From Folioceros fuciformis (Eukaryota): DNA of 56,985 nucleotides. The notes beneath the pieces are model-generated. The model saw only the letters and a program-made list of their open reading frames with translations. It had not been told where the DNA came from and searched no databases. The position numbers and the translations under genes are program-made. The DNA lies in contig JBNGIO010006178.1 of assembly GCA_049999805.1 (NCBI GenBank), forward strand, positions 274,131 to 331,115, written 5' to 3'. Below, piece by piece: positions 1 to 56,985 of this stretch; positions within the stretch are counted from its first letter, which is position 1, and every line of letters starts with the position of its first letter.

Positions 1-433
1 GCTTTGTGGACAAGGCAGCAAGCAATGCAATGCTTTGTGGACAAGGCGGCTGGGCAACCACAATCCTCTTCTCCCATGCACTCGCACACCTACAACCATT
101 CTCTTTGGCATGACATCAAACCAGGAAAAGGCATCACCTCACTCCAATGGGTTGCAATTGGGCTCCTTTGGACATGATCAACATAGCAATCACAATCTGG
201 TAGAGATCAATTACATATTAAGATAGATAGGATGCATGTTTCACTACGGAGTTTCATTGGAACTAAGTGCAGATGGGAGAAGTTCAGTTCCCAAAAGTTT
301 GTTGCATCACAACATAATCTGCCTACCTCTTATTAAATGAACACATTAAGGATTATAGATCCTTATAAACCACATAGTAGATGAGATTTCTCAAGTCTCT
401 AAGTTGATAGTCATGCATGTTCTAAGAAACATA

Positions 434-3143
434 CTAGGCTACATCTAAAAGTCTTTTCTTTTTCGCATAGTACAGAATAAAGCAAGTAATTACTATACTA
501 CTCACAATAATTGCCCATGTGCAAGGCCAAAACCCTGACCCATGGGTGACATGAAACATGTTGATGTCAATGTTCATGCCAAAAACTCCGCTGAGAGCGG
601 TGCCTATGCCCATTGAGAAACCCATTGCTATGAATATTAATTGTAATTGCATGACATGGTTCCGGTTTGTGTCCAACATGAAATTAATGTGTGCTTGAGT
701 CGCAGTTGTATATGAATGAATCTACAACCACAAACAAACAAACAAAAGAAGTTAAAGAAAAAGTACTTATGATGCAAATAAATTGTAAAAGAAAATGATA
801 CAATATTGCCTTGCTTGGTGAACTAATCTTTCAAAATATATAGCAAATAATGGAACATGTTTTCGTTTGCATTTGCATACATTGTCCAACTTTCTCAATA
901 TGCTATCGAACTTCGTGAAGTAAAAATACATTAACATTTCAAGCTCTTGGATATATGGATCTTCAGTGATTGAGATAGAAGATTCTTCGTTAGGGAGTCT
1001 TGTCAATGGCTTTTTTAACTTTTTCCAAGAAGCTTCCTTTGTGAGAACTGGAGTTTTTCTTTTAGAAGGACTAAATAGACGGCGCAAGGTGGGAGCCTCA
1101 TGCTTATATTTCTTAAGATGGAAGTAAATCATCTCATCCTCATTATCTAAAACATATTCAAGTTGATCTCTTATCTGATGAAGATTAAAATTAAATTTAT
1201 CATTATTATTTATAATTTTAACACCAAGCTACTCCTAAGTCCTTAGTGAAAGAATACATGTTGTCTAAGATTAAGAAGGAGAGAAGATACAAACATTGCA
1301 AAAAGATACTTACGTTTTTCACTCTTGTAGAGAGTCCAGCATGCCTGGCTTTCAACTTCCTCAGAGCATCAAGTAGTTTAGCATCGATTAGAACTGCTAG
1401 TTTATCTAGACATGGAATAATATTCTTCTCAAGTTCTATTACCTTTTCAAAGAGATATGTGTGAACAGTTTCCAATGTTATTTCTAAGAATTGAAATTCA
1501 AACGGGGAGTCTTCTGGGGCTAGAGGTAAGCTTATTGAGGAATGCATAGTTGAGTCTATTATACTCGTTTCATTCATCTTGTCTTCTTCTTCAATTAGCT
1601 TAGTCTTACTCTCACCTTCAATCATCGGTTCCTCTTGTGTCCCTTTTGAGATAACATGACTTGCTAGAGAAGAAACAGTGTCAGACAATCGTCTTTCACT
1701 TTGCAAAGGTTGGGTCTCTTGTTCTCCCGATGGATTCTCTACCTTCTTTTTTAAGATAATGTGAATAGTTTCAAGTAAGTTCTTCCTATCACCTTTTATG
1801 TTTGTAACATCGACGTCTATAGCACCCACTTCACGCTCATCGACATAATAGGAGGGAATGTTATCACGAGCATTGCTAGATGAGGATATGGTTAGCTCTT
1901 GAGCTATAGCAACATGATCATTGTCATATGATGGTTTGAGACTGCTATGTTCTACAGGTGCTTCCTCTTGATTAAGAAGTGGCAAAGTCATGTTCCCCAT
2001 CTCCACCCTTCCAGTGTCATAGTAATAAGATGAGGAAGACCTCCTATTGTTTGTGTTATCCTGTCCTCTTTCTTGGTCACCTTCATCAAAGGCATTGCCA
2101 CTTGATATGTCAATCTTTCCTACTCTCTCGTAGGGATTGTTGAGCTCATACTCCTCACCAGATTTTATACTTCCCAATTCGTCATCCACATCCTGGCCAC
2201 CAAAGTTCTCAACGTAAGTATCATGCAAATTTTGTATAAGGGCCCTGCTTTCCACTGTCGAAGTTTCGAACATATTTTGAGTGGACGGTTCCTCGTCTAT
2301 CTCGTGAGCGACTTCTTCTGGAAGTGGGGCATCGTGCTTTGGGACATCATAAGCGTTTGGAGGTGACGGATCTTGCAGCTCGGTGGCAGCAACATGCAGT
2401 AGAGGCTCATTCGACTTTCCAATCTCAATATCTGTGAAAGATGGTTCTTCTTTCTGTATCTGAGGCTTGCTTTCCACCTCATCCGTCCGAGATCTTTCTG
2501 CCCACCTTGAACTTTCGAATTGCACTCTGAAATCTGCCAAATTTGAACTATGGAATTGGGCAAAAAGATTATACACTTGCGCTTCCACAATCGCGTGAAA
2601 GGGATACAACAAAAATGCGTCTTCTGTAGTAAGAATCGCTCTGACGAATTCTACATTTATGACAATAGCTGTACCTCTCCCTGCACAGGATTCGCAAGTG
2701 ATCAGTTGGCATCTCCTGTCACCGTGGCAAGAGGTCTACTTGAAAGGACATCCGCAAGGGTGATGTTTCTCACCTAAGCAGAATTTTCCGAGCTCCGGCC
2801 CCAGAGGGTCTTAGCAGGCAGAAGGTTGCTCACCCACGATACCCGTGCGATTCGCAAATAGAGGCCCCTGTCGCCGCAGGTCTGAAGCAGGTAGCCGCGA
2901 CATTCGCAAGATGTCACGCTTGCTGAGGTTCTCCACTTCAAATTTGCCCTCCGCGCTGATGTGAAGCCACTCCCTCGACTCTGCCTTAGCCTTCGAAACC
3001 CTATTCTTTTGTTTGAATGTGACCTTAGAGGCATCCTCAAGGCTGTAGGACGGCCTGTGAAAAGGAGGACTGCTCGGTCTAGAAGGAGGAGAATTCGGTG
3101 TCGGGATTCCGGCATTTGGCCCATTCGGACTTCCATTTGCCAT
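434..3143 (-). CDS. MRS2: MRS2/MGT (CorA-family) magnesium transporter, 4 exons, with a ~345-aa acidic low-complexity insert
   Basis: Exons inferred from GT-AG sites that keep frame: 3143-2834, 2680-1314, 1174-881, 721-434. Spliced product has MRS2 motifs: LPASDLRR..PLF, GRGTAIVINVEFVRAILT, SPFEFQFLE, IRDQLEYVLDNEDEM, LEML..YF, LDTNRN and the CorA signature GVFGMN between two C-terminal TM helices. Confidence 0.88.
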
Positions 3144-3622
3144 TTGTCTTTCCCACCTCCCTTCTCTTCAACTCTTACTTCCGAGATCCAGCCTGCACCA
3201 CTTTTACGCACAGCTGTCTCCAAATGGATGCGAGGAAACAGCTTTGTCGGCACCGCTGTTGTTAGGTTTTCACTGGCTTCGGAAGTTAACTGCCGATTCC
3301 CAAGTTGTACCCTACTTTCAACTAACCACGCTTGGCTTAGACACGGATCCTCTCCCACACATGTACAGGACCCAAGATACGTGCGTTGCACTCCCTCACC
3401 TGCTCCCTTCGAGTGCGCCTCGCCGAAGCGGCCAAACGAGGACTCACTGGGTGGCGAGGTAACTGGGTCGCTGAAACCAAACCCGAGAGACGCTGAGTAT
3501 CAGGGTACAAAGACTGGCGGACACGAAAACTCCACTCAACCCTGAAAACATACCCTGGGCACTCGTATATTCTTGCCGCAGCCCGCAATCGACCAGGGCT
3601 GCGTTTGTCTACCTGTTGATCC

Positions 3623-6600
3623 TCACAGGTAAAGAGAGCCAGCAAATACAATGTCACGCTTGATACTTGTACTAGCCTCCTCAAACTTGGCTTCCAAGTC
3701 CGTCTCCCCGATAGCCCTCGCAGCAACGATAACCTGCTGCAAGACTTCTTCCAATCGCTTCAAGGCACGAATTAGACTGCCTTCAAAAATAGAATCAGTC
3801 ATCCTCATGATCTCTAAGAACTTCGCTCCCTTGCTCCAGGAATGGACAATCTCCATGATATCTGGCCTGAAAGATGCAACGTATTCCGTCACATCGATTT
3901 CCATTTTACTCTCATGCTGAACTTTCCCAACCCGTTTAGCAGTATCTGTGACATGAGAATACAGGCCTTGAAGACTTTCAGGAAGTTTCGTGAATCCTTT
4001 GGTCTTCTCTTGCCAAACAAAGCATGACAAAATTGCAGCAACTTGTTCCACTGTGGCTTCTGTGAACGCTCCGCTGAACATCAGCTCAGTGAGAACTAGT
4101 TCATCTGCACTGCTTATCTCACAAGCCACCCTGCCTTTCAATTCAACCACATCATCTGCTGTTATATATCCTAGGCGCCTGAGTACCCTCTTGCGGGCTT
4201 TCAACTCCTCCTTGAACACAAGAGTCGATGCAGTTCGAGCGTCCTTGCGGGAAACCTTGATGGTTTGCAGTAGAGTTTCCTTCCTGTGAAACATCTTCAA
4301 TCGCGGTAAAAGAGTAGGCGAGTCTGCTATAGCATGCCTTGAAAGCAGCCCCTCTATGGCTTCAGCTTGCCTGACTGCTTTCTTGTACTCACTACTCTTC
4401 ACGTGCATGTCTTCCTCTGGATCCAGAAGCTGCACGCCGTCAGGGAACTGGCTGAGCACATTTCGGAGCGTCTTCAGTGCTCGCTGTCGAGCTTCAATGG
4501 AGATCAAGTCCTTGGGAAGGACAACACGTATGACACTTAAACTGTCCAATTGAGAGAGAGGAACAGCAGCCACCATGGGCTCACCACGCTCATCCAGCCG
4601 AACGACCTGCACCGTTTTCTTCCGGCCATCTGCACTTGCAACACAGTTGCTCAAAACGTCCACGATGTAACCTTGAGGTTGTTTCCGAGTCTCATCAGTG
4701 CCATTACCAAGGTCTTTTGGTCCAGGAGCTTTCTCAAAATTGACAACAACACCCCAGACAGCTGGTGCATCCATCGAGAATGGAGCATCAGTCGCTGCAG
4801 TATCCAGATGTTTCTCCAACATGCGGACAAGTCTCCCCGGCTGCAGGAATGGCAAGCAGTTACTAGGAGAGAAGACTGTAGCTCGAATAGTGCTTCTGAG
4901 TTCCCTGAGCTGCTGTATTAGAGAGTAATAGTCCTGAACCTGCTCCTCCTCCTCAATCACAATTGAATCCCTTTCCTCTTCCAGCTTCTTTACCTCAACC
5001 AGAAGCTTAGGAAGAGCACGATCAGACTGAAACTGGTGGAAGGACTGCAGAAGCAGAGTTTCCGGATTGCTTTCTTCACAGCGCATCTGGTTCAACAGCA
5101 TGCTATAACTTAGATGGAAGGCACTGTTGAGGGGATCTGCAAGCCCCTTAATCATGGACTTGCAGGCAGATGGCTCAAGTTTTTCATCCAACATAAGAAC
5201 GCAAACGCCCCTAACATCAATGCCCCGGCGCCCAGCACGTCCACTCATCTGAATGTACTCTCCACTTGTTAACCACCGAAACCTGTCCCCATCATACTTC
5301 CTGACATTTGTAAAAACCACTGTCTTAGCTGGCATATTGAGGCCAATACTAAAAGTTTCAGTGGCAAACAGGCAACGAATGAGGCCCTCTTGAAACAGAA
5401 TCTCGATTACTTCTTTCAGTACAGGAAGGAGCCCAGAATGGTGAACACCAATCCCACGTCTAAGCAGGGGAAGAATCAAGGCAACCTGAGGAAGCTTCTT
5501 GTCATCGTCGGACAGCGAATCCAAAGCATTCCAAAACACACCATCCACAAACTTTTTCTCGTCGTCACTCGTCAGGTCAAGTCGCACCATCTCGTTTGCC
5601 AGTCGTTCGCAGTCCCTCTTACTGAAACTGAACACAATCACAGGATCATACTGGCGCAACATGATCATTTGCACCAACTTAAAGATGTCACTGGACCCCT
5701 CGCCAACTCCTTTACCCCGCCTATGCTTCCTATCTCTAGCAGCCGCAACAGTCGGTGCGACCGAGTTCACCGCCTTCTGGAAATTGTCTTCCTTAAACTT
5801 TCCCTTTTCATCGACCACAAGGTGCAGCCCATCCCCTCCTGCAGGGAAGATGAAATGCTGCAGGGGGGTGGGCCGAAAGTCAGTGTACACAATGTGGCAA
5901 GGTTGCTGATGCACCTTGGCCACCCAATCCGCAAACTCCTTGGCGTTCGGAACGGTGGCTGACAGAAACACAAACCGAGCATTCCGGGGCGCCATGACAA
6001 TGCTCTCCTCCCACACCACCCCGCGCTCCCTATCCCGCATGTAGTGCACCTCATCAAAAATAATCCATGCCACCTCTCTCATGACCTCCGACCCCCGGTA
6101 CTGCATGCTCCGAAGAATCTCGGTGGTCATGACCAGGCACGAGGCATTGGGAGCTATAGTCACGTCCCCTGTCATAAGACCCACGTCCGAGAATTCCTCA
6201 TGCAGCTCCCTGTACTTCTGGTTGCTCAAGGCCTTGATCGGTGAAGTGTAGATCACCTTCTGGCCATCCCTAAACGCCATGGCGATCGCATACTCTGCCA
6301 CCACCGTCTTGCCCGCAGAAGTGTGCGCTGACACCAGGACAGACTCCCCTGCTTCCAAACACCGTATGGCCTCCGTCTGGAAAGGATCCAACGTGAAAGG
6401 ATACTCCTTTGCGGGCTTGGAGGGGGCTTCCCTCTTCTCCCGCCCTTCATACCCCTCCGGATACGATACATCGTGCAAGCAGATGAGCGAGTCTGTGACA
6501 TTGTCAACGATAGCCTCTCCCCCAGCAAGCCCAAGAGGGACGGGTGCAACTTCGGTGCTCACGCCATCCTCTGCGACATGCTTCACCTCGCTATCCCCCG

Positions 6601-6664
6601 CCACACGCTTTACATCGCGATACTCCACGCTCTCAGCTTCGTGCTTGCGCTTGCGAGCCGCCAT
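3623..6664 (-). CDS. MTR4: DExH-box Ski2-like RNA helicase MTR4 (exosome cofactor), intronless, 1013 aa
   Basis: Single ORF with motif I AHTSAGKT, motif II DEVH, SAT, motif VI QMSGRAGRRG, arch/KOW region and C-terminal IKRDIVFAGSLYL. N-terminal CLHDVSYP and RSMQYRGSE fit the plant MTR4 clade better than HEN2. Confidence 0.93.
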   Translation of the reverse strand: MAARKRKHEAESVEYRDVKRVAGDSEVKHVAEDGVSTEVAPVPLGLAGGEAIVDNVTDSLICLHDVSYPEGYEGREKREAPSKPAKEYPFTLDPFQTEAIRCLEAGESVLVSAHTSAGKTVVAEYAIAMAFRDGQKVIYTSPIKALSNQKYRELHEEFSDVGLMTGDVTIAPNASCLVMTTEILRSMQYRGSEVMREVAWIIFDEVHYMRDRERGVVWEESIVMAPRNARFVFLSATVPNAKEFADWVAKVHQQPCHIVYTDFRPTPLQHFIFPAGGDGLHLVVDEKGKFKEDNFQKAVNSVAPTVAAARDRKHRRGKGVGEGSSDIFKLVQMIMLRQYDPVIVFSFSKRDCERLANEMVRLDLTSDDEKKFVDGVFWNALDSLSDDDKKLPQVALILPLLRRGIGVHHSGLLPVLKEVIEILFQEGLIRCLFATETFSIGLNMPAKTVVFTNVRKYDGDRFRWLTSGEYIQMSGRAGRRGIDVRGVCVLMLDEKLEPSACKSMIKGLADPLNSAFHLSYSMLLNQMRCEESNPETLLLQSFHQFQSDRALPKLLVEVKKLEEERDSIVIEEEEQVQDYYSLIQQLRELRSTIRATVFSPSNCLPFLQPGRLVRMLEKHLDTAATDAPFSMDAPAVWGVVVNFEKAPGPKDLGNGTDETRKQPQGYIVDVLSNCVASADGRKKTVQVVRLDERGEPMVAAVPLSQLDSLSVIRVVLPKDLISIEARQRALKTLRNVLSQFPDGVQLLDPEEDMHVKSSEYKKAVRQAEAIEGLLSRHAIADSPTLLPRLKMFHRKETLLQTIKVSRKDARTASTLVFKEELKARKRVLRRLGYITADDVVELKGRVACEISSADELVLTELMFSGAFTEATVEQVAAILSCFVWQEKTKGFTKLPESLQGLYSHVTDTAKRVGKVQHESKMEIDVTEYVASFRPDIMEIVHSWSKGAKFLEIMRMTDSIFEGSLIRALKRLEEVLQQVIVAARAIGETDLEAKFEEASTSIKRDIVFAGSLYL

Positions 6665-7472
6665 GCTTGCCGGACCTGTTGCATTCAGACAGGATGACCC
6701 AGTTTTCCTAAGTTAGGGCTCATCTATGGCAGACATAATACATTACCCAAAATGTGAAGCCTTTTTATAGTGGGAGAAAGGAGCTTTCTATTTTTGTTTT
6801 GAGTGGGCACTCTAAATCGTAATCCTGTTTTGGACTACAAGTGTATGTATTGGCACTATACCAAAACGAACTGGTTTCATATTATCTAAATGCGACCTCC
6901 TTAACTATTATATCTTTATAAATGTTACGATTTTAATACTTTCAATTTGGGGATTAAGGTTAAATATTATCTTTCTATAAATATTATATATTACCTATTC
7001 TAGAAAAAATAGATACTCCCAATCATTGTAATCTAATTTCATAAATATTATTTTAATTATTTTTAAGTTAATTATTATACTAATATTAATTATTTATATT
7101 ATCATATTAATTATTTATAATATTTACTTGAATTTATTTTAATTTATAATTATTTATTTATATCATGTATATTAAATATTTTATTCTTAAGAAAAAGACT
7201 TAAGACTAAATTCTCTACCCGATGTCCTACTCCTAGGTAACATTTAGGGAGGGTCCAATGTACACATATAGTCTACTCAAGTGGTTCCACTTACGTAGTA
7301 ATCTCAAAATTATTTAATATTTTTTTAATATGGCAAAAGTGTGTGAAATCCTACTCTTAGTTATGGGCTTACTAGTCATTCAATCCTCTAGAGAGAAGAT
7401 AGAGTCCATGAACACAATGATGATTCTATGCAATTATCATACTTACACTTATGAGTCACGCTACAACATGAA

Positions 7473-7527
7473 ATCCTAAGCTCTAAGAACATGACTACAT
7501 GGAACCCTAAGCTCTAAGAACATGACT
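7473..7527. repeat. Two-copy ~31-bp direct repeat (cctaagctctaagaacatgact core)
   Basis: Read directly; shares the gctctaagaac core with the downstream minisatellite. Confidence 0.7.
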
Positions 7528-7689
7528 GGAGAACATAAAGAATTTGGAAATTAATTGAACTTGGTCCTTGATAATGGTAAGGTATTTTAGATCAACTTAT
7601 TGCAACTTTAACATCAATTCTCACAAAATATCACCATAGATTCTTGCTAAGAACTCAACTTCATACTCACCATTTTTATGAGGAATTGA

Positions 7690-7978
7690 GGTATCTTTAG
7701 GAAGGGTTGAGGATGCTAGATTAGACTTGCAATAATTCATATGACGAATAGGTCTAAGAAAAGGTTGGAGATGTTGAATTATAACTACAATAGATCACAC
7801 AAGGAATAGCTCTAAGAACGATTGGAGATGCTACATTGGGCCTGCAATACATCATACAAGGATATAGCTCTAAGAACGGTTGGAGATGCTAAATTAGACC
7901 TACAATAGATCATACGAGGGATAGCTCTAAGAATGGTTGGAGATGCTAGATGAGACCTACAATAGATCATACAAGGAA
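7690..7978. repeat. Minisatellite, 57-58-bp unit, ~5 degenerate copies
   Basis: The unit atagctctaagaacggttggagatgctagattagacctacaatagatcatacaagg recurs with starts near 7748, 7806, 7864 and 7921, plus a degenerate copy near 7690. Confidence 0.85.
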
Positions 7979-8257
7979 TGGTTGTAGGCACAACTAGCTC
8001 AATGGCCAGTGAAGTTATTATGGGTGAAGCCAAGGTATGGTTTGTATCCTGTTCTTGCTTTTGGGAGGCATGAAGTCTTTCTTCATATATAATTCGAGAG
8101 TTGCTCAAATCCTTCCTAATTTTAGTCGCTATGCCTCCTACTCATACTTCATCTAATAAAAAAATTCACCCTTTGGCTTTCACCCACAAATTGCAATCCA
8201 AGCATCATCTTCTAGCTAAATGGTACACAAAACACATGTTCCGATTTTCCTTTTTAT

Positions 8258-8421
8258 AACATAACTACCAGAGGAGTGTCTCCAAACTCGAAAGAAAGGT
8301 ATGATTTTCAAATCACCAATTTTGAAATGGCCCTCTTCACAGGCCCAACATAACTACCTGAGGAGTGTCTCCAAACTCGAAAGAAAGGTATGATTTTCAA
8401 ATCGCCAATTTTGAAATGGCC
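8258..8421. repeat. Near-perfect tandem duplication, period 89 bp
   Basis: aacataactacc[a/t]gaggagtgtctccaaactcgaaagaaaggtatgattttcaaatc[a/g]ccaattttgaaatggcc starts at 8258 and again at 8347. Confidence 0.9.
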
Positions 8422-8429
8422 GAAGATGC

Positions 8430-10150
8430 CACTTGATTTGCGCTTGTTGCTATTCTAAAAACCACATTGGCCAATGCTTATTGCAAAGCAATGGATAAGC
8501 GTTGCTAAAAAAAGCCACCACACAGAAAAAAGAGAGAGAACATCATTCTTATTACAGTGATAAACCTTGGCGTACTCCTTGATAAACCTTGAAAAGTCCT
8601 TGCCCATAGCCCCATGAATATCCCCATGAATATCAAGAGCAAGGGGAATGATAGTATGCCTATCTTGTAGGAGATAATTCTTATGGACACAACCCTCTAT
8701 CACCCAACTAGGGGGGTTGATGATGACATGCTCAAAAATCAAATCCCTAAGCAAAATCTCATCTCTTTTATACCATCTTGTATATCTTTTCAAGCTCTTT
8801 TTTTCTTTTTGGCTAGAAACTACTTGCATATCAAGCCATGAAGTGCTTAAGTTTGAATCACAAATCTGTAGTCGAAGATCTTTATGTGAATTGGCAAGGG
8901 CATTTAACACCATTATGTTTGTTTTTAAAGCAAAAGGGTAAGGTTAAAAACCCTAAACCCTTTTTGATCATTTTGTGTTTGTTTCAAAACATTATTTGGA
9001 TTACACTTCTGTTTTCAAAAATCGTTGGTAAACTTACAAAGGCATTTAGTCTCATTCTAAGCATAAATTTGGCTACTTGTTTGCATAACCTTGTGGAGCT
9101 CTTAACGCTTTGCAAGATGATGGTTTTAACTTTTTCTTATAATGCTTCATTGCATCCCATAAACACTAAAGCTTGGATTAACCTTTTGTTTTTGAAGGGC
9201 TTGCGAAGGTGAACTTGTAAGAGTATTTAACCATCTTCTATCTATCATTATGAAAACGTTTTTATACTATCTTACAAATCTCATAAGTTGTAGAAGGTGA
9301 TATTTTCATCTTTTTTTCAAAAGTACTTGTGTAGCACAACATGCCTTCGAATGCCAAAGTTTGTATTAGAAGTTTGTTCCCGAATTATTTGAAAACTTTC
9401 AATGAAATTTAGTCCTGCATTGTCCATCAACAAATACATTGTATTATACCAAAATGAAAAGATTTTCAACATGTATAAGATGGTGATTACAACTGTGCTA
9501 AAAAAAGCTCGTATCAAATCCCCTGAAGTACCAACTATCACAGGGATTTTAGTCTATCGTGTGTTCTGTGTTGTCTATGCTAATGTTTCAATAGAGCATA
9601 AGAGCATAGTGTTGAATGTCTACTAAGGTCTTGAATGCATCCTCCTTCCGCACCTATCAAGATATTAGATTTGTCTTGTGGTAAACAAAGCTCATCTATG
9701 TATCGTTTTGATGGATCCAATTCTCAGATTGAAACAATGAGCGTTGTATATTCCACAACTGTGGCATCTTCAACTCCATACTTGCAATTCACAATCAGTT
9801 AAGGTAGGCCTCTGCCAAACATATGGAACCCCAAAGCAACAGCCTTGTCCCATGATATACATGTTCTTGGCAATATGCTAACGAAGGAAGGCTATAATTG
9901 ATAAACAAGTACCATACAAGTTGGGTATGACATTCAATATTCTCTTTGCCAATGCTTATCTCTTCTCTCTAAGTTGTGTTGGTGCTAAGCTGTCCCATGA
10001 AGCTCTTCCCCAGAGACCCATTGTGGATAATGTCTTTCACAAAATATGGGGAATAAGAATTCCCGTTGTCTCCAACACAACAATACTTGAAGCTGCCAAT
10101 AATATTATAAAGAGCACATGCATGACATTATCAAAAGAGTTCAAATCCTT
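8430..10150 (-). mobile_element. Decayed non-LTR retrotransposon 3' end, restriction-like-endonuclease (CRE/NeSL-like) type
   Basis: Broken minus-strand frames give a CCHC-like knuckle and HD motif (DRCGRR...RHSTLC...RTHDRLK, ~9545-9660), an RLE-like IIPLALDIHG..GAMGKDFSRFIKE (~8575-8655) and a terminal FF*QRLSIALQ (~8480-8515). Many stops and frameshifts; boundaries approximate. Confidence 0.42.
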
Positions 10151-10163
10151 TTAATCTTGGACA

Positions 10164-10900
10164 TGTAAAGAATAAGTCGCTTAAGAATATTGACAGGATC
10201 CATATATCCAAATAATTAAATAAGAATATAATGCACATGAACCAAGTACATACTTAGACTCCAGAGGACAAAAGTGCACAATGAGAATAGAAATGTACAA
10301 TGAGACTTTAGTGACCTTTATATGCATGAGAGAGGAAAAGGCAAACCTAATAGTCCTAAAGTATAATGGGTGAAGCTTAACTAAGTCCTAACAGCCCTCC
10401 ACATATAATAAGGTAGACCCTTTCATGGTTCTTTGAACCTTTTGAGGTCCCGCTACAGCTCCCTTAGGTGCCCAACTATGTATTCTATAGGAACATGATC
10501 ACACTATGATGAAGATGAAGTCTACTCAACATTGAAAGAGGTTATTCTTATTATCATGACCCAATTGATACAAACAAGAACTTCTCCACATGGATTCCTA
10601 AAAGAAATTCACTAAGGCCCATGGTGTACAAGTCCATAACTTAACACCTATAGAGATTGTATGTGAATATGAAGTAGAACCTTCACATTATGCTTGTTTC
10701 CAGCTTTTTTAAGATGTGGTCTACTAGGCTTTATTCTGTTCATTTATCTATATGAAAACATCAAAAAAAATAATGGTTTAGAGTCTGCCCCAATCATTGC
10801 TCATCATCTTTCTATGATCTCATTGGTGGAGAACAACAAGATGTGTGTGGAATAAGAATATCTGCGTTGTCGAATGAGTGTTGAGAGATTGCGTATGTAA
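10164..10900 (-). mobile_element. Truncated Ty1/copia-like relic: putative 3' LTR (10164-10393), polypurine tract and decayed pol end
   Basis: TG...CA segment with imperfect inverted ends (tgtaaaga / tcctaaca), preceded on the minus strand by purine-rich tgtggagggc (10403-10394). Adjacent minus-strand frames give weak RT/RNaseH-like fragments (MGLSEFLLGIHVEK; HVPIEYIVG..RFKE). Confidence 0.38.
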
Positions 10901-11105
10901 AAGTTGAAAATAAAATAACACGCATGCTTCCTCGGGCCAGATTCTGGTTTGGACAGCGCAAAATGATAGAGAGAGGACAAAGAGCATCCCTAACGAACGA
11001 AGACTACGCTAACGCATAGAACTCCTGATAGTTGGTTGCGGAGCTGAAACGGATGTCTTGAAGTGGCATCTATCCTCACTTCCGCTGGGGCTGACACGCG
11101 ACACA

Positions 11106-14100
11106 ATGGAGTGTGCCCAACGTTGCTCGGAACAGCCGGCAGAGGTGACCAGCGGGTCTGAGCTTCTTCCCGTCAGCATTCAGGAGGGCAGTGCAGCTGA
11201 TCGTGAAACTTTGATTGTCAAGGCCCGGAATGACACTAGACAGTACCGCAGAGTGGTGCTGCCGAATGAGCTGGAGGCGCTGCTGGTCAGTGATCCAGAG
11301 ACAGACAAGGCAGCAGCTTCGGTAAGTGTGAATGTTGGGTCCTTCAGCGATCCCGTAGGGCTGGAGGGCCTGGCTCACTTTTTGGAACACATGCTGTTCT
11401 TTTCTAGCGAAAAGTATCCTGTGGAGGACAGTTACTCAAAGTTCCTGGCAGAGCATGGCGGCCACTCCAATGCTTTTACCGGTGGAGAGTACACCAATTT
11501 CCACTTCGACGTCAATGCTGATCACTGGGAAGAAGCGCTTGACAGGTTCGCTCAATTTTTCATTGGTCCCTTGTTCTCTCCTGATGCAGTGTCGAGGGAG
11601 ATCAATGCTGTAGACTCAGAGAACAGCAAGAACCTAGTGTCAGATCCGTGGCGCATCAATCAGTTATGGAAGTCGGTGAGCTGCGAGGACCACCCTTATC
11701 ACAAGTTTGGGACAGGGAATCTAGAAACTCTGGATGTCTTGCCTAAGAAACGAGGAGTGGATACTCGCCAGGAGCTGGTGAAGTTCTATCATGCTAATTA
11801 TTCCTCGAACCTTATGCGATTGGTTGTGTACGGGAAACAGAGTTTGGATGAATTGCAGCAGCTTGTGACTCAAAAATTCAGCTACATCAAAAACTCCGGC
11901 ATAAAGCCTCTCTCGTTCTCAGGTCAACCTTGCCTTCCAGAGCACCTTCAAATCATCGTCAAATCTGTTCCCGTGAAAGTTGGGCATTGTTTAGAGTTGA
12001 TCTGGCCTATTCCTCCTCAGATCGAGAAGTATAAGTCAGGGCCTTGTCGTTATCTGGGTCATCTGATAGGGCATGAAGGTGAAGGTTCTTTATTTGCTCT
12101 CCTAAAGAATCTTGGCTGGGCCAATAGTCTCAGTGCCGGTGAAGTGGAGAGAACTGCGTTCTTCTCTTTTGTTGTCATCCAGATTGAATTAACAGATGTG
12201 GGGCAAGAGCACATGGCAGAAATTGCTGCATTTGCTTTTCAGTACCTGGCCATTTTGAGAAAGGAAGGTGTATCAGAATGGCAATTCGAGGAGGTACGAG
12301 CTGTGTGGGATGCCAAGTTTCACTTTCAGGACAAGAGGCCCCCTGTATCATATGTTACGGGCCTTGCTGCTAACATGCACCTGTACCCTCCACAAGACTG
12401 GCTTGCTGGACCATACTTGCTTCAAGAATTCGATGCTGCGAGTATCAAGGAGGTGTTCGACCAACTAACTGTTGAAAATGTTCGTATATTCTGGCATTCT
12501 CAATTGTTTGAAGGGAAAACTACGAGCGTAGAGCCGTGGTATGGAACTACGTTTTCAATTGAGAGGATTGACAAGGAGCTATTGCAACGGTGGGCAAGTC
12601 AAGAATCTGATCCTAGACTTCACTTACCATCTCCCAACTTATTTATACCAAGTAACTTTGACCTGATAGATGCCAGCTCAACGTCAAAGTATCCGTCTCT
12701 GGTAAGGCGGACATCTATGTCAAGGCTGTGGTACAAGCCAGATCCCATCTTCCGGACCCCCAAGGCCCACATACAGCTGGACTTCACCTGCCCCGAGGCC
12801 TACTGCTCTCCTGAGAGTAGCATACTGACACGTATCTTCACAGATTTGCTTGTGGATTATTTGAATGAGTTTGCTTACTATGCAGAGGTGGCAGGTCTTA
12901 GCTACGACATTCACAATACAGTGACTGGCTTTAGGATTTATGTATCCGGATATAATCACAAGTTGACTATTCTGGCAGAGAAGATTTTGGAAAAAGTAGT
13001 GAATTTTGAAGTGCAGGAGGATCGCTTCAACATAGTGAAGGAAAAGGTCATGCGAGACCTGCTGAACTTCAAGTACCAACAGCCATATCAACAGGTTCTA
13101 TATTACAGTAATTTGCTTCTAGAGCACAAACGTTGGGATGTCCACGAGTATATTGACGTTCTGCCGTCACTCCAAGCCAAGGATTTGGAGTCTGTGTACA
13201 CACGCATCCTTTCTCGAGTATTTTTAGAATGCTATGTTGCTGGGAACTTGTCCGGACATGATGCTGAGAACCTGATAGAGAAGTTCGAGATGGTGCTGCA
13301 AGAAGGATCAAAGGTGAAGGTACGCGCACTCTATTCCTCTCAGCACCTGGAGCGTAGGATTGTGAAGCTGGATGCAGGTGGTAACTTCTGTTACTCAGCA
13401 GCTGGTCTCAATCCACAGGATGAGAACTCAGCCCTGTTGCTTTATTTTCAAGCGAGTCAAGATGATCCCCGGATTAATGTACTCCTAGACTTATTCCATT
13501 TGATAGCCAAGAGGGAAGTATTTCACCAGCTGCGATCGGTGGAGCAGCTTGGTTATGTTGTTGCTCTGATTCCCCGCAATGACTATGGGATACGAGGAAT
13601 CCAGTTCATCATACAGTCCACTGTGAAGGACCCACAGGGGCTCGATGAACGGGTGGAGGTATTCCTCCAGTCCATGGAAAGTACCTTGCAGAACATAACC
13701 GACGACGAGTTTCAAAAGCATGTAGATGCCTTGACAGATATCAAGCTAGAGAAACACAAAAACTTGTGGGAAGAAACCAACTTTTTCCTCAAGGAAATCG
13801 AACATGGCACTCTTCTTTTCAATAGGGCAGAGATTGAAGTAGCTGCCCTTCAGAAGGTGAACCAAAAGGAGTTGTTCAGCTTTTTCTTGGCGAACCTTCA
13901 TCGATCTGGCCCCAAGCGGAGCAAGTTGAGTGTCCAAGTCTTTGGGTCTCTTCATACTGCTCAACTACGTGACATGTTGAGCAGTGGGATGCAGCAGGAG
14001 CCAAAGGGAGCAGAACCCAACCCGCTTAGAATCTCTAATCCACACAATTTTAAGAGGTCTCAGTCATTGTATGGTTCTTTTACTGGTGGCAACCATGATA

Positions 14101-14117
14101 CGTATGTCGCAACCTAA
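11106..14117 (+). CDS. IDE: Insulin-degrading enzyme-like zinc metallopeptidase (M16A/pitrilysin family), intronless
   Basis: Single ORF; first in-frame ATG at 11106 (the ORF track starts at TTG 11058). Inverzincin motif HFLEH, GGHSNAFT, HPYHKFGTGN, HLIGHEGEGSL and FHQLRSVEQLGY. Confidence 0.93.
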   Translation: MECAQRCSEQPAEVTSGSELLPVSIQEGSAADRETLIVKARNDTRQYRRVVLPNELEALLVSDPETDKAAASVSVNVGSFSDPVGLEGLAHFLEHMLFFSSEKYPVEDSYSKFLAEHGGHSNAFTGGEYTNFHFDVNADHWEEALDRFAQFFIGPLFSPDAVSREINAVDSENSKNLVSDPWRINQLWKSVSCEDHPYHKFGTGNLETLDVLPKKRGVDTRQELVKFYHANYSSNLMRLVVYGKQSLDELQQLVTQKFSYIKNSGIKPLSFSGQPCLPEHLQIIVKSVPVKVGHCLELIWPIPPQIEKYKSGPCRYLGHLIGHEGEGSLFALLKNLGWANSLSAGEVERTAFFSFVVIQIELTDVGQEHMAEIAAFAFQYLAILRKEGVSEWQFEEVRAVWDAKFHFQDKRPPVSYVTGLAANMHLYPPQDWLAGPYLLQEFDAASIKEVFDQLTVENVRIFWHSQLFEGKTTSVEPWYGTTFSIERIDKELLQRWASQESDPRLHLPSPNLFIPSNFDLIDASSTSKYPSLVRRTSMSRLWYKPDPIFRTPKAHIQLDFTCPEAYCSPESSILTRIFTDLLVDYLNEFAYYAEVAGLSYDIHNTVTGFRIYVSGYNHKLTILAEKILEKVVNFEVQEDRFNIVKEKVMRDLLNFKYQQPYQQVLYYSNLLLEHKRWDVHEYIDVLPSLQAKDLESVYTRILSRVFLECYVAGNLSGHDAENLIEKFEMVLQEGSKVKVRALYSSQHLERRIVKLDAGGNFCYSAAGLNPQDENSALLLYFQASQDDPRINVLLDLFHLIAKREVFHQLRSVEQLGYVVALIPRNDYGIRGIQFIIQSTVKDPQGLDERVEVFLQSMESTLQNITDDEFQKHVDALTDIKLEKHKNLWEETNFFLKEIEHGTLLFNRAEIEVAALQKVNQKELFSFFLANLHRSGPKRSKLSVQVFGSLHTAQLRDMLSSGMQQEPKGAEPNPLRISNPHNFKRSQSLYGSFTGGNHDTYVAT

Positions 14118-15299
14118 CAGCGCGAGGATAGACAGTGGTGGGGTGCAGTTGAATCCGATTTTGTCTTTCGTTCTTTTTGGGGAAAGCATGTTTGTGACCG
14201 ATCTTTCGTAAAATGGTAGTGAAGTGTAATAGTGTTGAGGGCCCTGAGTGACTTGGTTCTCTGATACCACGGTCGTGGCACGCACGGTGCTCCTAAGACG
14301 GATTAGTGGGATAAAATGTGTCTTGAGGGAATGTGAAGAAAATCCTAATTAGGCTGGAAGACAACTACGTTTAAGGGCCAGAAATCATCGTATCCATTTA
14401 CCTAGGTAGTTTATGAATTGGGTAGCCTTGGGGGCGTCCTTTCGCCGAAAAGTAGAAAAGCTATGTTTATCGTAACGTAAAACTTCAACGTCTGATAAAT
14501 TAATTCTAAGGTTCTTAACTAACAAAGATTAATTTCAAAAATTGGCGTGGATATTTATTTCTAGGAAAACCGTGATTGGCACACCAACGGGTATTTGGCA
14601 TGAGAAGATAGGACATACTCAAGAAACTTGCGTTCTAGGTAAGATGTGTTTGTATAGACATCAGGTTGCTACCTAGGACATGCACTCTTCTAATTGCTAT
14701 CCAGAACCATGGTAGGGTTGTGTGATACCTAGATCCCAAACCTTAATGACCTAGCTTGGGCATAGTACGCACTATTGAGGTGTGTGGAATGAGGCTTGAA
14801 AATGCACTCAACATTACCTTCTAGTGCCTACACCTTGGAATTTTCATCACCCAAACTTGTACATGCATAATGTTTCCATTCAAAAATGCAATGGCTTTCT
14901 TTGCAAGGTCCTAAAGGTGAAGAAAGCACTCGTAAAGGTTGACACGATAGCAGGAGAGTATAACAATAAAGAAAAGTATATGTGTATTTAAAGTATAACC
15001 CCAACTCAACTAAGCACTATTGAACCCTAGTAGGTTGCTTCTTTAATACTCCCACTTAACCTTGAGTGGTTAAAAGTTAGAACATTGATCAAATGCTATT
15101 GAAGCATTCTCCAGAAAAACAGAACTCTAATAACAGTGATTCAATTCTCTCATTCTCAAAAGCTGCAACCCATAAGCTGCAACCCATAGTGTTCCGTCTC
15201 CGTCTCAAATGTTGCAACCTATAGTGTCTAGTACAGCTTCCATTCCTCACTAACTGAGCCACTGATGTTGTCATTATAGATTCACTTGCTTCGAAGATG

Positions 15300-16143
15300 G
15301 TACGCTCACACAACTCAAGCCAAGCTTCACAAATAGAGAAACTAGCAATAGAAGAGAGTCAAGAGGAATCACAATGCAGCAACACAACCAACTCTGTTAA
15401 GAACCGAAAGTGGCCAATTGTTACTAATCAATAGATCTTGGGGCATCTGATGAACGTCGATGCGAAATACACAAAGTTGGACAAGGCCAAGAAGAAAGCT
15501 GCCACCCTAGTCTCACAAATTTCAGCCAAACCTCAAGCAAAAGGCAATGAGTGACAACTAACAGCAAAAGAGTTAAAAGAGTTTGTTACAGCAATTGTGC
15601 TCTAGGGTATACAACATGGCTAAGGCTGAGTCTCTACTAGAAGCACTCAAGAAGAAAGGCTTTGTATAGCTGAAGAGGAAAAATGTATCCAAATAACACA
15701 AAGCAGCTATCTAGGATTAAATCTACTTGATGCTTTATCTGTAGAACAATAGTTTTTCTTCATGACATAACTTATTTTCTTTGTTAAACTCCCACTGAAC
15801 ACATAGCAAAGGGAAGTAGCACAAGGAAAAAGGAACTGTGCCTTGAGACCTCATGTCTCTAACATAATGGTGCTGTATTTCAATGTGGTTGGTACGAACA
15901 TGGAAGCTCAACAAGGGCCAAGGCTCACTGGTTATATCACAAATGGGGATTGGGTAGTAGATGCATTTGCTGGTTCATGTTCCTTTCTCCAAGCTGCCAT
16001 TCAACGGGGCGGAAATGTGGTTGCCATGGACCTACTAAATGTCAGGTGCACTATGTATATGGAGTAAAGAGTGCATGGCATTAGCAACCTTCCAGACACA
16101 GATGAAGAGGTGATGACGGATACATTTTCCAGGGGGCCATCGT
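15300..16143 (+). pseudogene. Decayed ORF ending in an N4C/N6A DNA-methyltransferase-like SAM-binding motif, probably TE-borne
   Basis: 15945-16031 translates GDWVVDAFAGSCSFLQAAIQRGGNVVAMD, matching the beta-class amino-MTase motif I pattern GDxVLDPFxGSGxxxxAAxxxGRxxIGxE. Upstream frames look coding but are interrupted by many stops. Confidence 0.5.
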
Positions 16144-18625
16144 AGTTCTGGGCTAAGGAGGTGTGTTCTGATGGGAATATAGAAGGAGAATGCAAGTATA
16201 CAGCCTTCTTGGGAAAAAGGGAGAACGTTTGCGGCCGGCAACTAAGCTGAGGAGCTTTATGAGACGAAAACTGTACACTTCCACCCCATATTGTTCACGC
16301 TCCATGTTTTCGCTATTGGAAGTTGGAGGCCATGACTTCGTGGAAAAAGAGGGCCAATGTTTGAAGGACGTAGACGTCGTAGTTGACTTTGAAGCAAACA
16401 TTGAAGGACATTAAATTATAGGATATGTAGTTGTTTGTTGTCTTGTTCAATGTTCATGCCGCTTTTGTCTTTTCCTCATAATACTATGTTACATTTTGAA
16501 TGGTCTCTGACATCGCGTCTCCTTTTGAAATGAATGTTGATGGTAATTTCTATACATAGCCACAATTTTGGCGCACACATGAACGGAGTTAATGATAATA
16601 TTCAAATTGTCTACGATGACAATAAATTTCACCATGTCTTGTTCATCCTAAATGATTTATTGCAGATAAGTGACCTGGAAACGGGAAATTTCGAAAAGCA
16701 CAAAACATGCTTTGTGGAATAAGCCCGTCAGGCGCAGACCTTGTTCATGGGAAAAGTGTTTACAACATATGAGGAATTAGGCTAAGGGACCAAACACAAT
16801 GTTGCAACAAAAGGAGGGAATCTTTCACCCCTTTGCCTTCCTTTGCTGCTACCCCAATACCAACATTTTTCCTCCACAGTGCATCATGTGGATAACAATA
16901 TCCTCTTACTTCTAGGGAAGAGAGGTTGTAGAATCCTAGTCAAGGTCTTCATCTTCAAGGTTGATGAATTCTAGAGCACAATTAGGATCTTATTCACTGT
17001 AGAAGTGTCATCAACAACGAAAACTCCTAATATCAACTGAAATTGGAATGCAACGAATTTTTGGATTTGTGCCCAAGAAGGAGTCCATTGCTCAAAGAAG
17101 GGCTAAGAGCTTAGAATCCCTTCTGATATGTGCTTGACCTTTTCTCCTTGTTGCTTGTATTTCTTCATATGTGCCTCTACCTTCTGCTTGCATCGCTTCC
17201 AATGACTAGTCCAGGTTCGACATGTATGATAGATACATACCTGGGAGTGGGATATCAGCAAACTAGCAACAAGATACTAGCAAACTTGCGTTATGCTAGC
17301 CAAGGTAGGTGCCATTAAGCAAATAGGCAGGTAAGATGGATTTAAGGCATTCAGAGGGCGGCAGTAAGGGCAAGATGACGCCTACTGTATGAAATAAATG
17401 TAGATGGTTTGTATAGCATATGGCTTGATGTTCACTATTAGGTTGTGAACAGATAGCTCCCTAAAGGTGCAATGATCCGAGCGCCAAGCTCACTGATAAG
17501 GATTGGCTTGTGTATGTTAAACTCATAACAACGATAAGGGTTTTTGTTAAGTTGACTTAGGTATGAGGCTGTAGTTGAGACTTAGGCATGACTAGTGTAG
17601 AGGGCACAATGTGGCTAACAATAAGTTGTCATGACACCTATAGAGATGAGATGACGCGACACCAATGTTTCACCTCTACATTGGCTTTGGTAACATGAAA
17701 ATACTTCTCTTCAAACAAGGCAATCAATCTATGTGTGCTTGCATCTCTCCAAGGTGTCTTTTCTTAACCAATCGACTAGCTACAATGATCAAGGTGCCCG
17801 GAGGGAAAATATACTATAGACTGTAGTAGGTGTGCTATAACTTTCTAGGGCATAAAACAACTTGGTGAGGAAGCTAGAAGATCAATCGGATTATTTAATA
17901 CAACACAAAACATGGGGGTAATCACTTTAATCTCCACATATACTTTAATATAACTTGATTCGCTTTAAGTAGGGCACGATAAAATACTAGAAATAGAGCT
18001 ATTACTCTCTAGGTTCCCCATCATCCAATTTCATAATGCAATATAGGGCCCTAACTACAAGGTTCTTAAAGATCTTACCTATGTTTTTCTAGTAGAGGTA
18101 TTCCTCTATACATTCCCCATTAACATGTTCTCCAATGCGATATAGGGCGCTCTATCAAATAGAAAGATCAGCACTTTAATCTCAATAGTGCTTGTGTTGT
18201 ACAACCAGGAATCAGGCAGGGATTGAAGATCATGGAAGCTTTGTGCTTTGATAGAGGTGGACTGGAGGACAGAGCAGCATCCGCATGAGATGAATGAAAG
18301 AAGCAGAGACGAAACTGCAATCTTCTGGAAAGAAGCAGAGATGAAACTGCAATCTACTGGATAACACGTGTTGTGGCCGCCAACCACTTTTATTGCTATA
18401 TGCATCGGCGATGCTGATTGCAAAACCCAGTGAGCTGCTGCGTTTTCTGGTGTGATGACAATTTCCTAAGCGCCTATGAGGCTGACGTGAATCACAGAGA
18501 AACACAAGGATGGCGCCCCCCATTAACTAGCCTAATCAATATTGTGAAAGAATGCCAAACAGGTCGCAAACACAAGTAAAATTTGGGGCAAGGCCACGGG
18601 CAACACATGAGGGAGGGAAGAATGT

Positions 18626-19998
18626 CTACAAGACAAAGTGTGGGTTAGCCCGAGCTGCCATGACCGCAACTTGTTGTGACACCTGCGCTTGCTTCACCTT
18701 GACACAAATGGCTCGGTGGAAGAATTGCTCACGAGACAGGCTCCGGACATGCTTCAGGTACTGGTCTACGGGGATGGCACCCTCCTGCGCAGCCCTGTCT
18801 AGGGAGTAGAAAATGTCTTCCACGGCAAAGTCGGCAGCAGTGCACTCAAGCAGCTGCTTGGACAGCGCGTCAGCAGGCTCGAACACATGGTCTATGTCTA
18901 TGGCCTCCGACCCCTTGTCGTTATGCTTCAGCCACGACTCCAGCACATCCGTGTTGGTGAGCAGCACCTGGAGTTGGGCCTCCAACCCCTCCTTCTCCTG
19001 CTGCAGCTCCCGCACCCCCTTTTCGATCTCCTCCGCCCTGCGGTTCAGCACGGACTCCGTGTTGAACAAATTCTCCATCTCCCGCTCTCTCTCCTTGATG
19101 AGCTCCTCCGCGTCCCGCTGCAGCCTGGCCGTGAGCGCGGTCACCGCGTTCCTCTTGAAAACCTCCCCGGGGTCCGACGGGGGAGCCGCCTGTTGCTGTT
19201 GCTGCTGCTGCTGCTGGAGGGAGGAGGTGTAGGGAGGGTAGGGTCTGATCTGAGAGNNNNNNNNNNNNNNNNNNNNNNNNNNNNNNNNNNNNNNNNNNNN
19301 NNNNNNNNNNNNNNNNNNNNNNNNNNNNNNNNNNNNNNNNNNNNNNNNNNNNNNNNAGAGGGACCACCGAGGTGGCTCAGGGACGGGTGGGAGGGAGGAG
19401 GGGCAGGAGGTAGGGAAGAATTTACATAAGGCCCGCCCCCGAGGCTGGGATGCATGCCATGATAGGGGGACGGGGCAGGGGGAGGAGGGCGGGAAGGGGC
19501 ACCCGGGGGCCGCGAGTAAAGCGGCGGATCCTGGCCAAAGACAAGAGACAAATTCTGCACTAGCTCCACCAAGTTGGAGCGCGGGTACAGCCACTGGTTC
19601 AGATACGGCACCGACACCATCCCGGACGCATCCACGCAGGGATGGCGCGGCTTGATGATCATATCCCTTGTCGGAGACACATACACCAAGGGCGGGTTCC
19701 TGGGATACGCTTCAAGAAGCCACATGGTGATCGGAATGTTGTACTTGACATCCTGGTAGTACATGGGAATGGTGCCGTCCGCTTGCAGCAGATTCACGGA
19801 GCGGCCATCATTATGCGTGAACATGGCCGTCTTCACCTGCAACCCCGGGAATTCCTGGATCACCTGCACAAGATGCTGCCGAATTGTCAACTTCACCTCC
19901 TCCTCGTAGGGCAACGACTGCGGCCCTCTCTGCGACAACACCGAATTGAGAAACTGCATGAAGGCATGCGCCGACTGAGTCGGTGACGCCGACGGCAT
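18626..19998 (-). CDS. VPS23: ESCRT-I subunit VPS23/TSG101 (ELC-like): UEV domain, Pro-rich linker, coiled coil, steadiness box
   Basis: ATG at 19998 (MPSASPTQ...). UEV region [20 protein letters not shown]...YNIP; C-terminal [15 protein letters not shown]...[17 protein letters not shown]. The frame changes across the N-gap. Confidence 0.92.
19257..19356. other. Assembly gap (100 N) inside the VPS23 Pro-rich linker
   Basis: Run of exactly 100 n, typical of a placeholder of unknown length. Confidence 0.98.
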
Positions 19999-21178
19999 GG
20001 TGACAGCAGCACCAACTCCTCCTCCTCCTCCACCACCAGCACCAGCACCAGAAACCTCAACCCTGCCTCCCCCGGCCTCCCAACCCGCTCGCCTCCCGAG
20101 TAGCCCGCTCAAGCCCTCCGGGCTCCTTGTCCAGGCCTGCATGCCGCCCTGTTCTGCTCCATCTCTAAGAGCTCCGCCAGCTCCCCATCCTGCCCTAGAG
20201 CTGCTGCCACTACTGCGTGCTCCGCATCCGAGCTGCCCGTGCTTGCAGGCCAACAGTGGCTCTCCAATGGCACCCGCGCCGGCACCAGCTCGATGCAAAT
20301 TCGCACCTTGCCCACTGCGAATTGCACACCGTCGCCACGCCTCGCCACGCCTTGCCCGGCCGTGACCCGGCAGATCCAGCCTCTGGTCCAAGCAGCTTAC
20401 GTGCCCTCAGGGGAAAGACCCGCAAAAGCCAGGGCAGCGCAACGCGTTTCCCTCTTGCCTCTCGCACCCTGCCTCGAACCCTCCTGCTACACAACCTTAC
20501 GGACCAAGTCTGTACGTGCAGTGGGCCCATTTTCTTTATGTCTAACAACGCATGTAATTATATTTATATATATTTAATAAAAATATATTTATGGCTAATA
20601 TTTATGTACGTTCCTTCTCAGGCATCAAATTATGGGACTCATTCTCCGGCTCCCTTGGTGTCTTTTTCTTCCTCGGTTTTGGGTAATATATATATATATT
20701 TTTATCTCTTATTCTTAAATAGGGTTCCACATACCTTTAGAGATTATGCTAACTACTGCGATCCTATAACAAGAATATGTCTTGGATATTTGGTACTTGG
20801 TAGTGCTCTCCTACCGATGATTGCCCAAACTTAAGGATTATTATGCACCGGGGCAGCAAAATTATGTTAATATAGTAACACGAGATTTGTAAACATTGAG
20901 AATATTTGATTTGTGTTGTCTTTACGTGCAAGTTTTTTTTGTTAAGTTGCACATTACCCAGCCATGTTATTCGCATAAGTATGATCTCATTTAAGCATCA
21001 TTAATATGTTGAACTACATTGTACTGTTATTTAATCACATCCCTCCTCATGCAATGTTAGTCCTTGTACACTGATGTGTTCTTCTTCAAGTTGTTAACAT
21101 TAGTTGTTCACTATTGACATATTTGTACTTAGTGTTCTTGTTCATGTTGTTTTCTTCTTGTTCCCACACTTCATAGTA

Positions 21179-23163
21179 ATGGCAAGTATCAAATGGCAGA
21201 TCTTCTTCTCCATGTTTATGGTAAGTAACTTCTGCTGGTACATTTTTAGGTGTAATTTTTTGATAAATATGCTTTCTTCGTTAATGATAAGGAACTTGGA
21301 TACTCACCCACTTTTGGTGACATGATATGGTGTGTTCACTTTCAGATAGTTTGCGTGATTCCAACTCATGGACGAACAATTCAAGGTCTGGGCATGCCAC
21401 GGGATGTTCATCTTGATGCATCTCTTGTTGAAGGCAAGAATGTAGATGTCTTGAAGTATTGGGATGATACCTTTATTACTACATATGCACCCGAAAGTTG
21501 GTTTCAAATCATATCCCCATTGTCACCTTTTGATGTAGAACGGTTCACAAGAATGATTCAATCTAAAGACTTAATATCAAACAAAAATATTGCATTTGAG
21601 TTATGCTCGTCAGCAAGGTTATTGTGCATTGATAAAAGCTTTTTTAAATATACTCCTATGACAGTAAAAGAAGATGGAAAAGCACAGCAAAAGTATGAAG
21701 ATAATGTTAGTATGAAGAGTACTGAGCAGAACCGAGGTCGAGCATCTTATGTGGATGAAACTTCTCGAGACAATGATAGCATGGAGATTAATGAGCAAAA
21801 AAGGGCACGGTCAGGTTATGTGGATATAATCTCTGATGACAATGATAGTATAGAAATTAATGAGCAAAAACGAGGTCGAACAGCTTATGCGGATGAAATG
21901 TCACGAGACACCAATAGCATGGAGATTAACGAGCAAAAAAGGGCGCGGTCAGTTTATGTGGATGTAATCTCCAATGACAATGATGGCATGAAAATTAATG
22001 AGCAAGCACGAGGTCGAGCAAGTTATGACGATGGAGACCCTACTAGGTTTTTTAACTCTAATGATTTCATATCTCGAGACGGTAATAGCATGGAAATTAA
22101 TGAGCAAAAACGGAGTCGATCAAGTTATCACGACAAAGCTACTAGGTTTTTTAACTCTAACGTTTTCATGTTCAAGAATGATGATGCTAATGAGCAAAAA
22201 GGAGGTTGGGCAGCTAACAAAGGTCGTGAGCGGGAAAGGACTATTATCTACAAGGATTCGAGACTAAAAGAGTATCAAACAGAAGGACATCAAACATTTA
22301 TTGATGACAATGATGAATCCAAGGTCCATGATCAAAACCACAGTCCATTAGTTGACAACCAAATGCTCAAAGTTAATGAACAGACAGGATCTCACACACC
22401 TCATGGGCATGCAAGTTTTGAATATCATGTGACAGAAAATGATAGATTATCATGGTTTTATGAAACAGATCTTGTGGACCCAATTGTTGCTTCAAAGAGA
22501 ATTGCAGCACCCAAATCAATATTCTCAGCAAAGATGGCACACCTGCTCTCAAATCCCTTTCTACCGCGAGTGATGGCTGATTCATTTGGAAACGTCATGA
22601 GGTTGAATATATCTAAAATCATGGAACAACTACATGTTTCCGATGATTCATCAATGGCTAAGAACATGCAAGTGATTCCGTCTTTATGCAACCCAAATGC
22701 AAAACTACATCTCGGAGAAGTTAGAACGTGCATAACATCTTTGGAAGCAATGGCAGAATTTATTGTTTCTGTGATGCCTGCAAGCAGGCGTGGATTAATG
22801 GTGTTGGGTAGTTCCTTTATAAAAGACAACAAGATTCCTTCCGATGAAAAGTACAAGGTGACTAATGTGGAACTATTAAATGATGTGACATCCAAGTATG
22901 CTATTTGTCATGGGTTGCTATTCCCATATAGAGTGGAAATGTGTCACTACATTCCGAAAACAAAGCTATTCAAAGTCACATTAGAGTCCTTTGGACGATC
23001 AGATTTTGTTGCTACTAATGTTGTTGTGTGCCATACCGATACAAGCCAATGGTCATCCACACACATTTCATTCAAAGTGTTAGGAGGGAAGCCTGGGGAA
23101 CATAGCATTTGTCATTGGTCTACTCCAGGAGAGTTCGCCTACATATCTCGTAAACATGTCTAA
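21179..23163 (+). CDS. Secreted BURP-domain protein with an N-terminal tandem-repeat region (candidate fused burpitide cyclase)
   Basis: Exon 1 21179-21220 (MASIKWQIFFSMFM), intron gtaagt...ttcag 21221-21345, exon 2 21346-23163 in frame, completing a signal peptide (IVCVIPTHG). C-terminal BURP domain has all four CH dyads: ICHGLLFPYRVEMCH...VCHTDTSQW...ICHW. Confidence 0.9.
21703..22215 (+). repeat. Coding tandem repeat, 69-bp/23-aa unit (NxSMEINEQKRxRxxYxDxxSxD), 4 regular plus 2-3 extended or degenerate copies
   Basis: Units start at 21703, 21772, 21841, 21910, 21979 and 22081. Confidence 0.92.
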
Positions 23164-24207
23164 GACACTTACATCTATATCTCTTTGCCTAGAGGAGTCT
23201 ACAATAGCTATTGAGAACAAATCACAATATGGGTTGTAACCAGATAATTACTAAAAGAAAATACCACTTGAAGAATATGGTTGGCTAAGATGAGGAAAGT
23301 TGTTGCTACTAGTTTTAGTATGATCTCCAGCCAAATGGAATGGCTCAGGCCAAGGGAAGGATGCCCTCTGAAATCCACCTTTTATTGGACTCTAATAAAA
23401 TTCTTTTTCGTCCATTCATAATTGTGTTATTCTACTTTTTTTTTATAAATTTTGTAGGGCACTAATAGGTCAAAAAAATATCCCTGCTTTCCCGATCTCG
23501 AAAGCGTAGATGGCCCGCCACGCGTCTTCTGGGAGTGCGCCTTTGAAGGGTGCGCTCTCTATTTTATAAGTGGTGAGGAATGCCGCTTACCACGAAATTA
23601 TTGGCACGGTCTGCGAAATATTTGTGGAAATAAGGAACGAGAAAATTCAGTGGTTGGAGGCGCCCTTGATGCAGGTGGGCAGACTGAAGCTTGGCGGATG
23701 ACCGACGCTGTTTGACTGTTGTGTTGCGCTGCGTTGCGGAAGAAGGGAGGAGGAAGGGTTGTGCGCAAGCAGTGCGACTCGCTACCACGGAGCTGGCAGC
23801 CTTGGAATAATTTGTGACGCCCCGCTGCCGCCGGCACTGCCGGCATTTGCTAACTGAATCAGAGCGACTGGCGGTGGTTGCCGGATCGTCCGCACGCTAG
23901 TTAGGTCGAGTAAGGCTGCAATCGTAGCGAGGCCGGCCTGAGCTGGACCTGGCATTTCTTATGACTGGATTGCCGGCACGGGGCTTCCTGAAGGCGGACA
24001 TCAGTGCTGCGTGTGGCGAGGGTGACATGCTAGTACTGTCGATCTGCGTGTGAGAACGGTCGAGAACAGGCAGCATTCCAGATCGCTCCGGGCAGGATCC
24101 GAGAGTGCACAACGCACAGGTGTGTGATCGGTCTGGTGCAGGGAAGGGAAGGGAAGGGGAGGCGAGGGACGGGAGACGAAGAGGAAGAGGAAGAGGTGTG
24201 ATCGGTA

Positions 24208-24954
24208 ATGGATCCTTCTCCGAGCGGGGAAAGGAAGTATGTGGATGTGAGCACCATGTTCCCGGGGGCGGTGGCGGGCTCTGGCTCTGCCGAACGCGAG
24301 GAGAAGGCGCCCGCGGGAGGAGAGTCAGCTGGAGCGGCATCCAGCAGTGGTGATGGAGGAAGTTTCGATTGCAACATCTGCCTGGAGCTGGCGCAAGATC
24401 CAGTAGTGACCTTGTGCGGGCATCTCTTCTGCTGGGCGTGTCTTTATCGCTGGCTCCACTTGCACTCCATACTGCAAGAGTGTCCCGTCTGCAAGGCGGG
24501 TGTGGAGGAGGAGAAGGTCATTCCGCTGTATGGACGCGGGAAGGTTGGTACAGCCGATCCCAGGACCAAAGCTGTCCCTGGGGTGAGCATTCCTCAACGA
24601 CCTGCCGGCCAGAGGCCGGATACTGTCCGGCCCTCTGAGCATGACTTTCATCCACATGGTTTTAACTTCATGGCAGGCCCGGCAATACCTACAGCTAGTG
24701 CCCGGTTTGGGAACATTACTTTGTCGGCTGGGTTTGGACTCTTCCCCTCACTATTTGGCTTGCAGCTCCACGGGTTTCAGGGGACTGGTTTCAGTGGAGC
24801 GCATGGTATTCACTTGGGGGCTGCTCCAGGCTTGTCTGGAAGTCACATGCATGCTACTCCCCAAGTAGTGCCTGAACAGACCAGTGACGCTTTTTTATCA
24901 AGGATCTTCTTGCTGCTCGGAGTCTTTGTTATCCTCTGCCTCTTGTTTTTCTAG
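24208..24954 (+). CDS. RMA/RNF5-type C3HC4 RING E3 ubiquitin ligase with C-terminal membrane anchor
   Basis: FDCNICLELAQDPVVTLCGHLFCWACLYRW...CPVCKA...VIPLYGRG...IPQRP; hydrophobic tail IFLLLGVFVILCLLFF. Confidence 0.93.
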   Translation: MDPSPSGERKYVDVSTMFPGAVAGSGSAEREEKAPAGGESAGAASSSGDGGSFDCNICLELAQDPVVTLCGHLFCWACLYRWLHLHSILQECPVCKAGVEEEKVIPLYGRGKVGTADPRTKAVPGVSIPQRPAGQRPDTVRPSEHDFHPHGFNFMAGPAIPTASARFGNITLSAGFGLFPSLFGLQLHGFQGTGFSGAHGIHLGAAPGLSGSHMHATPQVVPEQTSDAFLSRIFLLLGVFVILCLLFF

Positions 24955-25442
24955 GTTGAGAGTTGGTCGGATGCAGGTCCTGTGCGTTGGTCGGTATTGA
25001 TTGTGCTGCGATAATCCCATGCCCATTGTTGTGAATCTTCCAAGTCGTACGCAGATGAGTGTTGAGGCTGGGGCTTGCGTCTGTGTAAGAGTATCTCTCC
25101 GTCCATTGCTAAACAATTATGTATATGTCATTAAGAAAATTCTCGATACAAGTTGCACTCTCGTGTTGTCATGTTTCAATTTTCCTCCTCGAGGCATTTC
25201 AAGTCAAGACGTTTGCCATACCACTAACGGAGTGGCAGGGTGTTTGCTTTGCTTTCTCTTAGTGCATTAGACATCAGGCCTGACTATCAGATGTCTAGTC
25301 CTGAACTGTACAGCTTTATTTATACGGCTATCTATGATACATTGTCAGGATTCGGCCTCACTCCGTAATCACAAAGTGTTTCTCCATGACAGACCTAGGT
25401 GGGATCCTTGTGGAGGCATCCTTGTGTAGCTGCAGCAGGCCT

Positions 25443-26926
25443 TCAATCTTGAGCAACCATGGCATGGCTTCCTCCCAATTTGCTGGCAGCTTCTCAGAGG
25501 CGGCAAGGCAACAAATCCAGACTGATAGCTCTCGCCCTAGCATGTGGTCCCAGGACGCCACAACGACGCCAAGTGTGGTACTAATCATAGAGCAGAGGAT
25601 CATCTGCCACTCTCTTCACGTAAGCTGCTAAATCTTTCAAGCTGCTGAAACTGTATCCGTCTATGACTGAGTGTGGAGGCACGAAATCCGAAAAGTTTGG
25701 GGCCCCGAAGTAGATACGGACTGAGCCTGACTCTAGTACAAAAAGCAGCTTCTCTGTCACGTAGCTCTCCATTCTCGTGTTCTCGATGGCAAGCACGAAC
25801 CTGTAGTGTGACATGGCGCAGTGTATGTGCCCTTGCCATCCAAGAGACTCCACACCTTCGTGCATTTTGGATATATGGAGGCTGTAGTTCTGTCACCCAT
25901 GTTATTCAAGCACTTGCCGAAGTAGTGGACAGGCAGTAGCTGAAGGATTTCCTTAGCAAGTCTTTGTCTCTCCGGCACGCATCTCGGAGAAGACCAATCT
26001 GCAAGTGCCTCCTGCCGAACAAGAAAGACTGAAACCTCAGTGTCTGTGACAGTCATCTGGGTGTCAGCGCCACAATGAGGTGAGCAAAATAATCACCTCT
26101 GGTTTGATTGGCGACACATAGTGATTACGTCGCTCAAGTACGTGCGCAGTGTACGCGACTTGCACGTCGTCTTGTGCGTGATAGATCACAAACAATTCCT
26201 GAATCGGTGCCTTGGATCTCCCTGGCTCCAAATTAAGATAAGCGCGAAGTGGCTCTCCATGGTATCTCCGCAAAACAAAAGCACACTGCCGTCAGTGAGC
26301 TATTTCTAGCCACTGTTGCCATCACTGTAGCTGCAACAGTGTGGGCACGAGAACACAATGGTCCGTCTTCCTTATTAAGGGCGGCAGGTGTTGCTAGAGA
26401 ATTAGGTCAATTAGGAGGTAACAGGTCATGGTGAAAGAGTGAGAACATACGTCCAGCGGAGGATGGTAACTTTCGTACAACACCACATCGGGCTCATCTG
26501 CCAGCACGTTCGACGTTGTCCACATGCAGGTCAGGCCACATCTGCGGAGTAAAGGCTCTCCATGCTTCCCGGAAGCCACGTCCACCTTTCCAGTCTGATG
26601 GAAACATCCTGAAGTTCAAGCTGGCTGCAGGAAATGTCTTTTACTCCCTGTAGGGTCCGGGCACGAGCTGCGGGAACATTTGAGAAACTGCTTGCGATCT
26701 CTTTGAGGTGCTTGGCTCTGTACTGTGCACATTCATCTTCACCATCCCGTGACAAGTCCCCTGTCCACCCTTTCCATTCGGGTGTAATATGTCTCAAATC
26801 GCCGAGGCCCGAGCCGAACAAAGCTCCTTTGACATACAATTCGACGATGAAGAGTAGCAGAAGGGCAAGACCCAATCCCAGGCAGTAGTAGCCATAGGCC
26901 TGTGTTTGTCTGCCACTGAAATACAT
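25443..26926 (-). pseudogene. FUT13: Alpha-1,4-fucosyltransferase (GT10, FUT13/FucTc-like) pseudogene
   Basis: Type II TM anchor, LERWTWLP..LYS(C)RCGLTCMWT, YHAQDDVQVAY, WSSPRC, FGKCLNN and GT10 motif YRFVLAIENT..ESYVTEKL. Lesions: 1-nt deletion ~26545, acceptor reading CGG instead of CAG (26270-26268), frameshift ~25860, in-frame TAG 25583-25581 and TGA 25496-25494. Confidence 0.88.
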
Positions 26927-27349
26927 TTTTCCCTTCGTAACAAGAGCCCGTGGTCGTCTTGCCCTCAAGTGTACATTCCCTGCATAGCACACCGGCTCCC
27001 GTTCTTCTAGTTCGCATGGAAGCCATACAACGAAATAAGATCAAAAGGGAACACACTACTTCTGGCCCCATGGTTGCGTCTATTCTGCTTCAGGCACATA
27101 TTCGGCTCGGACGCGCTTGCCTCGCTTGCATTCATGATAAGAATTTCGGTACTCTTACCATGCTTCGGCGGATGGCCAAGGTCCCCAAAGCTTTTGCCAT
27201 GAAGTTTCCTGCGGCGTTTGGTCTTCACTGAAGAATTGGACCATCAGAGACACGGTGTATGATTATATTGGTGCAGGAAAGGCTGTGCCCCTGGGTACGT
27301 GACTAGAGGAGTTGTGGGCCCCCTGGCTACCACACTCCTCTCTAGCGCC

Positions 27350-29451
27350 ATGCCGCTGAAGCTGGTGGTGGAGTACGCAAAGTCCGCTAGGTCCGCATGC
27401 AAGAAGTGTGGCGGTGTCATTTCTAAAGGAGACGTGCGAGTGGGCTCCGTCAGCAATGGTGGAGCAGGGCATCTCGTCACGCTGTGGTAAGCGTGGAGCT
27501 GGTATGCTTGTTGTTTCACATTTGGCGGGCTTGACAGCATGTTGTTTGCCTTCATTCAGGTACCATGCCAATTGCATGATCACGGCCCAGCTGGGCCTTG
27601 ATGCCAGGGCAGTGGAGAGCATGGGCGGGTTCCAGTTGCTCAAGGTCAGCAAACTTAGAGTGTTTTTAAGATAAGAGGAGAGGGCGCATTTGTATTCTTA
27701 GAGGTGTTCGTTTGCCAGATGGTTTTGAAGAGAAGGTTGCTGGCTACCTTTGTGCCTTTCAGGCAGGTGACCGCAAGGCAGTTATGGATCTGCTTAAGAC
27801 TGTGGAAGGATCAGAGAGTTTGCAACACTCGACGGTAGGATAGCTGCACTGGATTCGTTTGCTATTCTTCCCATTTTGCAGCATGTTTGCCTGGGGGTTA
27901 TTTGGCTGATAAGCACGTCTTCCAGGAGGTCTTCTTTGACAAGCGATGGGAAGCTACGCTGAACAGCTTCAACCCATCGAAGCTTACCAGATACTACAAA
28001 GTCTGTCTAGAGTAACTCTGCAACTGCACTGCCCTTTCTGACACAGGGAGGGCTCTGTGGATAGAGATTTATTGCTCTAAAATGATTTAATGTAAGTTTG
28101 GCTTGCTGCTGGTGCCGCAGGATGCATCTTTGCCCAAGGGCTGGAAAGCTTTCGCTACAGTCATCATCGGACAGGTGAGCTCACCATCATAGCAATGTAT
28201 CATTCACCTGATTTTTCCTTGAAACCTGATTTTGTGACCTGAATTACCCGACTGTCGTCTGATGCTTATGCTTTACATACTTCCCTTTCGTGTCAGTCAG
28301 GCGGATGGTCTCAAAGCCTCCAAAAAGATTGCTGCTTTTGATTTTGACGGTTGTCTCGTCAAGACATCAGTCAGCAGGTTTGTTTCTTAAACCTTGGCTC
28401 GGTGGTCTTGATCAAGGAAGTAATGCCTCGTAGTTGTTGGACTTTTATGAATCTCTTGATGGTTCCAGACATGGTGCAGATGCCTGGTCTCTCCTGTATT
28501 CATCAATTCCTGAAAAGATGGAGAGCTATCATAATGAGGGATTCCAGCTGGTTTGTAACGGCCGCTGTCCATCATGTTTTCAGTTTATATGCTTGTCACA
28601 GATTACTGTGCTCAAACATCGCTCCTTGCTTACTAATGCGGGCTTCTTGCAGGTGATATTCACAAATGAATCCAATATCGATCGCTGGGTTCGAAGTAGA
28701 CAAAAAGCTGTAGACTCCAAAGTGGGACGTCTGGACGGCTTCAGGAAGACGGTCAGAGCTCCCATTTTGGTGCGTTTCTTCATTCGGTTCGTTTTTATAC
28801 TTCAGGTTATCTGTTGCTGCTACATACCCCTTTTTCTGAATCACTGTGCAAACCTTGCCTACTGCAGGTTTTCATCTCGTGTGGCGTAAGCTCTGATCCA
28901 TGCAGAAAACCGGCACCTGGGATGTGGCAGCTGATGGAACGTCATTTTAATGACGGAATCGCAATCGACAGAGAAAGGTATTTGCGTAAGAGAAAAAAAG
29001 GAAACGACATCATGAGCTGCTGGCTGTCCTAGATTATTGTACTGAGCTTAACCCTTTGAACTCCTCGTGGAGGAGCAGTTCCTTTTACGTAGGAGATGCT
29101 GCAGGCCGAGCAGGCGATCACAGCGATGCTGACAGTGGCTTCGCCAAGGTATTCATTAGACTAACCTTGTACTCTTGTGGGTGCATGGCAGCCCATGGTA
29201 TCGATCCCAGTGGTTTGAGCTTCCTCCTTGTGTTGCAGGCAGCCGGATTGCGGTTTTTACTACCGGAGGAGATCTTCCAGACACCGCCTCCTCCCAAGGC
29301 CTCAATGATCTCCCGAGATACGGTGCACTTAGAAGTTGTTCAGGATACGGTATCCGAGAAAACAAGTGTGATAGTCGAAGCTTCCTCGTCTGCGCTTCAC
29401 AAGGAAGCTGCTGTGTGCGCGTCTGTTCCGGTAGATTCTCATAACTCTTAG
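27350..29451 (+). CDS. ZDP: Polynucleotide 3'-phosphatase ZDP (PARP-type zinc finger plus PNK3P HAD phosphatase), multi-exon
   Basis: VEYAKSARSACKKC...W|YHANC zinc finger; HAD motifs AAFDFDGCL, VIFTNESNIDRW, CRKPAPGMW and SFYVGDAAGRAGDHSDAD in exons flanked by GT-AG sites. Confidence 0.9.
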
Positions 29452-30406
29452 GCATTTTCCGGTGGTAGTAGTCGTTGTAGTTTGGGTCATCCAGTATGGA
29501 CGAGCTGCGCTCGCGTAGCTCTCCAGGCCCGAACGCAGACAGATGGTTGACAAAGCCAACCCTTCAGTCTTTGGTTCAACCCGCGACAGAACCAACCGAT
29601 TGCTTGTGGGGTTATTTTCGGACAAGTCGAGCATGAATTTCCTCTAGGGCAGTTGTGACTGGAACACATCTGGAGTACCCGAGCCACATCCCGGCACTGG
29701 CTTGAACAGATCTTGAGCACCAGGGGTACACCCTGGCCTTGATTTGACCACCACATGTTTCGCATAACAAAGTACTTATCACGAGTGTCATATATATCTT
29801 GAAAGGAAGTTCTTTGGTTGCCTGTGGTTGCAATTAATTTTCCCATGCATCATGAACATCAAACGTAACAACCACAAAATATGTGTACTCTATGCATAGT
29901 CTTGGGTCCATTAGGGTTTGATCCGCCCACATGTGCATGCACTGCAAGGTAACCGGAAAAGCGGCATTTTCTAGCCTTAAGACTTTTTTGTTCATATTCT
30001 AAATTGGGAATATGGTAGCTATACCTTAAGGCCACTTGTTTAGATTGGAATAAAAATACTTTAGAAGGCCGATAAGAAACCTACCCTATCAAATTTGGTA
30101 ATACCCACAAAATGGTGAATAGTCTATTGGCAATACTAGGTCCATGTGTAGAGTTTGATTCTTGTAAATATTTTCATCTTAAACCTTGTTTTCGTAACAT
30201 TGGTAAAATAACATGAAACATAGAAGATAAAATTAGAAAAAGAAGAAAACAATTTTAATATAGTAGCTACCATACTGAAGAGAAGCGGCTGCTAAAAGCA
30301 CTAGGGTTTTTAAAAGCACATTTAGAAATGAGAAGTAGGCATTGAATCTAGTGTTAGCATAATTTAACAACTGCCTAGTTGAGGTCAACCACGTTGAGAT
30401 ATATAA

Positions 30407-30940
30407 ATGCTAGGACAAAGCATTGAGGGTCATCAATTCATTAGCTATAGAGCAGGATTCATCGGTCATTGCAAGACAACTTCCATTTCTAAGCATTGCA
30501 AGATGATTTCTCTTTTGAAGATGATGAAATTTTTTCTTTTTTGTCTATTTATTATCTTTATGGTATCTCTAGGCTTGGATCGATTTGTAGTGTGTGGATG
30601 TAGTGTGACTTACTTGATTGTATTCTTCTTACGTTGCAAGCCAAGAAGAGGAAAGCCACCGCTTCAAATGGAGTTATTGAAGGAAAATATTCCAAGCACT
30701 TTGTATAAGAAGATAGAAAATGTTGATGAGGATTGTTCAATATGTCTCTTTCCTTTGAACGAAGGGCAACAAGTTAGAGTGTTACCATGTTGTTCTCATT
30801 CCTTTCATAGCAAATGTATTGATGAGTGGTTCAGTACTTCATTGACATGTCCCTTGGATAGAGCGAGTATTGATCTAGCCCATAAAGTTGAGCCTGCACT
30901 TGATGGATTGGATTTAGTGGAAATTATCATAATTAATTGA
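30407..30940 (+). CDS. Small TM plus RING-H2 (ATL-like) E3 ligase, intronless, AT-rich
   Basis: Hydrophobic segment (FFLFCLFIIFMVSLG...YLIVFFL) then DCSICL..L..G..VRVLPCCSHSFHSKCIDEWF..SLTCPLDR. True start may be a downstream Met near 30500. Confidence 0.8.
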   Translation: MLGQSIEGHQFISYRAGFIGHCKTTSISKHCKMISLLKMMKFFLFCLFIIFMVSLGLDRFVVCGCSVTYLIVFFLRCKPRRGKPPLQMELLKENIPSTLYKKIENVDEDCSICLFPLNEGQQVRVLPCCSHSFHSKCIDEWFSTSLTCPLDRASIDLAHKVEPALDGLDLVEIIIIN

Positions 30941-31189
30941 ATACTTATATATAGTAAAATATATTTTGAAAAGTTAAATCTATCTCAATCATGATACTTC
31001 TATGACTATCTAAAGGCTGCAAGTCTAATCAATAGTATAAAATTATTTAATTTTTTTAAAAAAAACTAGATTATTTTAAGAAGTTACATAACTAGGTAGT
31101 GGTAAGACTTAGGCACGAGGGAGATAGCTCTTCATGAGCCCAGGAAGGTCTATTTGTCCAAATGGTTTAGGTCAAATGCACAAACATTT

Positions 31190-31565
31190 ATAAGAACTTT
31201 GGGATGCAATATCATGTGCTCATGTTGGTACTTAGATGAGGTGCATAAAGGGAAGCATGTCTTTTTGGGGATTAAGCATCTTGTGCTTAAAACTTTGGGA
31301 TGATGTAGAACTTCGGTATTGAGCATTCTTTGCGCAAATCTTTGGGATGAAGTAGAACTTTGGGTTATTTAAGCATCCTATGGCCAAAACTTTGGGGTGA
31401 AGCATCTTGGACTTAGAACTTTGGGTTGAAGCATGCTCCGATTAAAGAAGTCTAGGATGAAGCATCCTATGGTTTGAAGAACTGTGGGATGAAGCATCCA
31501 ATAGTTAGAAGAACTCTGGGATGAAGCATCCTATCGTTAGAAGAACTTTGGGTTGAAGCATCTTC
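31190..31565. repeat. Degenerate minisatellite, ~29-33-bp unit (agaactttgggatgaagcatcctat...)
   Basis: Roughly 10 recurrences of aactttggg[a/t]tgaagcatc, most regular at 31440-31565. Confidence 0.85.
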
Positions 31566-31845
31566 TATACGGATCAGCACTTAGATGACGTGCCTAAAGC
31601 ATATGTAGGTGGGTTGCCCAAGGAGAAGAATGCCCTTGGTGTACCACTTGTTAAGCACCAAGTTCCATAGCTAAGTATACCTTTGGTAAAAGAATTGTTA
31701 TCCATCCCTTGAAATCCATCCTCAATGGACTCTAAAGAGAATGCTTCTGTGAACACGGATAGAATTCTTCTTCTAGTTGTCTAGTAGGGTGCAATGGCTG
31801 CAATGGGTGCAATGCCCTTCTTTTGTGTAGTTGGGTGCAATGCCC

Positions 31846-31950
31846 GGTTTATAATTTATCATTAATTTTAATCAAGATGGCCTCAAGGGCTGATCTGGTT
31901 TATAATTTGTCATTAGTTTTAATCAAGATGGCCTGAGGGATAATCTGGTT
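31846..31950. repeat. Two-copy ~51-bp direct repeat
   Basis: ggtttataattt[a/g]tcatta[a/g]ttttaatcaagatggcct...tctggtt occurs twice in tandem. Confidence 0.85.
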
Positions 31951-32480
31951 CGGTCTGGTCATCTTGGCGGATTGCTTTCCCCTCGGCCGGAGGGATACGG
32001 TCTTTTTCCATGTTATGTTTTCAATAAATATCCAGTTTACTGTTAATCAGGATGTGTGAAAAAACAATCTTGACGTTGTTAGGATGCGACGACGGCAGGA
32101 CACTGTACGAAAATCTCGAAAGGGAGTGGCAAAAGCGCAACACTTCACACCACATCCCGCCCAACTTCACTCGCATGGCCCTATGGTTCGTATTGCTGGT
32201 ACGCGATGCCGAGTCCAGTAATGGGGCGGACGTGTGGGTGACGCACAGAGATGGCCTCGAGATACAGCGTGACGATTGACGAGAGCACCAAGCAGTAAGA
32301 AATGAGGGATTCAGAGTACCGTTCACGACTTCCGTGGCCCGGTTCATATTAATCCTTGCCAGTAGAGAAGGAGGACGCTGCGGTTCTGACGATCATGCAA
32401 AATAGTGGGGATGGGGCAAAGGTGCAGCGGTAGTCTCTCCTATACAGACACATGTTTTGGACCCAAGGGGTTACATTGCC

Positions 32481-32730
32481 GAGTAGTTCTCCAGACGAGA
32501 ACGATATGGGATTTCAAACTATATTCCCTCAGAGTAGTCCTCCGAACGATAACGATGTGGGTTGCAAACCATATTCCCTCAGAGCAGACCTCTGAACGAT
32601 AACGATATGGGATTGCAAACCATATTCGCTCAGAGCAGTCCTCTGAACGATAACGATATGGGATTGTAAACCATATTGCTTCAGAGCAGTCCTCCGAACG
32701 AAACGATATGGGATTGCAAATCATATTCGC
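32481..32730. repeat. Minisatellite, 50-51-bp unit, 5 copies
   Basis: gagcagtcctctgaacgataacgatatgggattgcaaaccatattc.ctca units start at 32481, 32532, 32582, 32633 and 32684. Confidence 0.92.
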
Positions 32731-32745
32731 AAGTACACTACCATC

Positions 32746-34670
32746 TTAAGCTGATGCGTACGACAAGAGAGCAATGCCCACGATAATCACTAACCCAGAG
32801 CCCCAGAATTTAGCTGCAGAATCATTTCTGATCTCGTCGAAGAGCAGCATGCCCCAAAGACCTGCAACGAAGACTCCACATTGGAATCTGCAGCCCACCA
32901 CACATGCAAGTCAGATGCCGAGTAATACATAACACATTGATGTCAGATCACTCGCATAGTGGAAGGGACACGGTAAGGAAAGCTTACATCGGGTAGGCAA
33001 CCGGATAGCCAAGATACATGATCGCACACACGCTCAGTATGTTTCCTGTTCCCAGTGTGAAGTGTCATCTCCTAGGTCCCACAAACCTACACGATCCTTC
33101 ATCAAGACTGGTAAGTTTGAATGACGTACCGACGTTCCAGATGATTCCTGACACAATGCCTGGGATGGAGGCGACATCCCAGTGAAAGTCTGGCCACTCT
33201 CGAGAAACCACCAGATATGGCAGAGTTGTTACAAAAGGTGCGAGTATCAATACACAAATACCGAACGGTGGAACATAGTGCAAACCCTGCAGTGTCGAAG
33301 TACTGCCATTAGAAAGCAGTTTGATAACAGCGTAAACAAGATCCTTGAAAGCCATGGACAGAGGAACCTACCTGTGCTTTGTGTGGTGACCACGTCAGGG
33401 GTAACTGCAAAGGACCCATTTACAGAATTAATAGGCGTCTTAAGAGTTCGAACTTTCAGCCAGTAAACTCCACATCGTCAGAGGGCAAGGTACAGCGCCT
33501 ACCATTATAAGACCTCCAAACACACCAGCAACAATGGCAGAAATCACTCCGGATGAAAATGCTCCTTCCACGTCGAGTGCCCCTCTCTGGCAGGACACAA
33601 ACGTCAACCCACGAGGCTCAAAGCTTCCACATCATAGTTTTTCAGAGCGTGAACAGCAGAACCGAAGACAGGGATAAGACGAGCACCTGGGTGCTTAACA
33701 GAGACTCGAGACGCTCCTCCTGACCAGTGGCAATTCTCCCAAGATGCCCTGACCAACCTAAGCCAGCTGCATTTCCCAGCATCCAACATGGCGTTATGGC
33801 AACAAACCCATGGTATGAGCATCTGACCTCATGACAACACCTCATCGGACCTTCGTCCAGCAGGATGACACATACCTATACCACCTAATATGATCAGAAT
33901 GGCCACAATAGCCACGACAACGTGATGAACTCCGGCTCGAGGATCGAAAAACAAGCCCGCCAGGAACGACACTACAGTCAATCAAACAGCGGCTTGTAAG
34001 CAACATCGCAAGATGTATTCAACGATCCCACGCTCCCCAGCACATGGTTTAGCAGAATGATTACCCACAACAGCCGTGCCAGCCCAAACACCAGTGCCAA
34101 CTGTCAATCAGGCAGAGGCCATTGATCAGCAGCAAACTTGGGATTGATTCGAAAAGAGGTGCTCAATCCACATTCGAGGACAACAGCAGCACGCACCTGA
34201 CACGCCAATCAATCTCACTGCGCGGAAGGCATTTACGATGGACAAGACAAAGAAAAGGGCGCTGAGAAGAGCCCACCACGTCCACACGAACTTCGCCCGC
34301 ACCACCAGCAGAAGACTTGAAATAAATATCCCCACACTGTGCAAGCACACGAGCAAGGTGAGAAATGAATGCTGCAATCTGCTGCGACTATGGAGGTGGT
34401 GGTAGTGCAAGGCATGGTACACAGGCCATCGGCTAACCAAGCCCAAAAGGTGAAGACGTAAGGATCCACTCTCGCTGATCGCACGGTCCTGCTCTTGGCC
34501 AACACTGCGAAAGAGCCATTTGCCACAGCAGCCAGAATTGCTAGGAGGGTCCCTATTGCTATGGTTCTGCTCCCTCCCAGCTGCACGAACTCGTCCACAT
34601 TCCCATTTGCATCCATGAAAAGCTGGTGCACCAGCCCTCCATCATGGGCACCTGCATACTGACCCGTCAT
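32746..34670 (-). CDS. TMEM144/GRP-like multi-pass membrane transporter (DMT superfamily), multi-exon
   Basis: Exons give LAILAAVANGSFAVLAK...VDPYVFTFW, NAFRAVRLIGVS|VGTGVWAG, PGIVSGIIWNVG, LGYPVAYP|IFQCGVFVAGLWGMLLFDEI...IVGIALLSYASA*, a TMEM144-like pattern. Confidence 0.75.
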
Positions 34671-35286
34671 CGTAGCACCAAATCAGAGAACCGATGATGA
34701 GAGATTGGGGGCAAACGGGCTCAGCATTCCTGCCTCTGCAACTTCTTACTGAGAATTTTGCGGACTTCCCACTACAAATGCCGTGCGCATTCATCACAGG
34801 ACGAGGTGTGCATGCAAGAACCACTGGGACTACAAAGCACCAGACTCGTTTGCCAGATAAGCTTTCCACTTGGCACACAGCAAGGTGGACACATAGTGCA
34901 ACATTACGCCAACTTGTCCTCATCCTTTTCTTCTGTCCTGTGCGGATGGGACTTCACTCGAGTTTAGTCTGACTGTCTGCCTGTCGACCAGTCTGACGGT
35001 CTGCACTGGTCGTTAACCACGACAGTTTACAGAACACACTGACATCGCTGCCCAGGACCCAAAAGGCCTGCAATGTTTGGGTGTACACTACTGTACTTAA
35101 TGCGACACTTCCATAACATTTCGTGTCAAAGGTGCACCGATCTAGTAGCGTAGTCCACTGTCGGTGGCAAGCAGCGGACGACACGTCATCTCCCTTCCTA
35201 AGGAAGGGAACCCATTTCTGTTTAATAAGCCTGTTTCAGACGTGAAAAATAGACTTGTGTCCAAAGTTTTACCGTGCGCCTAGCGA

Positions 35287-38200
35287 CTAATACAGGAGCT
35301 CTTTGAACACAGGATCCACGCTCTCTCCCCACTTCGTATGGTACAGGTCCAAAAGTCTCTGGGCCGGGCTTATTCCTGCGTACAATGAGTTTACAACCAC
35401 GTGAGAAGAAATTTCGCTCCGCTCTGCGTCTGCTCAATGTGAACAAGCGTTCGGAAGCTGTAATGATTTGTGGGACTAATACCTGTTGTGACTACATCCT
35501 CCAAATCAGCCAAAAACGACACCTCCTTGTAGCCTCTCCTTTTCAACCCCTCCTGCAGGATATGCATTACTAGGCCGTTGCCTCAGGTTATACATGGCAA
35601 ACAAGACTCGCTCCAAAGGATAACTTCGTTACCTTGGCAAGTTTGTAGACATCTTGAGCGACATGGCTTAAAAGTCCATCCCGAAACGGAGTCTTCAACC
35701 CCAGCTGCGGAACCTGGATATCACATCAGGGCTTCGTCAGCGACATAGCCATCAATCAAAACCTCCGTGCCCACTATCACAAAACTAGGACAATCTAAAA
35801 AACCCACAGGACGTTCACAATGACTCTTGTACAACCAAAGACCTACCTTCCTTCTTAGCATTGCACGCTCCTCCTGAGTCCAGTCACTTATGATATCCAG
35901 CGCCCCGGTTAGCGATTGCTCGTCATAGAGAAGTCCCACCTAACTTGTCGAAAACACGTCTTTCACGTAAGTCCCTGCCGATCACCAAGAAACCCAACAG
36001 CACGGAATATACTACCGCATTGACATACCCAGAATGCCGGCAAAGCACACAGTCTTCGCCAAGGACCACCGTCTGCTCCCCTCATTTCTAGGTAGCGTTT
36101 CAATCTGACCTGAAAGTAAAACCGGACCAGCAAGTATCAAAACCAGGAGATCTTGGCCAATCCCACAGAGTGAAAAAAGGAGATACACTGCATACCTCGG
36201 GAAAGATGGTGGTAAGATGATTCTCCCAGTCGTTGAGAGTAGGCCTTTCACCTGGTATGCTGGGGAGTTTTCCATCCAAAAAGTCCTGTGATATGAAAGA
36301 CCACAAGTGGGAGCCGGAACGGTGTGTAATGGATGTGCACCTCTCGAATGAGCAACCAAGGGTCAGGCATGAGTCCGAAAGCCAGCCACGGTCAAGTGAT
36401 GTACCTTGAACGATTGACCAGAACAATCCACATACTGTTTGCCTCGATACACAAAATACATTGGAACATCCAGCGCATAGTCAACGTACTTTTCAAATCT
36501 GCACCATAGACGAAGCTTAGGCTTGAGTTAAAAGCCTATGGCCAGCATTCACGCGGATTAACGCGGGGTTCGACTTTCATGGACTTACCCAAAATCATCG
36601 CTAAAGACGAAGGGCAGATCACCAGTCCTGTTTTTATCTACGTCCGTCCAAATTTGGCTATAAGCCCCACAAATAAAAATTAGACGATCGTGAAAACAAC
36701 TCAGAAAGACTCCTTCGCAATTGCACACATCTGAAAAGACAGCAGGCGCGATCAGATGTGTACCTCCGGTAGCTCATGTAGCCGTTTGGTTTTCCGTCAG
36801 TGAAAGGAGAGTTTGCAAATATAGCGGTAGCTATCTGTGGAAACATTGAGAGGAAGCTGGTCAGCAACGTCTTGTCCTGTATACTTGAGCTTGAGACAGC
36901 GAGAGAAACAAAACATAGTAGTGAAGAAGAAAAGCCTACAGATAGTTTACAAAGTGAACCTACAGGCTGCAATGCCAAGCTGGCTCTGAATTTTCTAATC
37001 ATATCTTGCTCGGAATCAAAGTCTAAATTGACCTGAAATCATATCAAGGGTTAAGCCAACACAGCTGTTTGCCTCGAGCAGTAAACGAACACCATATCCT
37101 GTCACATCAGCAACTGGTGGGCACCTGCACTGTGCATGTCCGGAACATCATATCCAGCCCATAAGACCCCACAGTCGGCATGTACTTACGCATTATGTTG
37201 TACCGACCCTGCAAATCAGGGCCACCTCTCAGGAAACACTATCAAATAACCACGATCTAGAGCTGTACACCATTCTTTCATCTTCAAACGACCTTCACTT
37301 TGCATCAAGTAACAAACCTCGAGAGAAAATCCAAAAAGCTGCACACCTTTGGCATGACCGGAATCTCTTCCACTTTCCACTTGGGATGGAAGCCGATGCC
37401 CATAAACCCGAGCCCCATTTCCTCAGCCACGGCTTTAACCTGCAGAACTCGTCAAGAAACTGCCCGAGTTAGATGGTGTACGTTCCTCCAGAGGAATAAA
37501 ACAGGAGCTGCAGGTCTCAGTTCAAATCTTGCTTGTTGCCAAGTGGCACAGCCAGAAGGAAGTCCAAAATCCGATAACCACGAAGCGAAGTGCCGGGATT
37601 ACAAGACGTGATTCAACCTGGTACAAGTGAGAATTCACTTCCGCGCATGTCTGGTGTACAGTCTCCAATGGAGCACCACTCAGCTCGAACTGTCCACCAG
37701 GTTCCAGCGAAATGCTTTGTCCATCCTGCACGCGCACCCCCCGAAAAGTGATCAGCGAACATGCGCAGGACCACCACGGAGCGGGAGTGCACGAGACACT
37801 TTCCAACGGCCACAGCATCTCACCAACTTAAGGCCAATGATGTTGTCGCCCTCCTTGACCCTAGTCCACTGAAAGCGCTCCACCAAGCCCTCCAATATTT
37901 GACTGATCTCGTTATACTGCATCGGCCGGAGGGTCTCCAGATTGAAGCCAAATTTCTCATGCTCTGTCCCAATCCTGCACACACCCATCCAGGTCAGCCT
38001 CACGGAACGCCAAGAGGCGACAACACGCACTCCGCCCAGACGCATTGTGCAATCCTCTCCAATGGAGCCACTCTCCCTCACCTGCCCCCTGGCCCCCACT
38101 CCACTACAATCGCAGAACCAGAGGACGACTGGAGACTCCGCACGAGCTAGAGGTCGGAAAATTCAACCTAAAACGCCCCTCAATCCGTTCTCCCCGAACA

Positions 38201-38611
38201 CGGCCGCAGTCATCAGCGGACAGGATGCCCCCTACCGCGCACAAATTTCCAGGACGTACGATTCCCCGATCCCTACCTCCACCGATCCTTGGGCTTGCAG
38301 CCGGATGCGATGTATGCGACGAGGTCGTGCTTGGTGAGGGGCTCGGCCCCAACGGCCACCTCCTCTGCGGGGGGACTGGCCGCCACAATCCGGAGCTTCC
38401 GCCTGCCCACCGAGCCCAAGTACGCCCCGCCCCGGCATCCCACTGCATTGGCCGCCGCACAAAGGCTCGAGGCCGAGGCGCCCCCAACCCGAGCGGAGGA
38501 GAGCGGCGAGGCCAGCCAGGGCCCTCGCCCCGACTGGCTCGTGCTGCTCCTCCCAGAGCAGGACGCCAGCGACGAGGAGGCAGAGGCTGCCCATAACTCC
38601 GCCACAGCCAT
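35287..38611 (-). CDS. GSH1: Plastid glutamate--cysteine ligase (gamma-glutamylcysteine synthetase), multi-exon
   Basis: Transit peptide from ATG 38611; [95 protein letters not shown], ending [14 protein letters not shown]. Confidence 0.95.
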
Positions 38612-39173
38612 GGCCAGAAGATTTGTGTCAGGCAGCAGCCCAGGCAAGGCTGACCGGGCCTGGCAGCCGCGCTCTTCTACTGCTGCTGCAAAGATCCTGC
38701 TGCTGCTCAAAAGAAAATAGAGGGACGCGGAGGAGGCAGCCGGGCGCAAAAGCAAAAATGTTAGGAAGCGGGGCCTCGGGAAGAATGGGCAGCAGGGAAT
38801 CAATGGCCCGCTGCTGATGCGGGATGACGTCGACGCAGCACCGGGTGGTAGGGCAGGCAGACACTGCTTGTTGCGTACCGATGTTCGGCACTTCAAGAAG
38901 CCGCCACCGCCCGTCGCTTACAACAACTCCGTGGGGAGAGACTGCAGACCCTGGCGACAGGGGCCTGGTGCAACACCATGGACCGAGCTCCATGACAAGT
39001 GGCTCACCACGTGCGACCTGGCGGAACGTACGTGTGGGCCTTTCTTACCGGAAGGAACTTGGGGAAGACAGCGAAGCTCTTGCCGGGATGAGTGAATCGA
39101 ACCTTCCCCCGGGGGTTCCCAGCTTTGACCTGCCGGCAGCCCGGGCCAAGGAAAGCAGAATCTACTGCTACAG

Positions 39174-39213
39174 TGACCAGACCAGACCAGATTAGACCAG
39201 ACCAGGCCAGACC
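39174..39213. repeat. (GACCA)n pentanucleotide microsatellite, ~8 imperfect units
   Basis: gaccagaccagaccagattagaccagaccaggccagacc. Confidence 0.85.
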
Positions 39214-39347
39214 GTGAACGTCTCAGGCTCTCGGTTCCCAGCAGGTCACAGGCGCGCAGTAAGAGAACGAAACGGGGCCGTGGAGGCAAATGATGGCAAT
39301 GGGGTACATGAGGGAATCGCAGGCTCTGTGATTGGAAAGCTTGCCGA

Positions 39348-41497
39348 TTACAGCATCTCGCGGATGTCGTAGCCTTCAAGCTGTGGAGCAGGATGCGAAG
39401 ATGCCGGAATCAGAAGCCCGTGGTCGGCGTGGCAGTGGCACTTGAAAGGGCAAATTGTGTGTAAGGGGAGAGACAAGGCCTGGCGCCAGGAGACTTACGC
39501 GTAGAAGAGTCAGCAGTATCACTACTCCCGAATTCCAGACTGCGTGGATGAAGATCGGAGTGAGCAGGTTGCGTGTTTGAGCGTAGGATAACCCTAGGAC
39601 CACGCCTGCCAAAAGTGGACAAGGGTGTGGATGAGCAGTGAAGGACAGCCCGGGGTTTCTTCACACAAAAGTAGACGAGACCTGGGTAAAACTCGCGGGC
39701 ACAGGTACCTAGGGCGAACAGCTGCGGAAATTCGCTCGGCGTGAGATGGGCGAGGGCGAATGCGCTTGCGCTGACTGCGATGGCCACGGGAGTTGGTACC
39801 CTACAGAAGAAGTACCGGTTGATTAGCCGGTCGGTTTGCAGTGACACAAGGGGAGGGAAGGCAGAGGAGAAACGCCCACCATTTGGTGAGGGACGTCAGG
39901 AGGAAGCCACGGAAGACGGATTCTTCTAGCAGAGGGGCCAACACTCCAGCCACAGCAATCAGAGATGCGGTGCTGCAAACAGGGAGTGTCCGGCATTAGT
40001 GAGAGTCGCAGGTTGCGCTTAAAGATAAGCCAATAGCATGTGTACCTCGCTGGAGTGGAACCGATGAGGGGAAGCAACTGCATAAGGGCATCAGCTTCCT
40101 GCACAGGGAGAAAGCGATGAGGGAAGGCTATGAGAAGAACTGAGCTGCTGGTTCACAGCATACATCCACACGAAAGAGCTTCGTATCTAGGATGGCAACG
40201 TACATCTCGAGGCGGTGGTTCTCCAGTTACCACACTGGTGGCTGCACCAGCTGCTACCACGGATGCTCCAGCCAATAGGACACCAAGTGAACCCCACAGC
40301 AGCCAACCTCGTTCCAAATCAAGAGGAGACTTGAAGTCTTCAGATTGAAAGGAAGTAAGTACCCACATTTCAGGGTTTAGGAGGTCAGACCATCGTGAAC
40401 CATCGAGAATGTTTGGCGGAACTGCAAAAATCGATTCAGCAGAAACGTGCAACACTAACCGAAGACGAACAAGGTTGGAGGAAGTGGCTTGTACGGAGAA
40501 ATGACGAGGCTAATGGCACCCAGGCCTGTAGCTGTCTGCAACCTGAATGCAACCAGTCCGGCTTCCTGCATATCAGAACATTTGCTGAAAGATAGAATGC
40601 TTGGATATTGAAATTGTCCAACATCTAAGCAAGCAGAGGCAGCACCTGAACTGCTGCGCCGCGGAGAGCAAGGTAAAGGAAGGCTCACGTACAATTGGTG
40701 TACGAATATGAAGAGCGCTTGCTCATCCATATCCATAGATTGACGCCGACCGAGTCCCAATTTCAGGGTCAGCAGCGATACTGCGAATCCTGTGAATAAA
40801 AAGCTGCCCTTGCAGGCCCACCATTTAAGCATCCTCACTCGCCCAGTGAGATTCTGTAACGAAAATTGAAAGGATCACTGAGTATACATCACTACCTCCC
40901 ACACCACGATGCCATACCAATGGCAGTGGCTTTGCCATCCCATGGGACATCCCAACGAGTCAAAAAAGTAGGCACCGCCTTCAGGGTAAAAGGATTACGC
41001 CCGTCAGCTTCATCCTGCCAACAAGAAACCTCGTGAGCTGACCAAAATCAACTACTGAAATCTCCCAAACCGAATGCCATCATATCGAGCCAGCGCTAGA
41101 CCTGCAACGACGTCGCACTCTCATCATCCTTAACGTCGTGATCCTTGCCATTGCAGGAGCATCCAAACGTCGATCGCTGCCTATACGGGATCGGACCAAA
41201 ACCTAGGACAGCATCATAGGCCTTGTTCTTCGATGAGGTGAGCCGCCTCCTGCTATTGTGAGCTGAAATAACGGACACGCCAGAACTCCTGCCCACTGCT
41301 AGATGCTTGAACCTTAACCGAATGCACACACCCCCAACTCCGGCTCCCCCTCCTAGACCTACGCTGCCTACACTGCTATTCAAAAACAAGGGTCTCCTCT
41401 GCTGAGGGTGCCGCCGTTTGAACAGGCAAGCAACCCGTGGTACAAAGCCAAGATCCCCCGCCGTAACCGGCGGAAGTTGCCAGCACAGCCCGGCCAT
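39348..41497 (-). CDS. Plastid-type CAAX amino-terminal protease/CPBP intramembrane metalloprotease (SCO4-like), multi-exon
   Basis: N-terminal transit-like exon; WDVPWD, GWLLWGSLG, LMQLLPLIGS, APLLEESVFRGFL, FALAHL..SEFPQLF, LSYAQTRNLLTPIFIHAVWNSG, ending LEGYDIREML* at 39348. Confidence 0.88.
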
Positions 41498-42274
41498 GAT
41501 AGAGACCCTGGTCCCGCGCTGATGACTTAAAGTAGAAGAAACCTATCGTGCATCCTCTACAGTCAGTTGCATGTCAATTGAAGGGAGGAGACACACAAAT
41601 GGAAAAGGAACAAGTGCAGCACGGTCACACTTTCTTCTCCCAGGTGAAGCCCTTGTAAAAAGGCTGTCCGTAGAACTGGTATGGCAGAGGTAGAGTCGGC
41701 TGGGGAGGGTTGAAGCGTGCCGATTGGGGAAACCTGCTCCATACGTCAGAGGATGCGTCGAAAAAGCGGCATCCTTCCGCAACCGAGCATCCGGCACTGG
41801 CAGCGTGACTGCCTTGATGCGTCGGGACTGGAGCTGGAGCCGCCGCAGCAGTAGCAGGCTGCGAGTCGGAAGAGGCGGCTTCAGGAAGCTTCTGTGGCTG
41901 CTGCTGCTGCTGCTGGCACTCCGGCAAACAAGAGGCGGACATGGTGGCCACAGCGATCCAGCTGCAACCGGTTTTTTGTCATCCTGATGAAAACGGCATG
42001 CTGAATGTCCGGTTAAATCTCTACCATTTTACCTTCATGGCTCCCGGGACACTAAAGAAAAACGGCTGTGAAGCGTCCGTCACCGGGTCTTGACATTCCT
42101 GGTCGGGAACGTTCCAACGGTGTCTTGTGCTGTGCTGAGAAACTCCACTGGCGTTCTCTACGCTCGGTGTGCGGCAAGGCGGGATCCGCCAGCAGCAGCT
42201 CTGAAGCTCCTGATTTTGCAGGCTGAGGATTGTCGTAGTCGGGCGCGGGGCATGCTGCGCACTGCTGTGTTGCG

Positions 42275-44696
42275 ATGGCGAGCTTGAAGCTGACCTTTGT
42301 TTGCACTTCACGCTCGTTTGGTACAGAATTGGCGGCCAGGATCGCTTGACTTGTGTCCTGTTCCTTGCTCTTTCCGTCGGAGGTCCGATTCTGAATTTGC
42401 GCTTGCTTCGTTTGGGCGCTTGGTGTGAGCAGGTCAATCCTTGAAGTCCCGCCGTGGGGATCTTGTGCGCAAACTCTTGTTGCTGAAGGTGAGGATGCAG
42501 GAATCTGCGATGCTGTGCCACACGGTTGAGGCTGCCTGGTCTAACGCTGTTTCGGTGCAGGATGTTAAGTATTTGGAAGTCGGACTCAAGACGTCGTGGA
42601 AGGATCTTCGGGTGAGCTGCAAGTTTGTGTTCTGAGATCTGCATGTCCGCCGCGTCTAAAGCGGCGGACATTGACTGTTGAAAGTTTGGGTGGAATTGTT
42701 TTATTTTTTCCTCATGCATGGTGCATGTATGTGGAGCAGGCGCTGGTTGCGGTATCCAGGGCCGTTACCCGTGCTCAGACTCGTGGCGTGACACGTTCGA
42801 CAGTTTCAGCGCTTGGGCAAGTTTACCCTGTTGTTATCGTCAATGTTGTGAATTCGTTTGCCTGTGGGGAACCAAACTTGTTTTCGTTTGGGGTGCGTGA
42901 CTTGTGATGGTTTTGTGAACAGGGATGAAGCTGTTGGCCTGTCTAGCGGTGACAGGACCGAACACTTCGATTTTGTGGTGGTAGGGAGTGGAGTGGCGGG
43001 TCTCAGGTACTCGCTTGAAGTAGCAAAATATGGGACTGTCGCGATAGTCACCAAGTCTGAGCCTCACGAGAGCAATACCAACTATGCACAGGGTGGAGTT
43101 AGTGCGGTTCTAGATCCTGCAGACTCGGTAGAGAATCATATCAGGGATACTATGGTTGCGGGGGCATTTCTATGCGATGAGGAAACAGTGGAAGTCGTTT
43201 GCAGGGAGGGGCCGGAGCGTGTGAAAGAGTTGATGGAAATGGGAGCTTTGTTTGACCAGAGTGAAGATGGGCAGCTGCACCTTGCAAGAGAAGGTGGTCA
43301 TTCTCATCACCGGATAGTGCACTCGGCGGACATGACAGGCAGAGAGATTGAGAGGGCCCTCTTGACAGCTGTGAGATCGAATGCCAATATCAGGATGTTT
43401 GAGCATCATTTTGTCCTGGATTTGCTCACACGTCAGGATGGGGTAAATGTGACCTGTTGTGGCTTGGATGCCTTGGACACTAAGTCTCAGGAGGTGGTAA
43501 GGTTCATGGCTGGAGTTACTATGTTGGCTTCTGGAGGTGCTGGCCACATCTATCCTACTACCACGAATCCTCTGGTTGCAACCGGGGATGGTGTTGCTTT
43601 GGCTCATCGTGCACATGCTGTTGTTTCCAATATGGAGTTTGTACAATTCCATCCCACTGCCTTGGCTGACGAGGGTTTGCCCATCAAATCGTCTAGAGAA
43701 AATTCCTTTCTTATCACTGAAGCTGTGAGGGGTGCTGGAGGCATCCTCTATAACCAGGCAATGGAAAGGTTCATGCTTCTGTATGATCCCCGTGCTGAAC
43801 TTGCCCCTAGAGATGTGGTTGCCCGCAGCATTGACGACCAGTTGAAGAAGCGAGGAGAAAAGTTTGTTTACTTGGACATCAGTCATAAATCGAAGGAGGA
43901 GATCTACTCTCATTTTCCCAACATTGCTGCGGAGTGTCTGAAATGTGGCCTTGACATAACGCGGCATCCGATTCCTGTGGTGCCTGCTGCACACTACATG
44001 TGTGGCGGTGTTCAGACAGATTTATATGGGGAGACATCTATCGCAGGACTGTATGCAGCAGGCGAGGTCACATGCACTGGTCTGCACGGTGCAAATCGAC
44101 TTGCCAGCAACTCCTTGCTTGAAGCACTTGTGTTTGCTCAGAGAGCAGTGGGGCCATCGATAGCGTATGTGCAACAAAGACGGGATTCACCCAGGGACAC
44201 AGAATGTGACAGTGCAACAAATGAGTGGCGTCGCCCAGTTGTTGCAACATCCTCAGGTCACCCCACCTTTGAGGAAGTAGTCAAGTTCACTTTCGAAAAA
44301 AGAAAGGAGCTGCAGCAGATTATGTGGAGCTATGTGGGCATTGTTCGTTCCACCGAACGGCTAAAAATCGCTCAAACCAAGTTGATTGAGCTGGAGCTTG
44401 ATTGGGAGGCCTACCTTTGCCAAATGTGCTGGAACGCAAGTATGGTGTGCGTGGAGGTTTGTGAGATGAGGAACTTGATCTCTGTGTCCCATCTTGTTGT
44501 TAGTAGCGCCCTTGCCAGGCAAGAAAGTCGGGGTTTGCACTACACTGTAGACTTCCCGGACCTTGTGGAGAGTGAGCGGTTGCCAACCGTTCTGTTCCCC
44601 AGTTCTCCTGTTCTTTCAACGTGGAGTTCCCTACCGCTTCAGAGGTCGGCAGAGGTGAAGCTGTGCCATGTTCCTGTAAGCAATGACTCGCAGTAA
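42275..44696 (+). CDS. AO: L-aspartate oxidase (NadB), plastid, first step of de novo NAD synthesis
   Basis: FAD motif VVVGSGVAG, SNTNYAQGG, EGGHSHHRIVH, EFVQFHPT, AHYMCGG, GLHGANRLASNSLLE and ESRGLH. Proposed exons 42275-42320, 42433-42488, 42740-42816 and 42923-44696 are phase-consistent and give a Ser/Arg/Ala-rich transit peptide; the 5' model is less certain than the catalytic exon. Confidence 0.93.
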
Positions 44697-45953
44697 CAGT
44701 GCTGGCATAGCTGCTCGTGGGAAGCAGTGTTGGAAGAGGCAAGGGGGACGTACTTGAGTGCTTTGTATTTTCTGAAGACCTCTCTTCTTGTCAGATAAGG
44801 GAGTTAAAAGGCTTTGGTGCAGCCTTGATCATTTCATAGGAATTTTGTATGGAGACTACTTTGGAACAGAGTGTCCAGGAGTGAAACGCAGCTTTCATGG
44901 CGCTGTACATTGAGGTGTTCAACTCTGCTTGCAGTCCACTACATACTTGACAGGTCTTGTATCGTTGGTTCACTGCCATGATAAGCTATGTGTTTCTTGT
45001 CCCCAGATTCTGAAGCACAAACCAAGATCAAGGGACAGCTTTTCGGGAGGAACCCTGGCATTTCGGGCACGTAGTTAGAATCATCCAGCTGATTGACGTG
45101 GTCTCTCGTGCTATGATTTGAGAACCACTTTCTCAGCTCTTTTCATGATGTAAGATCTCCCAAGCCTTCCCTCCCTCACTGTTCCTGGAATAACTGGCAC
45201 GGAAATCCCAGTTGAGTTCTCTTTATGGACAACCATCTTGACTTGACTGACAGAGGCGTGAGACACTGAAGTGTGAAGCAAAGCAGATGTTCGCAACTGA
45301 AGGATTGTGTTCACTGTGCTTGTTCAAACCGGAAGATTGCTGAGGGAGGCTGAGGAAGCAGATCTGTGGCTGCCATTATTGGTTTTATTGTTGTGCCGGT
45401 ACAAACGTTTTCACCACCATGCCTTGACAAGGCTCACTTCATTGTCTATTTAATTGGTCAGAGTTCCACAATCGTGTAGCGAAACGACGGTGCACACGTT
45501 ATTGCAAACTCCGCTGGCCTACTAGATCGCTGTGGGACCGGGCTCTTACAATTTCGTGTCAATGTCGACTGGGAAGCATACTTTGGCCTGGGGAAAGGTT
45601 TGTATTTGTATTCTGAAAATAAGCAAGAAAGGCAGTTGTTACGTGGACGCGCCCAACTGGTGGTCTTGCCGATGTTAGCGAGTCTTGTACGCGGCAGCAG
45701 CTTGCACACGGACCACAGGCTCAACTGAGACTGGGGGCCTGCACATGCACACATACCTATGTACACACAGAGTACAGACAGTAGAGTATGTCACGTTTGT
45801 GCGCAGTAGGCAACTGGTGTTGATGGAACGGGCATCCACGGTCAGTTGCAGTTGCCCCTTGGAGTGCAAGATGCCCTGTTTGATTCCATTGCGTGCGCAA
45901 TGAGGGGAGCAGTATCCAATGTCTGGCGTCTGCCAGTAGGAAAGCAGGCAGCA

Positions 45954-47163
45954 TCACAATCTGGCCCTCAGCTGCAGATGAACGTGAGTTCCTTGATACT
46001 TGGACGACAGCTTCACATAGGTCATGGTGACTTCAGAGTAGACGTTCCCCGCAGGACCATCTCGGAGCGCAGCCTTCAAGATTGCCTGCGCAAGCACCGC
46101 ACCTCAGTGCATCAGTAGCTTTGGGACACGTCTGAGTCTTGGTGCAATCTTCGTGCAAAGCATAGGGTGCAGGCTGCGTGCGTTTCTTACCTTTCGGCCC
46201 TCCACTTTTTCTACCACTGCTGTGATGACAGCTTTAGCTTTTCCTGCTGGGAAAGGCTGTACCAGTCGACAAGCAAAGTTTACTTTACTTGACATTGCCA
46301 TGATCGGGAGGTGGTCGGAATGTAGGAGCGGGGACCAAACCAAACAATACCTTACAGAATTTGATGTCAGTTTGCACTGTCACGCAGCCGCCAGGCAGCA
46401 CCAGAAATGCTGCGCAGATTGGAGGAAGGGGAGCTCAGGATGAAGCCAGACTCCCTCCCTCCCGGATCCAGAACCATCACGGCAAATTCACGTCATTTTC
46501 AGCAGAAAAAAGACAGACAGACTACTAGTAGTAGGCTCTCACCCAGCTGGCCGCAGGTTTCGTCAAAAGCCATGAACTGAGCGCCTCCATGGAGAACGCC
46601 AGGGATTGACACGAGCTCACTGTAACGAATGCCACGCCGCAAATGAGGCTGGGCGCAATTGTGCGGGGCGACCAGCAGAACGGTCGCTTGTCGAGATGAG
46701 ACTGTTACCTTCCAAAGTCAAAAACTCCGAAGACGGACCGACTGTCGGATGCAATGTAGTATTGGATTCGTTTCACCAAGTTGGCCTGATGCAAAGCTTT
46801 CGCCTGCCACCCATTTTCCGCAAATTGGATGAATTGCAGGTCACCGAATGTACGAACATGCACAATTGAGGTCAACACTTGGCTGGATGCAGGTACCATA
46901 TGCACGTGGTCGCCATCTTCTGCCCTCCATCTCACTTCCATTCCCGTGTCCCTTTTGATCTTGTTTGCCAAGAAATGCTGCCAGCCTTCCACTTCCTCAA
47001 GATCTGGCCTGCTGGCCAGTTCTTGCTCCCAGTCATTGAATTGCTGTGACCTCTCGTGGGCCTTCCCCGCGCCCAGCTCCAGAGCAACCCGTTGAGGTGC
47101 AGAATCCGCACGCCCGGGGTTGGATTCTGACATCAAACTGAACTCTTGAGCTCGTCGATCCAT
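45954..47163 (-). CDS. Hotdog-fold acyl-CoA thioesterase (PaaI/THEM4-like) with C-terminal PTS1 (ARL*), multi-exon
   Basis: Exon ~46620-46543 encodes PGVLHGGAQFMAFDETCG; later exons give AVITAVVEKVEGRK|AILKAALRDG...HLQLRARL* (TGA 45956-45954). Start at ATG 47163 or 47133. Confidence 0.78.
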
Positions 47164-49687
47164 ACCCGCTAGACGAGCGGTCCGGGAGCGTGCAGCCTAG
47201 GCGCCTCCCGGGCCCTCCCTCCTTCCTGGCGATTCCTGGCACCCTGTCTCTACCTACAGGCTATCTCTACTGTAGGCTCTCCACGCGCAAGAGCCGGTGT
47301 GCATCTAAGCTGTCAGCTTGTGAAGGTCGCCTGCATGCCTCCAATTTGTAGGATGCTGCGTTCGTCCAATCGTCCATGTATGACCGGTATGCTGTCCCAA
47401 GTTTTACACTGTTTTTGGCGCCTTGTCCTTGTACTGGGGGTAAGGATTCCGCTGGCTATATCGTCCACCACTTTCTCTCCTCCCGCAGGCATGTTTGCTA
47501 TTCCAGCAATGCCATTAGCATCGTCCACATCGACAGACAGTCGGGCCGCAGCTCATCCACTAACGCAACTCCCATTTACTGTAGCCCAAATCTAGTGTTT
47601 GCAAACCAGCTTCCGCTGGTGTTGAAACGGCATCTCCGTCGCCCACATTCGTGTCTCCCAATTTTGTCACATTCCCGGTCGAAATCTTTTGTGACGTGTG
47701 TACACACAAGGCGTAAGAATGCAACTTGGCTCAGTTTCCCTAGTCTCCTGCAGCATGTTCTCACATTGTGATTTGCTCACGCTGAGTGGGAGGAGAGAAC
47801 TTTGAGCCCAGCCCGTTGGTGCACCTCCCGGGGAATCCGCACGACTCTTCTCCACCCACGGCATACGCAACGGGACAATGGGAAGTAGGAACCCAACAAT
47901 GAGTAAAAATAGAAAGAGCGCTGAGGAGCCTCTTGGAACACAGATTTCTTGTCACCGGATGTGATCGATAGCCGGCGATTCTTGGGTTACCCGTTCCCGA
48001 TTGGATCTCACTACGTCACTGAGCATTGAGTGAGCATGGTGGTTAGCTTAGCGGCGTGTGATAGGGAATTTCAGTGGCCACAGGAAAGGGCAGTGGAAGC
48101 CACTCTTCAAAGAAAGACCAGCCTCATCTTCATCTGAGATTCCATGCGAGCTTACCAGCTACCGGCAGTACAGTGCAGGTGAGATTCGATGTGTTTTGAA
48201 TTGTCTGCCCTCATTGCTCAGCCTCACAGTCATGTGTAAAATAGCAAGGAATGTTCGAGTTCTCAGAACATTCCTGAGTTGCTGTTTGCATCAACTATCA
48301 ATGACTGCGCGCAACTTGGAGACATTCCTTCTAGCTCACTGTTACTATAACTGAGGAAGAAGGCCATCCCGCATGACTTGACGCCTTTGCTTGACAAACT
48401 CTTTTGGGAACGCTTCAAACGTGTTGTCGGACTAGTCTCTTTCTCCTGTGCTGAACAGAAGAGGCTATGTCTTATGATTATGTTTATGCACATCGCGAAA
48501 GTTTAACAATCATTCTCCGAGAACACCCTCAGGGTCTCTCTGCGGGACGGCGGAGACTGTGCTCCATCGACACTGCACCAAAAACCTCCTACTCTCCCAT
48601 GTGTAAACTGCGGATTGTAGGACCTAAAACTACCTACCATGCTGGCAATGTGAAGTTGCACAATGGTCGCTCAACATGACGGTGTGATATGCGATGACAT
48701 TACAGTTTTAAAATCCCACAAAGGCGTCTATGTCATTGGGAACTGCTCCTCGACGTTTGTCCGAGCCCTTTTATGGCAAAGAGTCTCTGAATGCTTAGGA
48801 TGGCTGACAGAGATCATCTGTACATACATACATATCTTATTTGTCTCCTTGCCAAAGCATGCTGGCAACAAGGGCGACAATTTTGTTGTGCATCGGAACA
48901 TGAGTCCGCGACCCAGTGAATAAAGAAGAGCTTACTAAGCTTCCCCACATCGGAAGTGTCAATTTCTAGCTGGGCAACGAGGACACGTTGGATTGCGTGA
49001 AACTAGAGGAACATACAATACAGTTGAAGTGGTCATGGAGAGACCCTTTCCTTGCAAGCTTTCTCACCTTTCCGGTAAGCCGATTTTACACCAGCAGCTA
49101 GAGAGATGAAGCTCGGGCTGACTTCCCGATGCAAAATTGACATGCAAGGAGCATGCTTCCCCCCATCTGTCCAACGCAAGGTAGTGAAAATTCGCTTCAT
49201 TTGTGGCTTGGAGGCGACCATCCGGGCTGACCCGGGTTGGGGAATCGTACTCGCTCAGCTTGACATGGGCTGCTCAGTTTAGTCTTCCTTACAAGCACAT
49301 ATTTCCTCCCAGGGCCCATGCTGCCCGCTCTGTTATACGGCTCATCGTGACCTGCCCGTCTCTGCTCATCGTGGGAGGACTGGGTGAGGATCAGAACCTC
49401 TTCAGGCCGCATAATGAAGCAAAAACACCAAGGTTGCAAAGTCGGGCTATAAGAGGATCGGGTCATGAGACGCAGGAACTGTACAGTTTACTTTGGTGGC
49501 GTGCCTCGCTTCCAGGGCAGATGAGAACTTGCTGGGCAGTTCTGAAAACAAGTTGTCGTCATGATAAACACCGATGGACACTCGCAGTAGACGGGCCCCA
49601 TGCGTTCCTAGTACATCGGAAATGGGGAGGTTGGACTCCACAATTGGCCGATACTTGAGGCTGAGCGTCATCTTCACATAACTTTCC

Positions 49688-52322
49688 TCACAACATTCTC
49701 AGCTTCTCGGAGAGAACATTCAGCTCCTGCGACGTGTAAGGTTGAGTATGCAAGGAACCCTGCTCTGGACCTCCTGCAGGGTCGTAGGGCATACTACCAG
49801 CTGGTGGGGAATGATGCTGCTGGACGCTGTCGCTTTGTCTACTATTTTCGAGGAATAGCTTGCACCATTTCTGCGTCTTCCGAAGAAGAGCAACATCTTT
49901 CACTTTTGAGCGCATAGATCCATAGAAGGCCTCCAGCTGGGCAAGCTCTTGATCACTTAACGTCTCAATCGTCTGCTCCCACTCCCTCAATAGCCTCTGC
50001 GCAGATGGCTCTGCGAAAGAGGCGTCAACCAGAGACAGTTCAGGGCTACAACGGGTGTTAAGGGTCCGTTGGCTAGGAGGAATTCCACGACCAAATATCG
50101 CTTGCTCCAGCATTTTGGTATATGATCTGAGTGCCTGGGTCTCCCGCAAAGCCTCAGCATACCGAGAATCGGTAACCTGTGCTGCGCTTGTGACTTGCAT
50201 ATCGTCACTGTCTGGCGAGGGCTCAACGAGTGCAGGCTTGGTATGTAGCGCATCAGCCTCATCTGGTGCATAGAGCGGCCAAATTACCTGACAAGGAACC
50301 CAGCTATCCGCAAACAGCCCACTTCCCAGAGCTCCATGCTGGCCTCGACCCCAAGCCCACATCACCAGCCCCTTGCAGTCCAAGCACACGGTGTGGGCTG
50401 CACCACAAACAAGTTGCCTGCTCCCTCTGCTTCTGCTATGTAAATCGCTTCTGCCATTTTCAACATCAAAGGAGGGGGTCCTCTTGCGGAAAACCTGAAC
50501 AGGAGCAAGTGCATCACCTCCGCTGATGCCCATCCCAGGACACAGACCCAATCCACCCTCCATGCCCCAAGCCCAGATATCACCATCCTGAAGCTCGACG
50601 CTGGTGTGGAAGAGCCCGCAAGAGACGGCGACTACAAACTCATCTTTTGGAAGACCTCGAACAGGCTGAGGAAGCCACGAGCTCACTGACACTCCATGAC
50701 CAAGCTGACCATTCTCCCCAAGCCCGAATGTATAGCAAAGGGAAACACCAGCAATCTCATCCTCATCACGAGAAACAGCTGATGGTACAACAATCACACT
50801 GTGAAAAGCACCGCATGCAATAAGAGCAAACCCAGCTTGAACAGTTCCCAGACCTGCCACAACCTGCGGGCGGGACGTGCTAACTTGATGTCCCTGCCCA
50901 AGCTGACCGTGCTTGTTACTTCCCCATGCATAGCATGCATCGCTTGCACCTGCCGTTGGCCGTACCAGAGCCAGTATGTGCTCGTTGCCACAAGCGACCT
51001 TGGAAACCTGTGCGCCATATCCCAGCCCTCGCACCAGTTCAGGGTGCTCGAAGACTGAGCAAGACAACTGTCCTTGAGTATCTGGATCCGGCGACAGGGG
51101 ACATGAACCCCACAGCCACAGGCAACCATTCGCGTCAATAGCACATGACATCATGCCACCAGCTTCAATTGCCACGGCCTGTGTGATTACAGGCTACCTG
51201 TCAGAACCGTCACGCATACACAGACACGGAGCACGGGAGAAGGGCTTGCAAGGGCCACAGCACCTTCACAGCTCTGGTGTCACATTTTTTCTCATCAGAG
51301 GCGTGATTTTGCTCTGGATTGTCACTTGTGCTGGCCATGCCCCCTCTCCACTCCTCTACGCAGCATGGCTTTGAGGTTGGTCCCTCCCGCCCCAGCTGAC
51401 CATCTGTGCACCTGTCAAGGAAGTTGAGAATTCCCTCAAGCCAAAATGTCAGTACATCTAAGTTGCAAATGGCAGGTCTCCGGCAGAAACAACCAAGCAT
51501 GTAGCACGGAAGCCAAAAATGTCAACAGCCACTGGATACAAGCATTGTAGCCCCAAGACCAGATCGTCCCATCGTCTGCTATCAAACAGCAGCGTCATGA
51601 GCTTCAAGAAGCAACTCATGAACCCAAGTTCCATTGCTAAACAAAAACAGGGCCCCAGGCCACCTTACCAGCCAAACATAGGCTGTGGTATGCCCCGGCT
51701 GCAACTGTAACCATGCGTCCCCTGCCACCGTTTCGCTGTAGTGCGGCATGCTCATGCAGTTCACTTCCATCCCGTGCACCTCTCCCTTCAAGTATCGACT
51801 CAGGCAAGGGGAGAATGTGGACAGGCGTACACTCGTCCGTTTCATTCCCGGTGCCTACCGAACATTCCTCGACCCCAAGCATATACAGAGCCTGCAGCTG
51901 AAATCACTGTCAAGAAATATTAGATATGGCCACGACTGCAATAGAACTAACTTGAAAACCAACCCCACAATGACTGCATAATCAGGAAACAAGAAGAGCT
52001 CCCAGGAACACGTAGAAACACATCAGCTGTCATTCTTCAACAGCTGCCCAAAGCCACTGAAAAGCCTCCTAGCACTGGGGAATAGACCTCCTGCATTTCC
52101 AGCAACCGCACGTCGGATGCGGAACCCACCCAAACCCCTCTTTGAACTAGTGCACGGCAGAGACTCAGCAAACACACATCCCATCCACTTTCCAGTGGAT
52201 GCTTGAACAAGCAACCCTACTGCCAGCCGCACATACTCAAGTCTACTGTACCACGTGCCTGTGAGAGCAAGCGTATGAGCCTCTCCAGCCGCAAGCTGAA
52301 CGACGGTATTGGAGTCTGCCAT
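49688..52322 (-). CDS. RCC1-repeat protein with C-terminal helical tail; apparent frameshift in exon 2 (possible pseudogene or assembly error)
   Basis: MADSNTVVQLAAGEAHTLALT|..VYAWGRGMFG//GTGNE..., VAAGAYHSLCL, WSWGYNA|YGQLG, then a long last exon with RCC1 repeats (VACGNEH, AWGSNKHGQLG, FGLGENGQLG, WAWGRGQHGALG). Frame breaks at ~51853-51857. Confidence 0.82.
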
Positions 52323-52739
52323 GTTCGTCGATCTTGACGTAATCCCCGCCCGCCTGAGGACTTCCGCTACCCGTCTAAGTTGCCATTTCGTCAAAGTTGA
52401 CTCTGACTGTTTCCAAGATCTCGCCGTGCTTTGCACCTATCCTAGGTGGATTCCGAAAATGAGTTTGCCCTGTCTTCTCCATCTGACGAACATTTGGGTG
52501 TCTGTAAGCTCGTTTAATATGTTAAGAAAGGCACCGGGGACCAACTTAGTCAATGTACATGGAGATCGCACGTGGCTTGAGACATCCGTCGAGGTGGATT
52601 GCACCCACGGCGGAATTGAACAAGACAAGTTGGACGCAATTCGGGACGCGGGTTCTCAAGGCAACCAGCCTCAGTGTAGGCTCTTTAAGCCAGGCGTCAG
52701 TGGATCAAACGACTTGTGGGCTGAGAAGTAAGACTGTCC

Positions 52740-53754
52740 ATGGCCAGGGAGGAGGAGTTGTGCTTGAAGATCGCAGATCCCCAGGACTCGCACTCTGCAC
52801 GGGAAGTAGGGGGCTCACATTCCAGCCGCTACACAGGTCAGATTTCGTCACGCCCACCGAGTACCCCTCCAAAGTTCCATTGCATTGCTGACAGCAATTC
52901 CCGAGCCTGCAGATACGAACGGCAAGGAAGACTATGCCCTGATAGCGGAGCTCCTGAAAACCCCAGCAGTAAGGAAGCTGCTGAGGCAGCTGCGGTTGCA
53001 GTTGAGGCACAGGGAAGCAGAAGAATCTGCTTCAGCTCCCACCAGCCACAACGAGGTGGAGCTGGACCCCGAGGCCGGGCAGCCGGCACGGAGCAGCGAA
53101 GACTCCCGGACCGTTGGGTCTCATGGCAGCAGCGTCCGGTCGTGGGTGAAGACGAGGATCCTGTCCTGGCGTGAGAGCATCCAGAAGCGCTTGCGGGAGA
53201 GCAGCCTCTACAAGAGCAGCGAGTACGACGCAGAGTTCCACATGAATGGGTACTCCAGCGCCACCAACACGACGGTAGTGGTGGCCGCCCTCATCGCCAC
53301 CCTATCCTTCGCCGCCCTGCTGCAGCCTCCCGGAGGCATCCAGCAGGACGGCATCGTCGGGAAGGCCAACCTGGCGGGAAAGACGGCCTTCAAGGTCTTC
53401 TTCATCGCCAACGGGATGGCGTTGTTCGTGGCCCTCCTGTCCATACTCATCCTTACATCCGTGGTGCCGCGCTCTCATCGCGGCGCCTTCTTGCTGTACC
53501 AGCAGGGGAAAATCTTGGTGTGGGTGGCCACCATATTCACCATCATATCTTTCAACTCGGCTGCGTACATCGTGGCAGGCCCCGGGCACCGCATGCTGGC
53601 TTGGCTCCTGCTCGGGGGAGGCGTGTTGCTCGTCGTTGCGCTCTTCGTCATCGTGTGCGCTGTGCAGATGGAAAGAAAAGTACTCCGGCCGATGCGTGAG
53701 GACAGAAAACGGGATTTGCGGAGACTCAAGGCTACAAGAATCCCGCAGAATTAG
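52740..53754 (+). CDS. Stand-alone PGG-domain membrane protein (TM module of ACD6/ITN1-type ankyrin-TM proteins, no ankyrin repeats seen)
   Basis: VVVAALIATLSFAALLQPPGG...AFKVFFIANGMALFVAL plus further TM helices. Proposed exon 1 52740-52836 joins in phase to exon 2 52895-53754. Confidence 0.8.
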
Positions 53755-56572
53755 GTCCTTATTCAGAGCCCACAATGGGGTAACTTATGGATACGGTCAC
53801 GCAAAGAATAGGTGACCCTATATTTATATTTGTTAGTTATATCACGAAGAAAGCCGGACATAGTGGCCTTTTTGCTTGTCCATGGCAAAGACGGTCAAAG
53901 CTTTATGCAACTTCTAGCCTATCTAGATTCTTCACTGTAAAGCTATGAAAACCCCTCTCCTTCATTTAAGGTCAATCATGTGCTTCATATTAAATGTGCA
54001 CATGGAAAAAAACAATCTGTCAATGGCCTACAATGGTATGCTGTTTAGTAATACCATTTGCGATCAGTCCACACTACTTCACACGACTTTCTAAAAATTG
54101 GCACAAACTAGTTCAACAAAGGCACAGTTGATGCACATCCGTTTGTGCCTTTGATGTCTTTGTGTCTTCAACGTGCCTGCTGTAGGGCCTTTCACAACAG
54201 CTGACAACCTGGTTTGCGAACCTCTCGTGGAGCTCCTTGGCTAAGCTCGAAAAGACTGCTGCTTCTACTTTGTACGCACTCACGCTTGCTTCAATTTCCA
54301 ACCACAATTTTTCGTGTTTGAGGTCCTAATGCTCCTGTTATGGACGCTCCCTCCCCTTCTCCTTAGCGTTCAAGCGGGTGTTTTAGCGAAGAAGAATCCA
54401 GCGGCATAGTGTTGTGCACCCTCCGTTTAATGCAGATAACTTTGAGCACCCAGACAAACAGGTAAGTTCACTGAAGGTCTGGAAGATAGCTGAGGACCTT
54501 GGATTCTACTCACCTCTGTCAACTAGCTTAGCAACTCGGGACATAATCGCTTCATTCAACTCAAGATACTGCAAATGTTGTGTCGGAATCCGTCTTCTCA
54601 ATTTTGTCCTCTCACAGGTCTTCCACAACCTGGTGAAATGGCACGTCAACCGGATTGCCGATGCCGGTTATGCGTTTGTCTAGAATTCCTTGGAGACACC
54701 GGGGTAGTCAGCTCACGTGCCATTGTAGGCAAGCTGTATTCCGTAGACCATAGTCCGAGACTGTGACTGTGCTGGCCCGTTGTGAAGACGGGGGCAATCG
54801 CGCAGTAGACTTTCTTCTGCGGCTGTTGCGGCTTGATCACCATGGAAACCATAGCAGCGCCGCTCAAGCTTGTATTGCCTTCCAAAACGGCAATATGTAC
54901 GCCTCTCAAGTGGCGGTCGTTTACGGGCCTTCGCAGAGATGGGTCGTCGCAGATGTGCGTGTGGATGGGGATGTGGCCGCTGGAAGCTTGATCTGGTGGT
55001 GGAATGAGATTATGGATGTTCTCATGGCTGGACTTGTGAGGATGGAAGTGCTGTAGCTGTTTTTGCGCTGAGAGATCCTCAAGTCAGTACGTTGGAGGTG
55101 CTACACCTGAAATGCAGCTTGCATCGTTTGGTGGGAGCGAGTAAAGCAAAACCACGAAGGCTGCCAATTTGGGCTGTAAGGGGATCGGGTGATGAGACGC
55201 AGCAACGTTGTACAGCCTACCTTGGGGGCGTTCCTCTCTTCTAGGGCAGATGAGAAGTTGCTGGGCAGCTCTGAAAACGAGTTGTCGCCGGGATAAACAT
55301 CGATGGACACTCGCAGTAGACGGGGGCCCCATGCGTTCCTAGTACATCGGAAATGGGGAGGTTGGACTCCACATTCAGCCGATACTTGACGCTGAGCGTC
55401 ATCTTCACATAACCTTCCTCACACCATTTTCAGCTTCTCGGAGACAACATTCAGCTACTGCGACGTGTAAGGTGAAGTATGCAAGGAACCCTGCTCTGGA
55501 CCTCCTGCAGGGTCGTAAGGCATACTACCCGCTTGTGGGGCGTGATGCTGCTGGACGCTGTCGATTTGTCTACTATTTTTGAGAAATGGCGTGCACCATG
55601 TCTGCGTCTTAAGAAGAAGAGCAACATCTTTCACATTAGAGCGCATAGATCGATAGAAGGCCCCACATGTGCAAGCTCTTGATCGCTTCACGTCTCAATC
55701 GTCTGCTCCCCATCCCTCAGTAGCCGCCGCGCAGACGGCTCTGCGGAAGAGGCGCCAACCAGGGACCCAATCCACCCTCCATTCCCCAAGCCCAGATATC
55801 ACCATCCTGAAGCTCGACACTGGTGTGGAAGAGCCCGCAAGAGACGGCGACTACAAGCTCATCTTTTGGAAGACCTCGAACAGGCTGCGGCAGCCACGAG
55901 CTCACTGCCACTCCATGACCAAGCTGACCATTCTCCCCAATTCGGAATGTATAGCAAAAGGGAAACACCAGCAATGTCATCCTCATTACGAGAAACAGCT
56001 GATGGTACAACAATCACACAGTGGAAAGCACCGCATGCAATAAGAGCAAACCCAGCTTGAAGAGTTCCCAGACCTGCCACAACCTGCGGGCGGGACGTGC
56101 TAATTCGACGTCCCTGCCCTACCTGACCGTGCTTGTTACTTCCCCATGCATACCATGCATCGCTTGCCCCTGCCGTTGGCCGTACCAAAGCCAAGTATGT
56201 GCTCGTTGCCACAAGCGACCTTGGAAACCTATGTGTTATATCCCGGCCCTCGTACCAGTGTCAGCGTGCTCAAAGACTGAGCAACACAGCTGTCCTTGAG
56301 CATCCAGATCCGGTGATAGGGGACCACTCGCGTCCCTAGCACATGACATCATGCCACCAGCTTCAATGGCCACGGCCTGCCTGATTACAGGCTACCTGTC
56401 AGAACTGTCACGCATACAAATGCTCGGAGCGTGGGAGAAGGGCTCGCAAGGGCCGGCGCACCTTCACAGCACTCGTGTCACATTTCCTCTCATCAGAGGC
56501 CTGATTCTCCTCTGGATCATCACTTGTGCCGACCATGCCCCTGCTCAAAAACCTCTGCGTGGTATGGGTTTG

Positions 56573-56760
56573 TGTTAGAAGCCTGTAGGGTTCGAGCAAC
56601 ACATCTAGTTTGTATTAGAGGTATATTATAGGTTGCCTCGAGATGAATTATCTTTCCAGGGAGACAGCGAATAGGTCTAAGTCTACATAAGTGTGTAAGG
56701 ACTACCTGCTCTGAATGAACTTGTCCAAGGACTGAGCTTGGGATTTCCTGTTTTCTAACA
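56573..56760. mobile_element. Solo LTR (188 bp) with 5-bp target-site duplication
   Basis: Begins TGTTAGAA and ends TTCTAACA (perfect 8-bp inverted termini), flanked by GTTTG (56568-56572) and GTTTC (56761-56765); absent from the paralogous site at ~51368. Confidence 0.85.
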
Positions 56761-56816
56761 GTTTCGAGGTTTGTCCGTCCCGACCCAGCTGACCATGTGT
56801 GCACCTGTCAAGGAAC

Positions 56817-56910
56817 TTGACAAGTAACTCGCGCCAAAATTGTCACAGTTGACAAGTACCTCAGGCCAAAATTGTCACAGTTGACAAGTACCTCAGGCCA
56901 AAATTGTCAG
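56817..56910. repeat. 32-bp tandem repeat x3 in an intron of the RCC1 duplicate
   Basis: ttgacaagtacctcaggccaaaattgtcacag three times; the paralogous intron (~51424-51452) has one diverged copy. Confidence 0.88.
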
Positions 56911-56985
56911 TGCATGACCTCAGTTGCAAATAACAGATCTCCGGCAGAAGCAACCAAGCATGTACATAGCACGGAAGCCAAAAAA

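What the first reader, a model, noticed from the sequence alone, without database searches (positions are those of the whole stretch)
21179..23163. Candidate fused burpitide (plant cyclic RiPP) precursor-cyclase with an unfamiliar Arg-x-Arg-x-x-Tyr core motif
Seen: signal peptide, then tandem repeats each with a conserved EQxRxRxxY motif whose variable positions cluster just before the Tyr (RGRASY, RARSGY, RGRTAY, RARSVY, RGRASY, RSRSSY, then KGGW), isolated SFFKY/TIIY/ASFEY motifs, and an intact BURP domain with all four Cys-His dyads. Established: BURP-domain peptide cyclases are copper-dependent enzymes that cross-link Tyr/Trp in repeated core peptides fused to their own N-terminus (lyciumin, selanine and cyclopeptide-alkaloid types). 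Inference: this could be an autocatalytic precursor from a seed-free plant with basic/polar cores, unlike the mostly hydrophobic cores I know; KR and Asn/Asp flanks could be release sites.
Basis: partly seen in the sequence, partly recalled or inferred. Interest (0 to 1): 0.8.

Follow-up and report, generated by a model that had tools for sequence, protein, structure and literature searches.

The report
Repeat-bearing BURP protein, candidate peptide cyclase
This is an intact gene from a seed-free land plant for a secreted BURP-domain protein carrying six tandem Arg-x-Arg-x-x-Tyr units, built like the plant enzymes that cyclise peptides encoded in their own chain, but nothing here shows that it does so.

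Summary
[quoted passage not shown] The BURP domain scores Pfam E 6.9e-41, has CH-X10-CH-X27-CH-X25-CH, and its predicted fold matches the peanut BURP cyclase 8SY3.

The architecture matches fused burpitide precursor-cyclases such as SkrBURP, and the organism is a seed-free land plant. But the diagnostic features are family-wide: four intact CH dyads occur in 82 of 84 aligned BURP proteins, and 42 of 151 carry upstream repeats, 38 of those with an invariant Tyr or Trp.

The closest relatives (at most 38% identity in the BURP domain) lack this array. The one clade-mate with an array has lost all four His. No ortholog, RNA evidence or docking support was obtained.

The motif is unusual: it is the most basic of 38 arrays compared.

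Verdict: a new member of a known kind and a reasonable but unproven burpitide candidate (about 0.42). The main rival is a non-cyclising apoplastic BURP protein with a hydrophilic linker (about 0.36).

The parts
21179..21220 (+). Exon 1: start codon and first 14 codons (n-region and start of the hydrophobic core of a putative signal peptide)
   Evidence: Read from the sequence. GTAAGT donor at 21221. Hydropathy maximum 2.98 for the spliced N-terminus. No RNA evidence.
21221..21345 (+). Putative 125-nt intron (GTAAGT...TTTCAG)
   Evidence: Canonical splice signals, and exon 2 is in frame. A DNA-like contig of run X4 runs straight through 21300-21511. Splicing is not shown. An alternative unspliced start exists at ATG 21322.
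21346..23163 (+). Exon 2: 605 codons plus TAA (protein P0001)
   Evidence: Translation. Chance of such an open frame is about 7e-21.
21436..21630 (+). Folded N-terminal module (exon-2 residues about 31-95, helical; holds the YW and Cys-x-Cys segment shared with relatives)
   Evidence: AlphaFold2 10-residue block pLDDT 90-97 for residues 31-90. The same segment can be recognised in P0002, P0003 and P0008.
21724..21999 (+). Four canonical 23-residue units (residues 127-218), each E-Q-x-R-x-R-x-x-Y-x-D followed by an acidic spacer ending in I-N
   Evidence: Tandem Repeats Finder period 69 and 138 nt. Column table.
22000..22191 (+). Two longer units (residues 219-252 and 253-282). They keep E-Q-x-R-x-R-x-x-Y-x-D and add a T-R-F-F-N-S-N element.
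22192..22425 (+). Degenerate tail of the array: two further N-E-Q starts (residues 283 and 345), with Trp288, Tyr302, Tyr310 and the His-rich A-S-F-E-Y-H segment
22426..23145 (+). BURP domain with its conserved pre-segment (residues 361-600). The Pfam match covers residues 399-600.
   Evidence: PF03181 E 6.9e-41. pLDDT above 90 for most of 361-600. Foldseek hit to 8sy3_A: E 5.5e-11, target TM 0.56, rmsd 2.4 A over 145 columns. phmmer hit to 8sy2: E 4.7e-6.
22906..22911 (+). Cys-His dyad 1 (C521 H522)
22942..22947 (+). Cys-His dyad 2 (C533 H534)
23029..23034 (+). Cys-His dyad 3 (C562 H563)
23110..23115 (+). Cys-His dyad 4 (C589 H590)

Best explanation
Shown: the gene encodes a BURP-domain protein of a seed-free land plant, probably secreted. 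Between a folded N-module and the BURP domain lies an intrinsically disordered array of six units, each keeping E-Q-x-R-x-R-x-x-Y-x-D.

Inferred mechanism, in order:
1. The protein is a fused, self-modifying burpitide-type precursor.
2. The two copper sites formed by the four His of the CH dyads use O2 to oxidise a unit that folds back in cis into the cleft.
3. The invariant Tyr phenol is linked to a C-H of a residue three or four positions upstream. My first guess is the invariant Arg at i-3. That gives an X-x-x-Tyr ring with the spacing of arabipeptin (L2-Y5) and elaeagnin (P2-Y5). The alternative is the Gly/Ala/Ser at i-4, the spacing of the lyciumin Gly4-Trp8 bond.
4. Cleavage after the conserved Asn before E-Q, plus exopeptidase trimming, would release small cationic cyclic peptides, possibly with an N-terminal pyroglutamate.

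Every step after 'it is a BURP protein with a Tyr-bearing array' is inference.
For: - Domain and fold: Pfam BURP E 6.9e-41. The predicted fold matches the copper complex of the peanut BURP cyclase 8sy3_A at E 5.5e-11.
- Catalytic residues: all four His are present with canonical spacing. These His are required for activity in ArbB2 (PMC12186524, section 'Mutants').
- Position of the array: it sits where fused cyclases carry their cores. SkrBURP (P0034) has an acidic spacer ending in Asn followed by a core ending in Tyr (review PMC11253845). The unit here reads acidic spacer, I-N, then E-Q-K-R-x-R-x-x-Y.
- Selection on the motif: units differ at 68-87% nt identity, with more non-synonymous than synonymous codon differences (6-11 against 2-6). 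Even so, six positions including the Tyr are invariant in 6 of 6 units.
- Family-wide pattern: Tyr is the residue most often invariant in repeated 8-mers upstream of BURP domains, in 38 of 42 array-bearing proteins. That is more than Asn (33), Asp and Lys (32 each), Ala (30) or Ser (29). Tyr makes up 6.4% of the pre-BURP parts against 2.6% of the BURP domains.
- Known ring spacings: X-x-x-Tyr rings are documented for FLWGY, LPIIY and VLFYPSY. Arg occurs in known cores, QLLVWRGH and VLFYRSY.
Against: - No chemistry, transcript or metabolite was seen.
- The CH dyads are intact in 82 of 84 aligned BURP proteins, so they do not mark cyclases.
- Arrays with an invariant Tyr or Trp occur in 38 of 151 family members, including FxxY-repeat proteins with no known cyclisation (that no cyclisation is known is recalled).
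- In the query's 8-row clade the other seven rows lack this array. The only one with an array (P0010, Met/Pro-rich) has CE, CR, CY and CT in place of the four CH. Arrays in this clade therefore need not be cyclase substrates.
- All cross-link partners named in the papers read are Leu, Ile, Tyr, Pro, Gly, pyroGlu or His. None is Arg, Ala or Ser.
- The motif has no hydrophobic residue next to the Tyr. The whole array is predicted disordered (pLDDT 29-45), as a plain hydrophilic linker would be.
- The 42 array-bearing proteins are related to one another, so the Tyr enrichment is not 42 independent events.
Confidence: 0.42

Rival explanations
1. An ordinary non-cyclising BURP protein of the apoplast or cell wall. 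The array is a lineage-specific hydrophilic, disordered linker with a role in stress, dehydration or metal or wall binding. Its conserved charged residues and Tyr serve binding or solubility, and nothing is cross-linked or released.
For: - The array is predicted disordered throughout. It is highly charged, with 24 K+R and 30 D+E in 150 residues.
- The nearest relatives are about 380-residue proteins without the array.
- The moss PpBURP2 has no repeat domain, localises to the apoplast and changes stress tolerance when over-expressed (PMC9121072, passages).
- The clade-mate P0010 has an array but no His.
- CH dyads are kept in nearly all BURP proteins, whatever their function.
Against: - A plain linker would not be expected to keep six positions, among them the only aromatic residue, in six of six units while the rest diverges with non-synonymous changes outnumbering synonymous ones.
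- Family-wide, Tyr is the residue most often invariant in such arrays.
Confidence: 0.36
2. A polyprotein precursor of linear peptides. The K-R / R-x-R sites and the Asn flanks are protease sites that release about 23-residue linear peptides. The BURP domain acts as a carrier or chaperone and not as a cyclase.
For: - Dibasic K-R occurs in 4 of 6 units and R-x-R in 6 of 6, and an Asn precedes E-Q in the units.
- Multi-core precursors of linear plant peptides exist (review PMC11253845, section 2.1).
Against: - No similarity to any known peptide family was found. Only the BURP family scored against Pfam, and the feature search in the protein atlas gave no usable hit.
- No sulfation-type D-Y motif is present (that this motif marks sulfation is recalled).
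- It does not explain why the Tyr is invariant.
Confidence: 0.12
3. A silent or decaying gene copy: an intact-looking but unexpressed lineage-specific duplicate whose array is a recent neutral expansion.
For: - GC3 of 0.33 contrasts with 0.49-0.76 in most neighbouring genes.
- Non-synonymous differences between units outnumber synonymous ones.
Against: - A 605-codon frame stays open in AT-rich DNA, with a chance of about 7e-21.
- All family-invariant residues are kept.
- The AlphaFold2 model is confident for both folded parts.
- Another neighbouring gene (RING-H2, 30407-30937) has the same low GC3.
Confidence: 0.06

Closest known systems
SkrBURP (Selaginella kraussiana; fused burpitide cyclase making selanines A and B; QXY82431.1 = hit P0034)
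   Same: - A seed-free plant protein with a signal peptide.
[quoted passage not shown]
- Units consist of an acidic spacer ending in Asn followed by a short segment ending in Tyr.
- It lies in the same 53-row half of the BURP tree as the query.
   Different: - Only 33% identity over the matched BURP stretches, and in a different clade. SkrBURP pairs with a Ginkgo protein.
- Its cores are hydrophobic (VLFYPSY, ILLYPSY, FLLYPY), with Leu and Tyr as cross-link partners. Here the segment is R-x-R-x-x-Y with no hydrophobic residue.
- Cyclisation is shown for SkrBURP and not for this protein.
AhyBURP (peanut USP-type BURP peptide cyclase, PDB 8SY2 / 8SY3)
   Same: - It is the only solved fold that matches: Foldseek E 5.5e-11 and phmmer E 4.7e-6.
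- The four CH dyads align.
- The core acts in cis on its own subunit (review).
   Different: - 26% identity over 145 columns.
- It carries a single core, QPYGVYTW, with a Trp-Gly bond and a Tyr-pyroGlu bond, not an array.
- An eggplant (Solanum melongena) protein carrying the same core (P0063) sits in the other, 89-row half of my tree.
ArbB2 / ArbA2 (Coffea arabica split burpitide pathway, arabipeptin A)
   Same: - A Tyr-O to C-beta link at i-3 spacing (L2-Y5 in FLWGY).
- The four His are essential.
- The recognition sequence is upstream of the core, with a hydrophobic anchor flanked by charged residues. The unit here has M-E-I flanked by charged residues upstream of the motif.
   Different: - It is a split system, with the substrate on a separate peptide.
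- Its cores are hydrophobic.
- Nothing equivalent to Phe(-7) is shown here.
Repeat-less bryophyte BURP proteins (Marchantia polymorpha MARPO_0056s0129 = P0008; moss PpBURP2)
   Same: - P0008 is in the query's 8-row clade. It shares the N-module and the BURP domain, and its four CH dyads are intact.
- PpBURP2 is apoplastic.
   Different: They have no array. PpBURP2 is described as lacking the repeat domain, and P0008 has 372 residues. I did not place PpBURP2 in my tree, because its sequence was not among my hits by name.

Membership tests
BURP domain family (Pfam PF03181) | Match to the family profile above the curated cut-off, at the C-terminus of the protein | tested here: met
   E 6.9e-41, 140.6 bits against a cut-off of 27, profile positions 24-215 of 216.
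BURP domain family (Pfam PF03181) | Four Cys-His dyads with spacing CH-X10-CH-X25-27-CH-X25-26-CH (the canonical spacing is recalled) | tested here: met
   CH at residues 521, 533, 562 and 589, giving X10, X27 and X25. All eight columns are nearly invariant or invariant in the 84-row alignment.
BURP domain family (Pfam PF03181) | BURP fold as in 8SY2 / 8SY3 | tested here: met
   The AlphaFold2 model has pLDDT above 90 over most of residues 361-600. Foldseek: 8sy3_A E 5.5e-11, target TM 0.56; the next entry is at E 0.25. This is a prediction, not a solved structure.
BURP domain family (Pfam PF03181) | N-terminal secretion signal | tested here: inconclusive
   Both start models give a hydrophobic N-terminus. 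No signal-peptide predictor or RNA evidence was available.
Fused burpitide precursor-cyclase | Core peptides with a Tyr or Trp encoded in the same polypeptide, N-terminal to a BURP domain with four His | tested here: met
   Six units with an invariant Tyr lie upstream of an intact BURP domain. The feature is not specific: 38 of 151 family members show it.
Fused burpitide precursor-cyclase | Copper- and O2-dependent side-chain cross-link (-2 Da) on the core | not testable with these tools
   Needs expression and mass spectrometry.
Fused burpitide precursor-cyclase | A released cyclic peptide in the plant that matches a core | not testable with these tools
Lyciumin-type burpitides | Core Q-P-x-G-x-x-x-W with the Trp indole N linked to Gly4 C-alpha (review) | tested here: not met
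   The six canonical units have no Trp and no Q-P. Only the octapeptide length from Gln to the aromatic residue, and a small residue (G/A/S) at position 4, are alike.
Cyclopeptide-alkaloid-type burpitides | Tyr phenol-O linked to C-beta of a Leu, Tyr or Pro two or three residues upstream | tested here: not met
   The Tyr is present. However, i-3 is an invariant Arg and i-2 is A/S/T. No Leu, Ile, Pro or Tyr partner exists.
Angiosperm BURP subfamilies (RD22-, PG1beta-, USP-, BNM2-like) | Placement inside one of these clades in a BURP-domain tree | tested here: not met
   In the 142-row tree the query lies in an 8-row clade (SH-aLRT 87) with a Marchantia protein. It is outside the 17-row clade of long FxxY-repeat proteins (100) and outside the 89-row half that holds the eggplant lyciumin-core protein. 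Subfamily labels for these clades are my reading of their repeat types (recalled), not names returned by a call.

The most novel reading that the evidence does not exclude
A seed-free land plant outside Selaginella makes a new subclass of burpitides. These would be small cationic peptides in which the BURP copper centre links Tyr to an Arg (i-3) or a Gly/Ala/Ser (i-4) side chain or backbone carbon, a cross-link partner and charge class not seen in any described burpitide. A bolder variant is that the Tyr cross-links are installed along the disordered array and never released, so that the BURP domain staples its own tail.
Probability: 0.2. Interest if true: 0.72.

Novelty: new member of a known kind. 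Interest (0 to 1): 0.45.

Why it matters
Burpitides are a young class of plant natural products. In the review I read they are reported across vascular plants, with one lycophyte example and none in true ferns (PMC11253845). My searches found no paper linking BURP cyclases to bryophytes, hornworts or Isoetes.

If confirmed, a working fused cyclase with an Arg-rich core from an under-sampled seed-free lineage would widen both the taxonomic range and the substrate chemistry of these copper enzymes. It would also give a cationic cyclic-peptide scaffold.

If it does not cyclise, it is a useful negative case. It would show that 'array with invariant Tyr plus four CH dyads' is not enough to call a burpitide precursor.

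Tried and rejected
- Word-indexed homology search, whole protein and residues 340-605: no hit at E <= 1e-3 among proteins of 332-1059 residues. The 'longer' and 'shorter' length options were not tried. This shows only that no close relative sharing 5-residue words was found.
- Repeat homology: blastp of residues 106-400 against the pre-BURP parts of the 150 hits found only the conserved pre-BURP segment (P0007 and P0002 at E 0.002, P0005 at E 0.012). An apparent likeness of units 5-6 to the E-Q...R-F-x-N...Y-W-Y repeats of P0058 scored E 2.2 to 4.0. I dropped it as not significant.
- Protein atlas search of residues 100-400: no usable hit.
- Own genome: none is held, so paralogs, split precursors and clustering could not be examined. 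Earlier scan notes held nothing on this genome or sequence.
- Sequencing runs: no RNA holder is listed. Four of six listed runs hold the stretch or a part of it, from three studies under one coded organism label. The contigs laid were identical to the window and showed no joint across the intron. Run X3 is only guessed to be RNA and covers 22188-22436 and 22668-22818. Run X4 runs through the intron-exon border like DNA. Nothing can be said on expression or splicing.
- Complex prediction of BURP (residues 352-605) with one unit (residues 138-175): no verdict. The three runs scored 0.55, 0.56 and 0.01; the controls scored 0.48, 0.01 and 0.00.
- AlphaFold2 of the whole exon-2 product did not place any unit with confidence: pLDDT is 29-45 over residues 101-350. 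I do not read this as evidence on docking.
- MTR4 helicase as a taxon marker: the best named hits are all 78-80% identical. The 19-row tree puts the window with one unnamed sequence in its own lineage, joined to lycophytes with weak support (85/89). I could not tell a hornwort from an unsampled lycophyte, and I did not try to name the organism.
Full report
**What is there**

The window is plant nuclear DNA. At 21179 an ATG opens a 14-codon exon that ends in a GTAAGT donor at 21221. After a 125-nt AT-rich stretch ending in TTTCAG, the frame continues from 21346 for 605 codons to a TAA at 23161-23163. An in-frame ATG at 21322 would give an unspliced alternative. Both models start with a hydrophobic stretch. 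At the local composition the chance of 635 stop-free codons is about 7e-21. The gene occurs once in the window.

**Domain content**

Pfam finds only BURP (PF03181, E 6.9e-41). The four Cys-His dyads lie at exon-2 residues 521, 533, 562 and 589, with spacings X10, X27 and X25. Against all PDB sequences, only the peanut BURP cyclase 8SY2/8SY3 matches (E 4.7e-6).

An AlphaFold2 model was built on an 84-row alignment. I picked those rows from the query and its 150 hits, choosing rows from across the tree's clades. The model is confident for residues 31-95 and 361-600. It has pLDDT 29-45 for residues 101-350. Foldseek returns the four 8sy2/8sy3 chains at E 5.5e-11 to 3.3e-10 (target TM 0.56-0.59). 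The next hit is at E 0.25.

**The array**

Tandem Repeats Finder reports a 69-nt period (4.4 copies) and a 138-nt super-period (2.2 copies, 84% matches) at 21723-22027.

At protein level there are six units. Four have 23 residues; the other two have 34 and 30 residues and carry an extra T-R-F-F-N-S-N element. All six keep E1, Q2, R4, R6, Y9 and D11. Two degenerate N-E-Q starts follow at residues 283 and 345. The pattern EQ.R.R..Y.D occurs six times, against none in 2000 shuffles.

The four canonical units are 68-87% identical at DNA level. They show 6-11 non-synonymous and 2-6 synonymous codon differences per pair. The invariant positions are therefore kept against a background of free change. 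Variation is not confined to the residues before the Tyr: columns 3, 5, 7, 8 and 10 vary, as do 8 of the 12 columns after D11.

**Relatives**

Two word-indexed searches found nothing. The exhaustive HMMER search found 668 proteins at E <= 1e-3, 369 at E <= 1e-10 and 6 at E <= 1e-30. The best was P0002 (386 residues, 35% identity, E 8.4e-55).

I built a quick maximum-likelihood tree of 142 BURP domains. Of the 151 sequences, nine were dropped:
- five that did not match my CH pattern (P0004, P0012, P0024, P0048, P0120);
- one short fragment (P0009);
- three more (P0015, P0028, P0074): the pattern matched twice in P0015, and I read the other two as two-domain proteins.

In this tree the query is sister to P0002 (SH-aLRT 87). 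Both lie in an 8-row clade (87) with P0003, P0005, P0006, P0007, P0010 and the Marchantia polymorpha protein P0008. The sister group (joint support 90) holds P0011, P0088 and an Adiantum protein, P0078.

Of 30 proteins looked up by exact sequence, 9 carry an organism name. Eight of these lie in the query's 53-row half of the tree: Marchantia, Ceratodon, Selaginella kraussiana, Adiantum (three), Psilotum and Ginkgo. Seven of those eight are seed-free plants. The ninth is a Solanum melongena protein carrying the lyciumin-type core QPYGVYTW, and it lies in the other, 89-row half.

P0034 is SkrBURP itself (QXY82431.1), the characterised lycophyte cyclase. It is in the same half as the query but in a different clade.

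**The organism**

The neighbouring MTR4 helicase gene is 78-80% identical to those of Sphagnum, Diphasiastrum, Ceratodon, Adiantum, Selaginella and Marchantia. It is 87% identical to one unnamed sequence.

In a 19-row tree it forms its own lineage with that unnamed sequence (100/100). That lineage lies outside mosses, liverworts, ferns and seed plants, and is joined weakly to the lycophytes (85/89). 'Seed-free land plant' is therefore supported. The exact group is open.

**How special is the architecture?**

In the 8-row clade, six of the seven other rows have 372-398 residues and no array in that position. The seventh, P0010, has 553 residues and a Met/Pro-rich array. P0010 has replaced all four His (CE, CR, CY, CT) while keeping the Cys. 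Across the 84-row alignment the four dyads are intact in 82 rows, so they do not mark cyclases.

Among the query and its 150 hits, 42 carry at least three copies of an 8-mer (6 of 8 identical or better) upstream of the BURP domain. In 38 of these a repeated 8-mer holds an invariant Tyr or Trp. Tyr is the residue most often invariant (38 of 42). Asn follows at 33, Asp and Lys at 32 each, Ala at 30 and Ser at 29. Tyr makes up 6.4% of the pre-BURP parts against 2.6% of the BURP domains. These 42 proteins are related to one another, so these are not independent events. Even so, the pattern fits the view that such arrays exist to present Tyr.

What is unusual here is the motif. Over the five residues before the aromatic residue, net charge is +2.0, the highest of 38 arrays. 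Mean hydropathy is -1.62, third lowest of 38.

**Literature**

From the review PMC11253845 I read passages and sections 3.6.1.5 and 3.6.2.3:
- Burpitide cyclases are BURP domains whose four conserved His form two type II copper centres in a cleft overlaid in cis by the core.
- Known cores include QPYGVYTW, QPWGVGSW-type lyciumins, QILFW, QLLVWRGH, VLFYPSY and FLWGY.
- Burpitides are reported across Tracheophyta, and true ferns have none of the five RiPP classes.

From PMC12186524 I read the sections 'Modeling', 'Mutants' and 'Cyclization of Alternative Arabipeptins':
- The His residues are essential.
- A hydrophobic anchor in the recognition sequence is needed.
- The Tyr-Leu link has i-3 spacing.

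Passages of PMC10349150 add elaeagnin (LPIIY, Pro2-Tyr5) and the SkrBURP core VLFYRSY.

Passages of PMC9121072 describe the moss PpBURP2 as lacking the repeat domain, apoplastic and stress-related.

A search for burp + bryophyte + cyclase + peptide returned one paper, which is on another protein family. The ten papers listed for BURP, Anthoceros, Isoetes and hornwort do not contain BURP.

**Reading**

It is certain that this is a BURP-family protein with a lineage-specific, disordered, Tyr-bearing array.

I think it slightly more likely than not among the alternatives (0.42) that the array is a cis substrate of the copper site. The link would run from Tyr to the invariant Arg at i-3, or to the small residue at i-4. 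Cleavage at the conserved Asn would follow. All of this is inferred by analogy.

The rivals:
- The main rival (0.36) is a non-cyclising apoplastic BURP protein with a hydrophilic linker.
- A linear-peptide polyprotein (0.12) cannot be excluded.
- A silent gene copy (0.06) cannot be excluded either.

No ortholog, transcript, docking result or chemistry was obtained.

Noticed in passing
window 3626-6712 (-), 11013-14114 (+), 42852-44693 (+): Three long housekeeping genes are each complete in a single open frame without introns: an MTR4-type helicase, an M16 insulinase-type peptidase and an L-aspartate-oxidase-type flavoprotein. They sit in a gene-dense plant window, which points to a compact, intron-poor genome.
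   Followed up: partly
window 21346-23160 and 30407-30937 compared with the neighbouring genes: Third-position GC falls into two groups. The BURP gene (0.33), a RING-H2 gene (0.34) and the ORF at 1221-2735 (0.38) are low. Seven other genes range from 0.49 to 0.76.
   Followed up: no
window 19257-19356: A run of 100 N (assembly gap) lies inside the reading frame that continues the UEV / TSG101-like gene at 19357-20406 (-).
   Followed up: no
P0010 (unnamed, 553 aa; clade-mate of the query): This BURP protein has kept all four Cys but replaced all four His (CE, CR, CY, CT). It carries a Met/Pro-rich array. It is a likely copper-free derivative of the family.
   Followed up: partly
P0029 (Ceratodon purpureus KAG0580295.1) and P0058 (unnamed, JGI): Two seed-free-clade BURP proteins carry large aromatic arrays. 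P0029, from a moss, has 17-18 copies of a D-K-S-A-Y-x-Y-K unit. P0058 (organism unnamed) has 7 copies of R-F-x-N-x-Y-W-Y. I saw neither described as a burpitide precursor in the papers read.
   Followed up: no
42 array-bearing proteins among the query and its 150 hits: Tyr is the residue most often invariant in repeats upstream of BURP domains (38 of 42). It is 2.5-fold enriched there relative to the BURP domains of the same proteins.
   Followed up: yes
window 49691-51193 (-) and 55862-56260 (-): Two RCC1-repeat-like frames share an H-R-F-P-R-S-L-V-A-T-S-T-Y stretch, suggesting a nearby duplicated gene or exon.
   Followed up: no
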